Origin: a virus
Lineage: Duplodnaviria > Caudoviricetes
IMG/VR virus record: IMGVR_UViG_3300047539_000055
Length of the DNA stretch: 64,000 nt
Reading direction: 5' to 3' (one strand)
Both the position numbers and the translations under genes were made by a program. This document shows positions 1 to 64,000 of this stretch, piece after piece. The first letter of the stretch is position 1. The number at the start of each line of letters is the position of its first letter. Under the pieces are notes generated by a model that worked only from the letters and a program-made list of their open reading frames with translations, was not told the origin of the DNA and did no database searches.

Positions 1-2
1 AA

Positions 3-662
3 AAATGGTTCTCTCCACTAACCATTGACAATTTTGTGATAACCTTTCGCTCTCCAACATACGAAGAGTTCACTCACTTCTCCATTGAAGAGTTCAAAAT
101 ATCCAAACAACTATACCAAATATCCATAATGGAAACTCCAGATGATTACAATGATGCAATTGCGTCATTGCTGTCCCAAAAGATAAAATTAAATTTGGAT
201 TTTGAAACTCTTTGTATTAGTAGCGTTGCCATAGATGAAAATACAACTGTAATCAACCATAACCATATCGTAGAATGGTTTAGTCAATGCGAAATATTCA
301 TTCAAAAACAAATACTTGAGTATCTTGATGCAGCCAAGAAAGAAGGATGGTTGACTGATTTTTCAATTGATTGCTCTGAATGTAAGAAAAATTTTAAAGT
401 ACCGATTGACCTTGATCCTTGTGTTCAATTCAGAAATCAACTTATTTCTGCAAGCGAAAGTGAAGTGATTGACATTATCAAGCGCTATGGAGAGGAAACC
501 AAAGCATTATCCAACGACCTCTTGAAAATGTGTCGCTATATGCATGGCAGCATTTCTTATTCAGAAGCATATGCCCTAACCACGCACGAGCGCGAATGCA
601 TAGCCAAAATTATCGAAGACAATATTGAACTAACTAAGGAATCTGGAATGTCGTTCATGTAA
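3..662 (+). CDS. Baseplate hub protein (T4 gp26-like) with a fused C-terminal gp51-like helical segment; 5' end truncated by the window
   Basis: Frame is open from position 3 (KWFSPLTIDNFVITFRSP...). CSEC motif followed by 'KVPIDLDP' as in gp26-like proteins, then a 'YMHGSISYSEAY...IIEDNIELTKESGMSF' tail typical of jumbo-phage hub assembly proteins. Confidence 0.6.
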   Translation, partial: KWFSPLTIDNFVITFRSPTYEEFTHFSIEEFKISKQLYQISIMETPDDYNDAIASLLSQKIKLNLDFETLCISSVAIDENTTVINHNHIVEWFSQCEIFIQKQILEYLDAAKKEGWLTDFSIDCSECKKNFKVPIDLDPCVQFRNQLISASESEVIDIIKRYGEETKALSNDLLKMCRYMHGSISYSEAYALTTHERECIAKIIEDNIELTKESGMSFM

Positions 663-669
663 AACACTA

Positions 670-693
670 AACCCGACCTTTGCAGGCCGGGTT
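670..693 (-). terminator. Intrinsic terminator between convergent genes
   Basis: Minus strand AACCCGGCCT-GCAA-AGGTCGGGTT: 10-bp stem with one G-U pair, GNRA loop, followed by a T-rich run. Confidence 0.75.
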
Positions 694-699
694 CATTGA

Positions 700-1443
700 T
701 TACTTGGTTTGTAACTTTTTCAAACCAGTTCCCTTTGGACGACCTGGACCACGTTGTAGCAAACTTGGATAAAGCTGATCTGCTTTCTTAGCCAAAAGTT
801 TTGCTTGTTCCAATAACTGAGAAGCGACTGCACGAAGATTTTCACCTTGTGCGCGTAAGTCAGCACTTGCAATCTGTGGTTCAACTGCAAATTTATGTGT
901 TTCTTTTCTAAGGTCTTCCACATTATCAAAATGAGGAATTGGTTGTTTGACTGGGTATGAAGGACTGCCACGCTGTTCAACGGCTTCTGCAACTGGAGGG
1001 GTTGTTGCTCTGGCTGTTGCAGACTTGGTTTTGCGATTCAATCCCTTGTTTTCCTCAAAGTCTTCGAGTTTTTTCAAAGCATCGCCGCCATTCTCAATTT
1101 TTGTGAGATACTCGTTGAGTTCATTGAGTCTGATTTTATTGCTGGATTCGTAACCAAATGGAGTTGCGAACACTTGGTTCGCAGGAACTTTCTTCAAATG
1201 TCCCTCAGAATGAAGAACAAAACCCAAATTTCTATGATCTTCCAAAAATACATTTTCAAGAACAGTTGCAAATTCCTTTGCTTCCTGACCTTCGGGAGTA
1301 TCAAGAGCCGCCTTTAGTGCCTGATAATAGCGGGGTGGAAGTTTATCATCGTAAACCACAAGTGCCATATGATCTTCATTTGGCATTTTGTTCAAAATAA
1401 TTGTAATTTTTTGGGCATTAAATAGCCCTACGTGTTTCTTCAT
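700..1443 (-). CDS. Conserved jumbo-phage hypothetical protein with C-terminal AT-hook-like motif
   Basis: Start reassigned to the ATG at 1443 (AGGAG 7 nt upstream, TAAATA at 1478-1483). MKKHVG...EDHMALVVY N-terminus; GRPKG near the C-terminus. Confidence 0.7.
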   Translation of the reverse strand: MKKHVGLFNAQKITIILNKMPNEDHMALVVYDDKLPPRYYQALKAALDTPEGQEAKEFATVLENVFLEDHRNLGFVLHSEGHLKKVPANQVFATPFGYESSNKIRLNELNEYLTKIENGGDALKKLEDFEENKGLNRKTKSATARATTPPVAEAVEQRGSPSYPVKQPIPHFDNVEDLRKETHKFAVEPQIASADLRAQGENLRAVASQLLEQAKLLAKKADQLYPSLLQRGPGRPKGTGLKKLQTK

Positions 1444-1545
1444 TGTAAATCTCCTGGCGTATTTTCCTACGCGCAAGTATTTAGCATCGGAAACAAAAAT
1501 TAGGCAATTATAATTCATAATTATTTGGTTTTTGACACAAAAAAG

Positions 1546-1571
1546 TTGACCCACTCGTAAAAGTGGGTCAA
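1546..1571 (-). terminator. Intrinsic terminator after the vWA-peptidase gene
   Basis: TTGACCCACT/AGTGGGTCAA 10-bp inverted repeat followed by a T-run on the minus strand. Confidence 0.75.
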
Positions 1572-1605
1572 AAGTCGGACAAGTAAAACAAATTAATGGA
1601 GAAAC

Positions 1606-2967
1606 TTATTCATCGGCAGTGGTGTTATCGTCAAAGTAAGCGTGCATTCCAAACGGAGGAACCACATTTGAACCCTTGAGAATCCAAACTGTTGGGCAAT
1701 AATTTTCATCGCCAAAGTCGCCAACATAACCATCTGTGAAGATTACAAGCCTTTCAGGAACAAAACCTTCATCCTTCATATAGCGGAAGATTGCTCCACC
1801 ATCTGTACCGCCGCCACCTAGTGGAATGTAAGAGCAAATATTTTCGCCATTTTCACTGGTAAAAGTTTGATCTGCATAACACTTGGTATCAAAACAGAAA
1901 ACGCGAATCTCATACATTGGATATTGTTGCATGATTCCAGCAACTTCTGAAAGAAATTCCTGAACCATTTTCGGTGTAATACTTCCAGACATATCCAAAG
2001 CACATGCAATCTTCAGCATTGGCATTTCAGTCATACCAGGAAGTATGCAATCCAAATCCCATCCCTTACGATTGACGCGAAGAAAACTGTAATCGGCAGG
2101 AACGATGCTGTTAAGCTGGCACTGAAGTAATTCTTTCCAGTTCATCTTTGGTGCAAGCAAATCATTGACGAGTCGCTGAACACCCGCTGGAAGATTACCA
2201 ATTCCAGTAAGATTTGCTGAATTGATGATATTCTGCTTGAGTTCGGCCTTGAGTTGCTTACGCTCCTCTTCAGTCATCTTTGCAGGGCCACTAGGACTAG
2301 GGCCGTTGCCTTCCTTACCATCTTTACTTTTGCTGGAATTATTACCGTTGAGATGCTCATCCAAAAGTTTGTCAAGCATATCGTCAAGAGATTTTCCAGC
2401 GTTCGGATCATTCTTCTGCTTTTTCAGAAGATCGTCATAAACCTTTTCACTACTCCAGCCACGATATTTAAGATCGTGCAATCCTGGAACTGTCGTGGGG
2501 AATGTGCCAACCTTGGCAAGAATCAATTCATCATTGACAATGTAATCTTGCGCACAATTTGCAAGCTGATGATCCATGCCATAATCAGTTGTACGGCAAA
2601 TGTGATCGTAAACCATATGCAAAACTTCATGCGCAAGAACGAAAACCAATTCATCCATTTCAAGCGCATTCACAAAAGCGTGATTGTAATACATATATTT
2701 GCCGTCAACGGCCATTGTAGAAAGCCAAGAATCGGCAGGAAAAATTTGGAGACGAGAAATAAGCGTACCAAAAAACGGCTGTTGGAAAAGCATCTTCACA
2801 CGAGCCCTGATAATCTTGGTTTCTACTATCTTATGAAAATCTTTGGGAATTGGTTCATCGGTAAGACGGCAAGCCTTCTGAGCCTTCAAGTCTTCTGCAC
2901 TAGCAGTCGCCATTGTCAACATATTGATTTGGTCTGCTGTGATTACGGGAGTGATGCTATTTCTCAT
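1606..2967 (-). CDS. HEXXH metallopeptidase-like domain + vWA domain (DUF2201-type), partner of the MoxR ATPase
   Basis: AHEVLH zinc motif; MIDAS DMSGS, GGGGTD and FTDG motifs; adjacent to the AAA gene. Confidence 0.9.
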   Translation of the reverse strand: MRNSITPVITADQINMLTMATASAEDLKAQKACRLTDEPIPKDFHKIVETKIIRARVKMLFQQPFFGTLISRLQIFPADSWLSTMAVDGKYMYYNHAFVNALEMDELVFVLAHEVLHMVYDHICRTTDYGMDHQLANCAQDYIVNDELILAKVGTFPTTVPGLHDLKYRGWSSEKVYDDLLKKQKNDPNAGKSLDDMLDKLLDEHLNGNNSSKSKDGKEGNGPSPSGPAKMTEEERKQLKAELKQNIINSANLTGIGNLPAGVQRLVNDLLAPKMNWKELLQCQLNSIVPADYSFLRVNRKGWDLDCILPGMTEMPMLKIACALDMSGSITPKMVQEFLSEVAGIMQQYPMYEIRVFCFDTKCYADQTFTSENGENICSYIPLGGGGTDGGAIFRYMKDEGFVPERLVIFTDGYVGDFGDENYCPTVWILKGSNVVPPFGMHAYFDDNTTADE

Positions 2968-2973
2968 ATTCTT

Positions 2974-3001
2974 ATTATACCACTTTCATAGGAAAAAGCA
3001 A
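2974..3001 (-). promoter_or_regulatory. Sigma70-like promoter (TTGCTT ... TGGTATAAT), probably leaderless
   Basis: Extended -10 TGGTATAAT lies 6 nt upstream of the ATG at 2967; no SD sequence. Confidence 0.65.
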
Positions 3002-3326
3002 CTGTTTTTACAACTGATCTAAATGCCGTTTTAAGGGGTTTCTAACTCAAAACCATGCTAGGACACGTCCAAACCCCTTAGAGCCTCAAATACGTCGAAT
3101 TCCACTTTTTTGACCCTTTAGAATCAGTAAGTTGGAAATGCTAATTTACAGGTCAGATAGCTAAAATATAAGAGTGGCACCGTAACCAAGAATTCAGTCA
3201 AAACCATTGTTACGGCGGTCTAGGCCACCCCTAAACTGTTGAAAAGGGTTGGGTTAGGGGTAGTCCATAGCGGCCAATTATGAACATCGCTAAGTCATTA
3301 CGACTACCCCTAAACTGTTGATTCTA

Positions 3327-4544
3327 TTATGCTTCCTTCATATACGGGAAGTAGCACTCGGCCATTTTCGGCCACGTCTTCAACTTCGTCATATCAGTAC
3401 TAGACGAAAAGTTGTAGTTTGAAACTGCCATTCTCATTGCCATAATTCCGATTTCCAAAGAAATCTGACCAATGATGAAGGTGTTGAAAGTATCAAACAT
3501 ACGCACCCACTCAGTCTCCAACTTTGGAGAGTTCCACTTTCTCTGCGGAACCTTCTTGTTGTTGCCGACGACAGTAAACGAATCAAGCAAAGTCGTATTG
3601 CTATGCCAGTAATCGCGCATCTCATACAGCATGTTGATGATCAGTTGATAGTGAGCGGAAATCTCCTTTGTCTTGATTTCCTTCACCTTGCCGCTCAGAA
3701 TATCGCAAGCCTTCGGCAAATTCTTGCCAACCTTGAGAAAATTCATATACTTTACTGCGGAACCATCGCCAACGGCAGAACCAACCAAACTACGAATTTC
3801 ACTGTCTGACATTGGATCTTCGGGTGTATCCGTGGAAAGCAACTTGCTTACAAACTCCCAAGAACGGGGAGTTGGAAAACTCTTGCTTGCGCTGTTCGGA
3901 TCAAAATCGTACAATTCACCCTTATTAGTTGTGATATATGCGATAACATCAGAATGGATGTTGGACGCAAGCGCCCAGTCAAGCCAGCTAAAAAAATCAA
4001 CCTTTAGATCAAAGTGAAGCAGACGGTTTGCAAGCGGAGCGGCGAGGCGGTAAGTAACGCCACGGTCACTATCACGGTTTCCAGCCGCAAAAACTACGCA
4101 ATTGTCAGGGAGAACATAATCGCCGCAACGACGATCAAGGACGAGTTCATACGCAGCCGCCTGAACTGCTGGCGGTGCAGAATTCATTTCGTCAAGAAAG
4201 AGAACAACAGTCTTATACTTCTTTGCAGTTGCTTCAGAAGGAAGACGAGACGGAGGCGCAAACTTCATGGTACGGCTTGTCTCAAAGCCAGTAACAGGAT
4301 CAAAAGTCTTGTCAAGATAAGGAATGCCGATAATGTCAGTAGGAGACATTTGGCTGAGACGCATATCAAAACAGATACCGCCCTCTTCCTTGGCTAAAGC
4401 CTGAATAATAGACGACTTACCAACACCTGGTCCAGCCCATAGAAAGGCAGGAAGTTTAACTCTCATACAACGCTTCAAACGCGGGATGAGTTCGTTGATA
4501 GTTAATTCTTCTCTCGTGTTTACGGCTTCTGAACGGGTTGCCAT
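3327..4544 (-). CDS. MoxR-family AAA+ ATPase
   Basis: Walker A GPGVGKS, Walker B LFLDE, AAGN sensor, 'LANR' arginine finger, PTPRSW. Confidence 0.92.
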   Translation of the reverse strand: MATRSEAVNTREELTINELIPRLKRCMRVKLPAFLWAGPGVGKSSIIQALAKEEGGICFDMRLSQMSPTDIIGIPYLDKTFDPVTGFETSRTMKFAPPSRLPSEATAKKYKTVVLFLDEMNSAPPAVQAAAYELVLDRRCGDYVLPDNCVVFAAGNRDSDRGVTYRLAAPLANRLLHFDLKVDFFSWLDWALASNIHSDVIAYITTNKGELYDFDPNSASKSFPTPRSWEFVSKLLSTDTPEDPMSDSEIRSLVGSAVGDGSAVKYMNFLKVGKNLPKACDILSGKVKEIKTKEISAHYQLIINMLYEMRDYWHSNTTLLDSFTVVGNNKKVPQRKWNSPKLETEWVRMFDTFNTFIIGQISLEIGIMAMRMAVSNYNFSSSTDMTKLKTWPKMAECYFPYMKEA

Positions 4545-4581
4545 TATGTTTAATTTCCTTTCGGTTTCTTGCTACTGTTTT

Positions 4582-4610
4582 ATAATAGCAAGGTTTGGTA
4601 TATTTGTCAA
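4582..4610 (-). promoter_or_regulatory. Sigma70-like promoter for the MoxR gene
   Basis: TTGACA-17nt-TATTAT, with SD AAAGGA before the ATG. Confidence 0.7.
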
Positions 4611-4630
4611 TAGCAAATCTGTGGAAAACT

Positions 4631-4738
4631 TTACTTTCTTGTAGAAATCTTTGCCAGTACAAGACGATACTTGTATTGCAAAAGCAAAATCGGAGTCATT
4701 ACAACAGTTGCAATGCTCAATCCAAGCAGAACGGTCAT
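4631..4738 (-). CDS. Small hydrophobic peptide, 35 aa (MTVLLGLSIATVVMTPILLLQYKYRLVLAKISTRK)
   Basis: Below the ORF-track cutoff. Strong SD GAGAGGA, own promoter upstream, one predicted TM helix plus a basic tail. Confidence 0.6.
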   Translation of the reverse strand: MTVLLGLSIATVVMTPILLLQYKYRLVLAKISTRK

Positions 4739-4882
4739 GTTTTCCTCTCATTTACAAATCAAAACAAATTGCCCCGTTACAATCTCATAATCTACCTGAA
4801 CCCCATACACCAAACGATTCAGTTAAGTGCTATCCATCATGAAGCGGGTTTACTTGTGTTGATTCTTCTCAACTACAAATAT

Positions 4883-4911
4883 AGTATAGCAAATCCCAAA
4901 CCAAAAGTCAA
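4883..4911 (-). promoter_or_regulatory. Sigma70-like promoter TTGACT-17-TATACT with extended -10
   Basis: Near-consensus boxes with 17-nt spacing. Confidence 0.75.
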
Positions 4912-4943
4912 GATAAAAATAAACCCTTTGTTTTCATATACAT

Positions 4944-4967
4944 AAAGAGGTCCAAACGGACCTCTTT
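4944..4967 (-). terminator. Intrinsic terminator
   Basis: AAAGAGGTCC-4nt-GGACCTCTTT perfect hairpin downstream of the 2H phosphoesterase gene. Confidence 0.7.
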
Positions 4968-4997
4968 CTATGCGAATCGTCAAATTTTATTACATTC

Positions 4998-5486
4998 TTA
5001 TTTATCGTCGCTATATGAAAAATCCTCGTCAATCGTGCCAACCTTGAATTTGACAAATTCAATTTCAAAATCAGGAACTTCTTTGGGCACTTCGCCTCTA
5101 TACCTGAGAGCCAATGTAATATGTGGAACATACTCTGGATAATCAGATACCGCACCAAGTTTGATGGTTTTATCAAATAATTTTTGCGCTCTCGGTGCAG
5201 TCAAGACAAGCACAAGCATTTTATCATCACCAAAAACTTTCCACTCTTTACAAGTTGCCTTGATCGGCAACGCAACAGGAATATCTGCCACTGCTGGAAC
5301 AGATTTTGTTGAATATACTATTGTACAATGATAATCCTCAACATCAACCAGACGAGCAATACTCTGTTCTTCCATCCATTTATATAATTTTTCTCTACAT
5401 TCTTTTGTTGGCAATAAAGCCGCATAAGTTCCATGGTCTTTTGTTTTAGCCACTTCTTCTACTAAAAATTCACTGAATAATTTCAT
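4998..5486 (-). CDS. acb1: 2H phosphoesterase, T4 gp57B / anti-CBASS Acb1-like
   Basis: Two HxT motifs (YHCTIVYS, PHITLA), 'GTYAA' N-terminal strand and 'SDYPEY' as in 57B/Acb1. Confidence 0.8.
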   Translation of the reverse strand: MKLFSEFLVEEVAKTKDHGTYAALLPTKECREKLYKWMEEQSIARLVDVEDYHCTIVYSTKSVPAVADIPVALPIKATCKEWKVFGDDKMLVLVLTAPRAQKLFDKTIKLGAVSDYPEYVPHITLALRYRGEVPKEVPDFEIEFVKFKVGTIDEDFSYSDDK

Positions 5487-5893
5487 CTCAAAAATCCTTT
5501 TGCAAACTGAATAAGATCATTGTTCAAAAACATCAACATCATTGCATACTCTTCATCTGGAATGCAAAAAGTAAAATGTTCATCAAAATTGCCAAGTTTA
5601 CTACTACTTTCAATAAAATATGGACACGGCATACGACTCAATCCCAAAAGTAACGCCCCGTTCCAAGCTGGAACACTACATTCATATTTATGAAACACTA
5701 TTCCGGCTTTGGTAAACCAATTATATCCCATCTCAGTGAGTCTCATACCACTTACAGTATTGACAGGAGATACCCACCACATCACTTTCATATCCTTATC
5801 TGTAAATTCCTTCACATCCGTATTTTCAAAGAAATCAATAATCTTTTCCTTGATCTTTTGCTCCCACTCGGATTTAGACAGTCTTTCGGCCAT
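5483..5893 (-). CDS. Hypothetical protein
   Basis: 136-aa ORF overlapping both neighbours in the operon. Confidence 0.7.
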   Translation of the reverse strand: MAERLSKSEWEQKIKEKIIDFFENTDVKEFTDKDMKVMWWVSPVNTVSGMRLTEMGYNWFTKAGIVFHKYECSVPAWNGALLLGLSRMPCPYFIESSSKLGNFDEHFTFCIPDEEYAMMLMFLNNDLIQFAKGFLR

Positions 5894-6878
5894 GATTTGG
5901 ATACGCAGCGCTCAGTAATTGCGAAAATGTGTTGGCTTGATCACTAAGCCTTGTTAGCTCGTATTTACCACAGAATTTCAAAAAATATAACCCAATCTGT
6001 GGTCTATTCAATGGCACACAAGATTTATCAATGGTTTCAAAAATTGCTGTTTTGATTCTATCAGGTTGGGCTGTCAAATCCACAAGTATTTTGTTTCTTT
6101 GATAATCATCAAATACCTTATGCTCTGTACCTTGTGGGTCAGTCCAATGATGATGCATCACTGAACTCCAATCAAATCCTTGTTTATGGCGATCTTCAAA
6201 TGCGTCTTCCAATCCAAGTTTCTTTTTAGTTCCCTTTTCACGAATACCAGGATATGCACTGAAAATATTATCTGAAGAACAACCACGCATACATTTTTCA
6301 AACACACTCCATTCTGGATTTGGAGCAGCCTTCATCAACCCTGTACGCTTTTCAATTACTGGTTTTCCCTTGTAATCAAAAACGCCAGCCATAGTAGTTG
6401 TAGTATCTGCAATTCCATTGTAAATGACAACATTAGGTGCCATCAATTGTTCAAAATCTCCATCACGGCTAACAATCACATGCTCATCAAATGGATGCGA
6501 TTGTATGAAACCAGCAATCAAATCATCAGCCTCAAGAATGCTGTCTTCAAGAACAGTACAATTGGTTCTGGTTTTGATAAAATCTTGAAAGATATCAAAC
6601 GCTTCAAAAAATAGTTTTCCTTCGGCAACTTGGGCAGGTGTTTCTTTGGCTCGTTTTGCAGAGCGATTGGCCTTATATGGTTTGTATTCATCTTTTCTCC
6701 AAGAATGGCCATCAAAAGCAAACACAATATGATTTGTTTTTTGAGTTCTCCAAGATTTGCTCAGACTGGTAAACAAAATATGCAACGCCATACCAATCTT
6801 TTCATCGGCAGTTCCGCGAACCGCATATCTGGCCCTGTAGAAAAGATGTGACGCATCAACTATTAAAAATTTGTTCAT
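5874..6878 (-). CDS. rnh: 5'-3' exonuclease / T4 RNase H (FEN superfamily)
   Basis: LIVDASHL, FAFDG, YKANR, EADD, SRDGD and SDNI motifs. Confidence 0.92.
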   Translation of the reverse strand: MNKFLIVDASHLFYRARYAVRGTADEKIGMALHILFTSLSKSWRTQKTNHIVFAFDGHSWRKDEYKPYKANRSAKRAKETPAQVAEGKLFFEAFDIFQDFIKTRTNCTVLEDSILEADDLIAGFIQSHPFDEHVIVSRDGDFEQLMAPNVVIYNGIADTTTTMAGVFDYKGKPVIEKRTGLMKAAPNPEWSVFEKCMRGCSSDNIFSAYPGIREKGTKKKLGLEDAFEDRHKQGFDWSSVMHHHWTDPQGTEHKVFDDYQRNKILVDLTAQPDRIKTAIFETIDKSCVPLNRPQIGLYFLKFCGKYELTRLSDQANTFSQLLSAAYPNHGRKTV

Positions 6879-6883
6879 ACCTA

Positions 6884-6912
6884 ATTATATCATGATAGAA
6901 CGGGAGAGTCAA
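6884..6912 (-). promoter_or_regulatory. Sigma70 promoter TTGACT-17-TATAAT, leaderless for rnh
   Basis: Consensus boxes; ATG 5 nt after the -10 box. Confidence 0.75.
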
Positions 6913-7297
6913 GTTTCAAATATCTTGATATAGAAACCAAATATTCATTTATTTGGTGAGTGATTCTGGATAGATGAACAATTTCTTTTGTTTGCATTAT
7001 AATAAAATCTTCTCGTAATCGAGAATCAATATAAACCGAATCTCCCAATTGTTCAGTGACAGCAATTTGATAACTTTCCAGCAAAACTAAATCCAATTTG
7101 GTTTGACGAACTTCTTCAATTCTGTTTTCAGTAAATTCTCTGGCGGCTGCAAGACACTTCTCTTTATTGCCTTCCACAGTGAATTGTTCCAGCCCAAAAT
7201 TTACCGCCCATTTTTCTGGGCCGCGATAACTTGATCCATACAATTGATAGCAAGTGACAAGTTGCCACTTATTGCGAAGATATTCTTCATCGTTCAT
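6890..7297 (-). CDS. Hypothetical protein
   Basis: 135-aa ORF, translationally coupled to the upstream gene. Confidence 0.65.
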   Translation of the reverse strand: MNDEEYLRNKWQLVTCYQLYGSSYRGPEKWAVNFGLEQFTVEGNKEKCLAAAREFTENRIEEVRQTKLDLVLLESYQIAVTEQLGDSVYIDSRLREDFIIMQTKEIVHLSRITHQINEYLVSISRYLKLDSPVLS

Positions 7298-7599
7298 TAT
7301 GGTTTCTTGATGCCCCTACTCTTTATTCCACTTTTGCTGGTTCTCAATATTTTCAGTTCATCATTCGCAGCAATAATAGTTTTCAAATCATTCAAAACAC
7401 TATTCTCTATTTTATATGCCGCACTAGCCCAAAGCAATGGTTCATCCAAATCACTAAGAAGTGAATCCTGAACTGCTGTAAGTCTTCCTATAACTCGTGT
7501 CTTCAATCTATCCAAACTTACTGTTCCTGCACCACCCAAAATCAATACATCTGGATTATTTGGGTCTTCTGTATTCAAATTAAATAATACACCCATCAC
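7297..7599 (-). CDS. Hypothetical protein
   Basis: 100-aa ORF with SD GGAG. Confidence 0.65.
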   Translation of the reverse strand: MMGVLFNLNTEDPNNPDVLILGGAGTVSLDRLKTRVIGRLTAVQDSLLSDLDEPLLWASAAYKIENSVLNDLKTIIAANDELKILRTSKSGIKSRGIKKP

Positions 7600-7604
7600 A
7601 TCTC

Positions 7605-8006
7605 CTATGACATCTCCGAAAAATCATCAGTAATTTGCTTACGTTGAATTCGTTTTCTTTTTTCTGGATCAGCAATTTCCTGCTCATAAGTTCCAGCAAC
7701 AACATTTTCACAAATTCTATTGAACCATTGATCAACGATTGCTTGATCATCGCGACCAGAATATCCAGCCTTCACTAAACGGGCAACAAAAATAGGATTC
7801 CAATCAAGTTCAAATGCACCATTGGCAAGATCGGATGGATCAACATCCATACGCAAAATACCAACCCACGGTTCGCCTCTAGCAGTAAATTCTTCCTTTT
7901 CTGCTTGTAGTTCATTTGGAATTTTCTTTTTATTGAACTGCGCCTTCCACTTTTCTTCTTCTTTTGCTGTCTTCCAAGCATTGATAAAATTTTTCCAAAA
8001 TCCCAT
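7605..8006 (-). CDS. Conserved jumbo-phage hypothetical protein
   Basis: 'GEPWV...NGAFELDWN..FV..L...GY...DQAIVDQWF' motif; SD AGAGG. Confidence 0.75.
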   Translation of the reverse strand: MGFWKNFINAWKTAKEEEKWKAQFNKKKIPNELQAEKEEFTARGEPWVGILRMDVDPSDLANGAFELDWNPIFVARLVKAGYSGRDDQAIVDQWFNRICENVVAGTYEQEIADPEKRKRIQRKQITDDFSEMS

Positions 8007-8077
8007 GATTACCTCTCTAACATTGCTAACACATTCTTATTTACATAGTCACCGATTTTTGGTTCTGAGGTCATTTA

Positions 8078-8812
8078 TTACACAGATGCCAGAATAGTGT
8101 ATTGATGAACTGCCTGACCAGTAGTAACTGTAATCTGCATAGCACCAGCGTCAGTAATTTCCAATACCTTATCACCCGTCAATCCAAGAATTCCTTGAAT
8201 GTGAACCAACGGCCATTCACGAGGATTTTTCAACGCACCAGCTACATCGCTATGAAAAACAAATTCTCCACTATGTGTGCTGTAATCACCAAGAGAAAAA
8301 ATAAGATTTCGATTTTCTACTTTTGCAGAAAATGTACTTGTTGCTGATCCTGCGGCTTGCGCTTGATACTTCAATCGTTGGATTGCAGCGGTAGTTGGTT
8401 GAATTGAAATATTCCACTTAATATCTTTTCTTGGTCTATCAGGAAGTTGCATTTCAACAACATCACGACTCATAAAACGATATTCGTTTTTGAAATCCTT
8501 CTTGGCGTTTGAAAAAGCAATACCTGTTGGCATACTTGTTCCATTTACATCCAAGGTAGTTACCGTGATGGAAGCACCTTCCTTATATTCAGGAATATTC
8601 AAAATAGTATTCAATTTACCAAGGTCATGCAAACCAAAAACACCTTCCAATTCCTTCACCGGTTGAACAAAAGTTGAATTTAGTACAACAGTCTTATCAG
8701 CGGCCATTGCATTCAATTCAGTTGTTTCATCTGTACCTGTTACCTTGACAAGTTCCAAAAATCCCAAGGCGTGAGTGTATCCAATTATTTCTTTTAATGC
8801 ATCTAAAATCAT
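8078..8812 (-). CDS. Sliding clamp (gp45-like)
   Basis: Size (244 aa), alternating beta/alpha pattern and location near the DNA polymerase; resembles jumbo-phage clamps. Confidence 0.65.
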   Translation of the reverse strand: MILDALKEIIGYTHALGFLELVKVTGTDETTELNAMAADKTVVLNSTFVQPVKELEGVFGLHDLGKLNTILNIPEYKEGASITVTTLDVNGTSMPTGIAFSNAKKDFKNEYRFMSRDVVEMQLPDRPRKDIKWNISIQPTTAAIQRLKYQAQAAGSATSTFSAKVENRNLIFSLGDYSTHSGEFVFHSDVAGALKNPREWPLVHIQGILGLTGDKVLEITDAGAMQITVTTGQAVHQYTILASV

Positions 8813-8942
8813 AATAATATCCTTTTACTACAAATATATTATCACAAACATCTACAAAAAGCAAGAAAAATATACTAAATACAAATGCGATTCGCGGTGC
8901 AGAAAACACCCAATCGCTCTATCGCCATCCGAGGCAACAGCT

Positions 8943-9689
8943 ATGCGTATTTACACCAACAAAACATTCATTCAAAAAGCCAATACCATTCATAATTACA
9001 TATGGTCATACGAAAACATAGAGTATAAAGGCATTCATATTAAACTTTGTATTACTTGTAAAATACACGGTTACTTTTGGCAACAACCAAATGCCCATCT
9101 ACGAGGCCAAGGTTGTCCAATTTGTGGTCACCAAAAGAAAAGTATTAGTAAAACAAATAATACAATGTCATTTATAGCTGCCGCGAAGCTAGTACATAAA
9201 GAACAATATCAATATAAAAACACTATATACATTCATAACAAAAAGAAAATTAAAATCACTTGTAATATACACGGCGATTTTAATCAAACTCCTAATTCAC
9301 ATTTAAGTGGTCAAGGTTGCCCAAAATGTTCATTATCAAAAAATGAGATAAGAATTCGCGAAATTTTGGAAAGCTTACCTTGTAAATATCAAACACAATA
9401 TAAAATTTCAACTTGTTGTGATAAACGACCACTTCCATTTGATTTTGCTATATTTAATAATTTAACTCTAATTGGATTGATTGAATTTCAAGGAAAACAA
9501 CATTATGTTCCGTGTTCTTTTGGCAGTAAACACAAATCAGCAATTGAACTTTTTAATGAATGTAAACTGCGAGATATTATCAAAAAAGAATATTGCATCA
9601 AGACCAATATACCATTATTAGAAATTCCCTATTGGGAAAAATCAAATATACCCAAGTTAATCAAAAAATTTATTCAGTATACAAAATAA
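8943..9689 (+). CDS. Putative homing endonuclease: two 'C..HG.F.Q.P..HL.G.GCP.C' (DUF723-like) repeats + PD-(D/E)XK nuclease
   Basis: Repeats plus 'LPFDF...IEFQGKQH...RD..K..YC....IPLLEI'; antisense to neighbours; TAAATA at 8876-8881. Start reassigned to ATG 8943. Confidence 0.8.
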   Translation: MRIYTNKTFIQKANTIHNYIWSYENIEYKGIHIKLCITCKIHGYFWQQPNAHLRGQGCPICGHQKKSISKTNNTMSFIAAAKLVHKEQYQYKNTIYIHNKKKIKITCNIHGDFNQTPNSHLSGQGCPKCSLSKNEIRIREILESLPCKYQTQYKISTCCDKRPLPFDFAIFNNLTLIGLIEFQGKQHYVPCSFGSKHKSAIELFNECKLRDIIKKEYCIKTNIPLLEIPYWEKSNIPKLIKKFIQYTK

Positions 9690-9697
9690 TATATCAA

Positions 9698-9916
9698 TCA
9701 TGTTTTGTATCCTTTGCTTAAAAAATATAGAGTCAAATCTTCTTCAGAAATTCTTACATATTGACGGGGAGCTACTGAGTATTCTACGGTACGACCTAAT
9801 TCAACCACTTGCATTTTTGCCAATTCATCAACTGCTGTCACCTTATAAAGACAGTATCCCGATCCACCAAAAACATAATCTCCGACATTTATTTGATTTC
9901 CTAAATAATCCTGCAT
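9698..9916 (-). CDS. Hypothetical protein
   Basis: 'MQDYLGNQINVGDYV' is a typical small phage protein start; TTTACA-17-TAGTAT promoter 6 nt upstream. Confidence 0.7.
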   Translation of the reverse strand: MQDYLGNQINVGDYVFGGSGYCLYKVTAVDELAKMQVVELGRTVEYSVAPRQYVRISEEDLTLYFLSKGYKT

Positions 9917-9963
9917 ATTTCTATACTATCACAGTAATATGATAATGTAAATAAATTTTATGG

Positions 9964-10464
9964 TTACTTGCCCCAACCATAAGCTACTCCAATAATTGGT
10001 TGATATCCAGACCCACCTGACACTGATGATTTTACAAATCGTACTGTTGGAACGAGATATGAACCAGCCTTCAAATGAACTGTTACTGCTACTCCACCAG
10101 TCCATTGCCATCCAGTATTTGCTCCAGACCAACTTATACCAGCAGCAGTTGGCATAAATATATTCACTTTTCCAACTGAAAACATTTTTTGTGCAAGACC
10201 CATCCCGATATTACTAGTCACCGAAAATGGTTTTATTGTATTTGGCAAAACATCAATTACAGCAAAAGTATATGTTCCTGGACTAACAATATAATGAGCA
10301 TACATAGCTGTACCTGCAATACTTGGCTGTCCATTTATATTATATGAAACTCCCGCTGCATATAAATTGATTATTGGAGGCGTAGGTGGAGTTGGAGTTT
10401 GTGCCATAACAGTGTTACAGAACATGACACATAAAATGAGTGCAAAAACAATTTTTAATTTCAT
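9964..10464 (-). CDS. Secreted beta-rich protein, possibly a small outer-membrane beta-barrel
   Basis: Sec signal peptide (MKLK-hydrophobic-VMA|Q), amphipathic strands, aromatic C-terminus (GVAYGW). Confidence 0.55.
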   Translation of the reverse strand: MKLKIVFALILCVMFCNTVMAQTPTPPTPPIINLYAAGVSYNINGQPSIAGTAMYAHYIVSPGTYTFAVIDVLPNTIKPFSVTSNIGMGLAQKMFSVGKVNIFMPTAAGISWSGANTGWQWTGGVAVTVHLKAGSYLVPTVRFVKSSVSGGSGYQPIIGVAYGWGK

Positions 10465-10476
10465 AAAATATCCTTT

Positions 10477-13137
10477 TTAGACCTCTGCGAAGAAGTCATC
10501 AAATGTGTTTACCTTTCGTGTTGAACTTGAAATGGATTTCCAATTTTTTAGCTTACCAAATAGATTTTCAATCTTCTTGTCTACAACAGCCGCCATCATA
10601 CTTTCGTTGTCAAATGGCAAACTCTTAAACCAGTTTGGAAGATAAATTTCATCAATTGGATATGCTATAGAAGTCATATTCATTGTGTTGGCTTTGAGTG
10701 GACAGATAACGCACTTCATACCGTCCACTATACGAGTATGAACTTTATCGTGATTGATTTCACGAAGAACATTCCAATTAATTGCCGCCCGAACATGACC
10801 TGGTACACGATTGCCTTTACCCTTGGCAATCATCTCTGTATAATTTGTAATCTTGTTTACTCGCTTAGGAGTGCCTTGCTCTGGCAACGGCAACTCACTA
10901 AATGTTTTCTTGAAATCATTGATCATAGTGACAATGGTTTTTTCTGTGCCATTCGTCAGTAATTCCATCAAAATTGATTTGAGAAATTTCTGACATACAA
11001 CTGGAGTGTCGGCTCGTCTTAAATCCAAACCCATTGCCTTGAGTTTTGGTTCCTTGAGATACTTTACATCATCTTTCCAATAATTTAGAATTGCATATCT
11101 TTTCTTAGTAATGTATAACGCTTTCGTTCCAACACTTTCACATGAACCACGAATCAGACTGCCAAAATTTTCTGGGCAGTTGAAATTCTTTTTCATAAAT
11201 TCTGGAAATGATTCATTGACTTTATCACCAATTGCAGTATACAATGCCACAGCCGTTTCCTTATTCCATTCGGTTTCTTTGGCTTCAACAAGTGGTTTCA
11301 TCATCGGCCAAGCAGAAAATTGACTTGAATCTGTATCAATGGCAATAATAGCATCACCTTCAATTTCATACTTTCCTGTAATACACTCATTGACAGATGA
11401 ATTCATATGCTTACAAATAAGTTTCCCAGTCAACGTAATGGATTGTCCAACTCTTTTATCGTTGAATCTTGAGGCTGGGTTCGTCAGCGCTCCGTATCCA
11501 GAATTTTGCAAAATCTTTTGAACTTGCTGTCTCTGATCGTAAAACTTTCTCAGTTCTACATCAGTTGTTTCACCAAGTTTTTTCTGATATTCTTTTCTAA
11601 CTCTATACCATTCTGCAAATACACTTGGAACCAACGCATCACGACCATAAGTAAAAATTGTGCCATTACCACTTATCATCCATGGTTGACCACTTTCAAA
11701 AATCAATTCATAGCATTGACTTGCTGTAAGTGTGTCGCTCTTACCAGAAGTTTCCCAATCAATAACTAAATCAATACCTTCGCGACGATCCATTACTGCC
11801 TGATATTCAATGGAACCAAACACACCTTCCCAAGCTTGAGCAAAAGTATTTCCACTGGCTATCTTTTCAGAAATAAATTGATCTGTCAATTCTGGACGTA
11901 ATTGACCAACGATTGTTTCCACTCCCATATTCAAAGCACGAAGAGAACTTGGATACAGGCCGTTGATATCAATTACTCCAACCCAATCATGAATACCAGC
12001 TTTTGGTTGAGCAACGTGGGCACCAGCGATTCCATCTTCAGAATCCGCACCATAATTCTTGCTTTTATTTGGAACGATCAAACCTAAATCATGCGCTCTA
12101 TTGATTACTGCTTGATCAAATACCGCAACTGTGCCGAGACAATTGGGCAACAGAGTGGTTGTATTATGAGCGATTTCATTCATCAAAGAGAGAAGTTTGA
12201 GTTTGTCTTCCAACAAATGTAAAAGCGTTACATCTTGTCTGCTATACTCCAAAAACTTTTCAAAATCTTCATTGTATAATTTGTCTAAACTTCCGGCGTA
12301 AGGTGTTTTACTTTGCTTCAATTCATATTCCGCAATTGAATTCAAAGCATAACTATGTCGTTCTTCATATGTAAATTTTCTATAAGCATCCATCAAATCA
12401 ATATGAGTGCGCCCAATTAGTTCATAAGTTTTGAAAACTTTTCCATACTTTTCAACTTCTTTTTCTTTTGGCTTCTCACCCCATAAGCAAAGTTTACGAG
12501 TGTCATCTTTACTCATAATACGAGCGATACGATTTACCAAATATGGAATATCAAATCCTTCGCTGTTCCATCCAGAAACAACATCAACATCTTCAAGTAA
12601 ATCCAAGGTTGTGCTAATCAATTCCACTTCGTTATCAAATACCATCGTATTTTCAAACTTTGCGGCTATTGTATTTGCTTTCTCCATAGTAAGCGTGTGG
12701 GGGCGCAGAGACAGAGTGATCAATTCTTGTGTCCATTGATGATAAATTGTAATTGCAGTAATTGATGAAAATGGATCGTCAATGGGAGCGTAGCCTTTAT
12801 CAGTATTGAAATCAACTTCAATATCAAAAAATGCTATATGTAATTCAGGCGGTTCTTGGTGACGATAATACTGTGCCAAACATTTGAAAACAGGATTCAA
12901 ATCTGATTCCCATATTCGTTTGTTGTTGACACTGTTTAGCTCTTTATGAAACTCGGCTGTTGATCTTGGTTCAATTTTAGAGACAGGAGTATTATAGATT
13001 GAATAGTATTTTCCATTCGCATCATCAATGTAAAATGAGTGATCAATGGGAAAACTGTTATATACCCTTTTACCATTTACTCTTTCAACTACATCAATTT
13101 TTTCGGTTTTTTTATTACTCCGCGCAGAAGTGTACAT
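10477..13137 (-). CDS. Family B DNA polymerase (gp43-like)
   Basis: Exonuclease motifs FDIE, GWNSEGFD, Y..QD; polymerase motifs DINGLYPS, KILQNSGYG, DTDS, KKRY. Confidence 0.97.
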   Translation of the reverse strand: MYTSARSNKKTEKIDVVERVNGKRVYNSFPIDHSFYIDDANGKYYSIYNTPVSKIEPRSTAEFHKELNSVNNKRIWESDLNPVFKCLAQYYRHQEPPELHIAFFDIEVDFNTDKGYAPIDDPFSSITAITIYHQWTQELITLSLRPHTLTMEKANTIAAKFENTMVFDNEVELISTTLDLLEDVDVVSGWNSEGFDIPYLVNRIARIMSKDDTRKLCLWGEKPKEKEVEKYGKVFKTYELIGRTHIDLMDAYRKFTYEERHSYALNSIAEYELKQSKTPYAGSLDKLYNEDFEKFLEYSRQDVTLLHLLEDKLKLLSLMNEIAHNTTTLLPNCLGTVAVFDQAVINRAHDLGLIVPNKSKNYGADSEDGIAGAHVAQPKAGIHDWVGVIDINGLYPSSLRALNMGVETIVGQLRPELTDQFISEKIASGNTFAQAWEGVFGSIEYQAVMDRREGIDLVIDWETSGKSDTLTASQCYELIFESGQPWMISGNGTIFTYGRDALVPSVFAEWYRVRKEYQKKLGETTDVELRKFYDQRQQVQKILQNSGYGALTNPASRFNDKRVGQSITLTGKLICKHMNSSVNECITGKYEIEGDAIIAIDTDSSQFSAWPMMKPLVEAKETEWNKETAVALYTAIGDKVNESFPEFMKKNFNCPENFGSLIRGSCESVGTKALYITKKRYAILNYWKDDVKYLKEPKLKAMGLDLRRADTPVVCQKFLKSILMELLTNGTEKTIVTMINDFKKTFSELPLPEQGTPKRVNKITNYTEMIAKGKGNRVPGHVRAAINWNVLREINHDKVHTRIVDGMKCVICPLKANTMNMTSIAYPIDEIYLPNWFKSLPFDNESMMAAVVDKKIENLFGKLKNWKSISSSTRKVNTFDDFFAEV

Positions 13138-13144
13138 CTATATC

Positions 13145-13303
13145 CTATGATATCCTAATCAAACCAATCCAATTCACAATGCTACTTGCATTGTAAATGA
13201 TTCCCAGTGCTATTTTACAAAATAAATATCCACACAAAGCACCGATGGGTGCAGCAATACCAAGATAACCAATTAGATTATCTTTGATTGGTGGGAAAAT
13301 CAC
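13145..13303 (-). CDS. Small membrane protein, 52 aa
   Basis: GTG start overlaps the upstream stop (GTGA); hydrophobic sequence LIGYLGIAAPIGALCGYLF...; fills the intergenic gap. Confidence 0.5.
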   Translation of the reverse strand: MIFPPIKDNLIGYLGIAAPIGALCGYLFCKIALGIIYNASSIVNWIGLIRIS

Positions 13304-13560
13304 TTACGTCCAACAGCTTTTAGAATCTGTTCCAAATCACCCAATTCTGATTCGAGTTCAGAAAAATTTCCTTTGGCTGCGGTATTGATTGCTTTTTTGA
13401 GTAGACCTGCGGGGATTTGAAGTTCCTCTGAAATAGCTTTCACCGTATCGTTCATTCCTTCGGTCAGTGAAGTAATTTCTTCTTTGGTTTTTACACCATC
13501 ATAAATCAAATCTTTTAGTCTGGTAATTTCGGCTGGTCCTAATTTAGTTTGTAGTGCCAT
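13300..13560 (-). CDS. dsDNA-binding protein (T4 DsbA/GapR-like)
   Basis: Helical 86-aa protein 'EEI..L.E...D..KA..EEL.I....LKKAI'; TTGACA-17-TAAACT promoter at 13583-13611. Confidence 0.7.
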   Translation of the reverse strand: MALQTKLGPAEITRLKDLIYDGVKTKEEITSLTEGMNDTVKAISEELQIPAGLLKKAINTAAKGNFSELESELGDLEQILKAVGRK

Positions 13561-13629
13561 AATATATTTCTCCTCAATTCTTAGTTTACTATTTTATTTT
13601 TCAATTGTCAATCATTAAAATTTCTCTAA

Positions 13630-14190
13630 TCAAATTATTTCTTTTATTGGTTGCTTATACGGTCTTCGTTTCATATATTCTATTGCATTAATACTTGCTT
13701 CTTCGGGAAATTTATCAAGTGATGCGAGCAATATATTGTGATCGTAACATATCTCTCCCCGATAATTATTTGGATTAATTTTCTGTCCATCATGATAGTG
13801 ATCTGAGTTAAGGCTATTTGATTGAATCAAGCAATTAGGAAATTGACAAATCTTTATTGATCCTATTTCTTTGAGTTGATTTATTGTAAAACTTCCTTTT
13901 AGAAAATGTCTAGTTGAAAACCCACATTCCTTACACTTAGATTTTATTCTTCTATGTTCACACATCTGAGAACCACCGCATTCTTTACAATAACTTTTTA
14001 TTCTTTTATGTTCACATATAGATTTACCGCCGCATTCCTTACAATAATTTTTTTGTCTTCCGTGTTCACATATCTGAGAACCACCACACTCTTTACAACT
14101 GGATTTTCGTCTTCCATGTTCACATATCTGAGAACCACCGCATTCTTTACATTGGGATTTTAGTCTTTCATGTTTACATTTTTTATTCAT
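13630..14190 (-). CDS. Zn-finger repeat (CEH..K..CKECGG x5) + EndoVII-like His-Me nuclease, putative homing endonuclease
   Basis: 18-aa (54-bp) repeats; C-terminal 'C....C.....L.SDHYH......RGEIC..HN'; SD GAGG before ATG 14190. Confidence 0.75.
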   Translation of the reverse strand: MNKKCKHERLKSQCKECGGSQICEHGRRKSSCKECGGSQICEHGRQKNYCKECGGKSICEHKRIKSYCKECGGSQMCEHRRIKSKCKECGFSTRHFLKGSFTINQLKEIGSIKICQFPNCLIQSNSLNSDHYHDGQKINPNNYRGEICYDHNILLASLDKFPEEASINAIEYMKRRPYKQPIKEII

Positions 14191-14212
14191 ATAATACCTC
14201 ATAAAATAATTT

Positions 14213-14246
14213 GGGCTACCCGCTCCGTTAGGAAGTAAGGTAGCCC
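14213..14246. terminator. Hairpin, probable terminator or leader structure
   Basis: GGGCTACC/GGTAGCCC stem flanked by T-runs. Confidence 0.5.
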
Positions 14247-14276
14247 TTTTCTAATTTACGGCAATTACAATTAATT

Positions 14277-14624
14277 TCAATAGTAACGAAGCCAATTTGA
14301 TGCCTTATACTCTGCACCAAGACCAACCAAAATCCGATTATAAATTTCCTTCTTTTCCATCTGATGGTCATAATCACGATCACCGAGATGAAAATTGTTC
14401 CACTGATTCATCTGAGCATTTGTAATAATATCGTCACGCAAACTCTCAGTAGAGTAATAATTAATGAATCCGTAGCGATTATAGTGTGCAATAAAACCAC
14501 ACGACAAATAAAGGAAATGGTAGCCAATGTTATTCAGCTTGTTAATGTCTGTTACAGCGGCGAGAACATTGTTGACGATTAGAGTCTTTTGTCTCTCAGT
14601 CAATAGCGTATACGGCTTATTCAT
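14277..14624 (-). CDS. Hypothetical early protein
   Basis: Start reassigned to ATG 14624 (SD AAAGGG); promoter TTGACT-17-TATACT at 14654-14682. Confidence 0.7.
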   Translation of the reverse strand: MNKPYTLLTERQKTLIVNNVLAAVTDINKLNNIGYHFLYLSCGFIAHYNRYGFINYYSTESLRDDIITNAQMNQWNNFHLGDRDYDHQMEKKEIYNRILVGLGAEYKASNWLRYY

Positions 14625-14704
14625 TCGTTTACCCTTTCTCTGACTACAAGATAAGTATATCACTTTGGTTGGCAAAAGTCAAGAACTTTCTAAGTCCTTT
14701 ATTT

Positions 14705-15556
14705 TCAATCGTCTGCATCTCGCTCTTGTTTCATATCGGCGGCGGTCCATAATGGCACTTTTCCTAGCAATGTCAAATGGTCAGATTTGAACCACGCAGT
14801 GCTTTCGCAATCATAACCATAGGTAAAATCTGAAAATCCATCGTATGAAGAACGACCAAAATTATAATGATGAACGCAATCAAAATGACGAGCGATATGT
14901 TGCCACGGAAAATCTTTCTGTAACAAATAACCAGAATCAAATCCTATCTCCCTTATCCTTTTCCATTCTTCGGGATCAGCATACGCCGTATTTTCCCTTC
15001 CAAGAGTAGCAAACATTTCATACATACATTTGGCATCATTTGTGGAATCAATTTCACATACTGTAGTGCCTGGCTTTACATCATAAAGATAGCCAAGTTG
15101 TCCTTGACCTTTCATTTTATCTGGTAATCCTCCCTCTTGAACAAAATCATTCCAAGAACTTGTCCATTTTCCATTTGATTTTTCTTTTGCTGTGCTTGTC
15201 CATAAGGCAGAATTAGTAGGTTTTTGTCCACCGACATTTGGAGTAGTGTTAACCAAAATTGGAGCGCCTTCAAACATAATACTTTCGTTGGCTAAATCAA
15301 TCATTCGTTGATATTCTGGTTTAAGATTTCCTTCATCGTCATACGCATATTGAGCGCGGTTTTGAAAAATATAATCAGAAAATTCTTTTTTAGTGTGATA
15401 ACTTTCTACTTTTCTTGGAACAAAAAGTTGCTTCGTTCCATTTGGCATTTTTGTCATCCCTTGCTCTTTATAATATTCAAGCATCTCTCGTTCGCGTTCC
15501 ACAGGATCATATGGAGCCACAACTTTCTTTCGTCTTGTCAATTCTGTAAGTCTCAT
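14705..15556 (-). CDS. Putative internal head protein of unknown function
   Basis: MRLTEL leader; internal IMFE|G linker before a 'KP...LWTS...W...YDCEST' domain. Confidence 0.6.
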   Translation of the reverse strand: MRLTELTRRKKVVAPYDPVEREREMLEYYKEQGMTKMPNGTKQLFVPRKVESYHTKKEFSDYIFQNRAQYAYDDEGNLKPEYQRMIDLANESIMFEGAPILVNTTPNVGGQKPTNSALWTSTAKEKSNGKWTSSWNDFVQEGGLPDKMKGQGQLGYLYDVKPGTTVCEIDSTNDAKCMYEMFATLGRENTAYADPEEWKRIREIGFDSGYLLQKDFPWQHIARHFDCVHHYNFGRSSYDGFSDFTYGYDCESTAWFKSDHLTLLGKVPLWTAADMKQERDADD

Positions 15557-16899
15557 AATTCTACGCTATTAACTCTATGTACTTTCTTGTGACAGGGTTC
15601 ACAAAGAGTAAGTCCATTATCAATATCAAATCTAAGTTCTGGATATTTAGCAAATTCTTTAATATGATGAGCATGGAGGAATCCAGTTGCTTTACAATCC
15701 ATACATTTATATTCATCCCGCTTAAAAACAGATTTTCTCCAATTTTGATATTCTTCACTTTTTCTTATAAGAGCATTGGCACTTGCTTTAAAGCCATCCC
15801 ATTCACTTTCTGTAATTCCTTGTAAAGTACAACTTATCTTTTTACGAGTTGCTTCTCGTTTTGTTTGTTCTCCTGGCAAATAACAACTTTCCAATCCTAA
15901 TTTAATTGCCTTCAGTCTAATGGCATCATGTGTTTTCCCCAATATTTCTGATATCTCTTTAAAAGTTTTGGTTTCTGATAATTCGATAAGATTTTCTATT
16001 TCACTATTTGTCCAAATACGATCTCTTCTTTTAATATTTCTATATCGCATTGATCTTATAATATTTGCGCCTGTGCAACCAAGTTCTTTTCCAATCTGTT
16101 CTGATCCTTTCTTTTTCCCCCAATATTCACAATATAACCATGATCTATTACTAATTGGTTTTTCATCTTCTTTTAAACTTTGACCAGCCATAAGAACTTG
16201 TTCTAAAATATTCTTTCCAACAGACTGACCAATTGATTCGTGTAAAATCATCGCATTATTTTGTATACAGTGACCGCCGATTCCACCAGGATAATCTTTC
16301 AACACCGGCCGTTGAACATTTTTCATACCAAGAGATGCATATCCAGAATTATAGCTTTTATTTGCTTGCGTGTAAACCAAATCAAAATCTAAACCAAGTT
16401 GATCACAATACGCTTTGACCGCTTTTTCAAAAACTATATTCCAACCATAATAAGTGGTATCCCACAACTTCATCGCTTCTGTGGTTTCTGATTTTGGAGT
16501 GGTTACACAATCAATACCAAGCTTTCTAAAAACAACAGCCGCTTCTTCTGCTCTTGCTCCACCAAAATATTTGGTGAAGGTATAAATTCCACTAACCAAA
16601 TGTGGATGAACTCCACGAATCGGAGAATGCACAGCATTGAAATAAGATGAAGTGCTAACATCCACAGTGGAATGGATAATTACCAATCCATCCTTGGTAA
16701 GATATTTATCAAGATATTTTTGAACTGCGTCTACAAATTCATCATTGAAAGGAATACAGATATGAATAATGCTGAATTTAGCTGATATTGGTAATACCCC
16801 AATATCCAGCCCTTCAACTTTTAGAAATTGTCCTTCGGATAGCACAGTTATTAATGCCTTACCAACTTGACCTTTACTACCAATTACGAGATGGCTCAT
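15553..16899 (-). CDS. Nucleotide-sugar (UDP-glucose/GDP-mannose type) dehydrogenase-like domain fused to HTH + HNH endonuclease
   Basis: GxxGxVG Rossmann fold, IHST, HSP, E..KL..T, GGIGGHC catalytic motif; C-terminal WRKSVFKRDEYKC..C....LHAHH.........R.DIDNGLTLC..CH. Confidence 0.85.
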   Translation of the reverse strand: MSHLVIGSKGQVGKALITVLSEGQFLKVEGLDIGVLPISAKFSIIHICIPFNDEFVDAVQKYLDKYLTKDGLVIIHSTVDVSTSSYFNAVHSPIRGVHPHLVSGIYTFTKYFGGARAEEAAVVFRKLGIDCVTTPKSETTEAMKLWDTTYYGWNIVFEKAVKAYCDQLGLDFDLVYTQANKSYNSGYASLGMKNVQRPVLKDYPGGIGGHCIQNNAMILHESIGQSVGKNILEQVLMAGQSLKEDEKPISNRSWLYCEYWGKKKGSEQIGKELGCTGANIIRSMRYRNIKRRDRIWTNSEIENLIELSETKTFKEISEILGKTHDAIRLKAIKLGLESCYLPGEQTKREATRKKISCTLQGITESEWDGFKASANALIRKSEEYQNWRKSVFKRDEYKCMDCKATGFLHAHHIKEFAKYPELRFDIDNGLTLCEPCHKKVHRVNSVEL

Positions 16900-16908
16900 A
16901 TAATATCC

Positions 16909-17703
16909 TTATACAAATTTGCTAAATGCTTCTTGTAATGCAGAAGTTAGTCCACCATCCTTTTCACATGGTAATGAACAAAATTGTTGATCTACACTAT
17001 GTACATTTTTGAAAGTATTCTGACAAGATGGACACACTTTTTTAGTGGCGTGACTTGCATTTTGAAATTCCTTATATGATAGCACCTTTCTTGTCTTTTC
17101 ATTTTTTGACTCACGCCAAAACGCCATAGCTGGACTATAGGAACGAACGGGTTCTGGTTCTGCCATTGTTGCCCAATTTTGTATTTCTTCTTTTACTTCA
17201 TCTTTTTTTCCCTCCCAACTTGGATATAATGGTGGAACTGAATATTCCACAGTAAACCAATCACCGGGGGTTCTAATTTCCAATGCGGCAAAAACTCTTT
17301 GTAAAGTTGCTTCATCCTTATTAGCAAATTCAATTACTGTATGAGCATATCCAACTGTTCCTGCAAAACGAACTCTAACAGTTCCACTTAAAAGACTAGG
17401 ATCATCATGCATTCGTGCAACTACATCACGCAACTCATAATGCATTCTACCAACATAAACATGATTTTTGGGAGTAATCAAAGCGGCAGGGTGATCTATG
17501 TTAACTTTTTTAAGTTTTGCAAATTGGTTACGTGTGGCTTCATCCAAAACTTCTCTATCGCCAATTTCTGGCGTAATGCCACAGCCAAAAAATTTCTTAC
17601 TCAGAGTTCCTTTCTTTGGATTCCCACCAAGCACAGGGCCGACAGATGCAACTTTATCAGTTGCTCTTAGTGTTCCAGGTTTAGATGACTTTTTCTTTTT
17701 CAT
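16909..17703 (-). CDS. Putative head-associated protein with C-terminal Zn finger
   Basis: Basic N-terminus, VLDE|A linker, CPSC...FCSLPC. Confidence 0.6.
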   Translation of the reverse strand: MKKKKSSKPGTLRATDKVASVGPVLGGNPKKGTLSKKFFGCGITPEIGDREVLDEATRNQFAKLKKVNIDHPAALITPKNHVYVGRMHYELRDVVARMHDDPSLLSGTVRVRFAGTVGYAHTVIEFANKDEATLQRVFAALEIRTPGDWFTVEYSVPPLYPSWEGKKDEVKEEIQNWATMAEPEPVRSYSPAMAFWRESKNEKTRKVLSYKEFQNASHATKKVCPSCQNTFKNVHSVDQQFCSLPCEKDGGLTSALQEAFSKFV

Positions 17704-19094
17704 TAGTTTGACACCACGCTTATTTTGAAATCTTTAACTGTAAGTCTTGGTCTGAGTGAAAGTGGTAATTCTATTTTATATCTCTCAAAACTTCCCACCG
17801 CATAAACTACATCATCTCTAGTTTCCACATCTGCAACAATATATCTACGCTCCAACGTATAATTTATTTTTCTAACCAAGACATATAATGCGGCTCCTCT
17901 TTCTTCACTTTTACGATTAAAATAATTATATCCGATTGTTTTTGCCGCTAAACGAATCCCTTCCTTTACTGCATCAAGAAGTTTCGTACCTGGTTTGAAA
18001 TCGTATCGTTGCTTATCAAAAGTTTCAATATGCCAATTTGGAAATTCTTTTTCAAATGCTTCTTTCACATCATAAGTAAAATGTTCTCGTACATCTGTTG
18101 GCATAACATACATTGATTTGGTCTTCGGATCAAGTTTCAAATACCCGCGATCATAACTATCAAAATGGGGTGCAAATCCACCTGTCATTCGTCTCTTATT
18201 TATAATGTCATGAAATCGAGTGGTATGCATTGCATAATGTCCTTTACGAATTGTCAATCCATATGTTGGATAATAAATCCATAGATATGTTCCAAACCTT
18301 GTTGTATCTTCTACACCCTCGACTACTCGCTTCGCTGGACTCCTCTTTGCAGTCCAAGGAACCACCACAAAGTTATTGCTTCTAATTCCTGGTCGCAAAT
18401 TTTCTGGCGGCGTAACCACATACTTTTCGTATGTTCCTTTTACCAAAAGAGAGTTACCAAGTCGTGTTATCTTTGCCACAATATATCTACCAGCCAATCT
18501 TTGCGCAATTTCCTTCTTCAATAGTTCCAAACGCTCAAGAGAATCACTTTTTTCGAAAGTACCACCTGGCGGATCAAATCTTATAGACATACGAGCCAAA
18601 TCAATGTATTCATCAATTCCATCTATAATTGCCTCTTTTACCGCCCCCATTGGTTTCCAATTATCTCCTTTATAGGAATCAAACTTGACAATCTCCCAAT
18701 TTGGAAATGTTTTTTTGAATATCTTCTCCATTGGATGTGCAAAAAATTCGTGAACATCTGTTGGATAGAAATACAATACATGATTATCTACATCGGTTTG
18801 AGCATATCCTCTATCAAAATCATCATAATCAGTATCAGACTGATTCATTATGTTACCAAAAACTCTGCCGTGGGCCGCGTAATTTCCTTCACCAATGAGC
18901 AATCCTACAGTTGGATCATAAATCCATACATACTTTCCAGTAAATCTTGGATTACTAATATCTGCATTACGCCATTTAGCAAGCGCTTCGTTCTTGGCAG
19001 GTTCATATAAACCTCGTGTATGGACAGGTTCATTAGTCTCTATCCATTCATCATCACCAGACGAGTTAGATTGCCAAAATTCTTGTAACAGCAT
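17703..19094 (-). CDS. Putative internal head protein made of a tandem duplicated ~200-aa unit
   Basis: MLLQEF leader; two copies of 'RF.....WIY.P..GL....G.YA.H...DRGY...PTDV.E.F...FPNW.I..FD...AVKE'. Confidence 0.7.
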   Translation of the reverse strand: MLLQEFWQSNSSGDDEWIETNEPVHTRGLYEPAKNEALAKWRNADISNPRFTGKYVWIYDPTVGLLIGEGNYAAHGRVFGNIMNQSDTDYDDFDRGYAQTDVDNHVLYFYPTDVHEFFAHPMEKIFKKTFPNWEIVKFDSYKGDNWKPMGAVKEAIIDGIDEYIDLARMSIRFDPPGGTFEKSDSLERLELLKKEIAQRLAGRYIVAKITRLGNSLLVKGTYEKYVVTPPENLRPGIRSNNFVVVPWTAKRSPAKRVVEGVEDTTRFGTYLWIYYPTYGLTIRKGHYAMHTTRFHDIINKRRMTGGFAPHFDSYDRGYLKLDPKTKSMYVMPTDVREHFTYDVKEAFEKEFPNWHIETFDKQRYDFKPGTKLLDAVKEGIRLAAKTIGYNYFNRKSEERGAALYVLVRKINYTLERRYIVADVETRDDVVYAVGSFERYKIELPLSLRPRLTVKDFKISVVSN

Positions 19095-19106
19095 TTCAAT
19101 TCCTCT

Positions 19107-19307
19107 TTATGTTCTTTTGATCAACGTAGGACTAACGGTTTTACGATCTTTTCTATTCTTTTTGATTGTGCTATATATTGAAGAGGCTGGATCACCGCCA
19201 AAAAATTGACCTTTTGGTGGGGTTCCGCCAGCAATCGTGGTTCCCATATTTCCGGCCGAAGTTGACCCTCCAGATGATGTTTCTTGAATGATTTCAGAAA
19301 TTCTCAT
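19107..19307 (-). CDS. Small head protein (E|TSSGGSTSAGN type)
   Basis: MRISEIIQE leader, SD AAGGTG, TAAATA at 19321-19326. Confidence 0.7.
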   Translation of the reverse strand: MRISEIIQETSSGGSTSAGNMGTTIAGGTPPKGQFFGGDPASSIYSTIKKNRKDRKTVSPTLIKRT

Positions 19308-19349
19308 AGTTCACCTTCAGTATTTACCAATCTTTTGAGATTTCCAAGA

Positions 19350-21110
19350 TTATTTTCCTTGTAAATCAATTCTGAAATAACTATCACCGTCAGAATCTTT
19401 CAATTTTTTCACTGAATATCTTTTAGCCAATTTTTCCCACGCCGATTTAGCATACAGTGATCTTGTAAAATCACTAACAATATAAGAATATCCAGCTTTT
19501 TTGGCTTCATGAATCATTCTATCGTATAGCATTTGACCAAGACCAGTATTATGCCAGTTACCTCTTTCTGTTAATTTACTTGTAGTTATTTGAATGCCAT
19601 TGAGTTCTATACACGAAATGTCTCCACAACTATCAGATTTCATTGGGCGAGCTATTATTACCCCTTCACTAAAACCAGAAATATTATTTTTATCAATTGC
19701 TCTAATTTCTATACCATTTTCGTCACTTTTTACTTTCCACGTCAACTTTGAAATCTCGGCATCACGATCATTGTAATGACGATAACCGAAATCTGGAGAC
19801 TCAGCCACTTTTATTCTGCTCAAGACAATATAAAAATATGAATGAGGAATGTATGTATGTGAATCTCTATATCGGACTGGATATCTCTTTCTCAACTTTT
19901 CCCATGCCTGATCAGCGTCATAACTTCGTGTAGTATCCGAACGAAATTCTCTACAACCTTTTGACTTTGCCAAATCAATAGCCTTGTCATATAACATTTG
20001 TCCAAGACCAGTTCCTTTCCATTCCTTTACAATTTCGCTTCTCAAAACATTCATACTTGATGATGAGAATATAAAACTAAGAACCATTTTTCCAATTTCA
20101 TTATTTTCATTTATTGCTTCTATTATAAATGATTGATGATCTACATTCTTGGGGCCACTTCTTATATTAAACTTTACTGATGACAATTCTTTATCACGAT
20201 CATTGAATCGTGAATACCCAAAATCTGGAGACTCCTTCAATGGAATTTTTGTCAGGTCAATTCGATAAACTGTTTTCAATGCGTTTGCTGGGCCTTTCTT
20301 ATTTGGAACTTTTTCAACTGAATATCGTTGTCTCAATCTATCCCATGCACTTTCGGCATCACTTGTTCTGAAAAATCCAGACTCAAAATAATGATAACCC
20401 ATTTTCTTTGAGAGTTGAATTGCTTTATCATACAATATTTGACCAACGCCAGTTCCTTGCCATTCGCGAGTTATTTGAATTCGTGTAACTTCTATAACAT
20501 CATTATTTCCAAATGAAAAACAACGAATTTTTGTCCATGGATCATTTTGAATGTTAATCTCAAATCCAGGAGCATTTGGTGGTTCTCTTTCCACAACGAA
20601 TTTGATTTTCTTTATGTCCTTATCTCTGTTGTTGAATTGAGAGTAGCCAAAATCTGGAGACTCTCTCATAAAAAATTTCTTGACATTCATTGGATTATAT
20701 CGTTTTCTCGCTTCCCACGGAGCCTTCAAAAACATTTTGGATGACTTATAGATAAAAATATCTCGCGGAGTAAAAATTACATTTGAAACTTTGAAAAATT
20801 GTTCACGCTTTTCACTCCATCGTTCATATTTTCCAAACGGAATATCAATATCGTAACATTCTTTACCCATCCACGCTCTAACCCAATAATGATCGTTATC
20901 CTTATCAATAATAGATGTTTTTACGCCGAAAATATCATATTTAATACAGTTTGCCATGACTTTCGCAACATCATTACATAATCCATAAGAACCTCCCCAA
21001 TTATCATATTCCCATTGAACTTTTTGAACCACATAAGGCTTCAAGGCCATCAGCGCAGCCTTCAATGGTCGTTCAATAACGGATTCAGAAATCAAATCAT
21101 CAACAAACAT
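19350..21110 (-). CDS. Polyprotein: Cys-His-Asp (papain/transglutaminase-like) domain + three GNAT acetyltransferases
   Basis: GLC...HYWV...YDID triad; three acetyl-CoA motif-A copies (WQGTGVGQILY, WKGTGLGQMLY, WHNTGLGQMLY), each preceded by xE|SPDFGY. Confidence 0.85.
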   Translation of the reverse strand: MFVDDLISESVIERPLKAALMALKPYVVQKVQWEYDNWGGSYGLCNDVAKVMANCIKYDIFGVKTSIIDKDNDHYWVRAWMGKECYDIDIPFGKYERWSEKREQFFKVSNVIFTPRDIFIYKSSKMFLKAPWEARKRYNPMNVKKFFMRESPDFGYSQFNNRDKDIKKIKFVVEREPPNAPGFEINIQNDPWTKIRCFSFGNNDVIEVTRIQITREWQGTGVGQILYDKAIQLSKKMGYHYFESGFFRTSDAESAWDRLRQRYSVEKVPNKKGPANALKTVYRIDLTKIPLKESPDFGYSRFNDRDKELSSVKFNIRSGPKNVDHQSFIIEAINENNEIGKMVLSFIFSSSSMNVLRSEIVKEWKGTGLGQMLYDKAIDLAKSKGCREFRSDTTRSYDADQAWEKLRKRYPVRYRDSHTYIPHSYFYIVLSRIKVAESPDFGYRHYNDRDAEISKLTWKVKSDENGIEIRAIDKNNISGFSEGVIIARPMKSDSCGDISCIELNGIQITTSKLTERGNWHNTGLGQMLYDRMIHEAKKAGYSYIVSDFTRSLYAKSAWEKLAKRYSVKKLKDSDGDSYFRIDLQGK

Positions 21111-21111
21111 T

Positions 21112-21993
21112 TTACCACATACCCCTTCTTAGTTTTAGTTGTTTTCCATCCCATTGAAATGCTTGATAGTATTCGGTTCCAGAACCAGTCTTCAATTCAA
21201 AATCTACTAAGTCTGATATTCTCTTCATCTCCCTAATAGTAAAACTTTCCAGTTTTGGAGACATTTTTTGTATAGTTTCAAAATAAGAAAACCCCTCATG
21301 AACAACTACACGAAGCAACCCTGCTTTATACGCATCCTCATAATCATGAAAGAAACCCATCATCTTAGCAGTTCCTAAATGTGTTCTTTCATATCCATTT
21401 GGAACAAATCTACCACTTGGAAATAACCAACCATGACCATTGATCGGCGCAGTTTTACTACCAACCCTTTTTATAAACTCGGAAGATCGCCATTTTTCAA
21501 TGGCCCATTTGTCAACTGCTTTCTTTGCGGGTGAATTGAAATCTTCATAAACGTTACGTTGTCGTCTTTGTGGAACTAACTGTCTTCCATCCCAATCAAA
21601 TCTTTTTTGAAAGCCAGTTCCAGAGCCACTCACAAATTCTAATCCATAACCTTTAGGAAACCTTTTTATGGCCTTCAAAACAATCTTTTCCAATTCTGGA
21701 GACATACGTTTGTCGGTTTCTAAATAAGCTTCGCCGTCGCCGCCTCTACCAAATCCCATAAATGCTACACGAAGTAATCCAGCAGTAAAGGCTTCATCAT
21801 ACCCACGACCATATCCCATTTTGTCGGCCATCGCTACATGACTTCTTCCTCCATTTGAAATAAATGTTCCATCTGGAAATAACCATCCTTGATCAGTAAT
21901 CGGCACAGTTTTACTTCCATACTTCTTCTTATACTCAAGAGGAGTAGGAGGTTTCTGCCGATAAACTTCGGGAATGAAATCTTCAATCAGCAT
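21112..21993 (-). CDS. Putative internal head protein with two GWLFPxG domains
   Basis: MLIEDF leader; two homologous units separated by NVYE|DFNSPAKKA. Confidence 0.75.
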   Translation of the reverse strand: MLIEDFIPEVYRQKPPTPLEYKKKYGSKTVPITDQGWLFPDGTFISNGGRSHVAMADKMGYGRGYDEAFTAGLLRVAFMGFGRGGDGEAYLETDKRMSPELEKIVLKAIKRFPKGYGLEFVSGSGTGFQKRFDWDGRQLVPQRRQRNVYEDFNSPAKKAVDKWAIEKWRSSEFIKRVGSKTAPINGHGWLFPSGRFVPNGYERTHLGTAKMMGFFHDYEDAYKAGLLRVVVHEGFSYFETIQKMSPKLESFTIREMKRISDLVDFELKTGSGTEYYQAFQWDGKQLKLRRGMW

Positions 21994-21994
21994 T

Positions 21995-24900
21995 TTACCA
22001 CGCCCTTCGGTTCTGTGAAACTAATTGTTTACCATCCCAATTAAATCTTTTATAAAATGGAGAACCTGAACCGCTAATAAGAGTTGCATCTTGGGAACTG
22101 CGCATTCTTTTGATTGCTTTTATGACAAGATTTTCCAATCTTGGTGACATTTGTTGTGACGTTTCAAATTGATGAATATATATTGACAAACGAATCAAAC
22201 CTGCTTCATACGCCGCATCATATCCATATTTGAATCCCATTTTAAGGGCTGTCGTTACATGACCTCTTGTTATTCCATTTGGAACAAAAGTTCCATTTGG
22301 CAATAACCAACCATCATCATCAATCGGGGATGTTTTACTACCATTTCTTTTTATAAAGGCTACGCCACTTGCTTTCGTAGCGGGTGTATCGTAGGATTCA
22401 AATATATGATTTGCGGCGAATCTTCCACCACGCGGCGGAATCAAAGAATCTTCAACCGGAACGTAAGCCATGATATCTTTGTCACCACGTAGATAGGCAG
22501 CATAGGCGCGATGATGCCCATCTACAATTGGGCTATCATCATCCCAATAATCGCGAGGCTGAAGAATAACCGGAGGAAGTGGTGTTAATCGACTCCCATA
22601 CTCTTTGGCTTGCTCTTCACTGAAACAACCCTCTTCAGCCCGAATCAAATCAAGAGGTACCTTCTTAAGCTCGTACCAATCAGCTTGGAGAAGATGATTA
22701 ACTTGCTCAGGTGTGACTGAGTGATGCCACAGAGACGCCAGATGCTTTGCTACGTCATCACGGCTAATTAGGGATGATGCCGTATGAACGAAAAAACTGT
22801 GTCTTGCTTTCGTAGCGGGTGAACCGTAGGATTCATACATATTACGTCGTTTTGCGTTCCGAACAAATTCTTTACCAGTCCATTCATATTCATCATTTCC
22901 AAAACTTTCACCACATAAAAGAAAAATATTTGGAAACGAAGACTGAATATCTGTGGCTATCTTTTCTGATCTTTTGCAAACCCGTTCATATGGTAAAATA
23001 GTTTGAATAACACATTCTCCTCTCCCTTGACAAGAAACATGAAGCCATCCTTTGCGCCAAGCAGATGTATAAGTTTTAATACCAGCCTTTTTCAAAGTAT
23101 TCCAATGTCCTTCCCCTGGCGCATTTGGAATAAACTTTCCTGTTGGCAATAACCAACCATCCTGACCAACTTGTTGTACGGAGATGCCTTCATTTATGGA
23201 CTCATCCCTTCGTCTATAAGTATCAAAATATCTACCATTCCATTCAAGTGTCTTCTTTTTGAAACCTGACTCTCCCCATATTGACAATATAATGCTTGGA
23301 TACTTTTGTGCCAAGCGTGTACGAACTACATTCATTAATTTTTTACTATTTTCTGTTCCAACTGTTGTAGTATCTAACTCAACAGTAGTTCTATTCAGGA
23401 TATATAAATGAATCCATCCCTCCTTATATGCTTCTTTATAAGAATCCATACCATGATCACGAAGTATCATAAGATGATTAGATAATCTAAAATTGAGTGG
23501 TATAAACTTTCCACTGGGTAGTATCCAACCATCATCGTTGATTTGATTATCAACGGCTTCCGTCACTGGTTCTTTTGGAATATATAATTTTCCTGTTTTT
23601 ATATTTCCTACTAGAGAATATTTGAATCTATCGCCAGTATATATTGTAATAAAGTTGTTTCCATAAATCCCATTAATACGATTAGCAATTTGTAGCCACT
23701 TTGGGCCGTGACCGTCTATATCTACTTCTTCTGTACCTGATCCATCATCGTCATCATCATTTTTAGACCAATTCGGTTCAGACTCCTCATCTTCTATATC
23801 TGGTTTCTCATTGTCAAGCCAACGCGGGAATATATTATTTAAAAAATCTTCAACATGGCACAATTCATGAGCCAAAACAGATTTATAAATAAACGCATCT
23901 CTTGCCGCATCTGGATTGATTCCTACATACAAGGTATGATTAATTGCCCAATAAGTAACACCCAAACAATACTTTTTCATTTTTACTGAATGTATCCCTA
24001 TTGGTGGAACTTTACTAATTTTGAAATGTGATAACAATTCATGAAGAATGTCATCTCTTTCTGCTTGAGAAAGAATAGCCTTACGAAACATTCCAGCGTT
24101 GGCTCTATATCCATCTTCCGTTATTGAGTGTCCTTCAAAAATTTGGTTCAAATTTTCTTTAACTTCTACAAGTTCAGAAAAATTATATATATCATTTGCC
24201 TCTTGAATCGGAACCCCAAGTCTTTTAGCAGCCTTCTTCATAAGAATCATAACATCCTTATCGCTAATAGAAGAATTCATCGCTGATCGCCATATTTGAA
24301 TTTTTTGCTGGACGGTTGCTTGTGGATCACGAAGAATATCTCTCATTGGTGTAGCTCGTGGTCCTGCCTCGGTACTACTTGGGTCACCAGTTTCTTGGCG
24401 GCTAATGACATCAATCTTGTCAAATGAAAAGGGAATTTCCCCTTTGTTATTTGATACTCCGTTATATTTTTTTACGTAACTCAATGCGTTAACTTGATCT
24501 TCACCAACTACTACCGTTAATTGGGTATATCCCATTTCTTGTAATTTACGAAGAACGCGAGTTAAATCTGGCATTTCGTCTGTTGCTGCAAAAAATATTT
24601 TCTTTTGGGACGGAAAAACCTTACGATAGATGGCAAGTTTTTCTCTGGGAGTAATTGGATCATCCTTCCCCATGGTACGACTTACTACGAAGTACGGATC
24701 GCCTCCCATTTTCTTCGCTTGAGTAAGAACACTGCTGGCAAGAAACATATGTCCTTTATGTCCCATACCTCTTCCCCATCCAAGCACAGCAATTTTGCTA
24801 TTACCAGTTCGTTGCAAATCCTCTTGAAGACGATCAGCCTTCATTTTTGGATTCCAATTTTTTTGATCAATAGCTTTAATGAATTGACCGGGAAGATCAT

Positions 24901-26689
24901 ACTTAAATTTTTTATCAGAATGAGCTTGAACATATCCCTCTGGATTTGTTTGACGAATACCGCCATGAGTTCCTTGTGCCAAAACACTAAGCAACTTATA
25001 TTTTTCTGCCGTAAGCATTTCCATAGCAGCAAAAATTGCTTTCAATCCTGGATGATCCAACATTTTTTTAGTTTTTTCAGCACTAAGATTTTTAGCAGCC
25101 CAAGCTATAAATTGTTTAGTAACTTGTTCTACACGAAAATTTTGATTGAAAAATTTGTATAATATATCGCCGGGACGAGACAACCCCGGCTGACCAGCAA
25201 CAAAAGAATCAATGATTTTAGCGTTCTTACTGATAAAAGCTGCAACTTTATCCAATCCCTTTATATCAATTTTAGGAATTGATTCTACATATGTTGTTCC
25301 CACGACGAGAACATCATCTGATGATAATTTTGAAACATTTGGATATCTTTCTTCATCTGCTCCAATATATTTGTAATAGCCAGTAGCGGCGATCATTACT
25401 TTTGCTTTTGAAATCCGTTGACCAAGTTCAGAGTCAGCAGGAACATGAAATTCTGTAACATTTGGCTTAAAATCCCACTCATTCGTTTTAGGATTTAATG
25501 TTGCAGGATCACCGGGCCAAAATAACAATCCACCTTCAATAAATCCTTTCTTTGGACTTATCTTTTCAAAATAGCTCCATAATTTAGATAAATTTTGAGC
25601 GTATTTTTGACGAAGTAATTCTTGACCTTGTTCAACATTTCCAGTAGTAGCAATAAATTTTTCTACATCTTTTGAACTACCCAGCAAAGTTTGAACTCCA
25701 CCCTTAGTAGTTTGAACTCCTCTTTTGAGATATTCCACCGCATTCTTAGGTAACATATGAAACTTGCCAGTATCATCACGGCCCCAATATAAAACTGGGC
25801 TTCCATCCATTTTTAATTCTATACCCTTTCCTTCACTACTCATCTCCTTCAATCGTTCAACAGCATGAAGTCCACCAATGCTACCATTGGTAAAAACTAA
25901 ATCTTCAATATGTTGATATTTGCGACCCACCTGGGGGGCAGCCGCCTCTGTAATCGGACGAACAGCATCCCATCGTTCATAACTGTAAGCCAAATCAACC
26001 ATCGCTCGTTTTTGTGCTGGATCGGGTATAGCAGCAATAATACTTTCAACACTACCAAGATCAGATGCTTTAGCGTTTGAACCGATTAAATAGTGAGCAA
26101 TTTCGTTTAAGTCGTCGGTAATGAAACTTGATTTCTTTCCATCGGAATCTCGCATAAAAAGACCTTCATCAGAACTCCAAACGAAACCTTGGCTTGTTGC
26201 CAATGCATTAATAAGTAATTGCTTATGTAAACCTTTAAACGGACTATTTTTAGGAAGGATATGTGTATGAAACAATCTGATGCGTTCTGCATTTTTTACA
26301 GGCTTAATATCAACTTGATAAAATTTACCTTTAAATGGAAGCAAAATATGAACTGTAATTCCAGTTTTTCTGGTCTTTAATCCCTTTTGTTGAAGATATT
26401 GCTCAAATTTTTGACGAATTATTTTTGAATCAGAAATTTTGAAAGTATTTTCCAAGTGAGTTAGATCAACTAAAACATCTAAATCTCCGCTCATTTTTCC
26501 GCTGGTGGGTGTGGCTGCACTACCAATTACGTAAGCTTGTAAACCAATATCATGAAGATACCTATCAGTTTCAGCTACCAATTGAGAAGCAATGACTTGA
26601 TCAAAATGACTACTTTCTGGCCAAATATTACCGCCTTCAAATAGTGTTGTACTTCTCCAAGCATGATTATACAAGTCATTTAATAGCAT
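21995..26689 (-). CDS. 1564-aa polyvalent polyprotein: PolB-like NTase, ligase-like (KxDG), HxGH nucleotidyltransferase, SprT-like peptidase, GWxxPxG x2, ParB/Srx-like, GWxxPxG
   Basis: GS...SGDLDV..QVD; ELKMDGSP...EGYV; GRGMGHKGH...VVGED...ATPMR; AHELCH...GHGPKW; IVDGHHR; TAAATA at 26698-26703. Confidence 0.85.
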   Translation of the reverse strand: MLLNDLYNHAWRSTTLFEGGNIWPESSHFDQVIASQLVAETDRYLHDIGLQAYVIGSAATPTSGKMSGDLDVLVDLTHLENTFKISDSKIIRQKFEQYLQQKGLKTRKTGITVHILLPFKGKFYQVDIKPVKNAERIRLFHTHILPKNSPFKGLHKQLLINALATSQGFVWSSDEGLFMRDSDGKKSSFITDDLNEIAHYLIGSNAKASDLGSVESIIAAIPDPAQKRAMVDLAYSYERWDAVRPITEAAAPQVGRKYQHIEDLVFTNGSIGGLHAVERLKEMSSEGKGIELKMDGSPVLYWGRDDTGKFHMLPKNAVEYLKRGVQTTKGGVQTLLGSSKDVEKFIATTGNVEQGQELLRQKYAQNLSKLWSYFEKISPKKGFIEGGLLFWPGDPATLNPKTNEWDFKPNVTEFHVPADSELGQRISKAKVMIAATGYYKYIGADEERYPNVSKLSSDDVLVVGTTYVESIPKIDIKGLDKVAAFISKNAKIIDSFVAGQPGLSRPGDILYKFFNQNFRVEQVTKQFIAWAAKNLSAEKTKKMLDHPGLKAIFAAMEMLTAEKYKLLSVLAQGTHGGIRQTNPEGYVQAHSDKKFKYDLPGQFIKAIDQKNWNPKMKADRLQEDLQRTGNSKIAVLGWGRGMGHKGHMFLASSVLTQAKKMGGDPYFVVSRTMGKDDPITPREKLAIYRKVFPSQKKIFFAATDEMPDLTRVLRKLQEMGYTQLTVVVGEDQVNALSYVKKYNGVSNNKGEIPFSFDKIDVISRQETGDPSSTEAGPRATPMRDILRDPQATVQQKIQIWRSAMNSSISDKDVMILMKKAAKRLGVPIQEANDIYNFSELVEVKENLNQIFEGHSITEDGYRANAGMFRKAILSQAERDDILHELLSHFKISKVPPIGIHSVKMKKYCLGVTYWAINHTLYVGINPDAARDAFIYKSVLAHELCHVEDFLNNIFPRWLDNEKPDIEDEESEPNWSKNDDDDDGSGTEEVDIDGHGPKWLQIANRINGIYGNNFITIYTGDRFKYSLVGNIKTGKLYIPKEPVTEAVDNQINDDGWILPSGKFIPLNFRLSNHLMILRDHGMDSYKEAYKEGWIHLYILNRTTVELDTTTVGTENSKKLMNVVRTRLAQKYPSIILSIWGESGFKKKTLEWNGRYFDTYRRRDESINEGISVQQVGQDGWLLPTGKFIPNAPGEGHWNTLKKAGIKTYTSAWRKGWLHVSCQGRGECVIQTILPYERVCKRSEKIATDIQSSFPNIFLLCGESFGNDEYEWTGKEFVRNAKRRNMYESYGSPATKARHSFFVHTASSLISRDDVAKHLASLWHHSVTPEQVNHLLQADWYELKKVPLDLIRAEEGCFSEEQAKEYGSRLTPLPPVILQPRDYWDDDSPIVDGHHRAYAAYLRGDKDIMAYVPVEDSLIPPRGGRFAANHIFESYDTPATKASGVAFIKRNGSKTSPIDDDGWLLPNGTFVPNGITRGHVTTALKMGFKYGYDAAYEAGLIRLSIYIHQFETSQQMSPRLENLVIKAIKRMRSSQDATLISGSGSPFYKRFNWDGKQLVSQNRRAW

Positions 26690-26709
26690 AGTATGAGTAT
26701 TTATTCAAA

Positions 26710-27285
26710 CTACTCTATATGTTGTTCCCTTTGATCTAACGACACATCGGAAGCCTTGACAGCTTCAATTTTTTTGATTATTGCAGGGTTAAAAATCACA
26801 ACGATGGTTTCAGCCCTTCCAGCAAAACCACGAGATATTTCATAATCGGCACCGTGATTTACAATAAACTTTCTCAATTCAACCGTATTTTTTGGTGACA
26901 AACATTGATAATTTACACAAAGGTTAACCAACACTTCAAGAAATAGCTTTCCAAGTCTGTTGATATTGTTCGTCAAATCTTCAATCATTGGCTTGCGATA
27001 CTGACCAATTACATATCGTTTAACAAAATCAATTGCTTCTTGTAACTCAATAGTGACTTTAGAAATATCTGTTCCCTTTTCAATTGTGAGTTTAAAAGTT
27101 GTTCCGCCGCCTTTGGCGTACTTTCTGGCAGTTTCATAATGAGTAGTGAGATATAAACCTGGGCCGTATTCCCATCGGCCTTTCTTAGCGGGAATCATAT
27201 TCATCTGATTGAATTGAAGATTTCTTCCACCATGCCAAAGGGTCATGGTTTGCGACACATCTTCAATTACTTCGTTTATCTTCAT
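26710..27285 (-). CDS. ADP-ribosyltransferase-like protein (H-Y-E type, polyvalent-protein ART)
   Basis: LWHGG, GPGLYLT, A.KYA and ETIVVIFNP motifs; MKINEVIE leader. Confidence 0.75.
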   Translation of the reverse strand: MKINEVIEDVSQTMTLWHGGRNLQFNQMNMIPAKKGRWEYGPGLYLTTHYETARKYAKGGGTTFKLTIEKGTDISKVTIELQEAIDFVKRYVIGQYRKPMIEDLTNNINRLGKLFLEVLVNLCVNYQCLSPKNTVELRKFIVNHGADYEISRGFAGRAETIVVIFNPAIIKKIEAVKASDVSLDQREQHIE

Positions 27286-27815
27286 GTGATTCCATATATC
27301 TTGTTAAGTTTGGAAATAACCTCTGGAAACCAAGCATTTTTGTAGAGTATTCCAATTCCGCCAGCCGCGTTCCATTTATTAATATTGTCAGGATGATCAT
27401 CAATCAAAATATTTGGTCTGCCTTTTGTAGTGGCGTATTTTTCTTTATCAAATTCATAAATTACTGGAATAACAGATACTCCATGCCGATGTAACCAAAT
27501 ATTTTTTCCAGCAATACAATCTTTTGTACCCGGTTCTCGTACAGGTCGGCTCAAAAAAGTAACTGGAATATACTGAGATAATATCCATCCCAACATACTC
27601 TTGCCATTACTTTCCCATTCCGCATTAGCAAAAAAGTCCTTAAGATTAGCTGTATTTAACACATTTGTCCAATACTTATTGTTGAATCCCAACAAATCAT
27701 ATTCTGCCAAGGATACATTATTGTATTCAGCGATAGCTTTATCAAGCCATACAACAACACCATCTAAATCCAAATATATTTTAGCGGGGTGATGTTCGAT
27801 TTCTTCTATTCTCAT
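27282..27815 (-). CDS. HAD-family 5'(3')-deoxyribonucleotidase (NT5C-like)
   Basis: YLDLDGV, K..W, ILIDD..DNI..W..AGGIGI motifs. Start at 27815 (MRIEEIE) is 5 nt after TAAATA. Confidence 0.88.
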   Translation of the reverse strand: MRIEEIEHHPAKIYLDLDGVVVWLDKAIAEYNNVSLAEYDLLGFNNKYWTNVLNTANLKDFFANAEWESNGKSMLGWILSQYIPVTFLSRPVREPGTKDCIAGKNIWLHRHGVSVIPVIYEFDKEKYATTKGRPNILIDDHPDNINKWNAAGGIGILYKNAWFPEVISKLNKIYGIT

Positions 27816-27904
27816 ATTCATATTTATTCCTTTGTGTTATAATAGAATTATATACTAATTACGCAGAATCTTCTGAAAAAAGATAAATAAAGAGGAGACA
27901 ACTT

Positions 27905-28846
27905 ATGAGCCAACAATCAACAACTCAAATTTTTATTAATAAAGCCAAAATTAAACATCACCATTTTTACGATTATACCTTGGTGGAATACAGCAACAAT
28001 TTCACCAAAGTCAGAATTATTTGCCCTATACATGGAGAATTTCAACAGCGACCAAACCAGCATTTAAATGGTAATGGTTGTTACGAATGTGGCAGAATCA
28101 AAACAATTCAAAAGCAAACCGGTTTGCTATCAGACTTTATCAATAGAGCAAATATCATTCATAGCAAATTTTATAGTTATGAAAATGCTAAGTATCAAAC
28201 CGCAAGGATCAAATTACTTGTTACCTGTCCAATACATGGAGATTTTTCAATTACACCAGATAATCATTTACGTGACAAAGGATGTCATAAATGTGCCAAA
28301 ATGATTATAAATCGCCATCGAACCGCCAAATCTAAGAATTTTAAAGAGAAAGCAAGATTGTATCATAATAATTTTTACACTTATGAAAATTCTATCTTTA
28401 ATGGAGTACGAGAAAAATTACTGGTTACTTGTCCAATACACAGAGATTTTTCTGTTACTCCAGATAATCATTTGCGTGGTAGAGGCTGTCCCTCGTGTAA
28501 CAACAGCCGAGGAGAAACTAAAATTGAAAACATACTTATAAAATTAGGTGTGCCATTTTCAAAGCAAATCAGATTCAATGATTGTAAATTTAAAAGAGCA
28601 CTTCCATTTGATTTTGGTGTGTACAACAATAATCAAAAACTCAATGGGTTAATCGAATTTCAAGGAAAACAACATTTCAAACCAGTTTTCATTTGGAATG
28701 GAAATGATGGTCTTAAAACTATTCAAGAGCGAGACAAAATTAAAATGGAATACTGTATGTCGCACAGAATTCCCTTGTTAGAGTTAAATTACAATGAATC
28801 AAAAACGATGGAAAAGAAAATTTTATCCTTTATTTTTCTTCTTTGA
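27905..28846 (+). CDS. Putative homing endonuclease: three DUF723-like repeats + PD-(D/E)XK nuclease (paralogue of 8943-9689)
   Basis: CPIHG repeats; LPFDF...LIEFQGKQH; TAAATA 27884-27889 and SD GAGGAG. Confidence 0.82.
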   Translation: MSQQSTTQIFINKAKIKHHHFYDYTLVEYSNNFTKVRIICPIHGEFQQRPNQHLNGNGCYECGRIKTIQKQTGLLSDFINRANIIHSKFYSYENAKYQTARIKLLVTCPIHGDFSITPDNHLRDKGCHKCAKMIINRHRTAKSKNFKEKARLYHNNFYTYENSIFNGVREKLLVTCPIHRDFSVTPDNHLRGRGCPSCNNSRGETKIENILIKLGVPFSKQIRFNDCKFKRALPFDFGVYNNNQKLNGLIEFQGKQHFKPVFIWNGNDGLKTIQERDKIKMEYCMSHRIPLLELNYNESKTMEKKILSFIFLL

Positions 28847-29818
28847 CAAAACTACTCTGGAAGTTTGTGGTATTGAAACATTAGGTATTGAAACATCTGT
28901 TGAAGAAATTGAAATATTCCCTGTTGTCATAGCCAATAATTCAGCTTCTTGCTTTTTCTTTTCAATATATTTGTTTAATGCTTCCATATCGGGTTGTACG
29001 CAGAGTTTGGCAGATTCATCTGCTATCTCGTCCTTCCTCATAGCAATTCTTGGAGTAAGGTGAGGAACATCTTCCAACTTCAATCCCATGCTGGTATACA
29101 ATGCGGTAGGATCGCCAGGAAATACAAAAGTTCCACTATGATTGAGACGAACTGTTGGGTCTGCATATGCTTGAATACCAATTACTCGACTCTTGACAAT
29201 AAATCCCCAATCTTCTGACAAATATTCACGATTTGCGTCTTGACTAATCCAACAATCAAAGAAAGTGTAGCAAAATGGATTGAACTTTGGATCAAGTCCA
29301 ATGTTATTTGTAAATTTGGTATTTGGATATGCGGCCATATGCTTTTCAAAAACATTGCGTTTGATAAGCATAAACCCAGTTCCCAAACGGCTTACAGGAA
29401 TTAAAGTGTCCAGATTTTTTATTTGACCCTCTTCACTAACTGCATCTGGACTGACATTGACTACATAATCAGGAGGGAGAGCCTTTTTGGGATATAAACC
29501 ACCAACAATATCCTTGTCATGCAACAACAATTTGAAAATATGTTCTGGTTCAAAACCGATATCACTATCAATAAACATTAGATGGGTTGCAACACCATTT
29601 TCTAAAAACTTCGCTGCCAAATGGTTTCTTGCTCGTTGAATCAAACTTTCATTGATCATTGTGTCGAGGGAAAATGGCATTCCCATTCGTTGAGCATAAA
29701 TTACAAATTTGATAAGAGAAGTCATGACACACTCATGAACCATTCCTGCGTAGCAAGGTAGTCCAAATTGCACATGCTGTTTTCTAAGATATTCTACTTG
29801 TTCTGCGGTTATATTCAT
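28823..29818 (-). CDS. GT-A fold glycosyltransferase
   Basis: ESLIQRARN, HLMFIDSD (DxD), GTGFMLIKR, YLSEDW, L.H.G; TTGACA-17-TATAGT at 29844-29872; start at ATG 29818. Confidence 0.85.
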   Translation of the reverse strand: MNITAEQVEYLRKQHVQFGLPCYAGMVHECVMTSLIKFVIYAQRMGMPFSLDTMINESLIQRARNHLAAKFLENGVATHLMFIDSDIGFEPEHIFKLLLHDKDIVGGLYPKKALPPDYVVNVSPDAVSEEGQIKNLDTLIPVSRLGTGFMLIKRNVFEKHMAAYPNTKFTNNIGLDPKFNPFCYTFFDCWISQDANREYLSEDWGFIVKSRVIGIQAYADPTVRLNHSGTFVFPGDPTALYTSMGLKLEDVPHLTPRIAMRKDEIADESAKLCVQPDMEALNKYIEKKKQEAELLAMTTGNISISSTDVSIPNVSIPQTSRVVLSKKKNKG

Positions 29819-29971
29819 TGGATTCCTTATGGTATATATTACAACTATAGAGGATTGTTTTGTAAATGTCAAGAAAAATCTAAAGTCACATACCGTACAT
29901 TCAAAACATTTTATCCCATTTTGATAAATATTATTGAACTTTGTTTTATTGTAATATTTTTGGAGAAAACT

Positions 29972-30484
29972 ATGATTGACTTAGAACACTTAGCAAAAGA
30001 GTTTGAAAAACTTCATGATGCATTACCCACACTTCGCGAACGAGTATCGAAAATGGAAGAATGGCAACGCGCTCATCCAGATATTCACCGACTTGAAAAA
30101 GAAGGTGTTGCTACTGCATTTACAGCGGCAAATATCGCACTTTCCACTGCAAAAGAAGAGATTGAACGGCGTTTACTGGCTGGAAATAAATTAAGAGAAC
30201 AGATTGAGAGTGAACGCGGCAGTTTTGTCGCAAGAGAATTGTATGATAGAGAACACGACGCTTTAGGTCAAGAAATCGTTGATGTCCGAAATCAATTCGT
30301 TGAAGAACGAAATCTTTATGTCACGCGAGAAATGCATGACAAAGAACATGAACAACTACGCATGGATATCAGTGACCTACGCAAAAGTCGTGATACAGGG
30401 TCGGGTGAAAGAACTATTTTAGAAAAACTATGGCCGTTTATAATGGCTGGACTAACAGGAATAATTGGACATTTTTGGCGCTAA
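29972..30484 (+). CDS. Coiled-coil protein with C-terminal membrane anchor
   Basis: SD GGAG before ATG 29972, TAAATA at 29925-29930; internal repeat FVARELYDREH/YVTREMHDKEH; hydrophobic C-terminus. Confidence 0.65.
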   Translation: MIDLEHLAKEFEKLHDALPTLRERVSKMEEWQRAHPDIHRLEKEGVATAFTAANIALSTAKEEIERRLLAGNKLREQIESERGSFVARELYDREHDALGQEIVDVRNQFVEERNLYVTREMHDKEHEQLRMDISDLRKSRDTGSGERTILEKLWPFIMAGLTGIIGHFWR

Positions 30485-30921
30485 AAAGACAGCTTGATTG
30501 AATCCACAATACCATTTGAAATATTACTGATATTTGCTCTCAACCAAGCGTATTGACCAGTCGCAATGAAAAATTGATTAAGTTCAATTGTTTTTCCAGA
30601 GTATGGCACACCAGGAACTGGAATGGTATAAGTATATCCCAAATCGGTGGCAACATTACCCGTCATTGTATTTGTCAATTGAACAGGGAGCCACGCCCCG
30701 GTATTTGAATATCGGTCAAGAGTGCCTTCAATTGAAATATTTCCGTTGAAATTAATTGTGTGGACTTGAATCGTGTGTTGACCGCTGGCGCGATGAACAA
30801 GTCCATCACCTTTGCATGATGGACTAACAAAACTGGTCTGCTTAGTGTGCTGATTTTCTACGCTTCCGTAGTAATTTAACCCCGACACCATCACTTCGCC
30901 AAAATCAGTTTTTCCTTTCAT
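30481..30921 (-). CDS. Conserved virion-associated beta-sandwich protein
   Basis: 'KGDG......G.HT......F.G.I.IEGTL......W...G.Y.WLRA' pattern of jumbo-phage structural proteins. Confidence 0.6.
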   Translation of the reverse strand: MKGKTDFGEVMVSGLNYYGSVENQHTKQTSFVSPSCKGDGLVHRASGQHTIQVHTINFNGNISIEGTLDRYSNTGAWLPVQLTNTMTGNVATDLGYTYTIPVPGVPYSGKTIELNQFFIATGQYAWLRANISNISNGIVDSIKLSF

Positions 30922-30934
30922 ACTACTCCATTAC

Positions 30935-31096
30935 TTAAATGATTTCAACAACAATGGTTTCATCATCAACTAATTGTTCTACTGCTGATTGAATTGTTTC
31001 CAATTCTTCATCAGTTAATGCAATTTCATCTTGATTATCGTTTTTAACCAACTTACTTAACTGAATTACCCACTTCCCTTCAATAATTTTTGCCAT
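30935..31096 (-). CDS. Small acidic protein, 53 aa (MAKIIEGKWVIQLSKLVKND...)
   Basis: Below the track cutoff; SD AAAGGA; fills the gap after clpA. Confidence 0.7.
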   Translation of the reverse strand: MAKIIEGKWVIQLSKLVKNDNQDEIALTDEELETIQSAVEQLVDDETIVVEII

Positions 31097-31110
31097 ATCA
31101 TTTCCTTTCT

Positions 31111-33408
31111 TTAAATTTCCTTTTTAATTTTGATTGATTCCTTGACTGCAACCTTAATCTTTTTTGCTTCAATCACCAATACATCAGTGACCCAATCAAG
31201 ATGAATTGTGCTGTTATTCTTAATCTTTCCCTTCAACAATTGAATGCTGAGAGGATAGTTGATAATATCATCCACAGTTCCAGCTATCTTTCTTGCGCCA
31301 TACTCACTGTTCTTATTTAGTTTCAGAATATGAGTAATGAGCGCTTCACTCGCCACGATACGAAGATTACGAGAAGTAAGCATCTTACCAATTTCAGTAA
31401 TTCTTTCAGCCACAATCCTGCGATAGCTGAGTTCGTCCAAATCAACAAACTCAACAATACTAGTCATACGGCCACGCATTTCAGTCAGGAAGAAATCATT
31501 GACTGCCTTAGCAGATGCAGATTTTCCTGTTTTATTTGTGTCAAAACCCAACTGAGCCTTTGCGCCCTCACGAGTTCCAAGATTGCTTGTCATGATGATA
31601 ATGCAATTCTTGGCACTGGCAACCTTACCAGTAGTGCCAGTAATTTCACCATCATCAAGCAAACTCAAAAATACATTGAATGTATCAGGATGTGCCTTTT
31701 CAACTTCATCAAAAAGAATAACACTGTTTGGATGCTTCAACAAATCATTGACAAGCTGACCTTCACCAGTTTTACCGTCACCAAAACCAACATATCCAGG
31801 AGGCGCACCAATCAATCTAGCAACGGCATGTTTCTCCTGAAATTCACTCATATCATACTTGGTAAAATGCATATTCAAGTTTTCTGCTAACTGACGAGCC
31901 AAATATGTCTTACCAACACCACTCGGCCCAACAAATAGAAAACTACCAATTGGTTTCTTTGGATTCTTGAGTCCTGCTTGACTAATAATCAAGCATTGTG
32001 ACACACGATCAACTGCCTTATTTTGATGGAAAACGCTGTTATTGAGTCTATCACCCAGAGTTAGAATAAACTTGGCAGCATCCCCGCTTGTGGCTTCACT
32101 CTTTACAGTAATTCCAGTCATATCAGTAATTTCACGAATGATGCTTGCTCTATCAACCTTGTTCCCTTCAGTTTCAAGAACCTTCTTACGAGCGCAAGCA
32201 CTGTCCAAAATATCAACTGCCTTATCTGGCAACTTTTTGTCTGGTTGATACTTGACGGTCAATTCAATGGCGGCATCAAGAGCCGTATCATTGATTTTTA
32301 CCTTATGAAATTCTTCAATTGTAGAACGAGTTCCCTTCAAAATTTCAAGAGTTTCTGCAAGAGATGGTTCATCAACTGCCGTTACACGAAAACGGCGCAT
32401 AAGAGCAGTATTTTTTTCAAAAGTTTGGCGGAATCCTTCCCAAGTTGTTGACGCAATTACCTTGATTGTTCCACGACTCAATTCGGGCATGAGCATTGAA
32501 GCCAAGCCAAGGCCCATTTGTCCTTTGCCATCGCCCGTATCAATCTGGTGGGCTTCGTCAATAAACAAAATGGCATTTGGTTTGGTGGCAAGTTCTTTCA
32601 AAATATCTGTGACCTTCTCTTCAAAGTCACCACGGAATTTGCTTCCAGAAATTAGCGTGCCAACATCAAGGCTGAAAATTTCTTTGCCCTTGAGTGAGGA
32701 TGGAACCTTACCATCATTGATACGCTGTGCCAAGCCTTCAACAATCATAGACTTGCCAACACCAGGATCACCAATAAGCAACACATTGCATTTCTTGCGC
32801 TTGCTAAGAGTATGGGCAATTGTAAAAATTTCCTTATCCCTACCAATTAGCGGATCGGCAACCTTATCTTTTGCTTTTTCGTTTAGATTCTGGCAATACT
32901 GCGTAAGTGCGCTTTCAGAGGAACCTCCCATATTATGTACGATATCCACGGTAGCAGTTATATCCTTTCTGAGTTGAATAATCATTTCCTCGGTTATGCC
33001 GTACTTACTGAGAAAGTAAGAGGCGTGAGTTTCACGAGCATTGAGCAAAGTAAGCAACATATCGGAAATATCAACTTCCCGTTTTTCTGCTTTTGCCAAA
33101 TCTTGGATAGTGCGGATTATGCTTGCAACTTCGGATGTTAGTTGACCTTCCATAACATTAGGGTCAGGGTTTTTCATTTGATTCTTTAGCAGATGGGAAT
33201 TTTCCTGAATATGCTCAAGTATTTCAACGCTCAACATATTCATTTCAATACCTTTGGCAGTGAAATATCGTCTAATCAAATTGCTTTGAATTAACGCACA
33301 TAGCATATGCTCGGTAGTAATTGTAGTTTGCTCCATACTCATTGCTATAGCAAAGCTCATTTCAACTACATTTGAAATTAATGCTGCTCCTAAATTTATC
33401 TTAGCCAT
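31111..33408 (-). CDS. clpA: ClpA-like Hsp100 AAA+ chaperone
   Basis: Clp N domain, two Walker A motifs (GDPGVGKS, GPSGVGKT), GAPPGYVG pore loop, LGF ClpP-docking loop; TTGACA-17-TATTAT at 33425-33453. Confidence 0.93.
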   Translation of the reverse strand: MAKINLGAALISNVVEMSFAIAMSMEQTTITTEHMLCALIQSNLIRRYFTAKGIEMNMLSVEILEHIQENSHLLKNQMKNPDPNVMEGQLTSEVASIIRTIQDLAKAEKREVDISDMLLTLLNARETHASYFLSKYGITEEMIIQLRKDITATVDIVHNMGGSSESALTQYCQNLNEKAKDKVADPLIGRDKEIFTIAHTLSKRKKCNVLLIGDPGVGKSMIVEGLAQRINDGKVPSSLKGKEIFSLDVGTLISGSKFRGDFEEKVTDILKELATKPNAILFIDEAHQIDTGDGKGQMGLGLASMLMPELSRGTIKVIASTTWEGFRQTFEKNTALMRRFRVTAVDEPSLAETLEILKGTRSTIEEFHKVKINDTALDAAIELTVKYQPDKKLPDKAVDILDSACARKKVLETEGNKVDRASIIREITDMTGITVKSEATSGDAAKFILTLGDRLNNSVFHQNKAVDRVSQCLIISQAGLKNPKKPIGSFLFVGPSGVGKTYLARQLAENLNMHFTKYDMSEFQEKHAVARLIGAPPGYVGFGDGKTGEGQLVNDLLKHPNSVILFDEVEKAHPDTFNVFLSLLDDGEITGTTGKVASAKNCIIIMTSNLGTREGAKAQLGFDTNKTGKSASAKAVNDFFLTEMRGRMTSIVEFVDLDELSYRRIVAERITEIGKMLTSRNLRIVASEALITHILKLNKNSEYGARKIAGTVDDIINYPLSIQLLKGKIKNNSTIHLDWVTDVLVIEAKKIKVAVKESIKIKKEI

Positions 33409-33449
33409 TTTTACCCTCAAGATAATAATACCATATAGTTACACAAATG

Positions 33450-34055
33450 TCAAATTATTGAACCAAAAAATTGAATATATAGCGGATTCCTTTTGTTTTC
33501 AACACGATTCCATAAACCTTCTCCTCTGACTTTGAACATTTTTTCACTTTTGGTTCGTTTTGCCACAGTAATTATAATTTGGTTTCCTGTGGCTCCTGTA
33601 ATCTTATGTTTGCCACCAAAAAACAATTTCCAATATGAGACGGATTCTTTCAAAATTAATTGTTCTCCAACAATGGAAAAATCATGCGGAACATCAATCA
33701 AAATTTTAATATGAAGAGCGGTATCCGTAACAGAGTTTACAGTTATTCCGCGAAATGATATTGTTTGTTTATTTTTAACCCCTGCTGGTATTGACAAAGA
33801 AAATTTTTGTTTGCCATCATCTGTGGTAAAAAATCTTTCTGTTCCCAGTATAGATTCTTTTAAGGTTATAGATATAGATGCTTGATATTGAGTTTTTACT
33901 CCCAATATTTTTCGTGCCTTCTCGTATTGTTTTTGAAGTTCCTGAAATTTTTGATCAGCGTCAGGGTCATTTGGATTATGATCTGGATGTAAGACTTTGG
34001 CAAGTCTAATGTATTTGGTTCGGAGTTCCTCACTTGTCACAGTCTTTTCAATCAT
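33450..34055 (-). CDS. dnaJ: DnaJ/CbpA-like co-chaperone
   Basis: J domain with HPD motif; C-terminal substrate-binding domain without Zn finger. Confidence 0.85.
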   Translation of the reverse strand: MIEKTVTSEELRTKYIRLAKVLHPDHNPNDPDADQKFQELQKQYEKARKILGVKTQYQASISITLKESILGTERFFTTDDGKQKFSLSIPAGVKNKQTISFRGITVNSVTDTALHIKILIDVPHDFSIVGEQLILKESVSYWKLFFGGKHKITGATGNQIIITVAKRTKSEKMFKVRGEGLWNRVENKRNPLYIQFFGSII

Positions 34056-34068
34056 TCTCCTGCACCTC

Positions 34069-34512
34069 TCAAGTTTTGAATTGTTTTTCTATTTCGGTTT
34101 CATCTCCTGGTGTAAACTTGCACGGAGGGATTAAACCATTAAAAAACGCTTTTGATCCATCCGGTAATTTTTCCCTCAATGTATTATATTTAACCAATGT
34201 TTCAATTTCTGTATAAGCCAAAGTTCCACGAGATTCGTGTAGACTCAAAATTTCAAATTTGAATTGGTCTTTACCATGTAACAAAATCTCTGCATTCAAC
34301 CAATTTGAACTGCCTGTATACTTTTTCCAATTTGATTCCTTTATAACCTTTTTTCTATTTTTCCTATCTTTGACTATTTTTCTGGTAGTTGATTTGAAAA
34401 ATTTCTTTCCAATATACGATCTACCAGAAGGTATGTGAGTTATACGATAAACAAATCCAACAAATTGATCTGTATCAAATTCCTTGAAAAAATACCAATG
34501 TCCTGTGTCCAT
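34069..34512 (-). CDS. GIY-YIG nuclease family protein
   Basis: GFVY.I......R.YIGKK...ESNW..Y.GS; start at ATG 34512, 5 nt after TAAATA. Confidence 0.8.
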   Translation of the reverse strand: MDTGHWYFFKEFDTDQFVGFVYRITHIPSGRSYIGKKFFKSTTRKIVKDRKNRKKVIKESNWKKYTGSSNWLNAEILLHGKDQFKFEILSLHESRGTLAYTEIETLVKYNTLREKLPDGSKAFFNGLIPPCKFTPGDETEIEKQFKT

Positions 34513-34589
34513 ACCGATATTTATACTTTCGCGGCGGATTTTATTTAAAAGCAAATATATTTAAAAAACCTCTGGTTTCTCAAACAAAA

Positions 34590-34875
34590 GAAATGCGAAG
34601 CAAAATAGTATTTCTCGAACCAAGCGAGCAGTCCGGAGCGAAGCGGAGGACAGCGCAGCGAAGGAGAGAGAAAGACTTCTTTACAAAAAGCCAGCCGCGA
34701 AGCGGGTGGCGTTGTGCGTAGCACAACCGGGCCTGTAGGAAATTTGTTTTTAAATACACTTCTATGAAATCAGAATAGATTTTTCTATTCCTCATAAGAA
34801 TCATAGCTCACTTCGTTCGCTATGATTTTTTGAAGGAATTACTCGTCCTTCGGACTCGTCCTTCCTTCAAAATAC
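34590..34875. other. Cluster of GNA-loop DNA hairpins, candidate replication origin / priming signals
   Basis: GCGAAGC at 34595, 34638 and 34697; GTTGTGC-GTA-GCACAAC at 34711-34727 on +; CGAAG-containing hairpins on the minus strand at 34799-34872. Confidence 0.45.
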
Positions 34876-34962
34876 GCTTTATTTTGGTTTATTTTTAAAG
34901 ACAGAAACGCTAAAATGCGTTGTTTTAAAAAACGGAACGGCATTTACTGCTATCCCGCATGA

Positions 34963-35268
34963 ATACATCATCGGTCAAAATCTGCTTTGGGAGGGTTGCT
35001 CTGTTCCCAAATATGAATAAATTCAACGACGATCTTTATTAGCAGCGCAATCATTTCAACGATTCAAGAGATTGAAATGACCTGTGGAATTAGAACAAAT
35101 TATGTTCTTGTTAAATCCACTCCGTTTCTGGGTTTATTTATCCAATTACTCGGAAAGGTCACCACTTGCCTTGCGTCACCAGAAACTCCTTTTTGTATGC
35201 CTCTGATGTTTCGTCGCTAACGAGTTGTTGGCCTCAACGCGAGGCATTTAATACAACTATTGATGTAT
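34963..35268 (-). ncRNA. Candidate large structured non-coding RNA (~300 nt)
   Basis: Promoter TTGACA-17-CATACT directly upstream, no ORF, ends complementary (ATACATCA/TGATGTAT), at least six internal stems. Confidence 0.55.
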
Positions 35269-35272
35269 ATTA

Positions 35273-35301
35273 AGTATGGCAGAAATGTAATAACTTGTCA
35301 A
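35273..35301 (-). promoter_or_regulatory. Sigma70 promoter TTGACA-17-CATACT (extended -10) firing into the non-coding region
   Basis: Boxes at 35296-35301 and 35273-35278. Confidence 0.7.
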
Positions 35302-35482
35302 GTAAAAAGTTAACTTATTTTGAAAATATTGTTACCAAGTTTTATTTTACGAGGCTAAATAAAGATGAGTTAGAAGCTCAGGTTGAAATAAATAGATTTT
35401 GACTATGATTGTCATCAATCACAATTATTAGTCAGCCCACACTGCTTCTAACAGATGTGGGCATTTCTATTTAAGAGGTAAA

Positions 35483-36262
35483 ATGACGCAAAAGAAATGT
35501 GAACACGGAAGGCAACATAGCAGATGTGAAGAATGTGGCGGTATTGGAATATGCGAACATAAACGACAAAAAGGTTTTTGTAAAGAATGTGGTGGTTCTA
35601 CATTTTGTGAACACGGCAGAATAAAATATACTTGTCATGAATGTTGTGGTTCTCAAATATGTGAGCACAGCAAACGAAAAAGCCAATGTAAAGAATGTGG
35701 TAATCTTTCATCTAGCCACTTTCTAAAAGGAAGTTTTACCAAAAAGCGGCGTAAAGCCCCTGCCTTCAGGTATGGGGATATAAGCCGTGCTCTTGCTGTT
35801 GTTTTGTTCTTGACAGTATACTGCTTCATCTGGTATAGTTCTTATATGGCACTTACTCGACGCCTTGGGATACATGGAGTCGTTAAACGACTGCGGACAG
35901 TGTGTAAGTCTGGAGAAATTCAGCTAAGCTGGTTGAAACAGTTAAGGCGTTCGAAAGAACGCTAGAATCCCCCGGATTTATCCGTGGGGAGTATCAAAAA
36001 AGAACAAATCAAAGAAATGGGAGCAATAAAGGTTTGTCAATTTCCAAATTGTCTTGTCCAATCAAATGGGAAATCCCTAAATTCGGATCACTATCATGAT
36101 GGAAATAAAATCAATCCAAATAATTATAGAGGAGAACTTTGTCATGAACACAATATGTTATTAGGATGGCTTGAAAAATTTCCAGAAGCAGCGATTACTA
36201 ACGCAATAGAATATATGAAAAGAAGACCATATAAATCATTACAAGTTACCGAGATTAATTAA
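35483..36262 (+). pseudogene. Zn-finger/EndoVII homing endonuclease (paralogue of 13630-14190) interrupted by a mini-IS
   Basis: Removing 35740-35997 restores ...SFTKEQIKEMGAIKVCQFPNC, collinear with the paralogue's SFTINQLKEIGSIKICQFPNC (173 aa). Confidence 0.88.
35740..35997 (+). mobile_element. Non-autonomous IS200/IS605-family (IS608-like) element, 258 bp
   Basis: Inserted 3' of TTAC without target duplication. Left end: AAAG guide + CCCCTGCCTTCAGGTATGGGG hairpin. Right end: GAAT guide + CCCCCGGATTTATCCGTGGGG hairpin, ending in TCAA. Confidence 0.92.
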
Positions 36263-36274
36263 TCTCGGTAACTT
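36243..36274. terminator. Bidirectional terminator, perfect 32-bp palindrome
   Basis: AAGTTACCGAGATTAA|TTAATCTCGGTAACTT between convergent genes. Confidence 0.8.
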
Positions 36275-36283
36275 TTTGTTTGA

Positions 36284-36883
36284 TTAGTAACCGAATGCTT
36301 GTAGGGTAGTGTTAGAAGGAATTAGATTTTGTGCTTTTGCTTTATCCAATTCACTTGATAATGTTGCCTTGTTGACATATGGAGCTAAATTTTTAAGAGC
36401 AGTTTGTGCGGCTGGAGTTACAGACACTTTGACAGATGCAAGATATGTACTGAGAATTGTCAAAGCCGTAGCAATAGTTGCTAATACACCCTGTGCAATC
36501 AACTGACTCGTTGCGTCTTTAATTTGCAATGCGGCAACAAGAGCAGAAGAATCAACGGTAACAGCATCACTAACTGTGGCTGCGATTTGAGCAAGCACTG
36601 TTGGAGATGGGTTTGCCAAATATTGATTACATAGTGTAGTCAAAAATGAACTATCACTTTGAAGTTGAGCAACAGACTTTTGAATAAGAACTGAGTCTGC
36701 TGGATCAAATGCGGCAATATCACCACCTAAAACGGCGGCATCATTGGTAAGGGCTGGAGTCCAGTTTGCAATATTTTGTACGACAGCGGTAATTTGTGCT
36801 TGGGTTGGATTGCTACAAGCTGTTGGGCCAAGAACAAGCGTGGTTGATAACATTGCGACTAAAAGAATATAGAGAAATTTCAT
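36284..36883 (-). CDS. Helical lipoprotein
   Basis: Signal peptide ending PTA|C; SD GAGG; TATAAATA ending at 36900. Confidence 0.7.
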   Translation of the reverse strand: MKFLYILLVAMLSTTLVLGPTACSNPTQAQITAVVQNIANWTPALTNDAAVLGGDIAAFDPADSVLIQKSVAQLQSDSSFLTTLCNQYLANPSPTVLAQIAATVSDAVTVDSSALVAALQIKDATSQLIAQGVLATIATALTILSTYLASVKVSVTPAAQTALKNLAPYVNKATLSSELDKAKAQNLIPSNTTLQAFGY

Positions 36884-36909
36884 AAGTTACCTCTGTTGTT
36901 ATTTATAAA

Positions 36910-38655
36910 TTAAAATCCGATGGCAATCCAATTGCCATACATATTATCTAAATCATTTTGGTGAATTGTAAATCCTGTTGTTGTGATTGATCCTGCTTTG
37001 ATAGTCAAATAACCAGTATCTCCGCTTGGATATACAGCAACACAAACTACAGATATTGATGTGACATCGGTAAATGGTGTTACGGTTGATGGGAAAGTCA
37101 CAGCAAAATCTCCGCCACCTAAATATACCGCGTTATTCCATTGATGAATACATCCAGTAAGGTCTACAGACCACCATCCATTTCCATTAGAACCAAATGA
37201 TGGTGCATTTGCAGACCATTGCGTTGTACCATCAGCATTTGTAATCAATGGTGCGCCAGCAACAGATCCGGCCGTAGTTGGTAAAGTAAATTTACCAGAA
37301 CTTCCATTATTTATGGTTGCTTGCCCACCAACTATGAGATTGTTCAGTACAGTCAAACCGTTTACGGTAGTTCCTTGAGCAATCAATGTTGTAAGTGTAG
37401 TTATTCCTGCTACTCCTAATGTTCCATTGATTGTTTCGTTACCAGAAATCGCCAAAGATGATGCGCTTGCTACCGCGAGACTTGATGTTCCTGTAACTGT
37501 GAAGGTTGTGCTTGATAATATAGGGGCAATAATAGTTGTACCACTAATGGTAAGTTGTGCGGTTGCACCAACTGCTCCACCACTGTTATATAAAAATTGT
37601 CCTGTGCTTCCAGGAACTACGAATGGAGAAGGTGCTGGAAGATTTTCATATGTAGTGGCAAAAATAGTTCCGACTGTGGCCAAACCGCCTATATTTGCAT
37701 CATCAGTAACATCCAAATGATCAACTCTTGCAGTAACATTACTTGATAAAATGGTTAGAGCATTTGATCCAGCCAATGCAATTCCATTATTGTAAATGAT
37801 TTGGCTGGCAGACCCAGGAAAAGATGTACCGGGAAGATTTCCATAGTTGTTAGCAACAATGTTATCAAAATATACTGTTCCACCAATATTTCCATTAGAA
37901 AATTCTGTATACGCGGCGAGATTGGCAGCAGGAGAAGAATTAGTAGCAATCATTACATTGCCAATACCCACTTCCACAATTGCATTTTCATTGGAATCAA
38001 CTGTAATACTAAGTTGATCAACATTTCCAAAAGTTAATTCTGTTATGTTATATATGCCAGCTTCAACAATGGATGGGGGAGAACCAGCACCAGTAACAAA
38101 ATTGATGCCGGGTCGAATGTTTCCAAAACCATCAATGGCAGGATTAGTTAGAGCTATGGAAGAAACAACACCGATCAATGCATTGTTAGCATATAGATCA
38201 AGATAATAGACATTTCCTGTATTTGTTTGTAGAGTTTGAACAACAAACCCTTCTTTTGCTCCACCTTGATTGATAGGCCCGATAAGAACCCATGCATAAC
38301 CATTCCAAACATTGAGTTGTTGATTTACACTGTCATACCATTCATCACCTTCTTGTGGATCAATTGGGGCAAAAGCACTACTGGTAATAACACTAATGGG
38401 TTTGAATTGTGTTCCGTTCCAAAAATTGATGGAACTTGAAATCGTATCATACCAAATCTGTCCTATAAATGGATTTGTTGGAGGGGTGTTATCAGCAAAA
38501 TGCTCAGTCATATGAACTAAATTGTCATTGAACACTGTTCCAAAACCAGGATAAAATTTTCCAATCAGATTCAAACCACCATAGGTGGAAACCAATTGTG
38601 TATCTGGTACGACTGCTATTACATTTCCATTCGTAAGTTGAACCTGATAACTCAT
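36910..38655 (-). CDS. Tail fibre / baseplate-attached fibre protein
   Basis: N-terminal 'LNLIGK.Y.GFG...N.NL....EHFA...PP.NP..GQIWYD' anchor; C-terminal 'IHQW...V.FP...F...W.AIG' receptor-binding tip. Confidence 0.8.
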   Translation of the reverse strand: MSYQVQLTNGNVIAVVPDTQLVSTYGGLNLIGKFYPGFGTVFNDNLVHMTEHFADNTPPTNPFIGQIWYDTISSSINFWNGTQFKPISVITSSAFAPIDPQEGDEWYDSVNQQLNVWNGYAWVLIGPINQGGAKEGFVVQTLQTNTGNVYYLDLYANNALIGVVSSIALTNPAIDGFGNIRPGINFVTGAGSPPSIVEAGIYNITELTFGNVDQLSITVDSNENAIVEVGIGNVMIATNSSPAANLAAYTEFSNGNIGGTVYFDNIVANNYGNLPGTSFPGSASQIIYNNGIALAGSNALTILSSNVTARVDHLDVTDDANIGGLATVGTIFATTYENLPAPSPFVVPGSTGQFLYNSGGAVGATAQLTISGTTIIAPILSSTTFTVTGTSSLAVASASSLAISGNETINGTLGVAGITTLTTLIAQGTTVNGLTVLNNLIVGGQATINNGSSGKFTLPTTAGSVAGAPLITNADGTTQWSANAPSFGSNGNGWWSVDLTGCIHQWNNAVYLGGGDFAVTFPSTVTPFTDVTSISVVCVAVYPSGDTGYLTIKAGSITTTGFTIHQNDLDNMYGNWIAIGF

Positions 38656-38668
38656 TATGTTTCCTCTA

Positions 38669-39271
38669 TTATGCGCTCAAAGAGCTAAGCGTAGAAATTC
38701 TCAATGTGTAAGCAATATCAATAAGACGGTTAAGGGACTTGATTACTGGTGAATAAATGACATGGGTTAGAAGCTGTCCATTGTAGCTAAACAATCCAAG
38801 TTCATCAAAGGCATATTTGCTATTGATATAATTGGAATTATCAAATGGTAGTTGATCGGCTGGTTCACCATAATCTAATCTACAAACGACAATAACATCG
38901 GTATAAGCCTTTCCTGGGACGTGGCTGTATGTGATGTTATTGTTGAGTGGATCAGGATCGGCTGAAAATTGATTGTTGACTACCTTGCTGTAAGTTTGAT
39001 TGTAAAGCTGTGCTGTAGCGCCAACGATATTTGGTGGATTATAGGTAACAATGCCACTTGAATTGACTGTAGTTCCGCCATTTCCAAAATTCATAGTATA
39101 AAAGAATCCGGGATTTGAAGCATTGAGTGGCCCACCACCTAGACTTTGAGCGATGGCGACGGACAAATTTTCAAAATGAACAGCATTGTCACCTTCAAAT
39201 AATATCTTTTTGGTGATAGCGTCTGTAATTTTAACGTGTCCGGTTATATGTAATTTTAGATCGGAATTCAT
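38669..39271 (-). CDS. Virion structural protein
   Basis: GHVKI.D, NA.HFEN.S, FGNGGT, LDYGEP, FDELGL, P..KSLNR motifs of jumbo-phage baseplate-region proteins. Confidence 0.75.
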   Translation of the reverse strand: MNSDLKLHITGHVKITDAITKKILFEGDNAVHFENLSVAIAQSLGGGPLNASNPGFFYTMNFGNGGTTVNSSGIVTYNPPNIVGATAQLYNQTYSKVVNNQFSADPDPLNNNITYSHVPGKAYTDVIVVCRLDYGEPADQLPFDNSNYINSKYAFDELGLFSYNGQLLTHVIYSPVIKSLNRLIDIAYTLRISTLSSLSA

Positions 39272-39278
39272 TTGTCCC

Positions 39279-39410
39279 TCATTTAACTCGTTGACAGATT
39301 ACCGTTTTAGTAACAACATATTCTACATTGCCAGTTAGTGTTTTTTCACTAACAACCATTTTCAAATGCTCTTCAACGCTTACATTTGGCTTTTCATCTG
39401 GAATCTTCAT
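39279..39410 (-). CDS. Small structural-region protein, 43 aa
   Basis: MKIPDEKPNVSVEEHLKM...; TAAATA directly upstream; fills the gap. Confidence 0.55.
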   Translation of the reverse strand: MKIPDEKPNVSVEEHLKMVVSEKTLTGNVEYVVTKTVICQRVK

Positions 39411-39425
39411 TATATATTTATCCTC

Positions 39426-41030
39426 TTAGAATGGTGTCACTGGCGGTAACCCGCCGATAGATAGTAATGTTGATGAAATAACAGAGTTTGTGTTTTGTAA
39501 ACTTGTATTTGCTGGTGGATATGTATACCAAATATTCGTTCGTGGATCAACAAAAGTCAAATTTTGCAGGTTATTGTTATATGACGCACTAACCACTCTA
39601 GCGCCAGAAATGTGAACATTTGGTACGCCTGTGCCAGAAGTTCCGCGCATCAAACCAGATAAAGTGTTACCAGTTCTGTCAATATACAAATAAGTAATGC
39701 ATTCTTGGTTGACAAAAACTTGACCGCGCACATTCAATAAAGCATTATTTGAAATATTGGCAGTACTGCCAATGATTGGAGTAATAAATGGGTCAGTATT
39801 TGCCACACTTATTGAATTGCTATTGGCATAAAGATTGCTTGTCAAAGTAGAAACAGTATTGGCACCAATAGCATAATATGTGGTTGGACCCGTAGCATAC
39901 ATTTGGACAAAATCTCCGGGACCGGCCGCGATGGTGAGAACACTATCAGTTACGGCCCAAGAAGTTGACGAAATTGCATTTCCATTGACCTTGATACTAG
40001 CAGCCGCATCCAAAGAAGTCCAAGGAAGAGTAATTTTTTGATTCACAGATTCAATAGTGAATTCATAGTATCCAGTAGGACCAGCCATAATTATTGGTTT
40101 GAAAAGCGCAAAACTCATAATATTGGAATTAGCGTTAGCAGTATCGCTTTGATACACTTGCATATACAGTGTATCAAAAATTTGTCCGGGTACAAATTCT
40201 TCTGGTGCATAGCTCGTGATGCTATCAACGAAGTGACCACCATCAATAATAATATCGGCAGGTTGAGTTCCTAGATTTGCATCGGTAAAAAGACTGCTGA
40301 TTGTATTTTGAATTTCGGTTTCGGTAACATGCTCGGATACGCCATTTATGATTTTTACATCGCCAAACATACCTAAAAATTGGTTTTTGCCGTCTCGATT
40401 TGCTCCAATGGTAAGTAATGCTGGACTACCATATCTTTGCAAGCTTGCATTGATATTGCTGGAGTTTGTGATAACTTGTGCTGGTATAGCGTTGTATGCC
40501 GCCACCGGTGCGCTTTGTGAAACACCATCTAAAAATAGGTAGAACTGATTTTGATATCGTTCCGCACTGATAAAATGAGAAACATCTACTGTTACTAGAC
40601 CGCCAAGAACTTCAAAAAGAACTTGACCAATTTCAGTTAGTACACTCGTCGAGCTAATTGCAATATTGGAAAGATGTAAATGACTGCCAGAAACAGAGTA
40701 TTGATTGGGTGCTAATAGTTCACCGTTGTAGAAAATTTTATCATTTGATGCGATTGGAATTGGAGTGGTAATATTGCTAACATGACCTCCCACAATAAAT
40801 GGGGCAACAATTTGAATTGCATATGCATTTAGATTGCCATTTTCAATAACAGTCAAAAATCTTGTCTTAGTATAGAGATTAGCCGAAGCCGATTCGTTGT
40901 TTGTAATTTCAAACAATGTTTGACATCCATTGGAAGTATTAGTTTCCGCAAAAAATTCCACTGTAAAATCGCTGTATGCGAAATTATAGTCCGAATCTCC
41001 GAATGCTCTAATGTAACTGCTTGTACTCAT
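39426..41030 (-). CDS. Virion structural protein with LamG/concanavalin-like segment
   Basis: DFTVEFF...LFLDG...LTIGA; APEEFVPG; RGTSGT..H motifs. Confidence 0.7.
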   Translation of the reverse strand: MSTSSYIRAFGDSDYNFAYSDFTVEFFAETNTSNGCQTLFEITNNESASANLYTKTRFLTVIENGNLNAYAIQIVAPFIVGGHVSNITTPIPIASNDKIFYNGELLAPNQYSVSGSHLHLSNIAISSTSVLTEIGQVLFEVLGGLVTVDVSHFISAERYQNQFYLFLDGVSQSAPVAAYNAIPAQVITNSSNINASLQRYGSPALLTIGANRDGKNQFLGMFGDVKIINGVSEHVTETEIQNTISSLFTDANLGTQPADIIIDGGHFVDSITSYAPEEFVPGQIFDTLYMQVYQSDTANANSNIMSFALFKPIIMAGPTGYYEFTIESVNQKITLPWTSLDAAASIKVNGNAISSTSWAVTDSVLTIAAGPGDFVQMYATGPTTYYAIGANTVSTLTSNLYANSNSISVANTDPFITPIIGSTANISNNALLNVRGQVFVNQECITYLYIDRTGNTLSGLMRGTSGTGVPNVHISGARVVSASYNNNLQNLTFVDPRTNIWYTYPPANTSLQNTNSVISSTLLSIGGLPPVTPF

Positions 41031-41050
41031 ATTATCCTTGTTTGCCTATG

Positions 41051-44000
41051 TTAGCTTGGTCCTGGTGGTGGAATTGCAAGATTCAATTTCACTACCAGTA
41101 TTTCGCTGGTCTGTGGATTTTCAATTATGTTTATCGTGGTGCTATCAACAACTAAATTTGCACCATAATTTACCAGTTGTAATTTCTTTTGATTCCAAGA
41201 CAAATCGCTAATCAATGTTTGCGCATTTACAGATATGAATGAAATATTTGTTTTACTTTCATTGTCAAGGCTTTCAAAGCCCCACAATAATGGTGTGTAT
41301 TGTGGAAGCAAATATGGATCAACAGCCAATGATCGTGGGAATGCTTGTGCTGGTATATCAATATTTATGATGCCAGGAATATAGCGATTGAAGTCAGTTG
41401 TAAGGCGAATTTCATCCATATAACCAGTGCATACATTTCCACCACCAACATCTGCACCTAAAGTAAGATTATAATCTGTAAAATTATAAGAAGCAATATT
41501 AGCATTGGCATTAGCAATGGAAGAACCAACAAGTTCACCATTCATATATGCATATAGATTTCCGCTATTACCTTGCAGGGTGATATACTCCCAATCGTTT
41601 GTGACAAATGGTGTACCAGTGTTGATAATTGCTACGCTGGAATTTGAACCAATACACAAATTGCCATTTTCACAGAAGACAACTAATCCAGAATGGCTGG
41701 ACACATTTGCTCTAGTATCTAGGATAACTGAAAGATTGCTTGTGATATTGCTAAAGTTCATAAAGAATTCCAGCGTAAAATTATTGGCATTGATGCTCAA
41801 TGTGTTTAAGTCTGGACTTGCAATATTAGCAATGATATATTGATCAGTGAAGGTATTGAATATGCCCGATGTGTTACCAAAACGAGAATATTCAGTACTC
41901 AACGAAGTGTCAGAAATCAATTCTGGTCGCCAAGAAATGTTCAATGATGTTTGTCCGGCAGTAGCATCATTGGAATCAAAAATTGTTCCTGTTGGAACAG
42001 GATATGAGCCAGTAAATGTTCCAGCATCAACAAAGACACCTGGATATGGACTTGTATTGACACGAGCAAAGGAAAGCGTGGTGCTTATTTGACGCACCAA
42101 ACCATTTGTCAATTCTGGATACACGGTTGCTGGTGTAGTTGCGTTTGCATCAATTACAACAACAGATGGTGTAAATGTAAATAGATTTCCACCATTTACA
42201 GTTGTCACAGATTCAATGCCAAATGCTACATTGAGAATTGCACCACTTCCATTACCAGTCAATGATGTTGTGGCAACATTGGCGAGGTTAGATGGAAGCA
42301 CAGTATATTCTTGAGACGATGGCAGAGTAAATACAATATTTGAATTTACATTAGCTACATTTATATTGCTGGTAAATGCAATAATGGAATTTCCAGCCGC
42401 AACATTTACATTTGATACTTGAATGAGTGCAGCGTTTCCATAAGTTCCTCCGACAATGGCTAAAATTTCTCCGTTGACATAACTATTACCAGAAGCAATC
42501 AAATTAGTAGAAACCATTTGCAAACCAGAAACAACAGCCGAGGCGTTATTGGTTGGAGTGATCACTATATCCGATAATAAATCTAAGTATCCAGACCCAG
42601 TTCTTTCAACAAGTAAATTTTCAATTGAATAGGTGTGATTGTTATTCCACGATGCATAAACAGGTTCTTGTAATGTCAAAATATCAGTAACAATGGAACC
42701 ATCTGGTGATCGTACCAAATCAATGGTGTCAATAAATGGAGTCAATGGAATAGAAACATTTCCATTGAGATAAACTGGGGTGTTTACACCATCAATATAA
42801 GTGTATCGTAGACCAAATGGTTTGGAATTATAACAAGGGCCAACGATGTATGGATACAATGGAATAGATGAATTTGCTGGATTTACTGTGGCAAAATATG
42901 CATACACACCGGCTGGATATTCTGGAGTTGCAACAAATCTGCCGTTGCAATCATCAAGGGTTCCCAAGTTCGGAACATACACAAAGTCTTCAATATATTC
43001 TCCGGTTGGCGTAGCATACACGGCCATTTGCAAACCATTGATTATTGGTTGACCAGTTTTATCAAGTCGAGGCACGCTTGATAATGTGTAGCTCGTAGTA
43101 TTTGTGATAACACCACCAGAACCATTTGCATTCAAATAACCATCTGGTCCATAAATTGGCCCACCATCCCAAGCATAACCAATAAGTGGGCTGTGTAGTT
43201 CAATTAGATTGTATGCATAATATGCAAGATTGATGGAGTTTAATATTGGCGGTACAAGATAAGTTATGGTGTTTCCAACTATGGTGAAATCTTCTCCCGA
43301 TATTAGCAATTGACCATTGTAAAAAAGTTCAATAAAATCTGGACTATTTGGAAGAGTAAATGTATAATTCACACCATCAACTGCACCAGTTGGTGTAATA
43401 GCATCAGCATAGGTATATGGAGAAACAAAGGTACTAAGTCTATATTGTGCCAATATACTGCCTGTACTTATTGGGGCAACATTACAGGTGATAGTATTTC
43501 CTGTCAAGGTGTAATCGCTGGTTGGTGCTATTGGAGACTGTAGTAAACCATTGTAAAATACTTTCAAACCCAATGCAGGACTTGGCAATGATGGTAATGT
43601 GAAAATTGTGTTTACATCATCTAATATTCCTGTTGGTATTATTTCAACTAATCCTACTGGAATTGTAACTCCGTAATCATAGTACGCTGTTAGAATCAAG
43701 CCAGCCATTGGTGGAATAAAGAATGTGACCACCTGACCGACCAGTGTATAATCTTCATTTTGTGTCAATACTACGCCGTCTAAAGAAAGCAATAAACTAT
43801 TTGGATCAGCCGCAACATAATTTAGAACAAATGTATCGTTGAATCCGTCAAGTACGCCACGAGGAGTATCTTGAACACCAGTAATTGGTGAATTGTTGGG
43901 GGCAGAATTTGCCAAGATGTACGGATAAGTTAGATATTCATACGCTCCGTTGATGTTGGTAAATCCAGCACCTGGATCAAGATCATTTGCTTGTGCTTCC

Positions 44001-46804
44001 CAAACACTGTTTATGGTGTATGTGGATTGATTGGCAATATTTGCTAATGGTTGACTAATATTTCCATACTGATATAACGTTTCTGTTTCACCGCTGTTTG
44101 GACTAAAAAATGGAACGCCATCAATTGCTACAGCGATTGGGCCGGATGTATCTGGAACTGTGTCGTATTTGATATTTCTGGTTATTGGAATTTTGACAAA
44201 TCCAAACTGCCAATTTTGTGGGGTGGATTCCATTGTTGGATATTGTGGAATACCATCGCTCTTGATATAGCAAGAATTTCCATAAGATGAAACACCAACA
44301 TATTTTTGGAACGGACTCAAAGGGAGTTGTGTATTCAACTTTGAATTTGGAGAAAATTCATATACTATGTTAGCATAATTTGAGTCATATTGAGATGGAA
44401 TATCAAAGTCATTTGCTCCAATATTTCCATAATCATTACTAGTAAAGGTGTCACGAAATTCACGAACGCGAATATGAAACGGCAATGTTTCGCTCACAAA
44501 ATCTTCAATGGATGATTGATTGTCCGGAGAGAAAGTTCCTTGAATATCAAGATTACGATTGTTGTAATCAACTGTGACAAAACTGGTTTTGAATAACCAA
44601 TCAAGATTCTGATTTTCAAACAAGATGTAATTGAGAATGGAATAGAAACCATCATCGGCTGATGCGGTTAGTATATCACTCCCCACAAAAATAGTGTCAT
44701 TCAAAATTTGTGTGATGAATCGGATTGCCAAATATGGATCATTATCAAATGGTTGACTGTCAAATGGTTGATTGTCAAACCCAATGTCACTTGATAAGAA
44801 ATCATATAGATTGGGCAAGAATTGAATCGTTCCGTTTTGAATATAGATCGGGTCAAGTTCAGTTACGGCAGGGTCAATATCATTTATGACCGCCAAAAAT
44901 ATTACTTGATTGCCATTTCCGTTATTGAGGATTTGAACAATGTCTCCTGCAACATAAGTGATAAAAGATAATTCTCCTGGATTGTTCAAAACATAAGTTG
45001 GAGAAGCATCGGTATAATTTACACTGTACCAATCAGTATATTCCCAATTATTTGCCAAATTGTATGTTTGATATTGCGCAAGTTGCCATACTCCATCAAC
45101 AATAGCCACAATGCTCCATGCTGGTGGGGTTAGAGTATCATCTTGTGTAAGCAAAATGCGGTAATTTTCTGGATACAAAGAAGAATCAAGTTCATCTAAC
45201 ACAGAGCGATCAGAAATTTGCTCGTTGAAACCGCTTGTTGGTAACGGATCGGATGCACTCAATGCCGAGATTACTGCTGTTGTTGCAATTGCAATGTTTG
45301 CTAATTGCTGATTGACTATTGAGAAGTAAATATCTAACGCAGTGGATCGGTTTACAAACAACGATTGAACTGGATTGTTGAGAATTCCAGTTTGTTGATT
45401 GGTTGGAAGTGTAAAATCGGGCACAAGTTGATTTGTTGTGGATACACCACTAAGACTGTCAATTAATTTTGGATAAATTGATGTTGTATACCACGACTTG
45501 GTGCCATCATTACTGATTAGTGCAAATTCGTTGTGCAATTGATTGTTGGCGGATTCAGTAACATAATCAATGTGTAAAATTACTGTGTTGTTGGATACAA
45601 ATTGATTGATATTCCAAACTGCCACGGCATTAGTATCAATGGCGGTTATCATTGGTATTCCGGAATCTGGAATATTGCTAACATCAGCAATCAATTCTGC
45701 TGTTGTTTGATTATGTAATGGACTTGCCGAATCTTTAGCAAAAACCCAAAAACCATATTGATTAGTAACCAAATCATAGGTGTATGAAATTGTCGGATCA
45801 ATAACAAATCCATTGGCGGCATTGCTTGTGTATTGTACAGGAGGTACAGAGCTATTCACCCATTCAAAAATTTGAATAGCTGAGTTTGGAAACCAAGTGT
45901 TCCAATTCTGTGCGCGTTCGGACAAAGTTCCTAGTTGGGCATTTACTGCTTTTAGATTTGTGGTATTAAACCAAGTTCTTCCAATTTGATTTGCTCCCCA
46001 TTTGGTGATCCCTTCAGTATTGACAGATGGTTGAGAAGTTACTAAAAGCCATAGGGAAGAACTAAACATACTTCCGCTTTTTCCAGAATACAGTGCTTGA
46101 TAAATTTGTCCACCATATAGAACTCGGTTACCAATTGCATAAACAGTTCCGGGAATCCATGGTAGAATGTTGTAACAAGCTGGGTCAATATCACAAACGA
46201 AATCAAGTTCACTACTAATAGTGCCAGGTAAGATTCCAGCATAAATGTCAACGACTTCTAAATCAGCCAATTTGATTTGCGTGACAGAATCGTAAATCCA
46301 AGCTTGACTAATACTTCCTGAATCAAGTCGCTGTTCTTGTGCAGTAAATACTGTCCAACCATGTGTCAATGATGGGTTATTAAAAATTTTGATAGCGCTA
46401 TCTGGATTTCCTGCATCTGCAAGAAATAGATTATCAATGGCACCGGCATAAACAACATTGGTATTATAAATTCCGGTAATTGGTATTGTTGTAACAGGCA
46501 CCGTCTTTAGAATATCTGATGGTGAATTAATCCATTCTCTGTTGGTTTTGAGAATCTGATATACATCAATTTTTTGACTGAATGATGTAGAAATATCTCC
46601 AAATTGGGTTCCATCTCCATCAAAATATGTTGCATCTGATAATTTAATATCATCACTCACAAAAGGAGAGTCAATGTTGCTAACAATAGAAAATAAATCA
46701 TTGCTTAACCAATTAACTTTCTGACCAAATTGCAGTGCCGCAGAATCCGTGGGAGACACAGAATCTATGAGTACGAATTGGCTAGTGAGAGATGAGGAAA
46801 TCAT
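41051..46804 (-). CDS. Large baseplate/tail structural protein with YHYH-like, Ig-like repeat and LamG domains
   Basis: DWLFKTSF, PFH.RVRE, HSPLIGYAWDG.PIYGP, LD.CNGRF, FTLEFF...GYMDEIRLT motifs. Confidence 0.75.
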   Translation of the reverse strand: MISSSLTSQFVLIDSVSPTDSAALQFGQKVNWLSNDLFSIVSNIDSPFVSDDIKLSDATYFDGDGTQFGDISTSFSQKIDVYQILKTNREWINSPSDILKTVPVTTIPITGIYNTNVVYAGAIDNLFLADAGNPDSAIKIFNNPSLTHGWTVFTAQEQRLDSGSISQAWIYDSVTQIKLADLEVVDIYAGILPGTISSELDFVCDIDPACYNILPWIPGTVYAIGNRVLYGGQIYQALYSGKSGSMFSSSLWLLVTSQPSVNTEGITKWGANQIGRTWFNTTNLKAVNAQLGTLSERAQNWNTWFPNSAIQIFEWVNSSVPPVQYTSNAANGFVIDPTISYTYDLVTNQYGFWVFAKDSASPLHNQTTAELIADVSNIPDSGIPMITAIDTNAVAVWNINQFVSNNTVILHIDYVTESANNQLHNEFALISNDGTKSWYTTSIYPKLIDSLSGVSTTNQLVPDFTLPTNQQTGILNNPVQSLFVNRSTALDIYFSIVNQQLANIAIATTAVISALSASDPLPTSGFNEQISDRSVLDELDSSLYPENYRILLTQDDTLTPPAWSIVAIVDGVWQLAQYQTYNLANNWEYTDWYSVNYTDASPTYVLNNPGELSFITYVAGDIVQILNNGNGNQVIFLAVINDIDPAVTELDPIYIQNGTIQFLPNLYDFLSSDIGFDNQPFDSQPFDNDPYLAIRFITQILNDTIFVGSDILTASADDGFYSILNYILFENQNLDWLFKTSFVTVDYNNRNLDIQGTFSPDNQSSIEDFVSETLPFHIRVREFRDTFTSNDYGNIGANDFDIPSQYDSNYANIVYEFSPNSKLNTQLPLSPFQKYVGVSSYGNSCYIKSDGIPQYPTMESTPQNWQFGFVKIPITRNIKYDTVPDTSGPIAVAIDGVPFFSPNSGETETLYQYGNISQPLANIANQSTYTINSVWEAQANDLDPGAGFTNINGAYEYLTYPYILANSAPNNSPITGVQDTPRGVLDGFNDTFVLNYVAADPNSLLLSLDGVVLTQNEDYTLVGQVVTFFIPPMAGLILTAYYDYGVTIPVGLVEIIPTGILDDVNTIFTLPSLPSPALGLKVFYNGLLQSPIAPTSDYTLTGNTITCNVAPISTGSILAQYRLSTFVSPYTYADAITPTGAVDGVNYTFTLPNSPDFIELFYNGQLLISGEDFTIVGNTITYLVPPILNSINLAYYAYNLIELHSPLIGYAWDGGPIYGPDGYLNANGSGGVITNTTSYTLSSVPRLDKTGQPIINGLQMAVYATPTGEYIEDFVYVPNLGTLDDCNGRFVATPEYPAGVYAYFATVNPANSSIPLYPYIVGPCYNSKPFGLRYTYIDGVNTPVYLNGNVSIPLTPFIDTIDLVRSPDGSIVTDILTLQEPVYASWNNNHTYSIENLLVERTGSGYLDLLSDIVITPTNNASAVVSGLQMVSTNLIASGNSYVNGEILAIVGGTYGNAALIQVSNVNVAAGNSIIAFTSNINVANVNSNIVFTLPSSQEYTVLPSNLANVATTSLTGNGSGAILNVAFGIESVTTVNGGNLFTFTPSVVVIDANATTPATVYPELTNGLVRQISTTLSFARVNTSPYPGVFVDAGTFTGSYPVPTGTIFDSNDATAGQTSLNISWRPELISDTSLSTEYSRFGNTSGIFNTFTDQYIIANIASPDLNTLSINANNFTLEFFMNFSNITSNLSVILDTRANVSSHSGLVVFCENGNLCIGSNSSVAIINTGTPFVTNDWEYITLQGNSGNLYAYMNGELVGSSIANANANIASYNFTDYNLTLGADVGGGNVCTGYMDEIRLTTDFNRYIPGIINIDIPAQAFPRSLAVDPYLLPQYTPLLWGFESLDNESKTNISFISVNAQTLISDLSWNQKKLQLVNYGANLVVDSTTINIIENPQTSEILVVKLNLAIPPPGPS

Positions 46805-46812
46805 ACTAATAT

Positions 46813-49800
46813 TTATGCGCCTAAAAGTCCGATTCCGGACGATTGTAAGACTGAATCAATGTTGAGAACTAGGTTTGAATTTTGAATTGAGGCATTTATG
46901 CCAGTATATCCACTTATTGCGTTAATGGCATTTATCAGACCAATTACTGTGGAGGTTGCTGGGGTACAAACCCATCCGTTAATCATAAATGGAATGGTAG
47001 AGAGACTCAAATCTATCAAAGGAATAATTTTGGTGCTGGTAATGGCTGTATCCAAGGCATAAAAGTATCCTGTTCCTTTGTTGAACTGATTGCCGATGGT
47101 GGTATTTGTGCTACCCACTACTAATTGATTATTTTCAATGGCAACGCTAGTGCCAAATCCGCTGTCTGTTGTATTAGGTGCCGAAATAACCTGATCTACA
47201 TTAAAACAATAGCCTTGGAATTCAATTAGTGTACCTGCACTAACTGCGACGTGCGCAGATTGTGGTACTGGAAGACCATTTATCAATACACTAGTAATGG
47301 TTTCAAATGTATTGATTGGTGTTGCATAACCACTTGCATTTGCATATTGATTTTCTGTGACGCGAGAGAAAATTACTACATTTCCAGAGCCAACCGCAGG
47401 TGCCCCTACAGCAAGTAAAGTCCCTGTGGAATCGCACGCGATAGATGCGCCAAATTGACTTCCTGCCCCAAATTGTGAAAGACCGAAAGCTATAGGATTC
47501 AATGTTCCTTGATATTGATAAAATGATGGCAAACCAGTTACCGTAAAGGTATGATTTGGATCACCAACATAAGTTGTTCCTGCATGTACGCCATTGATAT
47601 TGATTACATTGCCAGCAACAGTGTATTCATAACTTGGTATCAGTACTCGCTTAGAGTAATCAATATTATCGGTGATAAGCACTGTGATGGCATATTCATT
47701 TGGAATTACGTGATTGACTGTAATGGATGTATTGGCTACATGCCCAGTTATTGAATAATTTGGGAACCATGATTGCCCAACATTTGCATTGGTTTGTAAA
47801 GCATATACTGCAATTTGCGAGACTCCACTAGAAAATTCTTCAACAGCATATAACCAATTTCCATCTGCGCTTACTGCTAATCCATTGATTTGATATGAAG
47901 ATGAAGTGTTTCCGTTAAGTATTTGCGCAACTGATGGAGCGCTTCGAGAATTATTGCGACATATATAGATTTGTGATGGAATGCCACTGGTATCTGCCGT
48001 TGCCGCCGCGAAATTATTGGCAGCAACAGTAATTCTTCCCAAATTGAAAGAGTTTGGATTTTGTGGCTGTAAAATGTAAACGACAGTATCAATGGTCGGC
48101 AACACATTTCCAATAGATATGATATCCGGAGCAACGATTCGTAATTCAACAACTCCAGAAGGTGCATAATTTGGTTTTCCGCTCCATAGCAGTTGATTTG
48201 GACTATCATATGCCAACGAATTTATAGCGATTCCACCACTAACACCTGTATATGTAATTTCTGTTTGATATGGAACGGTTAGATCATATGCCGCTTCTCC
48301 GGTGACATCATTGACAACATATTGGGTGCTATCTCCAGATATGATATCCCCCTCGGCAATACTATCAGATCGTAAACTACGAGAAACATAGATATCACTG
48401 GTTGGAACAGGGTTTGGATAATTTACAAACACATTTCCAAATTGATTTGGTGATGTGATGATAGATAGATTTGAATATCCAATGGTGTTAGCTGTTATGA
48501 ACGGAGCGATGAAATAATCATTCACTACGAATGAACCAGAGATGGATATATTAGCACCAACATCGGTATAGTCAATGACTATGATACTATTTGCAGTTAC
48601 ACCAATGTTGTTGGATAAAATGAAACTGATAGTATTGGCATTGAGTTGAGTAATGGATGCAATTGCTGTACTGGCCGCACTAAAAATGATAACATCCCAT
48701 TGGTTTGGTCCGGGAGCCAGAGGATTGTTTTCAATCCAAAAACTTCCACCATTTTCGGCAATCTTCAATACACTATCTTGAGGAGCAGCAGTCATCAAAT
48801 CTAATGTTGGGAAGAACAAATATGGTTCATCTGTTTTGATGAAACTTGGAATAGTATTTTGCGCTGCTGCAATGAATGCCTGTGGAATTACTGGACCTCC
48901 GCTTGTAAAACTGCTGGTTTCCAAAACCAAGTTGCCATAGTATTGAATCAAGTCATTGTTCCAATTGGCAGATTTTTCATACAAATTGTGCGGTGTAACT
49001 TGAATACTGTTAGAATCAGCAGAATTTGGAGATGATACAAATGAAATAATCAAAGGATTTTGTGTATTGATGATCGGTGGTAAACTAACATCACCATATC
49101 CAGTTCGTAGATCACTGCCATAAACACCAACTTTCATAGCATATTCTTCATTGACTTCCACAACTGTATTGAGTTGAGGAGTTGAACCGCGACCATAACT
49201 ATTCAATGAATTAAGAGAACCCTTTTCTTTGATCCATCCCTTGTAAAAATCAGTTTGACCGCCAAGATCAATATCCAAAATAGTCAACCAATCTCGTTCA
49301 ATATAACCAATTGTGTTATTACGAAGATTGACCAAATCAGTTAGAAATGGTCGGTAGTTGATGTTGTAAGAATTTACATAGTCAATAGATTTCAAAGACA
49401 AATTTGGTAGAATGCTATTTGTGAAAGTGGTTGATATCAATTGGAATTGCCCATATTGAAAAGTTGTGGCTCCAATTACATCTTGTGTTGCCACATAGTT
49501 GTTATTCTTCCATTGAACTAAACTTCCATATAGATAGTCTTTATTTGGTATCCATGCTTGAACAGAATCGGTGCAAATCAAGAATCCTGGACTATCCAGA
49601 GTTCCATCCCAATTGGCACTCTTTTGTCCAGAAAATGTAACACGAATTTGACGAACACCAGAAATTGGATCATAGATTGTGTCATCAAATGCTGTTATGT
49701 TATCAAAGATAACACGATGCTCGTAACTAACAATATCAGCGGCAACACAGGCAAAAATTCCGCCGCCTTGATGCGTTATGGTGACCGCATTATTGTCACG

Positions 49801-52800
49801 ATATACATCTAAGAATTGTGGACCAACTACGGTGCTATTTACATCCAACACTAAACTACCAAGTGGATCGGTAAGATCATACAAGGTGCCTGATGTTGCA
49901 TTATAATTGATGATGGATGCACTTGGATTTAGAACCAACGAGAACGGAATTGCCACATTCCAATCGGTAAGACTCCATTTGATAAATTGAATTGCTGCGC
50001 CTTGCCAATCAACTTGTGTTTGTGAAACATTGTTATCAAAGGTAATGCCATTGGCAGTTAGAAAATTTTCATAACCAGCAATGAAATTTACAGCGCTTTG
50101 CACATCAGGAAAAATGGTATTGTATGGAACAATTTCTGGTACTAATGCAAACGACGCTGGATATTTGAAGAAATTTGGAGCAACGCCAATTTGAACAGCA
50201 GGTCCATAAATATTTGCTGGATAAATTGTAAAGAATGGATTGACACGATTGTATCCAGAAACTTGATATCCACCATTTGATGCTGTATTGATTGTCAAAC
50301 CGCTGTAGTTGATAGTTCCTGTTGGTGTGCTTTGATTCAAAAATAGAGTATAATCGTGAACTGGAATTAGTTCAGCGGCTCCAACATCGGCTGGATTGTT
50401 AGGAGAGCCATAAACAGTAAGATCATTTGGATCGGAATAGCCGCCCAATGGATACATAAGTTGAACTGTCGTGTTGCTGATAGCTTCGCGTAATTGTGCA
50501 GGAGATTGCCCTTGACGACGAAGATATTCAATGCTATAATTCAAAATACTGTTGACAAGAGCGGTTCCATTATCATCAACACTATTCAAAGTAACTTGGT
50601 TGATGCTTCCAAGATAGTTATTTTGATATCTGAATTGATCAAAGCCCACAGTTGGCAAATAGTTATTTGTATCCCACAATACTCCACACATAAACAAAGG
50701 ATTTTGAAGAATCTGAGCACGAAGTTTTGCAAATGGATAGACACTGCTTCGTCTCCAAGCTTCTTCTGAAGGGCCATCGTCACCAAATACAAAATCATAG
50801 GAAGCCGCACTATCGTTGAATACACCTACTACGCTTTCGTTTGGATCAAGCAAGTTTCCAGAACTATCTACTGGAATTACTGATGTTACCGTGTTGGTTC
50901 CAAATGTTTTTGAACCAAAAGTGCTATAACGAATACCAGCAGGATCACGAATAATTCCGATTGCGATATCATCCCATAGATTGGAGTTTGCACCGGTCCA
51001 TGGTTCTGGTCCGTAAGTAGATTCCCACCAAGTTGGTTTGATTGTTATACCGAGTGCTTCCCATGGTTTGTTGTTTACATATTCAGTGTCATAGAACCAA
51101 CGATAGATGCCTCTCCAATATCCAAGAAGTTTTTGTTGATCGCTCAACTTGTCAAGACTGCTACTCCAATTCCAAGTGAACAAATCATCAATGTCATAAA
51201 AACTATTCAGGTAGTTGATATTGTATTCTGATGCCCATTCATAGAACATACGCTGTTGAATAGTCAATAATTCGGATGGAGTGTATGGCGCAATGGAAGC
51301 ATTTGCACCTGCTTGCTCACTGCGCCACCTTCCACCATTCGGAACATGCGATTGAATGATGTCAGATAGAAATTGGTTGTTTACTTTGAGATTGTTGAAG
51401 ACTCGTAGTTCATAATCTAAAATCAGGTTATCACGATAATCACCATAGCAAGTTGTGATACTACCATCGTGTCCTTGAATGACTGGTCGAGGAGTTTGGT
51501 AAGTATAGTCAGTATAAATCTGTGGGACATACGATTGTGCCAATCCAAGTTTTGTTGGAGTTGCTGGAATATAGTTACCAGTGGTATTAGCAATTTCATA
51601 AATGGAAATAATATCTCCAAGACTCAATGCAGTGATCATTGTCAATATATTTCCAGATACGCTGTAATCCAAGCCGAGAATCAATTGAACATTGTTCAAA
51701 TAGATTTGTAATTCTTGAAGATTTGGCTGAGTCCAATTGTATGTTTGCTGTAAATTGAAAGTCATCAAATGAGTATTGCTAACCGTGATGGTATTGTTGA
51801 TTCCTCCCCAATAGCACATATCACTTGTGGCCCATGGCTGTTCAGAAATGTAAGTTGACGCAACCTTTTGAAGTATTAGATCAACTGCTTGTTTGGCTGG
51901 CATCAAACCGATATTGACAAGTTGTGATGTCATATTGACAAAACGCTGTTTGAATAAAGTGTAATCATCAGATGCAGTTCTCAATGCTTGATCAATGTTA
52001 AAATTGTTATTACACAATAATACTGTTGGAAGCATACTAATTGCTTCTTGAAATAGCATACTTCCTGGGACACCTTGATATTCATTCAAAAATAGATTTA
52101 CGATTCCGGTGATATCATTTGTATTATTTTGTGCTGTTGACGCATGTAAGCGAAGTTGACCCATATTAACAGTGTCAAGCATCTCACCAAGTGGATTATG
52201 ATCAAATGCAGGAGGAACATCATAATAGGCACCTGGTATTGGAGTGCTACTCAAAATTTTAATGAAAACAGTATCAGTAACAGCTACCCCGTTCACAATG
52301 ACAATCGTTATTTTGTTGTTAGTCTGTGTAACAGTAAATGCACTCGGTGCTAATTGAGTGCCATTCACAAAAACTTGTGTTGCTTGTGAATTTCCGGTGG
52401 ATTTGATTAAGAGATTTCCTGTAAAGCTAATATTTGCAGTGCCTACAGATAGATAGTTTTGATACAATTCAAGATTGCTTAATGTGTATTGCCACGAATC
52501 AAAAATTGATTCCACATATGATAATGGGTTAATACTATGTGCGCGGCCATTGAGAATTTGAACTGGTGTAGAAATACCTCCATAAGAAAAGGTATCGGTT
52601 ACATAGTTATGTTGGAAAATGACATCGTTGAGATTTCCAACCGGTCCATATGTAAGTGGGAACCCAAGCACTGAATCATCAGCACCACTTCCTATTTCAT
52701 AGGAAAATAGTTCGCTGCCAATAAAACTCGAATCAGAATATATTGCAAAATTACCAAAACTAACGCCATTCATATCAAACACATCAAAAAGAGGAGCCTG

Positions 52801-54747
52801 ATTGATTTCGGTTTTGTTTTGTGCTGCAACTACCCAATTTGTATTATTCCATACAACCATTTGATTTGAGTATGCTTGACCTCCGGTAATCAAAACACAA
52901 TTATCATATTGTGCAGTGTCTCGTAACACAAGTTGAGCAACCGGAATAACTGGGCTTTGTATCCATTTAGACCAGCATTGATAGAACAATTCATCTGATG
53001 GAACTGGTGCTTGTGCATAAGTAATTGTTGTTCCAGAAAGAGTATAGCCAACACCTTCCACTAGTGGAAAATTGTTCCAAACAAGCAATGTGCTATCATC
53101 TGGTGGTGTTGGAATTGTGAATACACAATTTACACTATTTTTTACACCAGCGGGAACGCCAGTAATTGCACTGGTAACCGGGGCGTTTCCAAGAGGCCAC
53201 GCTTGAAAAGATAGTGTGTCGGTAACTAAAGGAGCATTGACAAATGTAACTGTTGAGCCAGATAGCGTGTATCCAACTGTTGGTATCATTGGGAAGTTAT
53301 CCCATACAAGTAATGTATTTGGGTCTGGAGTTATTGGAAGAGTATACACCAATGGATTTGATGTTGGTATCAATGAGCCAATAACTGGGTTGTTTACAAT
53401 GTTGGCAGGAGTGAAAATATAATAGGTTTGCTTATAGAAAATACCGTATAATACCAGCACGCCAATTTGTTCATTGCCAGTAAAATCACTTGCTTTAGTC
53501 CAAGCTAATTTAGAGGCAACATAGATTCCATTTTGAGAGGCATCTGTTTGTCCAAGAACAAGAATACGATCCCCGACTTGCGTAATGTATCCGTCAATTG
53601 TTTGTAAGGCATTCAGTGTAATGTTGAATGCCGATAATGCTTGAACAGGATACAATCTAGGAATTTGAACAAGTCTAGTGGTATCAACAAAGTTAACATC
53701 ATACACATTTTGTCGAATGAATGGATTGTGATCTGCATTGAAGATAACAGAATCCCCATCATTCAATTGATATCCATCACATGCAAAATTAATTTGTCCT
53801 TGAATGACATAAAAGGCATCGGTGGTGGAATTGTCAAAATATGTTGCGGCTGACAAACCAATTTTTCCAGAATTGAATAGAACCAACGGAGTAAATTCAA
53901 TAATTGGACGTTTTGCCAAATCAAATACGGTTGGAACCACAAAATCATTATTCTGTGCGGCAAGTATGGCCACAATGCTATTGACAGTGTTTTTATGAAC
54001 CCATAGATTGGTTCTGGCCCATAGATTCAAGTCAATTGCATTTCTTGCAATGGTTAGATAATCTGGTGGGTTATTTTGATCAGATACAAAGTTTGGTGTG
54101 ATGATATTTGAAACTGGAACCAATGTGATTTCCAATCCAACCCCTTCCACAATATAGCTTGTACCATAATTGTAAATAGAGGTTTCATTGTTTGGGAAGG
54201 AAATGATCATTCCATCCAACAGGGCAATACCAGTTGGATCGGTATATTGAACTTGTCCTAATATATCAGTTTCAACTGAATTGGTTGGTTGAATGAGGAT
54301 GCTGTTATTCCAATACCACTCAGTTGGAATTTCTGTGGTACTTATAGTAGAAAGCCAGCAATAATTTTGATAATTGATGATTTTGTCAAAATCAAAGAAT
54401 CCCTGCCAACTGTACATATTGCTGGTGAGTAGTCTATTCCAAGAAGAAGTTACTGCATCTTTGTTTGCACTGGCATTGAGAAGATCAAGGAAATTAGAAA
54501 CTGCTGTGACATTTTGGTTTGCATCTGTTGTGACAAAAGCCGCTTCTAATTGATAATTTTGTCTTATTGGTGTGGATTCCAGAAGATAATTTCCGGTAAG
54601 AACCTCTCCATCATATACCATACGACCAATATAACCATTGAATCTGGTTAATGCTGGTTTGGCAGTCAGCAAATCAAGCGTTGATTGTAAAAACCGCTTG
54701 TTTGCTACAGTTTGAAGATACGGTGGTAAAAAGTTGGCAGTTGACAT
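46813..54747 (-). CDS. Very large baseplate wedge-type structural protein (2644 aa)
   Basis: FLP..LQT..N.RFL..TLD, R.NYQLE, WARTN.W.H, AKRPIIEF, FGDDGP.E.AWRRSS motifs; C-terminal FG-GAP-like propeller repeats. Confidence 0.75.
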   Translation of the reverse strand: MSTANFLPPYLQTVANKRFLQSTLDLLTAKPALTRFNGYIGRMVYDGEVLTGNYLLESTPIRQNYQLEAAFVTTDANQNVTAVSNFLDLLNASANKDAVTSSWNRLLTSNMYSWQGFFDFDKIINYQNYCWLSTISTTEIPTEWYWNNSILIQPTNSVETDILGQVQYTDPTGIALLDGMIISFPNNETSIYNYGTSYIVEGVGLEITLVPVSNIITPNFVSDQNNPPDYLTIARNAIDLNLWARTNLWVHKNTVNSIVAILAAQNNDFVVPTVFDLAKRPIIEFTPLVLFNSGKIGLSAATYFDNSTTDAFYVIQGQINFACDGYQLNDGDSVIFNADHNPFIRQNVYDVNFVDTTRLVQIPRLYPVQALSAFNITLNALQTIDGYITQVGDRILVLGQTDASQNGIYVASKLAWTKASDFTGNEQIGVLVLYGIFYKQTYYIFTPANIVNNPVIGSLIPTSNPLVYTLPITPDPNTLLVWDNFPMIPTVGYTLSGSTVTFVNAPLVTDTLSFQAWPLGNAPVTSAITGVPAGVKNSVNCVFTIPTPPDDSTLLVWNNFPLVEGVGYTLSGTTITYAQAPVPSDELFYQCWSKWIQSPVIPVAQLVLRDTAQYDNCVLITGGQAYSNQMVVWNNTNWVVAAQNKTEINQAPLFDVFDMNGVSFGNFAIYSDSSFIGSELFSYEIGSGADDSVLGFPLTYGPVGNLNDVIFQHNYVTDTFSYGGISTPVQILNGRAHSINPLSYVESIFDSWQYTLSNLELYQNYLSVGTANISFTGNLLIKSTGNSQATQVFVNGTQLAPSAFTVTQTNNKITIVIVNGVAVTDTVFIKILSSTPIPGAYYDVPPAFDHNPLGEMLDTVNMGQLRLHASTAQNNTNDITGIVNLFLNEYQGVPGSMLFQEAISMLPTVLLCNNNFNIDQALRTASDDYTLFKQRFVNMTSQLVNIGLMPAKQAVDLILQKVASTYISEQPWATSDMCYWGGINNTITVSNTHLMTFNLQQTYNWTQPNLQELQIYLNNVQLILGLDYSVSGNILTMITALSLGDIISIYEIANTTGNYIPATPTKLGLAQSYVPQIYTDYTYQTPRPVIQGHDGSITTCYGDYRDNLILDYELRVFNNLKVNNQFLSDIIQSHVPNGGRWRSEQAGANASIAPYTPSELLTIQQRMFYEWASEYNINYLNSFYDIDDLFTWNWSSSLDKLSDQQKLLGYWRGIYRWFYDTEYVNNKPWEALGITIKPTWWESTYGPEPWTGANSNLWDDIAIGIIRDPAGIRYSTFGSKTFGTNTVTSVIPVDSSGNLLDPNESVVGVFNDSAASYDFVFGDDGPSEEAWRRSSVYPFAKLRAQILQNPLFMCGVLWDTNNYLPTVGFDQFRYQNNYLGSINQVTLNSVDDNGTALVNSILNYSIEYLRRQGQSPAQLREAISNTTVQLMYPLGGYSDPNDLTVYGSPNNPADVGAAELIPVHDYTLFLNQSTPTGTINYSGLTINTASNGGYQVSGYNRVNPFFTIYPANIYGPAVQIGVAPNFFKYPASFALVPEIVPYNTIFPDVQSAVNFIAGYENFLTANGITFDNNVSQTQVDWQGAAIQFIKWSLTDWNVAIPFSLVLNPSASIINYNATSGTLYDLTDPLGSLVLDVNSTVVGPQFLDVYRDNNAVTITHQGGGIFACVAADIVSYEHRVIFDNITAFDDTIYDPISGVRQIRVTFSGQKSANWDGTLDSPGFLICTDSVQAWIPNKDYLYGSLVQWKNNNYVATQDVIGATTFQYGQFQLISTTFTNSILPNLSLKSIDYVNSYNINYRPFLTDLVNLRNNTIGYIERDWLTILDIDLGGQTDFYKGWIKEKGSLNSLNSYGRGSTPQLNTVVEVNEEYAMKVGVYGSDLRTGYGDVSLPPIINTQNPLIISFVSSPNSADSNSIQVTPHNLYEKSANWNNDLIQYYGNLVLETSSFTSGGPVIPQAFIAAAQNTIPSFIKTDEPYLFFPTLDLMTAAPQDSVLKIAENGGSFWIENNPLAPGPNQWDVIIFSAASTAIASITQLNANTISFILSNNIGVTANSIIVIDYTDVGANISISGSFVVNDYFIAPFITANTIGYSNLSIITSPNQFGNVFVNYPNPVPTSDIYVSRSLRSDSIAEGDIISGDSTQYVVNDVTGEAAYDLTVPYQTEITYTGVSGGIAINSLAYDSPNQLLWSGKPNYAPSGVVELRIVAPDIISIGNVLPTIDTVVYILQPQNPNSFNLGRITVAANNFAAATADTSGIPSQIYICRNNSRSAPSVAQILNGNTSSSYQINGLAVSADGNWLYAVEEFSSGVSQIAVYALQTNANVGQSWFPNYSITGHVANTSITVNHVIPNEYAITVLITDNIDYSKRVLIPSYEYTVAGNVININGVHAGTTYVGDPNHTFTVTGLPSFYQYQGTLNPIAFGLSQFGAGSQFGASIACDSTGTLLAVGAPAVGSGNVVIFSRVTENQYANASGYATPINTFETITSVLINGLPVPQSAHVAVSAGTLIEFQGYCFNVDQVISAPNTTDSGFGTSVAIENNQLVVGSTNTTIGNQFNKGTGYFYALDTAITSTKIIPLIDLSLSTIPFMINGWVCTPATSTVIGLINAINAISGYTGINASIQNSNLVLNIDSVLQSSGIGLLGA

Positions 54748-54788
54748 TTCTGGCGGATTCCTCTGTTGTATTTATCCGCCAGAAATGT
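54744..54788 (-). promoter_or_regulatory. Translation-blocking hairpin with an embedded late promoter
   Basis: 15-bp inverted repeat ACATTTCTGGCGGAT covers the ATG at 54747; TAAATA (54769-54774) and the SD lie in the loop. Confidence 0.75.
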
Positions 54789-54804
54789 GGTATTTACTCC
54801 TTCT

Positions 54805-57747
54805 TTAGTTTTGTCCGAATATCTGCCATGTTGAACCATTGGTTTCGTAGTTTGCGGCCATTTGAAATGTTAGTTCAGTTATGGGTACCGTATTGTGCCA
54901 TGCACCTGCGATGGTTGCTAGGCTGACTCCACCTGAGTATTCTTCGCTTGCTGTTCCTTGGCAAATCTTCCAGAAACCGGAGGTTGAGTTAGCGTACTGT
55001 GGGAAGAATAGTTCCAGCGCAGTTGAGGAGTTTGCTACCGATGAGCCAGCAACACCGGTAAGATTTATTGCTCCTGTGGCTTGCTGAGCGACGGCACCCG
55101 TACCACCGGGGTTTGTCTCCCATACAGAGGAGTCGTAGTTGTTGCCGCTGTCTGCGTTTACTATCATATTGAAGGTTTGACCAGGACCATAACTCGAAGA
55201 GGTATTGGCTACAGCCACAATCTTGATGTTGCTGTAAGTTCCGGGGATCGCGCTGATGTCGAGGTTACCAACTGGACCCGTTACTGTACAAACACCACTT
55301 GCGTATGTACAACCAGTCCAAGTTACTGCTGAACTGATATTAGTCCAAGCACCACCGCCACCACTTGGTGTGACGGCTGTATAACATGGGTTTGGAGACA
55401 GTCCTGTTGTATATTGTAAGTTTTGTCCATTTGTGGGAGTGAACCCAGTACAAAGCGGAACGCTATTGATTCCGACAACCTGTTGACTTGAACTACTTCC
55501 TGAAAGATCACCACCAGCACTAAAAGAACCACTTGGCGCAGTTGCAGGTCCATAACAAGGGCTTGGAGTTCCACCTGTTGTATATTCTACAAAATCGCCG
55601 TTTATTGGTGAATACGAAGTACAGAATGGAACGGATTCTAATCCTACAACTTCTTGACTTGAACTACTTCCTGAAAGATCGCCAGCAGCGGTGAAACTAC
55701 CACCATATGAAGTCCAAGTATGGGTAGAAGCCGGACAATAAGTTATTGCCCCATCATTAGTCATTTCATATTGTCCTGTATGCCCCGTACACGAACCACT
55801 AGGTGCAATGGCGGGTCCAACTATAAAAGTCAATTTCATTCCGCCGGAAAAGTCTGAGAGTGTTCCGCAATTGCCTAAGTTGATCTGATTGTTTACTGTT
55901 TGATCAAGAGAAAAACTAAATGTTGGTGCGGTTTCAAACATTAGTCCGTAAATCGTTGTACCTACATAACTGTTCCAACATGATTGATAATTGCCTGTAT
56001 GAATGCCTTGAATTTGAGAGTTATTGAAAGTGTAAAATGTATCAAGATATGGGGTGAGGCTACCACTTGCTGCGTAAGTGAATGGTTGGTACTGACCACC
56101 TATCCATGGATATTGAGTTACAGATACTCCAACTTGTGGGCCACCAGTGCCGCCATATTGAGCATATATGGTTCCAAATGATGCAAGACTTTGAGCAAAG
56201 ATATTAGCAACATTCAAATTAGGACATCCTTGAGTGTAATAACAAAAAGATGTACTCTGAACCGCTGTTCCTTGAGCTAATAAGTTTGATGATATATTGT
56301 TAAAAACATAACCATTACCTTGATCAGTTAAATGTTGATTTGATAGAAATAAATTTGTGTCAGAATCATTGGCTAAATCTTGCGCTACATCAGCAAAAGA
56401 ATCCCAATATTCTCCTGCTCCCGCTGGAGTCGCTGTCGGACCTTGACCTCTCATCCAAGTATTGACAGTCAGAATATCGGAGTCTGTATTTCCATTATAA
56501 ATTGTGCTTGTGTGTGGAATTAAACTTTCTGCCATAACTGTAAAACCATCAGTATGTGCCATTGCCCAAAGAGTTCGTAAATTGGTTTCAACAGTTCCAG
56601 TAGTACCACCGCCCTCGATAATATCACCAACTCCACCTTGAAGGATAAGAATACCGGGCTTTCCAGTTATTGCAGGACTTAGGGGATGAACTAGGGCAGC
56701 ATAGTTTGAAATCAAATCAGAAACCGCTGCGTTTCCTACAGCTTGAAGATTTACTGTGCTAGAACTAGGAAGTAAAGGACTATTTGCTAAAAGTGTTGAT
56801 GGAAGTTGGGTACAACCATATAGTCCAGCCCCAGTTGTTCCAGAAGAGATTCCAGTTACATTGGCTTCAAATTGTATTCCTGAAAGACCAGTTGAAAGAA
56901 TCACAACTTTCTCGCCATTCAATACACTTCCAAGTCCAGTAAAACCATAGAGTGTAATAAAATCACCTGCCGATTGCGCTTGGGTAGCAGTGAAAGTTCC
57001 AACGCTTCCTGTGATCGTGCTGGCTGTGATCGCTAAACCATTATAACCACAGGTCATTAATCCTGTTGAACTCGATCCAGTAACAGCAACTCTTGAATCG
57101 CCATAAATAACATATCCAGTATTTGGTGGATATATTGCAGCGGCTCCACTAGCAGGAGTTGGTGTGTAATATCCTTGTACACCACCCAATACTCCCCAAT
57201 ATGTTCCATTACCACCAGTTGATCCAACAGACGCAGAAGCGCCGGAAATACTGATTGGCCAAGTTCCTGATGCACCTGTTCCTGTAGCTGATGGAGCGCC
57301 AACAGTATGATAATCAATGGCTACTGCTGCTGAACCATTAAATGAAGCGCCTGGTGCTGCGCCTCCGCTGGTATTGAAAGAGAGAGGATTTGTTGTAGTC
57401 CCACCACCGCCACCAATACTAATGTTATTCCATAGATAAGTTGCACCACCATTATTATTGGAGCATTGATATAAATGAAAATCTTGAGTTACATAATAGG
57501 TATATAGATTTACTGTGCTTGAACAAGGCAAAGATGGAGCGCCCACTCCAAGAAGAGTAACAGGCTGTGAGCCGATACTAGCGTTAATAAGCGCATTGTT
57601 TGTGGTTCCCACACCAGTTCCACCATTCAATTTAGGTAAAGTTCCTTGAACCTGACTTCCTAAATCAATTTTTGTGGAGCGTTGAGAAAATCCAAGTAAT
57701 GGTGATATCAATAGAACCAAAACAGCCAATGCTTTGTTAAATTTCAT
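54805..57747 (-). CDS. Fibre/spike-like protein with N-terminal signal peptide and SGNH esterase-like domain
   Basis: MKFNK-hydrophobic-GFS|Q; YGDS block I, GGVGD block III, QHL block V; Gly/Ser/Thr-rich repeats. Confidence 0.65.
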   Translation of the reverse strand: MKFNKALAVLVLLISPLLGFSQRSTKIDLGSQVQGTLPKLNGGTGVGTTNNALINASIGSQPVTLLGVGAPSLPCSSTVNLYTYYVTQDFHLYQCSNNNGGATYLWNNISIGGGGGTTTNPLSFNTSGGAAPGASFNGSAAVAIDYHTVGAPSATGTGASGTWPISISGASASVGSTGGNGTYWGVLGGVQGYYTPTPASGAAAIYPPNTGYVIYGDSRVAVTGSSSTGLMTCGYNGLAITASTITGSVGTFTATQAQSAGDFITLYGFTGLGSVLNGEKVVILSTGLSGIQFEANVTGISSGTTGAGLYGCTQLPSTLLANSPLLPSSSTVNLQAVGNAAVSDLISNYAALVHPLSPAITGKPGILILQGGVGDIIEGGGTTGTVETNLRTLWAMAHTDGFTVMAESLIPHTSTIYNGNTDSDILTVNTWMRGQGPTATPAGAGEYWDSFADVAQDLANDSDTNLFLSNQHLTDQGNGYVFNNISSNLLAQGTAVQSTSFCYYTQGCPNLNVANIFAQSLASFGTIYAQYGGTGGPQVGVSVTQYPWIGGQYQPFTYAASGSLTPYLDTFYTFNNSQIQGIHTGNYQSCWNSYVGTTIYGLMFETAPTFSFSLDQTVNNQINLGNCGTLSDFSGGMKLTFIVGPAIAPSGSCTGHTGQYEMTNDGAITYCPASTHTWTSYGGSFTAAGDLSGSSSSQEVVGLESVPFCTSYSPINGDFVEYTTGGTPSPCYGPATAPSGSFSAGGDLSGSSSSQQVVGINSVPLCTGFTPTNGQNLQYTTGLSPNPCYTAVTPSGGGGAWTNISSAVTWTGCTYASGVCTVTGPVGNLDISAIPGTYSNIKIVAVANTSSSYGPGQTFNMIVNADSGNNYDSSVWETNPGGTGAVAQQATGAINLTGVAGSSVANSSTALELFFPQYANSTSGFWKICQGTASEEYSGGVSLATIAGAWHNTVPITELTFQMAANYETNGSTWQIFGQN

Positions 57748-57761
57748 AGTATCCCTCTTGT

Positions 57762-58031
57762 TTATTTAGCATTGGCTTTTGCTGATGCAATTGCCGAAGT
57801 AGTAGCTGGTGTTGGCAAATATAGATGATACAATGAGACTGCGGCTGTGAATAAAGCAACAGCGAACATATGTTGAACTCCAGTTATTGTGAACACCATA
57901 TGACCATTTGAAAATGTTTGTTGTATTTGAGAAAAAAGCGCACCAATGAACAAACCACGAAAGGTTACGAACCAAGTTTTGTTCTTAATTTCTTCCCACC
58001 ATTCTGATAAAAAATCCAATAATTGTTTCAT
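57762..58031 (-). CDS. Holin-like membrane protein
   Basis: 89 aa, two hydrophobic segments, located in the late module. Confidence 0.5.
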   Translation of the reverse strand: MKQLLDFLSEWWEEIKNKTWFVTFRGLFIGALFSQIQQTFSNGHMVFTITGVQHMFAVALFTAAVSLYHLYLPTPATTSAIASAKANAK

Positions 58032-58040
58032 AACCCTCCT

Positions 58041-59009
58041 TTAGTCGCATTCGTAGAATAGAGAATAAGATGTTCCAGTGTTAAGTCCAGCCGTTCCAAA
58101 ACTAATTGCACTGCTACCAGGTGCGACACCTTCAAGACCCGTTGATGGCAGTGTTCCATTAAAATCTTGCCATGCACAGATTGTTTGAGAAGTTCGCGTT
58201 GAGAAATTCAAAGTAACTACATTACCAAAGGTTAAACTGCCGCCTCCTGTTGTGAATACGATATCACCTGAACGAACTGTACAGACCCAACCTGCGTTGC
58301 ACGCTGGCGCACTATAACCACCCCCTGATCCAAGAACTGAAGATGAACCAGCGGTAAATGATGTGATTGGAATAACTCCCAACTCCGAATCAACATATTG
58401 AGTAGTGGAGATTTGTCCAGAATTATTACCAGCCGCCGCTGTTGGAGCAGTTGGAACTCCAGTCAAAGCAGGATCAGCAGCCAGTACTACAACTCCGGTT
58501 CCTGTTGTTCCCAAATTACCTATTACTCCGCTATTGTCATAGAGAATATCACCGGGAGTTCCACTATTGACAGGTGTTACACCAACTGTGAGAACCGTTG
58601 CCGCACCATAGGAAAACATAGTACGAGCTTCTGTAATATTGCCATTACTAATTGAAGATGAACCAGCAAGTACTATCGCTAATGGAATATCGTTTGTTGT
58701 AAATGCTGTGGTTTTTGTAGCAGGAACACAAGAAGCAGCAGTATTCAAATAAATGTAGTTTAGTACGCTGGCAGTCAAAACGAGGGTTCCGCCAGCATAA
58801 GTTGTTATAGTGGCAGCACAATTTACTGTTCCAGCAGTAAGGGCCAAATTTAATCCACTACCAGCGGTAGACCAATACCCAATACCAACTCCTTGTACAT
58901 ATTTTGCGTTAAGTGGGGAGATTGGAGCTAGTTGAGTTTGTGGTTGCTGAGCCGATATTGGCATCAGCACAGATGCAATGGCTAGAATGCAAAGAATAAT
59001 TTTTTTCAT
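58041..59009 (-). CDS. Fibre-like protein with N-terminal signal peptide
   Basis: MKKII-hydrophobic-ISA|Q; 'P.LTG.PTAPTAA.G.N..QI.TT.YV' tail-fibre repeat. Confidence 0.65.
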   Translation of the reverse strand: MKKIILCILAIASVLMPISAQQPQTQLAPISPLNAKYVQGVGIGYWSTAGSGLNLALTAGTVNCAATITTYAGGTLVLTASVLNYIYLNTAASCVPATKTTAFTTNDIPLAIVLAGSSSISNGNITEARTMFSYGAATVLTVGVTPVNSGTPGDILYDNSGVIGNLGTTGTGVVVLAADPALTGVPTAPTAAAGNNSGQISTTQYVDSELGVIPITSFTAGSSSVLGSGGGYSAPACNAGWVCTVRSGDIVFTTGGGSLTFGNVVTLNFSTRTSQTICAWQDFNGTLPSTGLEGVAPGSSAISFGTAGLNTGTSYSLFYECD

Positions 59010-59051
59010 AGTTAACCCTCAATCATATTTATCAATTTTGTATGAGAAGGC

Positions 59052-62000
59052 TTAGCTGATTCGTAGGTTCAAATTATTCAAGGAAGTTACAACCGATACA
59101 TTTTGTACTGTTGCACAAGAGACAAAGATTTCATATGGATTACATACAATTTGCTCCAATGCTCCATATGATAGATTTCCTGCTGTTGGGACAAGATTGA
59201 CAGCACTGATAATATCACCAATTTGGCTTAAAATGTAGTTACTTAGCTGCGACCAATAGAATGTTTGACCAAAATTGAAATTACCGATGGCAAAAAAGTT
59301 GTTGACTTCCGTGATTACTTGACTTGCGACCTCGCCAGAGCTAATTGAAGTATTTGGGTTTGAAACAACCACAAAAGTGGCCTGTACTAAGGAATCTGCC
59401 TTGACACCAAACAATGGAACAAACTGGGCACTATTGAAAATCAATTCATCACCAACCATTTTGTAATTATTTAAACCAGCAAAATCGTTGCTTAGAGTGG
59501 CAGTTGTTGGTGGAGTAGGTTCAGAAATCTGACCAGTTGTATCCGTGATCCATTGTTGATATGCCGTTGCATAACTCTGTTCAAGCACATAGATATCAAT
59601 AATATTGGCTGGACTTGGATCAATTCTGCGAGAATCGGCCGCATTGTGTTGATATTGGAATTTCAAGTCTTGACGACCAACAAAATAAGTATAGGTAAGC
59701 GTATCACCGGGATTATTCAATGTTGTTTTGGATGCAAGGTTCCCGATTCTACTAATTTGATAGAATGATTGGTTGGCAATGCAAAATATGATGGTTCCAT
59801 TTGCATAGTTATATAGATTGTTATTGATTACACTCAGCGTAGCAACTAATACAACGCCATTTGATTCGGCTGAAATTAGTGTGGTTGTACTCTGTGAGTT
59901 ATCAGTCACAAAGAAAAGATAATTGTTATTTGCAGCAGGATTGATCCCAACTACTGTCGTAAAGAATGATGGATTGGATGGAACTCCGCTGGAACCTAGA
60001 TCAGCATATTCAATTCCAACACGACTGCTATCAATGGTTCCATTGATTTCATTTACAGTGGAAAAAATATCGACAGGAACATCATTGGTCAATCCTAGAT
60101 TAGTATTTGTTGTGGGTGCTGAATTAGTTTTCAAAATAGTAATCTGATCGCTCAAAGTTGTGGCATTGACAGGATCATAGACCTTTGCATTTGAATCGTA
60201 ATAGAATGATGTTTGCTTTTCACTGCCAAAATAATAGGAATTGCTCTGCTGATACACAGAGAAACCGTTTGTGAGTGTTGGAACAAATGCTAATAGCCAA
60301 CTATTTGTTGAAGTGGCCGATGGGCTACTTGGCGGAACGAATGCACTACCATAAGTGGCAGGATTGAAATTCAATGGAAAAGTTGGGCTGGTTATAAGAG
60401 TCCAGCAATTTGAAATCCCTGTTCCGATTAGATTTGGATTATAGTTGAGCGCAACAGCTTTGCCAGCGGCAACATAATTGATTAGACTTTGAAGAATGGT
60501 GGATGGCAATACTGGTGAGTAGAATGGGTAGATGGAATAGAGTATTGCTCCAGTTGGAACTTTTTGATTTAGTTGGATCGCACCGCTTCCATCAACATTC
60601 ACGCCATTCATACCAATGCTATTTCCAATGCCAGCGTTGAGTGGAATGCCGGAGATGGTTGTATAGATATTTGTTTTTTGATTCAATCCAGGCAAACTAG
60701 TATTGCCAACAACTAGATTGTTGTTCTGATCAAATACATAACCACTTGGTGCTGTAAAGGTAAGCAGAGTTCCCGGAACAAGAATAGACGCAAAACTTGT
60801 TAGAACGCTTCCAAAACTTGGATCGTTGATAGTCAGTAAACTATTACTAGTTGCGATATTTCCAAACCATCCACTGGAACTTGTATTGTCAGTCAGTACC
60901 ATATTCCATTGAGTTGTCAATGCTGATTGCTGAAATTGTGGATAATTGTTGTAGATGAAACTTAAAGTGCTACTATCAGCAATAATATTTGTAATTTGCG
61001 TTTCAATAATATTGGCTAATGCGTTCAAATTTGAATAGGTATAATTATTGGTGATGATACTGGAATCCAAATAGATGTAACCATCATCACAGAAGATATT
61101 TGTGCTGCTATATTTGCCAGTTGGATCAACCACATCAAGATATCGACTTACCCCACTGCTTGTGCGATTGATAGACTTGATTTGAAGAATGTTGCTATAT
61201 TGTGTAAATGGAAAGCTATTGTAATCTTGGCCGTTTACCATTCTATTCTGTGAGTAATAGCTTTGCGGGGCTTTCAACTTGATATTGGCAAGAGATTCGG
61301 TTGCTGCACTGTTTCCAATTGTGTATTGTAGCGTTGCACGAGCAGTGAAAAGTTGAGTTCTATTTTCTTTGCTGTTGTATGGAATAGTCAAAGAAATATT
61401 GCTCATTTCATTTGGGTTGATTCTATAGTTCAATCCGTTTGAACTGCGAGTGTAGCAAATAAAATTACCAACGGGGATTGCTCCAAAAACACCATCACCA
61501 AAGACTAAGGCAATTGAATCATTTACACCGCTTGTGACTGAAAAAATAGTTTGTTGGGATACTGGCAAATTGTTGAAGGTTGTATTCTCGCCATAAATGG
61601 CTTCAACTTGAGTCCATTCTGTCAACGTTCCATTACTATTGATTTGATATAGCCAAACATCTGTATTGTTTATGCCTGTGGTGGACATATAGGCAATCGT
61701 ATTTGGAAGGGCGTTGATCAATGAAAATGCTTGTGAGGTAAGAGTGCCTTGTTTGAAGTAAAAGAAATATCCAGTGTTTGGACTATTGAATCCCATTCCA
61801 TCATTTTCAAATAATAAATTGAAAGTGGATTGAGAATCGTAAGGGTCTACTTCATAGATATACGGTTCACCAACACTAGTTGGATTCACCGATTCAAAAT
61901 TCATTGTTGTATTATCAATGGCGGCTGTGAAAGGATATGGAGGAGCTTGGCCAGCGGCACATGCCAAACCATACTCGGAATAATCAATTCCATTGATGAG

Positions 62001-62540
62001 TTGAGAATTACCCGGACTGCCAACCGTTTGTGAACTTGTCAACACAGCATTGATAATGGTGTTCCATTGATCCAACCAATTACGATTTGTGGAATCATTC
62101 CAATTGATGGAAATGCTGTTCAAATTGTTACCAAGACTGTCATACACATCATCATTGATACTAATAGTGAAAAGTTTTAGATAACCATTGGCACATAGGT
62201 TACGAGATGGAGTATAGTTGACTAAATTTGCTAGAGCAGTGATGGCGTTACGAGTTGTTGCCGTGGGTAGAAAACTTTCACGAGCATTCAGATCAAATCT
62301 ATAGCTCATGGCTTGACCCATAAACGCAATCAAATCAACTAGTGCTACGTATTCAGAGCTATTTGTATAATCATTGAAATTTTCTGGATTGTATTGCTGA
62401 AGGTAATTCAGCATTGATTGACGAAGTGTTTCAAAATCATACGACGCTAAATCTGGATTATTGAAAGCTTCATATACGGCTTGCCAATTTTGGATTCCGA
62501 AATTACCCGTCGTTTGTAATGGTGTTCCAGTTGTGCTCAT
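59052..62540 (-). CDS. Baseplate wedge subunit (gp6-like)
   Basis: YDFETLR..M..YL....PE.FNDY..SSE, DLNARE, FGDG.FG.IP, ES...IK..AP..Y..QNRMV..DY. Confidence 0.88.
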   Translation of the reverse strand: MSTTGTPLQTTGNFGIQNWQAVYEAFNNPDLASYDFETLRQSMLNYLQQYNPENFNDYTNSSEYVALVDLIAFMGQAMSYRFDLNARESFLPTATTRNAITALANLVNYTPSRNLCANGYLKLFTISINDDVYDSLGNNLNSISINWNDSTNRNWLDQWNTIINAVLTSSQTVGSPGNSQLINGIDYSEYGLACAAGQAPPYPFTAAIDNTTMNFESVNPTSVGEPYIYEVDPYDSQSTFNLLFENDGMGFNSPNTGYFFYFKQGTLTSQAFSLINALPNTIAYMSTTGINNTDVWLYQINSNGTLTEWTQVEAIYGENTTFNNLPVSQQTIFSVTSGVNDSIALVFGDGVFGAIPVGNFICYTRSSNGLNYRINPNEMSNISLTIPYNSKENRTQLFTARATLQYTIGNSAATESLANIKLKAPQSYYSQNRMVNGQDYNSFPFTQYSNILQIKSINRTSSGVSRYLDVVDPTGKYSSTNIFCDDGYIYLDSSIITNNYTYSNLNALANIIETQITNIIADSSTLSFIYNNYPQFQQSALTTQWNMVLTDNTSSSGWFGNIATSNSLLTINDPSFGSVLTSFASILVPGTLLTFTAPSGYVFDQNNNLVVGNTSLPGLNQKTNIYTTISGIPLNAGIGNSIGMNGVNVDGSGAIQLNQKVPTGAILYSIYPFYSPVLPSTILQSLINYVAAGKAVALNYNPNLIGTGISNCWTLITSPTFPLNFNPATYGSAFVPPSSPSATSTNSWLLAFVPTLTNGFSVYQQSNSYYFGSEKQTSFYYDSNAKVYDPVNATTLSDQITILKTNSAPTTNTNLGLTNDVPVDIFSTVNEINGTIDSSRVGIEYADLGSSGVPSNPSFFTTVVGINPAANNNYLFFVTDNSQSTTTLISAESNGVVLVATLSVINNNLYNYANGTIIFCIANQSFYQISRIGNLASKTTLNNPGDTLTYTYFVGRQDLKFQYQHNAADSRRIDPSPANIIDIYVLEQSYATAYQQWITDTTGQISEPTPPTTATLSNDFAGLNNYKMVGDELIFNSAQFVPLFGVKADSLVQATFVVVSNPNTSISSGEVASQVITEVNNFFAIGNFNFGQTFYWSQLSNYILSQIGDIISAVNLVPTAGNLSYGALEQIVCNPYEIFVSCATVQNVSVVTSLNNLNLRIS

Positions 62541-62555
62541 AGTAGTATTTATGTG

Positions 62556-62927
62556 TTAAAAATTATCCATATTTTCATTGTAAGTTAAGACTAATTGCTC
62601 TAATTGGTTGGTTGCAACATATCTCAAAAGCAAAGTTACCGTGATACTGTATTGGATTGGTGACACATCCAAACTAACCAAGTTGACTCGCGGATCATTT
62701 TTGATGATAGTGGTAATATTGTTGGAAATATCCTGAACATCAGAGGGAGAAATAGTTTCAAACAGCTTTTCCCAAACGATACAACCATAATTTGGTTGCA
62801 TTACACGAGAACCCCGTCTTGCTTTTAGTACATTAAGCAAGTCCTGCTTGATCAAATCGTTATCAGTCAGCACAAATTTCTTTTGACTGGACGATGATAC
62901 GGTGCTAAATCCTCGGTAGTTACTCAT
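62556..62927 (-). CDS. Baseplate wedge / sheath initiator (gp25-like)
   Basis: YRGFST, LTD..LIKQDLLN....R.G.RVM.P.YG..W..LFE, DPRV. Confidence 0.9.
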   Translation of the reverse strand: MSNYRGFSTVSSSSQKKFVLTDNDLIKQDLLNVLKARRGSRVMQPNYGCIVWEKLFETISPSDVQDISNNITTIIKNDPRVNLVSLDVSPIQYSITVTLLLRYVATNQLEQLVLTYNENMDNF

Positions 62928-62928
62928 T

Positions 62929-63363
62929 TTACTTCCTTAGTGGTAATACTGATGCGGGATATGTTTGTTGTGGAGCATTTGGGTTATTTGGATCATCGAA
63001 TGTAATAGCTTTTTGACCTTTTATTGCTGTATTATTGTCTGCAACAGCGGTAACTCTCATTGGTCGTTCAACACTGCCTTGTCCTATTGGTAATTTTTGT
63101 ATTGAATTTATTGGATATTGGCGTGCTATTGCTGCTGGATCGGGAGGAGTTGCTGTTGTATTTGGTTGTGCAAGGGTACCTGGTGTTGACGCTACATTTG
63201 ATGTGGGAGTTCCTGGTTGACTGGTAATTGGAGCAACGGTTCCTGGTTGAACGGCAACATTTGCTGAATTTTGACCAACTACTGGCGCAGTTTGTGGAAC
63301 ATTGAGTACAGGTAAAATTCCTGGCTGCGTAAATGGTGACTCAAATAATTCATGTAATCGCAT
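62929..63363 (-). CDS. Pro/Thr-rich putative internal head protein
   Basis: MRLHELFE|S leader; low-complexity body. Confidence 0.55.
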   Translation of the reverse strand: MRLHELFESPFTQPGILPVLNVPQTAPVVGQNSANVAVQPGTVAPITSQPGTPTSNVASTPGTLAQPNTTATPPDPAAIARQYPINSIQKLPIGQGSVERPMRVTAVADNNTAIKGQKAITFDDPNNPNAPQQTYPASVLPLRK

Positions 63364-63406
63364 AGTTGCTCCGTTTATCTATATCATATTTAGCCTTTTG
63401 AAAATT

Positions 63407-64000
63407 TTATGGGAAGAAAAGAATTGGCGTATTTTTTACTGCATTTATCGCTGCGTTTTTATAAGCTGTTGGATTTGCTGGAACTGTAGCAGTTGTTGCT
63501 GATGATGATGCCAATGCTATATCTGCCGGAGTTGGAGTTGTGGATGTTCCTCCTGCATTAGAAACAACAGTACTTTGTCCTTGAGTTGTAGTATTGGTTG
63601 CATCAAGATCGTGAGTTGGAACATAGCGGAACATATGTAATTGTTGAGTAAACAAGCCTTTATCAAATTTATTGGTTACATTTGACACACGAAAGTATCC
63701 ACTAAACACATTTCGATAATATTTAGAAGTAACACTAGTATCATTAGCATCAAATGCAAGATCGAGTAACCCCGTAGTAGAATTGATATCTTGAGGAATT
63801 TTGAAATTAACATTTGTATAGATTTCACCAGAGTTAAACAATATTCCTTGAATATTGATTGGTGAAGTAGGATTGAGATAAGCATCGGAACTGGTGGTGG
63901 GGAGAAATACACCATCTTGTCGAATAAAATCAGGATCGCCGTAAATTGTCATATCCAGAGAAATTTGTTCACCCGGAGCATAAATGGTAGCTGCCACATC
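63407..64000 (-). CDS. C-terminal part of a baseplate hub/tail protein (5' end outside the window)
   Basis: 'LDMTIYGDPDFI', 'NFK.P.D', 'FSG.F.V..V.N.F..G.FTQ.L' hub-like motifs. Confidence 0.6.
   Translation of the reverse strand, partial: DVAATIYAPGEQISLDMTIYGDPDFIRQDGVFLPTTSSDAYLNPTSPINIQGILFNSGEIYTNVNFKIPQDINSTTGLLDLAFDANDTSVTSKYYRNVFSGYFRVSNVTNKFDKGLFTQQLHMFRYVPTHDLDATNTTTQGQSTVVSNAGGTSTTPTPADIALASSSATTATVPANPTAYKNAAINAVKNTPILFFP

Follow-up and report, generated by a model that had tools for sequence, protein, structure and literature searches.

The window, a 64,000-nucleotide stretch of DNA, comes from a distant uncultured jumbo relative of T4 with ~30% identity to Rak2-like baseplate proteins. 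On its minus strand lies a block of genes that tend to open with a short leader, and further genes with such a leader lie outside the block. The features are listed below, with a slash after the Glu of each hydrophobic-x-Glu motif.

4998..5486, minus strand: Acb1, an anti-CBASS 2H phosphodiesterase, extended by 18 residues at the N-terminus (Pfam PF23474, E 1.3e-21)
14705..15556, minus strand: 283-residue protein with the partial leader MRLTEL (ORF)
15553..16899, minus strand: UDP-glucose-dehydrogenase-like domain fused to an HNH endonuclease, leaderless (Pfam, phrog)
16909..17703, minus strand: leaderless block gene with the motif GGNPKKGTLSKKFFGC (ORF)
17703..19094, minus strand: A-B-A-B protein with two uncharacterised domains and the partial leader MLLQEF (internal repeats D5, D16)
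19107..19307, minus strand: 66-residue basic protein, MRISEIIQE/TSSGGSTSAGNMGTT, with TAAATA 13 nt upstream
19321-19326, minus strand: TAAATA late-promoter-like motif (sequence motif)
19350..21110, minus strand: leader MFVDDLISE/S, a Cys/His N-terminal domain and three GNAT units (Acetyltransf_1)
21112..21993, minus strand: leader MLIEDFIPE/V followed by a domain X pair, joined by NVYE/DF (alignment A3)
21995..26689, minus strand: 1564-residue multi-module protein with a partial leader, LFE/G at residues 16-18
22368..22407, minus strand: linker-coding repeat (FE/SYDTPATKA; family D4) with a copy at 22803-22842
26698-26703, minus strand: TAAATA late-promoter-like motif (sequence motif)
26710..27285, minus strand: stand-alone ADP-ribosyltransferase (ART)-fold protein with the full leader MKINEVIE/D (AF2 and Foldseek)
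27282..27821, minus strand: 5'-deoxyribonucleotidase (NT5C-like) with a partial leader (phrog_2643, E 1.4e-20)
27821-27826, minus strand: TAAATA late-promoter-like motif (sequence motif)
62929..63363, minus strand: leader MRLHELFE/SP, then a Pro/Thr-rich 144-residue protein (baseplate module, behind TAAATA)

All ten ORFs named in a sequence-only reading of the window were present at the coordinates and with the N-termini it gave, and its claim that eight block genes have a common leader was borne out: a start of the type M-x-[LIV]-x-[DE]-[LIVF] was found in 8 of the 10 minus-strand genes of 14705-27821 vs 3 of 43 in the rest of the window (Fisher p=7e-6), the leaderless pair being 15553-16899 and 16909-17703. 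All eight have the start pattern, but only about half have the complete leader, for which the consensus is M-[KR]-[IL]-x-[ED]-[LIFV]-[LIF]-x-E. A strict pattern, which adds a second acidic residue to the loose one (M, 1-2 residues, hydrophobic, x, D/E, hydrophobic), was matched by four block genes (19107-19307, 19350-21110, 21112-21993 and 26710-27285) and, outside the block, by 4998-5486, 62929-63363 and 57762-58031. The leaders of 14705-15556, 17703-19094, 21995-26689 and 27282-27821 are partial, and a second hydrophobic-x-Glu within the first ten residues is absent from 4 of the 8 block leaders. In a background check the loose pattern occurred at 1.6% of internal Met sites, and among 37 T4 proteins that the protease does not process, 4 matched its six-residue form. 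The leader motif is informative as a cluster and not gene by gene, the short form alone being unspecific.

With a genome of 36% G+C and a loose-pattern background of 7-11%, the N-terminal likeness might be put down to chance or to A+T-rich start regions. We give this account almost no weight, given the clustering, the retention of the leader in orthologues and in 18 Acb1 homologues, and orthologue comparisons in which codons vary while residues are kept. At the DNA level, moreover, the pattern gave 7 matches in a related 90-kb IMG/VR contig (L001), while cultured Rak2-like phages, with three genomes (1.2 Mb in all), gave 0, 0 and 1.

In the capsid-targeting sequence (CTS) of T4, MKTYQEFIAE, targeting has been mapped to residues 4 and 7 and processing to residues 8 and 10 (PMC9026906); T4 Alt begins MELITELFDE and gp24 MAKINELLRE. 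At the matching places the window leaders carry a hydrophobic residue, a hydrophobic pair and a Glu. Leader residues 1-9 and linker ends are predicted to be disordered in confident AF2 models, and a spacer of variable length sits between the leader and the downstream domain. Outside the block, the PF23474 match of Acb1 begins at residue 19, and the extension before it opens MKLFSEFLVE/E, in T4 register; 18 of 18 homologues begin MK[LST]F[SR][EDK][YF]L[AMKI]E. It counts against head packaging that the Acb1 gene belongs to a replication-gene operon and has no TAAATA of its own immediately before it. No family match was obtained in Pfam and phrog searches for the products of 62929..63363 and 14705..15556. 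As for the leaderless block genes, 15553..16899 (Pfam HNH E 8.7e-7, UDPG_MGDP_dh E 1e-5, phrog_8446 E 3e-22) has no counterpart in the L001 block and probably represents an inserted gene, not cargo, and the L001 homologue of 16909..17703 (18184-19380) is a tandem duplication.

TAAATA directly before three leader genes (19321, 26698 and 27821), as the same reading had proposed, was confirmed on the minus strand. The motif lies 8 nt upstream of 21995..26689, and the copy at 27821-27826 fits the second ATG (27815, MRIEEIE) as the likely start of the NT5C-like gene, TAAATA-N5-ATG at 27813-27826 having the spacing seen in two baseplate/tail genes; the L001 orthologue begins MKITELKQ. TAAATA also precedes, by 5-27 nt, baseplate and tail genes in the window and, in a relative (G001), capsid, scaffold, protease and sheath genes. 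Several leader genes thus appear to be driven by TAAATA late promoters common to structural genes.

The 1564-residue protein comprises, in order, an NTase-like domain, DUF6267 with a KxDG motif, an NMNAT-like cytidylyltransferase, a SprT-like zincin, two copies of domain X, a ParB/Srx-like module and a further domain X. Profile matches were obtained for DUF6267 (Pfam, E 1.5e-15) and the cytidylyltransferase (phrog_3041, E 5e-22); the zincin has a HELCH motif and a SprT-like match under the Pfam cut-off (E 0.0016), and the ParB module was recognised from a motif and a weak pairwise match only. The NTase-like N-terminal domain had no Pfam match, the second, ligase-like module matched only DUF6267, and neither had a sequence match in the PDB; both assignments are motif-only and putative.

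The protein with two domain X copies was modelled by AF2 at pLDDT 85, both linker ends being disordered; alignment A3 comprises nine copies of the domain, for which no known fold was found. Repeated modules here are paralogues, and their linkers are not independent observations. The three GNAT units of 19350..21110 (Acetyltransf_1, E 8e-12) each begin x-E/SPDFGY, with the headers MRE/S, LKE/S and VAE/S, and the L001 orthologue has 5 such units; the borders of the A-B-A-B protein read VKE/A, VVE/G and VKE/G. Domain borders had been said to fall at hydrophobic-x-Glu, and [MLVFI]-x-E indeed stands immediately before 8 of 8 GNAT units, with a [hydrophobic]-x-E site 8-33 residues upstream of 9 of 9 domain X units. 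Natural C-termini (HIE, RGMW and RRAW before the stop) coincide with or adjoin the Glu site of fused forms, the ART protein stopping at HIE precisely where a longer homologue runs on through ITE/V into another domain.

The ART-fold protein (AF2 pLDDT 89, residues 1-9 below 50) matched, in Foldseek, a cyanophage A4 pre-ejectosome chain, AcrIF11, cholix/diphtheria toxins, Tpt1 and PARP. Its family has 489 cluster representatives, and no homologue of the gene was found in any cultured phage. Among 122 representatives scored, [LIVMFY]-x-E lay within 16 residues upstream of the domain in 77% (40/56 internal and 54/66 N-terminal copies), against a background of 25%, about a quarter of random 16-residue windows. 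P3 was L or I in 78% of these sites, and P1' followed the order S > A > N.

Synteny extends to L001 (ART gene 74% identical), where the corresponding block holds nine genes with a leader. The zincin and ParB modules, internal in the window, are separate leader-bearing genes there, as are the A and A+B units of the A-B-A-B protein; the cytidylyltransferase, also internal in the window, stands there as the first module of a polyprotein with a leader. Leader and inter-module linker thus appear interchangeable, an equivalence that would let modules fuse, split and shuffle without loss of address or cut site. The same loci could instead encode ordinary cytoplasmic late or middle enzymes, the leader and linker being a recombination joint and flexible connector with no head targeting. 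Module order differs strongly between the two related phages, DNA repeats occur at linkers and a gene junction (22368-22407 vs 22803-22842, 90% identical and flanking the ParB-like module on both sides; 21084-21118 vs 21967-22001, 80%), and Acb1 and NT5C are not usually virion proteins. We nonetheless consider this improbable: the motif is retained in protein among homologues of 35-45% identity without DNA identity, the leader is like the T4 CTS at mapped functional positions, and one junction copies a capsid cleavage site. Late promoters on enzymes with early-acting relatives would be sensible mainly if the products were carried to the next cell, and a homologous leader-bearing NMNAT is present in cyanophage virions.

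The link to protease and capsid is drawn from the relative's genes, not the window's own: the relative encodes a prohead protease of gp21 type (PF03420, E 1.7e-24) as well as a capsid protein of gp23 type (E 1.2e-95); in the latter, LRE42/S aligns with the T4 gp23 cleavage LTE65/A. The L001 small-protein junction LKE/TASCGSTSAG copies the capsid-protein site LRE/SATTGSTSAG; LKE/TASCGSTSAGSIATVN vs LRE/SATTGSTSAGNIATLN scored 67 (shuffles 30.6 +/- 4.4, 0/2000 as high). The window small protein (19107..19307; homologues P0171-P0173) scored 50 against the G001 capsid protein by Smith-Waterman, with 5/2000 shuffles as high. The leader junction of the small protein copies the region at the N-terminus of the major capsid protein where maturation takes place.

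Cleavage might have another source, if these are packaged or delivered polyvalent proteins (Iyer et al. 2017) that are processed by their own peptidases, or not internally, with the prohead protease trimming the N-terminus at most. The SprT-like zincin, or the possible Cys/His peptidase at the N-terminus of the GNAT protein, could do the cutting, which counts against the cargo reading; the HELCH zincin of the 1564-residue protein is a separate gene in L001, such processing has been proposed for polyvalent proteins and P1 DdrB (PMC5512222), and the ART, GNAT, ParB-like and 2H repertoire fits the polyvalent class. We hold this to be unlikely, since the conserved [L/I]-x-E/[S/A] is the T4 gp21 specificity and of the same kind as the relative's capsid maturation site, most of the multi-module proteins (three-GNAT, two-domain-X and A-B-A-B) lack a zincin, and the zincin match itself is under the Pfam cut-off. 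A very improbable alternative makes the leader a tag for a phage ClpA/B-like AAA+ protein (31111-33420, phrog_4871 E 9e-201) and a J-domain protein (33450-34055), for timed unfolding, degradation or assembly. Both genes adjoin the block in both phages, but adjacency is the sole link, such AAA+ genes have σ70-like promoters and not TAAATA, and the internal linkers, Glu-specific site and capsid-site mimic would be left unexplained.

We lean towards the block being head-loaded cargo trimmed by a gp21-type protease, the phage probably shipping ready-made host-modifying enzymes with its DNA. The earlier proposal of a packaged, protease-matured payload is partly supported, by the T4-CTS-like leader, its disorder and interchangeability with linkers, the late promoters, the capsid-site junction and the virion NMNAT homologue; the partial leaders and motif-only modules correct its details. 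The acidic amphipathic propeptide would act like the T4 CTS, docking the protein on the scaffolding core during late prohead building; the gp21-type (S77) prohead protease would then cleave after the Glu of [L/I/V/F]-x-E, removing the leader, and probably also cut disordered inter-module linkers with the same motif. The head would then contain separate 12-40 kDa modules: ART, several GNATs, NMNAT-like cytidylyltransferase, ParB-like, zincin, nucleotidase, many copies of domain X and a small basic protein. At the following infection these may leave alongside the DNA, as the example of T4 Alt, Ip1-3 and polyvalent proteins suggests, and serve as anti-defence or takeover factors ahead of any phage gene expression. 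We know of no precedent for a prohead protease that liberates several functional enzymes in a row from a single polypeptide.

The closest parallel is with T4 IPI-III and Alt (Mullaney and Black 1996; PMC9026906), which likewise combine a short acidic/hydrophobic N-terminal propeptide ending in [L/I]-x-E, an S77 prohead protease (here in the relative), late genes and hypervariable loci; the proposed cargo also includes an ADP-ribosyltransferase and small basic proteins. Several features differ from T4: the usual leader, MKIxELIxE, has one residue fewer, the ART belongs to the H-Y-E fold type and not, like Alt, to the R-S-E type, and the proposed cargo is mostly enzymes, many of them multi-module chains in which the motif recurs at the joints. 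NMNAT-like cytidylyltransferases were found by mass spectrometry in virions of the T4-like cyanophages S-SCSM1, S-CBWM1, S-SZBM1 and S-CREM2, in papers that mention no targeting leader or cleavage (PMC9602691, PMC10665884). These have T4-register leaders (MKSFLQFLKE/A, MKKFSAFLNE/A) behind TAAATA and are homologous to the window module; that of S-SCSM1 begins MKSFLQFLKE/AAES behind TAAATA and is 27% identical to it over 168 aa (E 7e-9; window module phrog_3041). The cyanophage proteins are single enzymes, whereas the window module is internal to the 1564-residue chain.

Polyvalent proteins, which Iyer et al. (2017, PMC5512222) proposed to enter with the DNA and to be split into units by embedded peptidases, are similar in having conflict-type domain strings among late genes, with ART, GNAT, ParB-like, zincin, NTase-like and 2H domains in common. 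No common leader or linker motif is described for them (PMC5512222), whereas in the window and L001 the same modules are found both as single genes with a leader and inside longer chains, behind a prohead-protease-type site. In the phiKZ-like giant phages phiKZ, 201phi2-1 and SPN3US, many head-internal proteins are cut after Glu by a gp21-related protease, paralogue families have common N-termini, and the proteins are ejected into the host (PMC5694885). Cleavage there follows [S/A/G]-x-E, and most propeptides exceed 100 residues, as against P3 L/I in 78% and leaders of ~9 residues here. The Dar proteins of phage P1 (DarA, DarB, DdrB, Hdf) are anti-restriction proteins, including a ParB-like/zincin protein, that are packaged in the head and injected. 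They differ in having no common short leader and another incorporation hierarchy, and P1 is not T4-like. [quoted passage not shown]

The sequence-only reading had named ten ORFs that open with a common N-terminal leader (consensus M-[KR]-[IL]-x-[ED]-[LIFV]-[LIF]-x-E), and all ten were present in the window with the N-termini it had given. By a loose form of the leader pattern, 8 of the 10 genes in the minus-strand block 14705-27821 matched versus 3 of 43 genes outside it (Fisher p=7e-6), the background at internal Met sites being 1.6%. When a second hydrophobic-hydrophobic-x-acid was additionally demanded, the matches were four block genes, 4998-5486, 62929-63363 and 57762-58031, the last probably by chance; the claim of a leader on eight block genes therefore stands for the loose pattern, while four of those leaders are partial. 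T4 gp19, UvsY, gp48 and gp54, none of which is a protease substrate, fit the loose pattern as well. In the named genes, [L/I]-x-E falls inside the first 10 residues in six of ten and is missing or lies further in at 14705 (a 283-residue protein), 17703 (modules A-B-A-B), 21995 (a 1564-residue protein) and 27282 (a nucleotidase). Two block genes, 15553-16899 and 16909-17703, are without a leader. The former, which joins a UDP-glucose/GDP-mannose dehydrogenase-like N-terminal half to an HNH endonuclease and is absent from the corresponding block of a related contig, looks like a mobile insertion.

The window has a G+C content of 34-43%, is almost entirely coding over its 64 kb, contains no tRNA genes and gave no nucleotide-level match to cultured phages. 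Its landmarks outside the block are as follows.

10477-13137, family-B DNA polymerase
31111-33420, ClpA/B-like double AAA+ protein (phrog_4871, E 9e-201)
33450-34055, J-domain protein (HPD motif)
36910-63363, T4-type baseplate and tail-fibre module, with a gp6-like wedge protein (phrog_10646, E 8e-243) and a gp25-like protein

Downstream of the multi-module proteins of the block come baseplate and tail genes; the wedge protein shares 29-33% identity with its counterparts in the Rak2/K64-1/CBB/Atu_ph07 group of jumbo myophages. Two further window loci, 13630-14202 and 35483-36262, carry C-K-E-C-G-G-x-x-I-C-E-H-x-R repeats followed by ICQFPNCL.QSN..LNSDH, and from sequence appear to be paralogous zinc-ribbon arrays, with a tail that is probably endonuclease-like. 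As a stand-in for the remaining genome of the window phage, we used a related 90-kb IMG/VR contig (G001, read as the pieces L001 and L006-L009), whose ADP-ribosyltransferase (ART)-like gene is 74% identical to that of the window and which encodes a gp21-type prohead protease (Peptidase_S77, PF03420, E 1.7e-24) and a gp23-type major capsid protein (PF07068, E 1.2e-95). In its head module (L006, 11775-13564), the prohead protease and scaffold genes enclose three small Cys-rich proteins whose starts, MPTILEEL, MKTLTETM and MHTLRELS, form a second type of leader, this one in T4 register. On its piece L001, which has the syntenic block, nine leader genes start MKITELKQ, MKINEVIID, MKITELLED, MRLRHLFEA, MIIENFINE, MKIKELLQE, MKISELLKE, MKIKDIIRE and MRLIEMF. 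A degenerate DNA version of the leader pattern gave 7 matches in the 90-kb contig versus 0, 0 and 1 in CBB, K64-1 and Atu_ph07 (1.2 Mb in total). The AAA+/J-domain pair adjoins the leader block in both phages (31111-33420 and 33450-34055 in the window; 1277-4233 in L001).

One alternative, in our judgment very unlikely, is that the leader would be a tag for this neighboring pair. The leader residues can be set against a capsid-targeting signal. The propeptide of the T4 internal proteins is MKTYQEFIAE (10.1101/2021.01.19.427310), in which residues 4 and 7 serve targeting and residues 8 and 10 serve processing (PMC9026906). Further N-termini read from the T4 record NC_000866 are those of Alt (MELITELFDE), gp24 (MAKINELLRE), gp22 (MLKEQLIAE), gp68 (MLLIPE) and gp67 (MEGLIE). 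The block leaders MRISEIIQE↓T, MFVDDLISE↓S, MLIEDFIPE↓V and MKINEVIE↓D (↓, putative cut) have a hydrophobic residue, Glu/Asp, a hydrophobic pair and Glu at the places equivalent to those of T4. The motif sits one residue nearer Met in the block than in T4, whereas the leader of 4998-5486 (MKLFSEFLVE↓E) is in exact T4 register. Hydrophobic residues occupy the equivalents of T4 IPIII residues 4 and 7 in the leaders of 19107 (a 66-residue protein), 19350 (586 residues, three GNATs), 21112 (two copies of a repeated module, domain X), 26710 (ART-like), 4998 and 62929 (Pro/Thr-rich), and likewise in the nine L001 genes, with a propeptide of about 10 residues.

In G001, the promoter motif TAAATA is found 5-27 nt before the capsid, scaffold, protease and sheath genes; in the window, it stands at this distance from the baseplate/tail genes, again on their upstream side. 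It also precedes 19107-19307, 21995-26689, 27282-27815 and 62929-63363 in the window and four leader genes in L001. Three late promoters called at leader genes proved sound, the motif being common to head and baseplate genes, and the position of the third favors 27815, the second ATG, as the nucleotidase start. This motif suggests that the leader genes are expressed late, together with the head genes. Replication genes have TTGACA-N17-TATAAT-like sites instead of TAAATA, and a scan of the block for sigma-70-type promoters found no enrichment (47 sites versus 53 expected). TAAATA-N5-ATG occurs exactly at gene starts on the window minus strand at 27813-27826, 34510-34523, 46802-46815 and 62538-62551, and at gene starts at 9514, 10001 and 10596 in L001; the window count of 4 is not above chance (2.2 expected), and all four are at coding-strand gene starts. 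Read as T4-like late promoters, these sites would place the transcript start at the A of the start codon and so yield leaderless late mRNAs. For other late genes the spacing is TAAATA-N13-27, combined with a ribosome site of the GAGG type. Signal-peptide-like starts were seen in the proteins of 9964-10464, 36284-36883, 54805-57747 and 58041-59009 (e.g., MKKIILCILAIASVLMPISAQQ); a Bacteroidota-type host would fit both these and the leaderless starts.

A link between leader and capsid maturation came from the head proteins of the related contig. When the N-terminus of its capsid protein was aligned with T4 gp23, the known T4 cut LTE65↓A fell on LRE42↓S. Residues 7-30 of a small leader protein of L001, LKE↓TASCGSTSAGSIATVNATGTP, align to capsid residues 40-63, LRE↓SATTGSTSAGNIATLNRVILP, with a score of 67, compared with 30.6 ± 4.4 for shuffled sequences (maximum 53, 0/2000 as high), which places the leader-final Glu at the expected capsid cut position. 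The 66-residue protein of the window (IQE↓TSSGGSTSAGNMGT) scored 50 against the capsid, with 5/2000 shuffles as high. The scaffold-like protein of the contig contains 7.7 such sites per 100 residues versus 1.5-5.2 in its neighbors. The small leader proteins (19107-19307 in the window; 17021-17521 in L001; the homologues P0171-P0173) have a common invariant stretch, GGTPPKGQFFGGDPASSIY, and the leaderless 264-residue protein 16909-17703 (18184-19380 in L001) has a related one, GGNPKKGTLSKKFFGC; this short linear motif is possibly a docking element.

The same element recurs between modules. Domain borders had been proposed to coincide with [LIVMF]-x-E, and this was borne out for two kinds of unit: 8/8 GNAT units open with [MLVFI]-x-E↓[SE]PD[FY][GN]Y, and a [MLVFI]-x-E site lies 8-33 residues upstream in 9/9 domain X units. 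Models place both leader and linkers in flexible stretches. In the AF2 model of the 191-residue ART-like protein (30 sequences, pLDDT 89), residues 1-9 fall below 50, and the alignment has a spacer of variable length between leader and first strand; the domain X model (nine aligned copies, pLDDT 85) has a disordered linker at both ends. Moreover, modules differ in position between the two phages. Inside the 1564-residue protein of the window sit the zincin, ParB-like and cytidylyltransferase modules, each after a hydrophobic-x-E site; in L001, the first two are separate genes with N-terminal leaders and the third is the N-terminal module of a leader-bearing 838-residue polyprotein. The 66-residue protein, stand-alone in the window, is joined in L001 via PIKE↓G to a further domain. 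Natural C-termini fall at or near these sites: the ART protein ends ...HIE at a Glu site, and a longer homologue (69% identical) reads ...ITE↓V and then continues into a ParB-like domain; in the two C-terminal domain X copies the chain stops at ...RGMW and ...RRAW, short of the Glu site by two to three residues, and fused copies read on from the corresponding point with ...NVYE↓DF.

Alternatively, and in our judgment unlikely, the products may be non-packaged cytoplasmic enzymes, with leader and linker serving as recombination joints. The DNA encoding the linkers on either side of the ParB-like module forms a repeat with 90% identity, as does, with 80% identity, the junction TGG TAA A ATG plus leader. 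Across genes, the leader codons vary but residue classes are kept, which points to a signal at the protein level.

The ART-like domain allowed the element to be assessed in a wider sample. Among 1.84 billion proteins, 489 cluster representatives were found at E below 0.001, both stand-alone and within chains of up to 4167 residues. In 77% of the 122 representatives with upstream sequence, [LIVMFY]-x-E occurs within 16 residues before the domain (background 25%), with a peak 7-8 residues upstream, and this held for internal copies (40/56) as well as N-terminal ones (54/66). L or I occupies P3 in 73 of these 94 sites (78%) and P1' is mostly S or A, a profile that, as judged from sequence, is the preference of T4 gp21. 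H18, G19, G20 and Y45 are invariant across 30 homologues. Foldseek of the model returned a chain of the cyanophage A4 pre-ejectosome (E 4.6e-5), AcrIF11, the cholix and diphtheria toxins, Tpt1 and PARP; the best matches have the ART fold, and only one has E below 0.001. Pfam DUF3990 reached only E 0.0013, and the ART profile found no match among PDB sequences. From the model, 26710-27285 is likely an ART-fold protein. The A4 match (PDB 9k3a_B) belongs to a chain of 1071 residues; this protein is internal to the capsid, serves in ejection and has an alpha+beta domain that its authors left unassigned (PMC12002296). With the ART gene as query, tblastn gave no hit in 50,697 phage records. A leader-bearing homologue in another uncultured phage (L010, 10949-13006) has a diversity-generating retroelement (mtd, bAvd, reverse transcriptase) as its neighbor.

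Enzyme labels proposed for the remaining modules held to different degrees. The GNATs (three units in the window, Pfam E 8e-12, G-x-G-x-G motifs intact), the NT5C-like nucleotidase (phrog_2643, E 1.4e-20), the NMNAT-like cytidylyltransferase, DUF6267 and Acb1 are secure. The last, 4998-5486, is an anti-CBASS (2H) phosphodiesterase (PF23474, E 1.3e-21, 77.3 bits versus a cut-off of 27, residues 19-155), with leader and spacer forming an extension outside the Pfam model; all 18 homologues found start MK[LST]F[SR][EDK][YF]L[AMKI]E, and the spacer that comes next varies in length. The Pol-beta-type NTase and ligase-like KxDG labels are tentative, motif-based calls, as is the ParB/Srx-like module (DGHHR motif and one weak pairwise match, E 0.004). 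A further rival, in our judgment also unlikely, holds that embedded peptidases would process the chains themselves; one candidate peptidase, a SprT-like zincin, is a tentative assignment from its HELCH motif, at E 0.0016, below the Pfam cut-off. When PDB sequences were searched with the ART profile and with segments of the NTase-like, DUF6267 and cytidylyltransferase modules, nothing scored below E 0.08. Domain X, with five copies in the window and four in L001, found no Pfam family, and its fold search gave no convincing match, the best values being Foldseek E 0.03 and VIA-align Z 5.0, the latter inside the stated noise range of that tool. For the 293-residue protein with two domain X copies (21112-21993), the search for homologues returned only two close fragments.

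A cargo system in the style of T4 is the simplest account that covers all of these features at once, with packaging, cutting, ejection and any anti-defense action as inferences. A gp21-type protease would remove the capsid-targeting propeptide and, with the same cut site reused between modules, long chains would probably be cut into small pieces, which would pass the tail more readily. More broadly, and at somewhat less than an even chance in our judgment, T4-type phages outside the T-even group may use one acidic amphipathic peptide ending [L/I]-x-Glu as both address tag and cut site, so that the prohead protease would double as a polyprotein processor. A few late genes could thereby supply a dozen or more separate effectors, injected ahead of gene expression, with ART, GNAT, NMNAT, ParB-like and nucleotidase modules, and even Acb1, as candidates. 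Such a grammar, in which leader equals linker, would leave modules free to fuse, split and duplicate, and the small basic protein that copies the capsid cleavage junction would travel in the same cargo. If this is true, this phage lineage and many uncultured relatives would enter the cell already armed, with enzymes to rewrite host proteins and nucleotides and to disarm signaling immunity before any phage transcription, which would change thinking on "early" counter-defense. Capsid targeting, known from a few small inhibitors in T4, would then extend to modular enzyme arsenals, the prohead protease would take on polyprotein processing as a further role, and virion cargo in metagenomes could be predicted by a simple sequence rule.

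Indirect support for a place in the virion comes from cyanophages. The cytidylyltransferase module (phrog_3041, E 5e-22) also matches cyanophage "cytidylyltransferases," and NMNAT-like members are among the virion proteins that mass spectrometry identified in S-SCSM1, S-CBWM1, S-SZBM1 and S-CREM2, in papers where a targeting leader goes unmentioned (PMC9602691, PMC10665884). The S-SCSM1 NMNAT, annotated as a virion protein within a run of virion-protein genes, is 27% identical to the window module (168 residues, E 7e-9) and starts MKSFLQFLKE↓AAES with TAAATA upstream; the ACG-2014a homologue starts MKKFSAFLNE↓AERS. In polyvalent proteins (Iyer et al. 2017), unrelated effector domains share one chain among late or virion genes, as they do here: the 1564-residue protein strings together DUF6267, cytidylyltransferase, SprT-like, ParB-like and domain X modules, and the 586-residue protein an N-domain and three GNATs. 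Within the polyvalent-type repertoire, GNAT and 2H/Acb1 are clear, ART is assigned by fold, the zincin falls below cut-off and ParB has a motif and a weak match. The phiKZ-like phages differ in their cleavage motif, [S/A/G]-x-E (PMC5694885), which is not that of the sites here, and in propeptides of over 100 residues compared with leaders of about 9-10. A literature search found no description of leader-tagged enzyme polyproteins punctuated by prohead-protease sites; the nearest published concepts are the T4 capsid-targeting sequence with the internal proteins and Alt, polyvalent proteins, and the ejection-protein propeptides of phiKZ-like phages.

Follow-up and report, generated by a model that had tools for sequence, protein, structure and literature searches.

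The question raised by this locus is whether a very long viral open reading frame encodes one multidomain protein or a precursor of several, and how its products would reach the host. The window, 64,000 nucleotides of a tailed-phage genome (IMG/VR virus record IMGVR_UViG_3300047539_000055), carries at 21995-26689 on the minus strand a single frame, open from ATG to stop, that gives 1564 residues, described in an earlier note, made from the letters alone, as an eight-module polyprotein with mappable cleavage sites. That description was confirmed: all eight modules are real units, and the nine boundary Glu codons correspond to residues 18, 248, 623, 830, 858, 1044, 1167, 1286 and 1431, in the contexts claimed (LFE, PITE, RLQE, PIQE, SITE, PVTE, SINE, NMYE and HIFE). 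The motif at these sites, hydrophobic-x-Glu (h-x-E), is weak by itself and does not discriminate boundaries, as the chain holds 89 Glu and 29 h-x-E sites, twenty of them besides those proposed. The placement of the boundaries at the proposed sites is supported by evidence that is independent of the motif. The features discussed are collected in Table 1.

Table 1. Positions in the window of the open reading frame's parts and of neighbouring features (a slash marks a proposed cut).
Feature	Positions	Strand	Residues	Description
Leader	26636..26689	-	1-18	MLLNDLY...TLFE; read as T4-type capsid targeting sequence, h-x-E end
Module 1	25946..26635	-	19-248	25.7 kDa; minimal family X polymerase-like nucleotidyltransferase, palm and thumb
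Module 2	24821..25945	-	249-623	41.9 kDa; DUF6267, invariant K293-x-D-G
Module 3	24200..24820	-	624-830	23.1 kDa; HxGH nucleotidyltransferase, NMN/NaMN adenylyltransferase type
Acidic spacer	24116..24199	-	831-858	ENLNQIFE...SITE, six h-x-E sites
Module 4	23558..24115	-	859-1044	21.2 kDa; putative zincin metallopeptidase (HExxH) of SprT-like / polyvalent-protein MPTase type
Module 5	23189..23557	-	1045-1167	GW domain copy 1
Module 6	22832..23188	-	1168-1286	GW domain copy 2
Module 7	22397..22831	-	1287-1431	ParB/Srx-like domain, DGHHR
Module 8	21998..22396	-	1432-1564	GW domain copy 3, long form, N-terminal extension
ATAAATA	26698..26704	-		T4 late-promoter-like motif, 8 nt upstream of start codon
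Neighbour cargo gene	21112..21993	-		Leader MLIEDFIPE; two GW domains joined by NVYE/DF (E150)
Neighbour cargo gene	19350..21110	-		Leader MFVDDLISE; N-terminal module and three GNAT modules
Two upstream single-module genes	26710..27821	-		With leaders: NT5C-type nucleotidase (MNMRIEEIE) and ART-like DUF3990 protein (MKINEVIE)

An AlphaFold2 model of residues 1-870, built on a 97-row alignment, has a mean pLDDT of 83 and falls below 50 only at 4-7, 14-19, 238-255, 614-622, 830-842 and the truncated end; in a second model, of residues 1045-1286 (pLDDT 88.7), low confidence is confined to the model's end and to 1162-1172, the linker that is the sole such stretch between GW copies 1 and 2. Past the leader, all internal segments with pLDDT below 50 hold or abut E18, E248, E623, E830 or E1167, and outside every such segment lie ten other h-x-E sites within 1-830 (residues 25, 40, 196, 282, 375, 385, 413, 469, 718 and 730) and those at 1086, 1090 and 1140. 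The pTM values of the two models, 0.47 and 0.55, indicate that the domains are not fixed relative to one another. For the junctions at 858, 1044, 1286 and 1431 the prediction comes from homology and repeat evidence only.

Homologues start or stop at the same places. In relatives, modules 1, 2 and 3 occur as separate genes, each with a T4-type leader of the pattern M-K/R-x-x-E/D-F/L..h-x-E, and the end of that leader is exactly the position of the fused junction. At one locus (L001) the three are consecutive genes starting MRYKEFTQILCE/GGNV, MRAHEFLIE/ADTGSIGRKYQH and MKIIDIFEE/INRTGKG, respectively; in a 345-kb record (G001) modules 1 and 2 form a 617-aa gene, followed by the module 3 gene, that ends WAPRKD, three to four residues ahead of the fused LQE/; and in P0002-P0009 modules 1-3 are fused. 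Twelve homologues begin at module 2 after a leader MK..LL.E/A, and P0013-P0020 begin with module 3 after a leader. The motif h-x-E is kept at 118 of 118 internal module 1/2 junctions, four to eight residues ahead of GRKYQH, compared with 15% of random 14-residue windows, the homologues being mutually related, so that these are not 118 independent events. Two residues before the cut these junctions have I, L, V, F or M, one position before it nine kinds of residue, and after it Ala in 103 cases. Some relatives show a less regular boundary at the C-terminal end of module 3 (AKKE/S, for instance). In leader-bearing proteins, all 20 internal GW ends have h-x-E 8-14 residues after WDGK, and C-terminal GW copies end 9-11 residues past WDGK; in the leaderless proteins P0146, P0149, P0172, P0181 and P0184 the GW-end h-x-E is absent or, in P0146, at no fixed offset.

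The leader of the frame itself, in which E18 and a hydrophobic residue two positions before it are kept in homologues, is of the same type as those of T4 (NC_000866): MKTYQEFIAE in IPII and IPIII, ...ITE/A in IPI, MELITELFDE in Alt, MAKINELLRE in gp24 and MLKEQLIAE in gp22. Ten leader residues are enough for targeting in T4, and the T4 protease cleaves after L/I-X-E (PMC9026906). The acidic spacer resembles the leader MLLNQLFE of P0018/P0019, its position is taken in relatives by REMRAKEFVAE or REMKANEFIKE, and relic internal leaders are found inside fused forms; we read the spacer as a probable relic of this kind.

A gp21-type prohead protease (Peptidase_S77, above cut-off, E about 1e-27) is encoded in four of four related IMG/VR records, one of them 345 kb long, from which the presence of one in this phage is presumed. 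The major capsid protein of the 345-kb record has LME/S near the position of LTE/A in T4 gp23, both upstream of a (V/I)RRxxP stretch common to the two proteins. On the minus strand of the window, eight of 16 copies of ATAAATA lie at most 25 nt upstream of gene starts (0.29 expected), and the genes so preceded include a baseplate wedge gene (start 62540) and the gene for a 1917-aa virion protein (start 46804); by analogy with T4, the motif would be a late promoter. The frame belongs to a series of genes with leaders, flanked by ClpB-like and PolB genes, and synteny is kept in relatives. In the triple GNAT protein each GNAT module starts E/SPDFGY (E150, E293 and E437; repeat families D5 and D8); upstream, the nucleotidase matches phrog_2643 (E 1.4e-20) and the ART-like protein matches DUF3990 at E 0.0013, below its cut-off.

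On the boundaries, the conserved junction motif, the equivalence of leader ends and junctions, and the protease of relatives, all established here, can be built a reading whose packaging, cleavage and ejection steps are drawn by analogy: the gene, from a T4-superfamily jumbo phage, probably encodes a cargo polyprotein that is made late, targeted to the capsid and cut by the prohead protease into eight modules, which are then ejected. It would be transcribed late, alongside virion genes, and its 18-residue leader, like a T4 capsid targeting sequence, would carry the 175-kDa chain as a whole into the core of the prohead. There the gp21-type serine protease, cleaving after Glu at exposed hydrophobic-x-Glu sites, would take off the leader, sever every inter-module linker and chop the 28-residue spacer into small peptides, leaving equal numbers of eight folded products (13.6-42 kDa): the family X polymerase-like nucleotidyltransferase of module 1, the DUF6267 protein of module 2, the NMN-adenylyltransferase-type enzyme of module 3, the zincin peptidase, the ParB-like domain and the three GW domains. 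At the next infection these would exit the head together with the DNA, and they would act ahead of all phage gene expression. Because a head-protease site lies at each module junction, the eight proteins were most likely loaded into the capsid on one tag and then injected; chain targeting followed by cleavage would thus deliver eight cargoes on a single leader, and relatives reach the same delivery with separate genes, each with its own leader. Comparative and fold evidence supports well the claim of independent modules with Glu-ending junctions of prohead-protease type, and it also supports that of injected cargo, ejection itself resting on analogy.

The in-chain zincin peptidase could be the cutter instead of the prohead protease. 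The chain would then be a polyvalent protein (Iyer et al. 2017), delivered in one piece, with any processing done by module 4 either within the head or once injected, a reading that we consider unlikely. It has in its favour the hallmark domains of such proteins in the chain (zincin HExxH peptidase, ParB and Pol-beta NTase), the adjoining GNAT and ART proteins, the occurrence of GW domains in multi-domain proteins from other lineages that have no leader (P0146 and P0149) and the self-processing by the zincin MPTase that has been proposed for polyvalent proteins (PMC5512222). However, the same junctions occur in peptidase-free chains (the 617-aa module 1+2 proteins, the two-GW protein and the triple GNAT protein), on which an MPTase might possibly act in trans; h-x-E also terminates the leader of single-module proteins; it is the known specificity of T4-type prohead proteases, one of which relatives encode; and the leaderless lineages are without a junction motif at a fixed position.

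A cytoplasmic multi-enzyme fusion, neither packaged nor cut, would account for the shared N-terminus and junction residues as module-shuffling recombination cassettes or translation-start constraints. T4-like genomes typically have hyperplastic regions, and junction-mediated recombination fits because 40-nt direct repeats with 90% identity flank the ParB module and gene starts have 35 nt in common at 80% identity (repeat families D6 and D12). Yet the conservation is chemical and not at the DNA level, with a hydrophobic residue and then a variable one before an invariant Glu, the separate-gene forms and GW copies end at the distances given above, and the leaders agree with T4 targeting sequences defined by experiment; we hold such a fusion to be quite improbable. 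That h-x-E stands at the boundaries by chance, in a protein so rich in the motif, is disfavoured and very improbable indeed, since the five boundaries derived from model confidence only each hold or abut h-x-E, against its 15% background per 14-residue window, and the motif is kept in all examined homologues.

The cargo polyprotein proposed here resembles T4 internal head proteins and Alt in its short N-terminal leader, which is alike in sequence type and ends in L/I-x-E, in its hyperplastic gene cluster, in enzymes such as ART among the cargo, and in the gp21-family protease and cleavage-type capsid protein site of relatives. Whereas each T4 cargo protein is a single product trimmed at one or both ends, here as many as eight unrelated folded modules form one chain with a site at every junction, so that several mature proteins would be released rather than propeptides removed. 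We know of no T4 cargo as large as the 175-kDa precursor; T4 Alt has 682 residues. Among T4 proteins, gp22, gp67 and gp68 are cleaved at several sites and Alt at both ends (PMC9026906). Polyvalent proteins likewise have many effector-type domains per polypeptide and predicted delivery with DNA, with a repertoire of zincin MPTase, ParB, Pol-beta NTase (listed as limited to those of conjugative elements), GNAT, ART and RelA/SpoT-HD and extensive domain shuffling, but their processing has been proposed to occur via the built-in MPTase or, rarely, a C-terminal assemblin-like peptidase, and that work describes neither T4-type leaders nor regular prohead-protease sites at every junction (PMC5512222). 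The phiKZ-like giant phages (phiKZ, 201phi2-1 and SPN3US) have a gp21-related protease, many head proteins cut after Glu, some multi-site precursors and a large ejected protein mass; unlike here, their motif is S/A-x-E, with a small instead of a hydrophobic residue two before the cut, the lineage differs, the cuts mostly remove long propeptides, and chains of distinct enzymes are not described (PMC5694885, PMC9026906).

As to the modules themselves, the Pol-beta-type assignment of module 1 holds at the fold level, with family X DNA polymerases nearest: VIA-align gives Z 12.2 to 3k75_D (rmsd 4.2, 188 aligned) and Z 10.9 to ASFV PolX 5hr9_A (160/176 aligned), Foldseek matches Pol lambda (E 8e-7), and stand-alone homologue clusters of 243-270 aa match module 1 at TM 0.78-0.82. 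Palm and thumb, the GS...DxD motif (here GS...DLD) and a size, 230 aa, close to that of ASFV Pol X are shared with family X, but sequence identity is 14-21% and the 8-kDa and fingers domains are absent. The module is polymerase-like by fold, and the likeness points to a possible role in DNA gap filling at least as much as in RNA 3'-end addition. Module 2, which matches DUF6267 (Pfam, E 1.5e-15), retains the invariant K-x-D-G of the earlier claim; beyond this motif nothing supports the ligase label, no ligase similarity having been found in PDB, Pfam or by hhalign. Module 3 is a nucleotidyltransferase at the fold level, as claimed, with Z 9.5 to 2qjo_A (163 aligned) and Z 9.4 to 4rpi_A (VIA-align), and matches phrog_3041 'cytidyltransferase' (E 5e-22). 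The RNA-end repair, or NAD+-depletion or nucleotide-signal countermeasure, suggested for these enzymes is one among several possibilities.

For module 4, motif and profile suggest a zincin, AHEL.H and a downstream GH..W being invariant across eight homologues; the more specific SprT assignment falls below cut-off (Pfam SprT-like, E 0.0016, 18.7 bits against 25.6). A ParB identity for module 7 is likewise suggested by motif and profile: D-G-x-x-R is invariant in its homologues, of which P0021 carries PF02195, and a 31-sequence profile matches ParB and Noc chains at E 0.014-0.03. The three GW domains hold, aligned in a set of 40 copies (A3) with invariant G, W and H, and copies 1 and 2 are modelled as separate domains; copy 1 is a compact alpha/beta domain (AlphaFold2, block pLDDT 81-97), and the GW domain matched no known fold and no Pfam family. 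The extension of module 8 matches the N-terminus directly after the leader of the neighbouring two-GW protein.

The ORF analyzed here is a single open frame of 1564 codons, and the nine Glu codons that the earlier note had put forward as module boundaries fall at residues 18, 248, 623, 830, 858, 1044, 1167, 1286 and 1431, each in exactly the sequence context quoted for it. Taken alone, the motif that these residues share, a hydrophobic residue, any residue and Glu (h-x-E), was rejected as a map of cut sites, since 29 of the 89 Glu residues in the protein have a hydrophobic residue two positions before them; because the motif is unspecific by itself, the boundaries must be placed by independent evidence. 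Eight modules (a polymerase X-like nucleotidyltransferase, DUF6267, an HxGH protein, a putative HExxH zincin, two GW domains, a ParB-like domain and a third GW domain) can be recognized in this one polypeptide by fold, profile or homology, within the range of 2-15 effector-type domains by which polyvalent proteins are defined. Other genes of the window specify a family B DNA polymerase of the T4 type (phrog_262, E 1.7e-171), a baseplate wedge protein resembling gp6 (phrog_10646, E 8e-243), giant virion proteins, a ClpB-like ATPase and several homing endonucleases, and the closest cultured polymerases, at ~40% identity, belong to jumbo phages of the T4 superfamily, such as Atu_ph07 and RaK2-like phages. 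Megablast against the INPHARED phages retrieved no close relatives, the full 1564-aa protein had no match when IMG/VR was scanned for peptide patterns, and the eight-module form was encountered elsewhere only as one identical fragment (P0022).

The first residues of the protein, MLLNDLYNHAWRSTTLFE/GG (a slash marks the proposed cut after Glu), have the form of a leader of about 10-20 residues that ends in L/I-x-E. Leaders of this type were compared with those of the T4 proteins IPI, IPII, IPIII, Alt, gp24 and gp22 (from NC_000866), where the gp21 substrates begin with MKTYQEFIAE (IPII and IPIII), MKTFKEFTSTTTPVSTITE (IPI), MELITELFDE (Alt), MAKINELLRE (gp24) and MLKEQLIAE (gp22). T4 gp21 cuts after L/I-X-E, the first ten residues of IPIII are enough for capsid targeting, and the T4 core proteins have several cut sites each, with Alt being cut at both ends (PMC9026906; also PMC5694885, PMC3012670). 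Homologues retain both the Glu of the leader and, two positions ahead of it, the hydrophobic residue. Leaders are found throughout the gene run 14705-27821 (MLLNDLY..LFE, MLIEDFIPE, MFVDDLISE, MLLQEF..WIE, MRISEIIQE, MKINEVIE, M(NM)RIEEIE and MRLTEL..) and in relatives (MRAHEFLIE, MRINELLE, MRLKELFKE and MKLRDLFE). Fused forms contain relic internal leaders, REMRAKEFVAE/ in the homologous proteins P0002-P0009, REMKANEFIKE/G in a related 345-kb record (G001) and ENLNQIFE..SITE/ within a 28-residue spacer of the ORF studied here. The relic leaders of the relatives (P0002-P0009; locus L018, 11110-12372 (+)) retain their Met and mark the points at which two leader-bearing genes were fused.

Structure models place five of the junctions between folded units. 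The AlphaFold2 model of residues 1-870, built from a 97-row alignment, comprises three well-folded domains (mean pLDDT 83, pTM 0.47), and its pLDDT falls below 50 only at 4-7, 14-19, 238-255, 614-622 and 830-842, in addition to the truncated end; these stretches hold or abut E18, E248, E623 and E830, and the ten remaining h-x-E sites in residues 1-830 lie inside modelled domains and outside all segments of pLDDT below 50. The model of residues 1045-1286 (pLDDT 88.7) consists of two compact α/β domains with a sole weak stretch between them, 1162-1172, around E1167. Folds extending across the proposed cut sites, which the earlier note had named as the result that would speak against them, are thus not seen at the five folded junctions, given the drops in pLDDT at or beside E18, E248, E623, E830 and E1167.

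Homologues divide the chain in a comparable manner. Among the relatives retrieved from a large protein collection, one class of ~1000 aa covers residues 1-827; another starts at module 2 (for example, MKISHLLE/SAAIGRKYQH, where the ORF has PITE/AAAPQVGRKYQH); and a third starts at module 3 (for example, MKITDIFEE/ITRTGKG, where the ORF has RLQE/DLQRTGNS) and continues into other modules, namely HD, NT5C and amidoligase. A second search yielded 607 shorter relatives, the commonest being module 1+2 proteins of ~617 aa that end in WAPRKD, three to four residues short of the fused LQE/. Modules 1, 2 and 3 are three consecutive genes at the related locus L001, each with its own leader, and in the 345-kb record a module 1+2 gene is directly followed by a module 3 gene. 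Clusters of the ESM Atlas include stand-alone module 1 proteins of 243-270 aa (TM 0.78-0.82) and fusions of DUF6267 with a cytidylyltransferase-like domain or with Cu/Zn superoxide dismutase. An exhaustive HMMER search for the C-terminal half brought up 89 relatives, whose GW, ParB, GNAT and HxGH modules are arranged in many different orders.

The sequence at the junctions follows a simple rule. With the invariant GRKYQH of module 2 as the anchor, an h-x-E is present four to eight residues upstream in all 118 internal module 1/2 junctions, and an h-x-E likewise occurs at +8 to +14 after WDGK, the end of the GW domain, in 20 of 20 internal copies from leader-bearing proteins, although in both counts the sequences are mutually related and do not represent independent events. 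The motif is present in only 15% of 14-residue windows drawn at random from these proteins. Two residues before the cut, the 118 junctions have I (47), L (29), V (24), F (17) or M (1); the next residue, ahead of the Glu, is of nine kinds, and the one after the cut is Ala in 103. C-terminal GW copies end at +9 to +11 after WDGK, and in the leaderless proteins P0146, P0149, P0172, P0181 and P0184 the h-x-E after the GW domain is missing or, in P0146, has no fixed offset. A fixed Glu, a chemically conserved residue two positions ahead of it and a free middle residue, within linkers that vary otherwise, form the pattern of selection on a peptide site.

A prohead protease gene is lacking within the 64-kb window. 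All four related IMG/VR records with a module 1+2 gene encode a gp21-family Peptidase_S77 (E ~1e-27, above the curated cut-off); in one of them, 345 kb long and 94% complete, the protease gene lies side by side with those for a scaffold-like protein and the major capsid protein, and the capsid protein contains LME/S near the position of the LTE/A site of T4 gp23, upstream of a shared (V/I)RRxxP. As for timing, ATAAATA, which resembles the core of the T4 late promoter, stands 8 nt upstream of the start codon of the ORF, an arrangement shared by the baseplate wedge gene and the gene for a 1917-aa virion protein. On the minus strand, 8 of the 16 copies are at most 25 nt away from a gene start, versus 0.29 expected; the motif is not over-represented across the window (24 copies versus 24.9 expected), only its placement at gene starts is. 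This distribution may hint at late expression of the ORF together with the virion genes. Three of the eight genes so preceded lack a Shine-Dalgarno sequence, with a gap of just 5-8 nt from motif to ATG, and their late mRNAs would be nearly leaderless.

By analogy with T4, the ORF probably encodes a cargo polyprotein: one targeting leader would bring the whole chain into the head, the prohead protease would cut every exposed h-x-E, and eight products of 13.6-42 kDa would be freed inside the head and then ejected with the DNA. We rate this as probable and not higher because each step after translation is inferred. The main rival is a polyvalent protein that processes itself or is delivered intact, and it is weakened by the occurrence of the junction h-x-E both in peptidase-free chains and at the end of single-module leaders. 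A further alternative, a cytoplasmic fusion moulded by recombination cassettes, agrees with the 40-nt repeats around the ParB module, which look as if left by the insertion of a cassette or by junction-mediated recombination, but leaves the conservation at the peptide level unexplained.

The identities of the modules were assessed individually. For module 1, which the earlier note had called a PolB-like NTase, a nucleotidyltransferase of Pol β type was borne out by structure comparison of its model, which is closest to the palm and thumb of family X: it aligns with Pol β (3k75_D; Z 12.2, rmsd 4.2, 188 residues), with Pol λ in Foldseek (E 8e-7) and with Pol X of African swine fever virus (5hr9_A; Z 10.9, rmsd 3.2, 160 of 176 residues), and it carries the hG[GS] and DxD carboxylate motifs (IGSAATPTSGKMSGDLDVLVD and QVDIK). 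Neither an 8-kDa lyase domain nor a fingers domain is present in its 230 residues, with the alignments spanning only palm and thumb; in this it differs from cellular Pol β/λ and resembles the minimal viral Pol X. Single-sequence PDB searches with modules 1 and 3 gave no match. Module 3 has the sequence features of an HxGH nucleotidyltransferase, GHKGH and, as the C-terminal ISxxxxR-type motif, VISRQET, along with Rossmann-like fold matches (2qjo_A, Z 9.5, 163 aligned; 4rpi_A, Z 9.4; 1f9a_A, Z 9.2) and a match to phrog_3041 (E 5e-22); the best-covering matches are NMN/NaMN adenylyltransferases, the type predicted for this enzyme.

The label 'ligase-like' for module 2 fared differently. E291-L-K293-x-D295-G296, in keeping with ligase motif I, is invariant in two alignments of the family (A1 and A5), but sequence and profile searches detected no similarity to ligases or capping enzymes: the profile found no ligase in the PDB at E up to 10, Pfam scans returned DUF6267 only (29 of 29 members), hhalign against T4 Rnl1, Rnl2 and DNA ligase gave probabilities below 1%, and the ESM Atlas fold search recovered only the module's own family. 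The label was therefore not adopted. The module is modelled with confidence, and the structure-search lists for the 870-residue model were taken up by modules 1 and 3; a language-model match to an RNA_ligase cluster (score 0.78) is a lead only. In the relatives found, the Pol X-like module and DUF6267 form a close to universal pair, fused or adjacent, and this pairing suggests that they may cooperate, with DNA ends or gaps as a possible substrate.

In module 4, AHELCHVED and a third His show little or no variation among 8 homologues; the Pfam SprT-like score (18.7 bits) is below the cut-off of 25.6, and PDB profile matches cover the HExxH helix only (E 0.06). These features would fit a zincin of the phage-type MPTase group of polyvalent proteins, some of which have an Asp three residues after the HExxH motif (PMC5512222). 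Module 7 is predicted to be ParB/Srx-like: it has D-G-H-H-R with D, G and R invariant in 31 homologues, its profile reaches ParB and Noc chains at E 0.014-0.03, and one homologue (P0021) is assigned to PF02195.

The GW domain, present in three copies in the 1564-aa ORF and two in the next gene, gives a confident fold model. It matched no Pfam family at E up to 1, no PDB entry in Foldseek at E 0.001 or better, only uncharacterised phage proteins in BFVD (best E 0.02) and nothing usable among Atlas features, an absence of matches that does not in itself make the fold new. The best VIA-align Z, 5.3 to gelsolin/ADF-like chains, is at noise level. Relatives also have GW domains joined to a GNAT start of the form E/SPDFNY. 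The 586-aa product encoded nearby, with its tandem GNAT modules, would be a second polyprotein of the same kind.

Capsid targeting in T4, the specificity of gp21 and polyvalent proteins are already known. Within the literature searched, we found no account of unrelated enzymes strung together in a regular chain, each junction bearing a prohead-protease site, nor of such a chain interchanging with separate leader-bearing genes. A wider reading, which we put forward only tentatively and which may well prove wrong as a whole, joins clade-wide head-cargo polyproteins, an injected repair and nucleotide kit, and GW domains as binding or inhibitor modules. According to it, a clade of the T4 superfamily that includes 345-kb jumbo genomes and is widespread in metagenomes would load a chain of enzymes on one leader, with the head maturation protease also processing the polyprotein, in the manner of RNA viruses. 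The conserved core of the cargo would amount to an injected kit, made in advance, for DNA-end or gap repair and nucleotides. It would combine a minimal family X polymerase with DUF6267 as a new K-x-D-G enzyme, often together with an NMN-adenylyltransferase-type enzyme, an HD hydrolase or an NT5C nucleotidase, and its targets would be the entering genome or host nucleotide signals, ahead of any phage transcription; the GW domain, represented five times here, would make up a new family of injected modules for binding or inhibition.

If confirmed, T4-type targeting and prohead proteolysis would go beyond the trimming of some small internal proteins and constitute a general delivery system, with many enzymes loaded into the capsid at a fixed ratio on one address tag and then injected. 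The rule of a leader plus exposed h-x-E linkers, which hundreds of protein clusters in public metagenomes match, would predict, on the basis of sequence alone, the injected proteins of uncultured T4-like phages, and T4-based protein packaging could take multi-protein cargo on one leader. Two uncharacterised families would be tied to the first minutes of infection: DUF6267, almost always coupled to the minimal family X polymerase, and the GW domain, for which there is neither a Pfam family nor a solved relative.

The cargo cluster is bordered by the gene for the ClpB-like ATPase, and the adjoining gene encodes a DnaJ-like product with HPD; PF00226 DnaJ is the call for the gene that lies upstream of ClpB in relatives. 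The order ClpB-like, cargo genes, PolB is kept in relatives (loci L001 and L003), with a varying set of cargo genes in between.

Coordinates of the studied ORF and of other features in the window
Position (strand)	Size	Leader or motif	Content
4998-5486 (-)	162 aa	MKLFSEFLVE/E	Outside cargo cluster; phrog_755 match ('RNA ligase' in PHROGs); gene 57B, next to ipI in the T4 record, bears this product name too
13630-14202 (-) and 35483-35965 (+)		C-x-E-C-G-G-x-x-I-C-E-H-x-R	Paralogues built of repeated zinc-ribbon-like units
15553-16899 (-)			UDP-glucose/GDP-mannose dehydrogenase-like ORF with C-terminal HNH endonuclease domain
17703-19094 (-)	463 aa	MLLQEF..WIE/	Two internal repeats with VKE/A, VVE/G and VKE/G sites; no family match
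19107-19307 (-)	66 aa	MRISEIIQE/	ORF with the same leader type
19350-21110 (-)	586 aa	MFVDDLISE	N-terminal 140-aa module, then three tandem GNAT acetyltransferase modules, each beginning E/SPDFGY (E150, E293, E437)
21112-21993 (-)	293 aa	MLIEDFIPE	Two long-form GW domains joined by NVYE/DFNSPAKKA; stop and next gene start form TGGTAAAATG, as at the end of the 1564-aa ORF
21995-26689 (-)	1564 aa		Eight-module ORF
22368-22407 and 22803-22842	40 nt each	E/SY(D/G)(T/S)PATKA (encoded)	Direct repeats, 90% identical, bracketing the 435-nt ParB module exactly
26698-26704, 46810-46816, 62546-62552 and five more		ATAAATA	5-21 nt upstream of eight minus-strand start codons
27905-28846 (+)			Free-standing HNH homing endonuclease (phrog_559, E 1.6e-70); opposite strand, edge of cargo cluster
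31111-34055 (-)			ClpB-like double AAA+ ATPase (phrog_4871, E 9e-201) and the adjacent gene for the HPD-containing product
62929-63363 (-)	144 aa	MRLHELFE/S	Beside baseplate genes, outside cargo cluster; no family match

Follow-up and report, generated by a model that had tools for sequence, protein, structure and literature searches.

A candidate gene for a large structured RNA beside a conserved hairpin cluster in uncultured Rak2-like jumbo phages

Large, strongly covarying orphan RNAs are rare, and those that have been studied, such as RNase P RNA, the group I and group II introns, OLE, ROOL and GOLLD, are ribozymes, cores of ribonucleoprotein particles or self-assembling particles. GOLLD and ROOL are roughly 550-800 nt long, and the put RNA of phage HK022 measures about 65-70 nt. 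The RNA considered here would be encoded on the minus strand of a 64-kb stretch of phage DNA, referred to below as the window. A preliminary description had proposed at this place a novel large RNA without a known family; its position, orientation and promoter proved to be conserved, its helices covary, and neither Rfam nor ARAGORN returned a match. Every element listed in that description was located in the window at the position assigned to it. The interpretation that we prefer, with a probability of about one half, is that the locus may be a genuine ncRNA gene of a previously undescribed family, whose folded product would function in trans, either as a scaffold or by catalysis.

To judge from the longest contig in the DnaJ cluster, the source is a jumbo phage with a genome of about 353 kb. 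Its proteins are distant from those of Rak2-like and Atu_ph07-like phages (33-48% identity), and blastn of the gap found no nucleotide-level relative of this phage among GenBank phages. The gene-free gap that contains the candidate RNA extends from 34513 to 35482 (970 nt). On its 3' side, all on the minus strand, follow a SegE-like GIY-YIG gene and the genes for DnaJ-like and ClpB-like proteins; in the upstream direction, the opposite strand carries a Cys-rich ORF (35483-35965) and then an endonuclease VII-type ORF (35984-36262), beyond which tail-fibre genes are again encoded on the minus strand. The likely start of the SegE-like gene is the ATG at 34512, and TATAAATA at 34525-34518, six nt ahead of it, constitutes a T4-type late promoter of its own. 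Since the SegE-like protein shares 49-80% identity with its syntenic homologues, the gene is a resident rather than a recent invader. No replication genes were found near the locus. The features of the region are summarized in Table 1.

Table 1. Features of the RNA locus in the window (positions in the 64-kb stretch; RNA-sense strand is minus).
Feature	Position	Strand	Basis
Sigma-70-type promoter: TTGACA 35301-35296, 17-nt spacer with TG, CATACT 35278-35273	35273..35301	-	Promoter scan
Proposed RNA body, about 370 nt ("type B")	34897..35266	-	Folding, comparison with L102; 3' end predicted
P1: AGUUGU 35258-35253 / ACAACU 35228-35223, around hairpin GCCUC/GAGGC 35245-35231	35223..35258	-	Folds
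10-bp hairpin CAUCAGAGGC/GUUUCUGGUG, 12-nt loop AUACAAAAAGGA at 35198-35187	35177..35208	-	Covariation with L102, helix 4
Small hairpin AAGG/CCUU	35155..35172	-	Comparison with L102, helix 5
Long-range closing helix, 5' strand CCCAGAAACG	35123..35132	-	YAGRAACG kept in 9/9 distinct homologues; partner 34909-34902
Hairpin GUGGA/UCCAC with nested AGAACA/UGUUCU	35084..35120	-	Helix 7, 3 compensatory pairs
Hairpin GGUCAUUUCAA/UUGAAAUGAUU, then conserved UUGCGCUG at 35050-35043	35043..35082	-	Comparison with L102, helix 8
Hairpin UUUGGG/CCCAAA, loop ACAGAGCAACCC	34986..35011	-	Helix 10, 3 compensatory pairs
T1: hairpin GCGGGAU...GUUCCGU, then U6	34926..34958	-	Single-sequence fold; possible early stop
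T6 run	34931-34926	-	Sequence
T2: small GC hairpin AACGC/GCGUU, then UCUGUCUUU	34897..34921	-	Terminator scan flags 34921-34906
Conserved hairpin cluster between RNA and SegE-like gene	34560..34890	-	Gap alignments, alifold
SegE-like GIY-YIG gene	34069..34512	-	Pfam PF19835, E 2e-35; invariably 3' of RNA

The minus-strand promoter TTGACA-17-CATACT of the preliminary description is present and scores 10/12 in the promoter scan, with a TG extension; transcription is predicted to start near A35266. The stretch behind it had been called ORF-free, and indeed the longest ORF on the sense strand has at most 33 codons and none is conserved. A leader peptide was rejected as a candidate, as the Shine-Dalgarno-like loop followed by GUG or AUG yields unrelated ORFs of 6 and 11 codons. 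Of the general marks of an ncRNA gene, the promoter, the absence of an ORF and covariation are observed, and the 3' end and transcription are predicted.

Relatives of the locus were gathered through the DnaJ-like protein, which gave about 20 metagenome homologues at 54-68% identity. Their contigs share one layout, in which the tail-fibre genes give way to 800-1000 nt without genes and then to a SegE-like gene (147-153 aa), DnaJ and ClpB, and alignment of the gaps reveals a well-conserved block of about 400 nt and, after it, a conserved GC-rich hairpin cluster. The RNA sequences fall into two types. Type A, collected by IMG/VR scans with two conserved motifs, a metagenome scan and an nhmmer profile, comprises seven distinct sequences: L049; L050 (equal to L062, L067 and G001); L051; L052 (equal to L053); L054; L055 (equal to L056, L059-61, L063 and L069-70); and L071. 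Type B consists of the window and of L102 (equal to L103 and L068), which has the window's architecture. The RNA is present at the syntenic place in about eight related uncultured Rak2-like jumbo phages, and its known range is so far narrow: nine distinct sequences from a small clade of uncultured Rak2/Atu_ph07-like jumbo phages. The complete relative G001 (359,890 nt) carries the RNA only once; in L050/G001, a duplicate of 77 nt from the 5' end of the RNA lies ahead of an inserted GIY-YIG gene.

Searches beyond these contigs gave little. ClpB, a 199-aa protein and DnaJ, used as single IMG/VR queries, retrieved only distant relatives or none, and a type B-specific DNA pattern had 0 matches in IMG/VR. 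Among 185,579 prokaryote genomes the 3' motif had 12 chance matches, 0 of them with the RNA; blastn against GenBank phages gave no real match for the gap, the 3' motif or the type A RNA, and in the cultured Rak2-like phage fEgEco12 the ClpB gene is not accompanied by a gap of this kind.

A homology of types A and B is suggested by synteny, motif order and a shared 3' motif; the nhmmer profile of type A detected neither the window nor L102, and a covariance model of the type A centre (R1) gave the true site in the window a non-significant score of 11 bits (E 1.2), less than chance hairpins received. By blastn, the window's gap matches those of the relatives only at the 3' motif GCGTTTCTGTCTTTAAAAATAA and at the downstream hairpin cluster. 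Both types have the same order of elements, beginning with P1 around a variable hairpin, an adjoining hairpin, YAGRAACG, and two hairpins and then UUGCG, and ending with a hairpin bearing an ACA..C.A.CC loop, a variable hairpin and then a U-rich tract, a small GC hairpin and CGUUYCUR-UCUU.

The promoter (TTGACA/TTTACA-16..18-TAnnnT) stands directly upstream of the RNA in five of the nine sequences (window, L049, L051, L071 and L102). In L052 and L054 iteron-like tandem repeats separate the RNA from its promoter, which is located about 130 nt away on the upstream side, and upstream of the RNA in L050 and L055 no evident promoter was seen, a 211-212-aa GIY-YIG gene being inserted there. Three different homing-endonuclease cassettes have been inserted just upstream of the RNA in different phages; such repeated insertion fits a conserved target without proving one.

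Folding of the window's minus strand (34920-35275) gave a minimum free energy of -94.9 kcal/mol (z = -3.53), which none of 100 shuffles equalled; the refined 370-nt transcript (34897-35266) had z = -2.49, the plus strand of 34920-35275 z = -2.55, and the L102 RNA by itself an unremarkable stability (z -1.09). In type A, RNAalifold predicts 16 helices, with 95% of cells paired, and both sides have changed in 38 of 96 pairs, against 17.3 +/- 2.5 in shuffles (0/500) and 2-10 in slid controls, in which the partners were moved by 1-3 columns. For type B, 55 pairs are kept between the window and L102 (100% paired), and in 19 of these both partners have changed in a compensatory manner (slid controls, 0-3); this agreement is inflated, as the structure was derived from the same two sequences on which it was tested and L102 is the sole informative partner, and weight was given solely to helices with several compensations. 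A two-sequence RIBOSUM alifold across the whole 0.8-kb gap overfits and was discarded. The indels of type A are not multiples of three, and it has no conserved ORF. Several G-U pairs are invariant in type A, for example at columns 66:79, 109:115, 174:211 and 278:290; because these would be A-C mismatches on the opposite strand, the fold belongs to the sense strand.

These data bear on the explanation that the gap has no RNA function and is a spacer or a DNA-level element, its apparent structure being due to chance or to DNA hairpins. The fairly good fold of the plus strand and the value for L102 alone would agree with it, but the compensatory changes lie far above both the shuffled and the slid controls, the invariant G-U pairs are strand-specific, and the mean column identity of the type A RNA (74%) is high compared with DnaJ, which is only about 55-68% identical to that of the window. 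We therefore regard this explanation as highly improbable.

The comparison with the homologues required the earlier fold to be corrected. The segments of the stems GCCTC/GAGGC, GTGGA/TCCAC with nested AGAACA/TGTTCT, TCATTTCAA/TTGAAATGA and TTTGGGA/TCCCAAA are all present. The pairing of GTTTCTGG with CCAGAAAC did not survive: GTTTCTGG, starting at 35186, pairs with CATCAGAGGC (35208-35199) in a 10-bp helix that L102 keeps, and comparison across homologues assigns to CCAGAAAC the 3' end of the RNA as its partner, CCAGAAACG (35130-35123) pairing with CGTTTCTG (34909-34902). The long-range pairings ATACATCA (35268-35261) with TGATGTAT (34970-34963) and CGACGA with TCGTCG involve segments that exist in the window, and both occur in the single-sequence fold only, not at the same columns in L102.

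The outer stem of P1, compared by eye, reads GUUGU/ACAAC in the window, GUCGU/ACGAC in L102 and GAUUG/CAAUC in type A; its pairs were counted for the type A version only (helix 1), and the pair-alignment fold of the window and L102 put its 5' strand elsewhere. The inner hairpin GCCUC/GAGGC covaries with respect to L102 (helix 2). The 10-bp hairpin (helix 4) shows four double and three single compensatory changes against its L102 counterpart CAUUGAAAAU/AUUUUCAAUG, with an identical loop in both sequences. Helix 7 corresponds to CCAGA/UCUGG in L102 and, in the corresponding place of type A, to GGGG/CCCC (type A helix 7). The next hairpin (35082-35049) reads UCAUUUCAA/UUGAAAUGA in the window and GUAUUUGUU/AACAAAUAC in L102, and the UUGCG that follows helix 8 is common to both types. 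The hairpin at 35011-34986 becomes AGUGGA/UCCACU in L102 with a similar loop, which in the window also resembles the loop UACAACACAACCG of type A helix 11.

The closing helix YAGRAACG/CGUUYCUR is found in all nine homologues; it has undergone a double change in L051 (AGGAACG/CGUUCCU), its outer pair is C-G, U-G or U-A, and it emerges from single-sequence folds of L055 and L102. Its 3' strand in the window is CGUUUCUG (34909-34902), and the 3' motif GCGTTYCTRTCTT is the best-conserved sequence of the whole locus. As this strand lies beyond the T-run at 34926, where the RNA had been thought to end, the RNA would reach at least 34902 and be about 25-30 nt longer than proposed. The favoured end is at about 34897, with the tail probably folded back on AGAAACG. 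T1 is terminator-like in the window and not in L102, which has no U-run there; type A likewise has a hairpin and a U-rich tract here, its stems being unrelated in sequence. Most transcripts could end at T1, before polymerase reaches the 3' strand of the closing helix. In the majority of type A sequences the T2 hairpin has 6 bp.

An alternative is a cis-acting leader, in which the RNA would begin a long early transcript running through the hairpin cluster into SegE-DnaJ-ClpB. Its fold would then decide whether polymerase passes the terminator-like hairpins (T1, T2 and the ones beyond them), working either as a processive antiterminator, like the put RNA of HK022, or as an attenuating or sensing element. 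All homologues have the promoter, the structured RNA, several hairpin-plus-U-tract elements and the same-strand genes in one fixed order; the T2 hairpin shares part of its 3' arm with the 3' strand of the closing helix; and type A contains three-segment alternative pairings (ACAAY/RUUGU/ACAAY and UAGGY/RCCUA/UGGGC). On the other hand, the late promoter of the SegE-like gene makes an upstream promoter unneeded; several homologues allow T2, as a 3-4-bp hairpin, and the closing helix to form together, so that no switch is needed; known antiterminator RNAs are five to six times smaller; and Rfam yielded no match to a ligand-binding family. On balance, we consider a leader function rather unlikely.

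The RNA and the hairpin cluster downstream are adjacent in constant order in all homologues. The cluster contains a hairpin with the loop GAACGAAGUGA, the stems GUUGUGC..GCACAAC and GCCACCCGC..GCGGCUGGC, GCUUCGC motifs and AAACC-AGA-GGUUU, and could either be cotranscribed with the RNA or lie outside its transcript. Its strand is ambiguous (alifold -30.4 antisense against -24.2 sense), and in one distal hairpin, in L050 and L071, an A-C mismatch on the RNA-sense strand is a G-U pair on the other, hinting at a function on both strands. Three of the four GCGAAGC motifs in the window fall within the cluster, and G001 has four GCGAAGC/GCTTCGC motifs inside 270 nt.

The preliminary description had offered two candidate roles, an R-loop replication primer and a protein sponge or scaffold. 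Such features would suit a replication pre-primer, an RNA whose persistent hybrid with DNA at the conserved A/T-rich 3' region, as in ColE1 RNA II and T4 oriF/oriG, primes the leading strand; the very stable mini-hairpins, which carry GAA-type loops on either strand, would then be priming signals on displaced single strands. The constant neighbourhood of RNA and cluster, the concentration of GCGAAGC/GCTTCGC, the possible action of the distal hairpin on both strands and the iteron-like repeats of L052 and L054 all speak for this role. The cumulative GC skew, too, reaches its minimum here (34.0-34.5 kb in the window, the RNA-containing bin in G001), but the skew at fourfold-degenerate sites keeps its sign there in both genomes, so the switch mostly reflects the protein composition of the flanking gene classes; moreover, as the two genomes are syntenic, the two minima are not independent. 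The GC-skew minimum was therefore rejected as support for an origin. The conserved 3' end is base-paired within the RNA, the promoter scan found no promoter for an antisense regulator at the locus, and replication genes are absent nearby. A pre-primer is accordingly a possible role, which we hold to be doubtful. The fuller version, in which the RNA and the divergent GAA-loop mini-hairpins would together form a transcription-primed origin of the ~350-kb jumbo phage, with an RNA II-like pre-primer fold controlling R-loop formation, appears unlikely.

Whether the RNA could belong to a family already described was assessed against Rfam 15 (4227 models), with a bit score at or above a family's gathering threshold as the criterion for membership. 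The Rfam search recommended earlier gave nothing at gathering score in the window or its relatives; the best sub-threshold matches were to unrelated families (E 0.19-9.5) and did not convincingly overlap the RNA core, the 1.5-kb search of the window gave only sub-gathering junk (E 0.19-7.4), and no family reached E = 0.1 with short queries of types A and B. The absence of tRNA and tmRNA hallmarks, as claimed, agrees with ARAGORN, which found 0 such genes in the whole 64-kb window, and that of RNase P hallmarks with the lack of any RNase P model match; GGAAAGUCC and ACAGAA, which we take to be RNase P motifs (CR-I/CR-V, P4 pseudoknot context), do not occur in the sequence. For group I introns, Intron_gpI gave no match at E <= 10 with 0.9-1.5-kb queries, a scan for covarying non-nested helices in seven sequences found no P3/P7 pseudoknot, and the surroundings are not those of an intron, the RNA being flanked on one side by its promoter and, in the relatives, the tail-fibre stop codon, and on the other by the hairpin cluster and then a distinct gene that has a promoter as well.

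It is consequently very improbable that the searches missed a diverged or degenerate representative of a described class (group I intron, RNase P RNA, tmRNA or GOLLD/ROOL type). Homing-endonuclease-type genes do surround the region, and a few short motifs are reminiscent of familiar RNAs: A(U/A)UUGCG presumably resembles a group I P element, and the loop ACAGAGCAACC recalls what we take to be a stretch of E. coli RNase P RNA. Against this, ARAGORN and the short Rfam queries returned nothing, and an RNA that has its own promoter and interrupts no gene has no exons to join. Three further candidates were rejected: a CsrA sponge, with too few GGA loops; a CIRCE operator, with a palindrome of 5 bp only; and a sarcin-ricin mimic, present in L102 only. 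No description of the RNA was found in the literature, and the running text of a survey covering over 10,000 candidate structured RNAs of viruses (PMC10690425) does not mention the context of this locus.

Our best guess for the function is a trans-acting folded RNA, either a scaffold or ribozyme-like, because of its own promoter, the closed multi-helix architecture, the invariant loops and junctions, and a plausible terminator. In this model, as the conserved promoter suggests, host sigma-70 RNA polymerase would start near 35266 at TTGACA-17-CATACT. The 5' domain would then fold into P1 with its nested hairpin, the 10-bp hairpin with loop AUACAAAAAGGA and the small AAGG/CCUU hairpin, followed by the ~230-nt 3' domain with at least four hairpins, helices for which covariation is the evidence. 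The 3' domain is closed by a long-range helix, likewise supported by covariation, in which CCAGAAACG (35130-35123) pairs with the U-rich 3' end CGUUUCUG-UCUUU (34909-34897). Transcription would most likely stop at the small GC hairpin and U-rich tract at 34921-34897, and the released tail would refold onto AGAAACG. In the final and least certain step, the invariant loops and junctions would offer a surface for a protein or nucleic acid, the RNA acting in trans and not as an mRNA. That the RNA always lies ahead of one and the same cluster of hairpins and set of genes would suit an origin or a role in cis just as well as a role in trans.

The locus holds a candidate jumbo-phage RNA with its own early-type promoter that is better conserved than the adjacent proteins, and the repeated insertion of homing endonucleases beside it suggests that the phage cannot easily alter it. 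As a scaffold or ribozyme, it would represent a new functional RNA class in phage biology; if it served as a pre-primer, Rak2-like jumbo phages would have their first mapped type of origin. Under both readings the RNA is a well-defined object of ~400 nt for which a comparative structure model exists, and its value is limited for the present by the narrow, uncultured clade.

Among described systems, the group I introns of T4-like phages with GIY-YIG or HNH genes are likewise structured RNAs of a few hundred nt among homing-endonuclease genes, whereas the new RNA has its own promoter, interrupts no gene, matches no intron model and lacks a P3/P7 pseudoknot. The HK022 put RNA and other cis antiterminators also lie directly 3' of an early promoter and upstream of terminator-like hairpins, but put consists of two stem-loops, in contrast to the closed multi-helix domain of about 370-400 nt seen here. 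ColE1 RNA II and the T4 oriF, oriG and oriE transcripts share with the new RNA a promoter, a length of several hundred nt, an orientation toward a hairpin-rich region and a conserved A/T-rich 3' region, and ColE1 RNA II is folded as well; unlike them, the new RNA shows no sequence or structure similarity to these transcripts and no antisense RNA I-like unit, has its 3' end paired internally, and has only weak skew evidence for an origin. GOLLD and ROOL are similarly phage-borne, large, multi-helix, strongly covarying and of unknown function; the new RNA differs from them in its length of about 370-400 nt, in having no adjoining tRNA genes, in its restriction to one jumbo-phage clade and in having no Rfam match. 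The RNA is a new family within this broad kind of large orphan structured phage RNAs.

The type of RNA carried at this locus is not predicted by the similarity of the neighbouring genes. The SegE-like proteins (GIY-YIG gene products encoded downstream of the RNA) nearest to that of the window belong to L050 (80%) and L052 (74%), two syntenic loci of related uncultured Rak2-like jumbo phages, both with type A RNA, whereas the SegE-like protein of L102 reaches only 50% and yet its RNA is of the window-like type B. This discordance suggests, at the level of sequence comparison, that the RNA segment is subject to mosaic exchange among phages. Immediately 5′ of the RNA promoter lies an insertion hot spot for endonuclease genes (see table); L049, L052, L054 and L102 are without any inserted gene at this site. 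In L050 and G001, a complete relative genome with the same RNA sequence, the 5′ end of the RNA is duplicated as a 77-nt copy ahead of the inserted GIY-YIG gene.

Coordinates of features at the RNA locus
Feature	Position	Strand	Remark
Cys-rich (CxxC-repeat) ORF and endonuclease VII-type ORF	window 35483-36262	+	upstream spot; opposite to RNA
GIY-YIG gene, 211-212 aa	L050:4037-4672; L055:3081-3719		same upstream spot
Copy of RNA 5′ end	L050:3953-4029		
Tandem repeat, unit GGTCTTCTCTTAT	L054:3560-3640		about 4-5 copies
CATGG repeats	L052:2740-2815		irregular spacing
Hairpin cluster	window 34560-34890	-	between RNA and SegE-like gene; kept in all homologues
T4-type late promoter TATAAATA	window 34525-34518	-	perfect match

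Within the alignment of type A RNAs (A5, columns 11-60 and 79-118), two three-segment sets are found, ACAAY / RUUGU / ACAAY and UAGGY / RCCUA / UGGGC, in which the middle strand fits either of two near-identical flanks. Since every alternative version of both sets covaries, they may act as conformational switches. In the downstream cluster, one hairpin combines the conserved loop GAACGAAGUGA with a stem that covaries among homologues; further members are GUUGUGC-UUC-GCACAAC and a GC hairpin of 9 bp, together with isolated GCUUCGC motifs and the element AAACC-AGA-GGUUU. One cluster hairpin of L050 and L071 has an A-C mismatch when read on the RNA strand but a G-U pair when read on the opposite one, and the cluster may therefore act on either strand.

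The SegE-like gene probably starts at the ATG at 34512 (MDTGHW, matching its relatives) rather than at a TTG further upstream. The late promoter ends six nt before this ATG (region 34510-34525), and the predicted late mRNA would therefore be leaderless or nearly so. In both genomes the cumulative GC-skew minimum falls at the RNA locus (window 34000-34500; G001, 315-320 kb), even though the genes on either side of it lie on one strand. Because the skew at fourfold sites does not flip at the RNA locus, the minimum seems to be caused by the difference in protein composition between tail-fibre genes and ClpB-side genes. The tandem repeats of L054 and L052, which separate the TTGACA promoter from the RNA, look like iterons or protein-binding sites.

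Follow-up and report, generated by a model that had tools for sequence, protein, structure and literature searches.

A 258-bp IS608-type deletion derivative in a jumbo-phage nuclease gene retains a promoter and a predicted omegaRNA scaffold

In the genome of a jumbo phage, an open reading frame of CxxC repeats that starts at position 35483 meets foreign sequence at 35740, and the same frame resumes near 35998. What this sequence is, how it arose, and whether the RNA that it could produce still has a function are the questions raised by this locus. The window, i.e., the whole stretch of 64,000 nucleotides analyzed here, belongs to a phage represented by a 353,395-bp contig (JGI 3300056587), whose family B DNA polymerase is about 40% identical to those of Atu_ph07 and RaK2. 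Joining positions 35483-35739 to 35998-36262 gave the excision product, a 173-aa ORF colinear with an uninterrupted paralogue. Since this paralogue and an empty allele of the same phage are both available, the boundaries of the insertion were fixed exactly. The earlier note on this DNA had described a 258-bp IS608-like mini-element with the end logic of IS608, and all the features that it listed were found in place (Table 1).

The cleavage sites and guide tetranucleotides of IS608 are TTAC (CL), AAAG (GL), TCAA (CR) and GAAT (GR) (PMC5934647, PMC3201880), and the window has the same four, together with the bulged-T palindromes and strand-specific ends known from this element (ISHp608 of Helicobacter pylori). 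The subterminal palindromes are on the same strand at both ends, carry an extrahelical T and come without terminal inverted repeats. The insertion lies 3' of TTAC with no target duplication, as in IS608, and the empty site is seamless; the parent of the window copy likewise has a Y1 tnpA followed by tnpB. In contrast to IS608, the spacing is 17 nt on the left and 8 nt on the right, instead of 19 and 10, the window copy is devoid of both genes, and it resides in a jumbo phage found in environmental metagenomes. Both IS ends are kept, there is no intact protein gene, and the element is short (258 bp), which are the features that define a PATE. The motifs and boundaries are far beyond chance, and the 33-nt right end had no second match in the 64 kb and none in shuffled sequences.

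Table 1. Position of the features discussed in the text within the 64,000-nt window.
Feature	Position	Strand	Remark
Interrupted gene: Cys-rich CxxC repeats and Endonuclease VII-like domain (PF02945), 173 aa without the element	35483-36262	+	
TTAC target tetranucleotide, left cleavage site CL (would-be TnpB TAM)	35736-35739	+	Retained in the empty allele L167
Non-autonomous IS608-like mini-element, PATE-type, 258 bp	35740-35997	+	Missing from the paralogue and the empty alleles L167/L170
Left guide tetranucleotide GL, AAAG, directly 5' of the left hairpin foot	35753-35756	+	Same as IS608 GL
Left subterminal imperfect palindrome with bulged T	35757-35777	+	One G-T pair (G-C in relatives)
Sigma-70-type promoter TTGACA-18-(TG)TATAGT, the tnpA promoter of the parent IS	35810-35839	+	11/12 to consensus; -35 TTGACA at 35810, TG-extended -10 TATAGT at 35834
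ATGGCACT, tnpA nucleotides 1-8 from the ATG at 35846, probably leaderless	35846-35853	+	114-nt prefix common with the parent IS
Predicted omegaRNA scaffold: last 27 tnpB codons and right end	35854-35997	+	143/144 identical to the parent
Right guide tetranucleotide GR, GAAT, directly 5' of the right hairpin	35965-35968	+	Same as IS608 GR
Right subterminal imperfect palindrome with bulged T	35969-35989	+	Helix 6, two covarying pairs
TCAA right cleavage site CR, final bases of the mini-element	35994-35997	+	35 unrelated flanks start right after it
Flank, would-be omegaRNA guide AAAAGAACAAATCAAAGAAA	35998-36017	+	Assigned from the TnpB model; TTAC plus target match present in L167
Second TTAC plus 16 nt; in L166 these 16 nt adjoin the right end of the full-length IS	36195-36214	+	Would-be target for the guide of the L166 copy (36199-36214)
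Uninterrupted paralogue, 190 aa	13630-14202	-	Found by repeat search
TTAC plus 20-nt site in the paralogue	13866-13889	-	Matches the guide flank 16/20

When full and mini copies were compared, the promoter hexamers were conserved and the spacer between them had diverged. In all the full-length copies (L013, L007 and L166), as in the window (35834-35848), the ATG of tnpA is found 6 nt after the -10 hexamer; because of this short distance, the mRNA from which tnpA is translated in this IS family is probably leaderless. Besides the left end, the left part of the mini-element thus contains the promoter and nucleotides 1-8 of tnpA, a gene whose product begins MALEGY in the parent. The peptide MALTRR, earlier taken as a likely tnpB stub, turned out to be something else: the 8 nt of tnpA that encode its start run out of frame into the tnpB 3' end, and the tnpB stop codon TGA is at 35934-36. 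This tnpA/tnpB chimera is the sole ORF of the mini-element and is in frame with the host gene. TnpA and TnpB genes were absent from the 64-kb window; as its tnpA is reduced to 8 nt, while the parent has TnpA, the window copy is a non-autonomous derivative.

Sibling contigs of the same phage were found by exact-protein look-up of the neighboring 199-aa gene, and three states of the locus were observed among the metagenome contigs: empty, occupied by a full-length 1737-bp IS, and occupied by the mini-element. The empty junction TTAC/AAAAGAAC, which the earlier note had proposed to look for, was present in a public assembly (L167), with 0 differences over 522 nt from the predicted product of precise excision. 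The autonomous parent, also sought in that note, was found at the same TTAC in another contig (L166, JGI 3300037353) as a 1737-bp IS with both tnpA and tnpB. The mini-element corresponds to positions 1-114 and 1594-1737 of this IS with a single substitution, the left part being identical in 114/114 nt and the right part in 143 of 144. The one changed base is the A at 35927, which breaks a G-C pair of the helix 3 described below. The deletion junction lies between 35853 and 35854 (GGCACT/TACTCG), with no microhomology and no common k-mer at the parent breakpoints, and the deletion took tnpA from its 9th nucleotide onward and all of tnpB except its last 27 codons. By comparison of these alleles, the mini-element is an in situ, 1479-bp blunt internal deletion of a 1737-bp IS608-type IS, so that the claimed loss of tnpA and tnpB can be followed from a parent seen at the same site. 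We regard its identity and origin as an IS608-type deletion derivative as practically certain. A chimera of two IS subfamilies was also considered, the left part being 77% and the right part 99% identical to L013, and was rejected when the true parent with the same combination was found at the locus.

Two other origins of the 258-bp form were weighed against these data. An assembler could have collapsed a full-length IS into it, and shuffled flanks around multi-copy IS do occur in metagenome assemblies; however, the breakpoints joined at the junction share no k-mer in the parent, and analogous mini-elements are found at other loci and in other samples, making such an artefact highly improbable. 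The segment could also be a self-splicing intron or an IStron-like element that is removed from the RNA, with the nuclease still being made. Its length is a multiple of 3, it is in frame, it interrupts a nuclease gene of a phage, the sort of place where introns are typically found, and IStrons unite group I introns with IS605 ends (bioRxiv 10.1101/2023.11.20.567912). Nonetheless, no group I or group II match was obtained in Rfam even at E<=10, none of the boundaries that agree with the paralogue places a G at the end, the element ending in A, and the whole sequence is accounted for by the left-end and right-end segments of the IS. This origin is scarcely conceivable.

The occupied locus varied among contigs. 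In L177 and L178 the full IS was joined to the right flank of the window, and in L179 to its left flank. In L166, the right end of the IS is followed by window sequence from 36199 onward, after the second TTAC (36195-98), and 201 bp of the EndoVII domain are missing; this loss may be a genuine deletion next to the IS, or else the assembly may have merged two insertion alleles into a chimera. The same IS, with a 100% identical left end, was also observed in L177-L179 and L180-L182 with at least four other left flanks and with other right flanks, and some contigs of this group had the window flank on one side and a foreign flank on the other. The mixed flanks point to recombination between copies, movement of the IS with its flank, or chimeric assembly; several copies of an IS that exceeds the read length make real rearrangements and chimeric assemblies look alike. 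A second empty allele (L170, JGI 3300052348) showed 8 differences from the window, all of them within 36000-36031, and was identical elsewhere, over about 1050 further nt (to 37079) and 71 nt leftward, about 1120 nt in total. The changes hit positions 3, 4, 11 and 13 of the predicted target and three amino acids, and the patch is suggestive of either resistance or co-conversion.

Relatives of this IS were identified in 15 viral contigs by a degenerate right-end pattern search and, with a conserved interior 18- to 20-mer, in 12 viral contigs (some of them also in the right-end set), one Terracidiphilus MAG contig and many metagenome contigs. Several of them are full elements of about 1740 bp, in which the left end follows TTAC and a Y1 transposase of 133 aa and a TnpB of 391 aa are encoded. 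Of the left flanks, about 14 are distinct, and all the resolved ones end in TTAC; on the other side, TCAA is immediately followed by 35 unrelated right flanks. The flanks of the other copies of the family had no DNA in common with the window outside the element, and a nucleotide search of phage records gave no match to the element. The parent TnpA was closest to the ISHp608 TnpA structures (E 5.6e-49) and the parent TnpB to that of ISDra2 (E 2e-66, end to end), with the RuvC D/E/D residues and the zinc-finger cysteines conserved; Pfam assigned Y1_Tnp and OrfB_IS605 to the parent proteins. The TnpB P0001 (L013), 88% identical to that of the parent at the locus, was found on at least 24 contigs in different contexts, indicating that this subfamily was active very recently. 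A protein-less element of about 140 bp from a different subfamily, with related left- and right-end hairpins, was seen in a 14-kb viral contig (L008:7623-7765, minus strand).

Precise excision was expected by the earlier note to restore the nuclease gene, and it does give an in-frame ORF of 173 aa, identical to the natural allele L167, in line with the seamless excision of IS200/IS605 elements (PMC3201880). The same note had gone on to propose a reversible switch, in which excision and re-insertion by TnpA toggle the EndoVII-like nuclease gene. Such a switch is mechanistically possible, but it shows no sign of an evolved function: tnpA is absent from the window, seamless excision is general to the family and is no evidence of regulation, a second intact paralogue is present in the window, and nothing ties excision to a signal. 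We therefore consider the switch very unlikely. The paralogue site does contain the TTAC and the 16/20 match with proximal mismatches that had been described, the mismatches to the guide flank being at positions 3, 5, 7 and 11; with four mismatches in the first 11 positions, this site would probably be spared from guide cleavage. Looking up exact proteins gave no match for the paralogue, the C-terminal ORF of 92 aa or the GIY-YIG neighbor. A related jumbo phage (L154, 359,890 bp) has one uninterrupted homologue and no TnpB, which is uninformative for the phage of the window.

The surroundings of the insertion showed some further features. The CxxC-repeat N-terminal modules (PF05265/DUF723, precomputed hits) vary in repeat number and sequence among paralogues and contigs, in the window at 35483-35740 and 13890-14202 and in the genes upstream in L177/L178; the EndoVII-like C-terminal part beside the IS is identical between contigs, and TTAC is located at the domain boundary. 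Upstream of the interrupted gene, about 900 bp (34545-35480) contain no convincing ORF, and a GC-richer stretch at 34590-34730 has several GCGAAGC-type mini-hairpins, with no Rfam match and no relation to the IS.

Next to the ends required for transposition, the mini-element keeps the promoter and a 3' segment, as the earlier note had pointed out. This segment was identified as the tnpB 3' end and right end of the full copies, the place of an omegaRNA, and its structure is supported by covariation. In an alignment of the last 150 nt of 16 distinct copies, RNAalifold predicted six helices with 42 pairs, and 98.8% of the cells were paired on the consensus structure. Changes on both sides were found in 14 pairs, compared with 8.3 ± 1.6 in shuffled alignments (0/500 reached this value) and at most 4 in slid controls. 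The covarying pairs are in helices 1 and 3 to 6; helices 1 to 4 are inside the tnpB coding end or span it, and helix 6 is the TnpA hairpin. The stems that had been drawn from the single sequence are all present, but one of them, the local GTCGTT/AACGAC hairpin, gave way in part of the family to a longer helix (alignment columns 12-21/27-36) that is favored by covariation. The window RNA alone had a fold z of -3.4, and GAUAC near its 5' end pairs with GUAUC just before the guide, a pairing that is invariant and so lies beyond the covariation test. A covariance model built from this alignment gave one strong site in the window, which is part of the training set, and weaker matches in more distant subfamilies.

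The search of Rfam returned no omegaRNA match, either at E<=10 for the region or at the gathering threshold for the whole window, and no tRNA was found in the window. A missing family model does not speak against an omegaRNA. The earlier note had made its reading depend on a similarity of 35860-35997 to TnpB omegaRNA scaffolds, and despite the lack of an Rfam match, similarity to the TnpB-linked 3' scaffold was demonstrated directly. The TnpA synaptic complexes of IS608 form without the sequence 5' of GR (RE45, PMC3201880). The mini-element keeps 111 nt beyond GR, and the retained region is therefore longer than what TnpA needs. Taken together, positions 35854-35997 are predicted to be an omegaRNA scaffold. 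There are also signs against function: the substitution at 35927, which breaks a pair of helix 3, and the G-T pair in the left hairpin, where relatives have G-C, are compatible with relaxed constraint. In the L017-L020 lineage of mini-elements, an alignment read by eye suggested that the scaffold is no more conserved than the adjacent junk remnants.

The best argument for a functional unit came from the deletion boundaries of other derivatives, protein-less or truncated, each mapped to its nearest full copy, with right-side junctions counted from the right end. The junction is at -144 in the window mini-element, -147 in the L017-L020 lineage, -149 in L085, -152/-154 in L132, -165 in L012, -241 in L016/L014 and -94 in L148. 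The left junctions all differ, so the mini-elements represent independent events. At least four of them break within 11 nt, between -144 and -154; the search motif is located at -75 to -58, which leaves about 1500 positions open to breaks. Clustering of four lineages in this way has a probability of the order of 1e-5, a rough estimate in which the choice of the interval is allowed for. Most deletion derivatives also keep a promoter-like element upstream. This convergence suggests a functional unit that extends from about -150 to the right end, and its limit would be the boundary of the RNA; the cluster at about -150 could also reflect a deletion hot spot rather than selection. In L085 (1562-1750, minus strand; also in L142), a TTTACA-17-TATATT element was found about 8 nt upstream of the -149 boundary, with an intact right end and no left-end hairpin, and this element may be an immobilized guide-RNA gene.

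The same observations bear on whether the mini-element is an inert deletion relic, with a functionless RNA and perhaps mobilizable by TnpA, in which the promoter and the 144 nt survive only because the deletion is very recent. A single base of difference from the parent leaves little time for selection, this lone substitution disrupts a helix, the mini allele is present on one contig only, and there is no TnpB gene in the window. A relic offers no reason for the convergence of at least four independent derivatives at -144 to -154 out of about 1500 positions, for the upstream promoter-like element retained in most of them, or for a retained segment far longer than TnpA requires. We consider the relic a real possibility, if a doubtful one; in that case, the element would be an ordinary, very recent product of IS decay.

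With regard to a role of the RNA, the TnpB model offers a frame. In this established model, as given by Meers et al. 2023 (bioRxiv 10.1101/2023.03.14.532601), the TAM is the transposon target motif, and the RNA guides cleavage of the element-free site. Karvelis et al. 2021 and Altae-Tran et al. 2021 reportedly present the same model. At the locus studied here, an IS608-type IS inserted 3' of TTAC in the Cys-repeat/EndoVII-like gene, and the 1479-bp deletion followed. Transcription would begin near 35846, from the -10 element at 35834-39, and would yield an RNA made of a leader of about 8 nt, the 144-nt omegaRNA scaffold, and the flank starting with AAAAGAACAAATCAAAG as the guide. TnpA from full-length copies could excise and move the mini-element as single-stranded DNA through the TTAC/AAAG and TCAA/GAAT pairings, and TnpB acting in trans could load its RNA and cut element-free alleles, which have TTAC and the guide match; the cut alleles would then be repaired from the element-bearing genome. 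Both proteins would have to be provided by another part of the phage genome, by the host, or by sibling phages that carry the full IS and infect the same cell.

Several findings are relevant to this scheme. The mini-element makes no protein and so would depend on full-length copies, which sibling phage genomes carry at this very locus and which also occur at many further sites. The target, TTAC plus AAAAGAACAAATCAAAG, is present in the empty allele L167. Sample ERZ27247600 contained both the empty allele and a contig with the left end of the parent IS, TnpA and the start of tnpB, and sample 3300054973 contained the DNA polymerase of the phage and a contig with the complete parent IS (tnpA plus tnpB); these overlaps are co-occurrence in a community, not in a cell. 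From the sequence comparisons at hand, a functional trans-acting guide RNA has, in our estimation, slightly less than an even chance of being real. The explanation as a whole, an IS608-type deletion derivative with a trans-acting guide-RNA function, is the one that we favor by a narrow measure.

The closest described systems place the mini-element in context. Protein-less derivatives of IS200/IS605 elements, the PATEs, are known (Dyall-Smith et al. 2011, PMC3119063), one with IStron ends has been shown (bioRxiv 10.1101/2023.11.20.567912), and, according to Meers et al. 2023 (bioRxiv 10.1101/2023.03.14.532601), omegaRNAs dependent on TnpB in trans are frequently encoded by PATEs. The window copy is likewise protein-less, has both ends and the guide-RNA region, and would need TnpA and TnpB in trans. 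It differs from them in the tnpA promoter fused about 8 nt upstream of the scaffold, in the presence of parent, empty site and mini-element at one phage locus, and in the several independent mini-elements with the same scaffold boundary. With ISDra2, whose TnpB-omegaRNA (reRNA) structures have been solved (PDB 8H1J, 8BF8/8EXA), the family shares the place of the RNA, at the tnpB 3' end and right end, and its guide would likewise come from the 3' flank. The two families are expected to differ in the TAM, which for the family of the window should be TTAC. In ISDra2, the TAM is TTGAT. In the marker exclusion that the homing endonucleases Seg and Mob of T4 drive between co-infecting phages, the outcome is the one proposed here, with cleavage of the allele that lacks the element and conversion from the genome that bears it; in our case, by contrast, the nuclease would be RNA-guided and encoded on another element or genome. 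For homing of this kind, the term 'transposon non-restorative homing' is in use, and a 2026 review (PMC13565253) names homing from one co-infecting phage to another among the possible modes.

PATEs that carry guide RNAs have already been described in bacteria, and the window mini-element adds a phage case. Less common are the tnpA promoter placed almost at the edge of the scaffold and the complete allelic series at one jumbo-phage locus. The boundary at about -150 would map the minimal omegaRNA scaffold of a TnpB whose close relative (88% identity) is widespread in phage-like contigs, and a minimal scaffold is useful for the engineering of compact TnpB editors. The locus presents, in a natural series resolved at the sequence level, a site without insertion, the autonomous IS, its guide-only derivative and a target-altered empty allele, and it suits a cheap test of TnpB homing in trans and between co-infecting phage genomes, a subject so far treated mainly in reviews. 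A broader and rather unlikely reading is that mini-elements with a promoter and an omegaRNA are recurrently selected, guide-only hyperparasites that free-ride on the TnpB of others, and that the locus is a live RNA-guided gene-drive polymorphism. If this were true, these elements would have lost tnpA and tnpB exactly as far as the 5' edge of the scaffold, TnpB would come from full-length copies in co-infecting phages or in the host, and the inheritance of the mini-elements and of linked phage markers would be biased against element-free alleles. The alleles of such a drive at this locus would be the empty site, the full IS, the mini-element and the target-mutated empty allele, which may be resistant.
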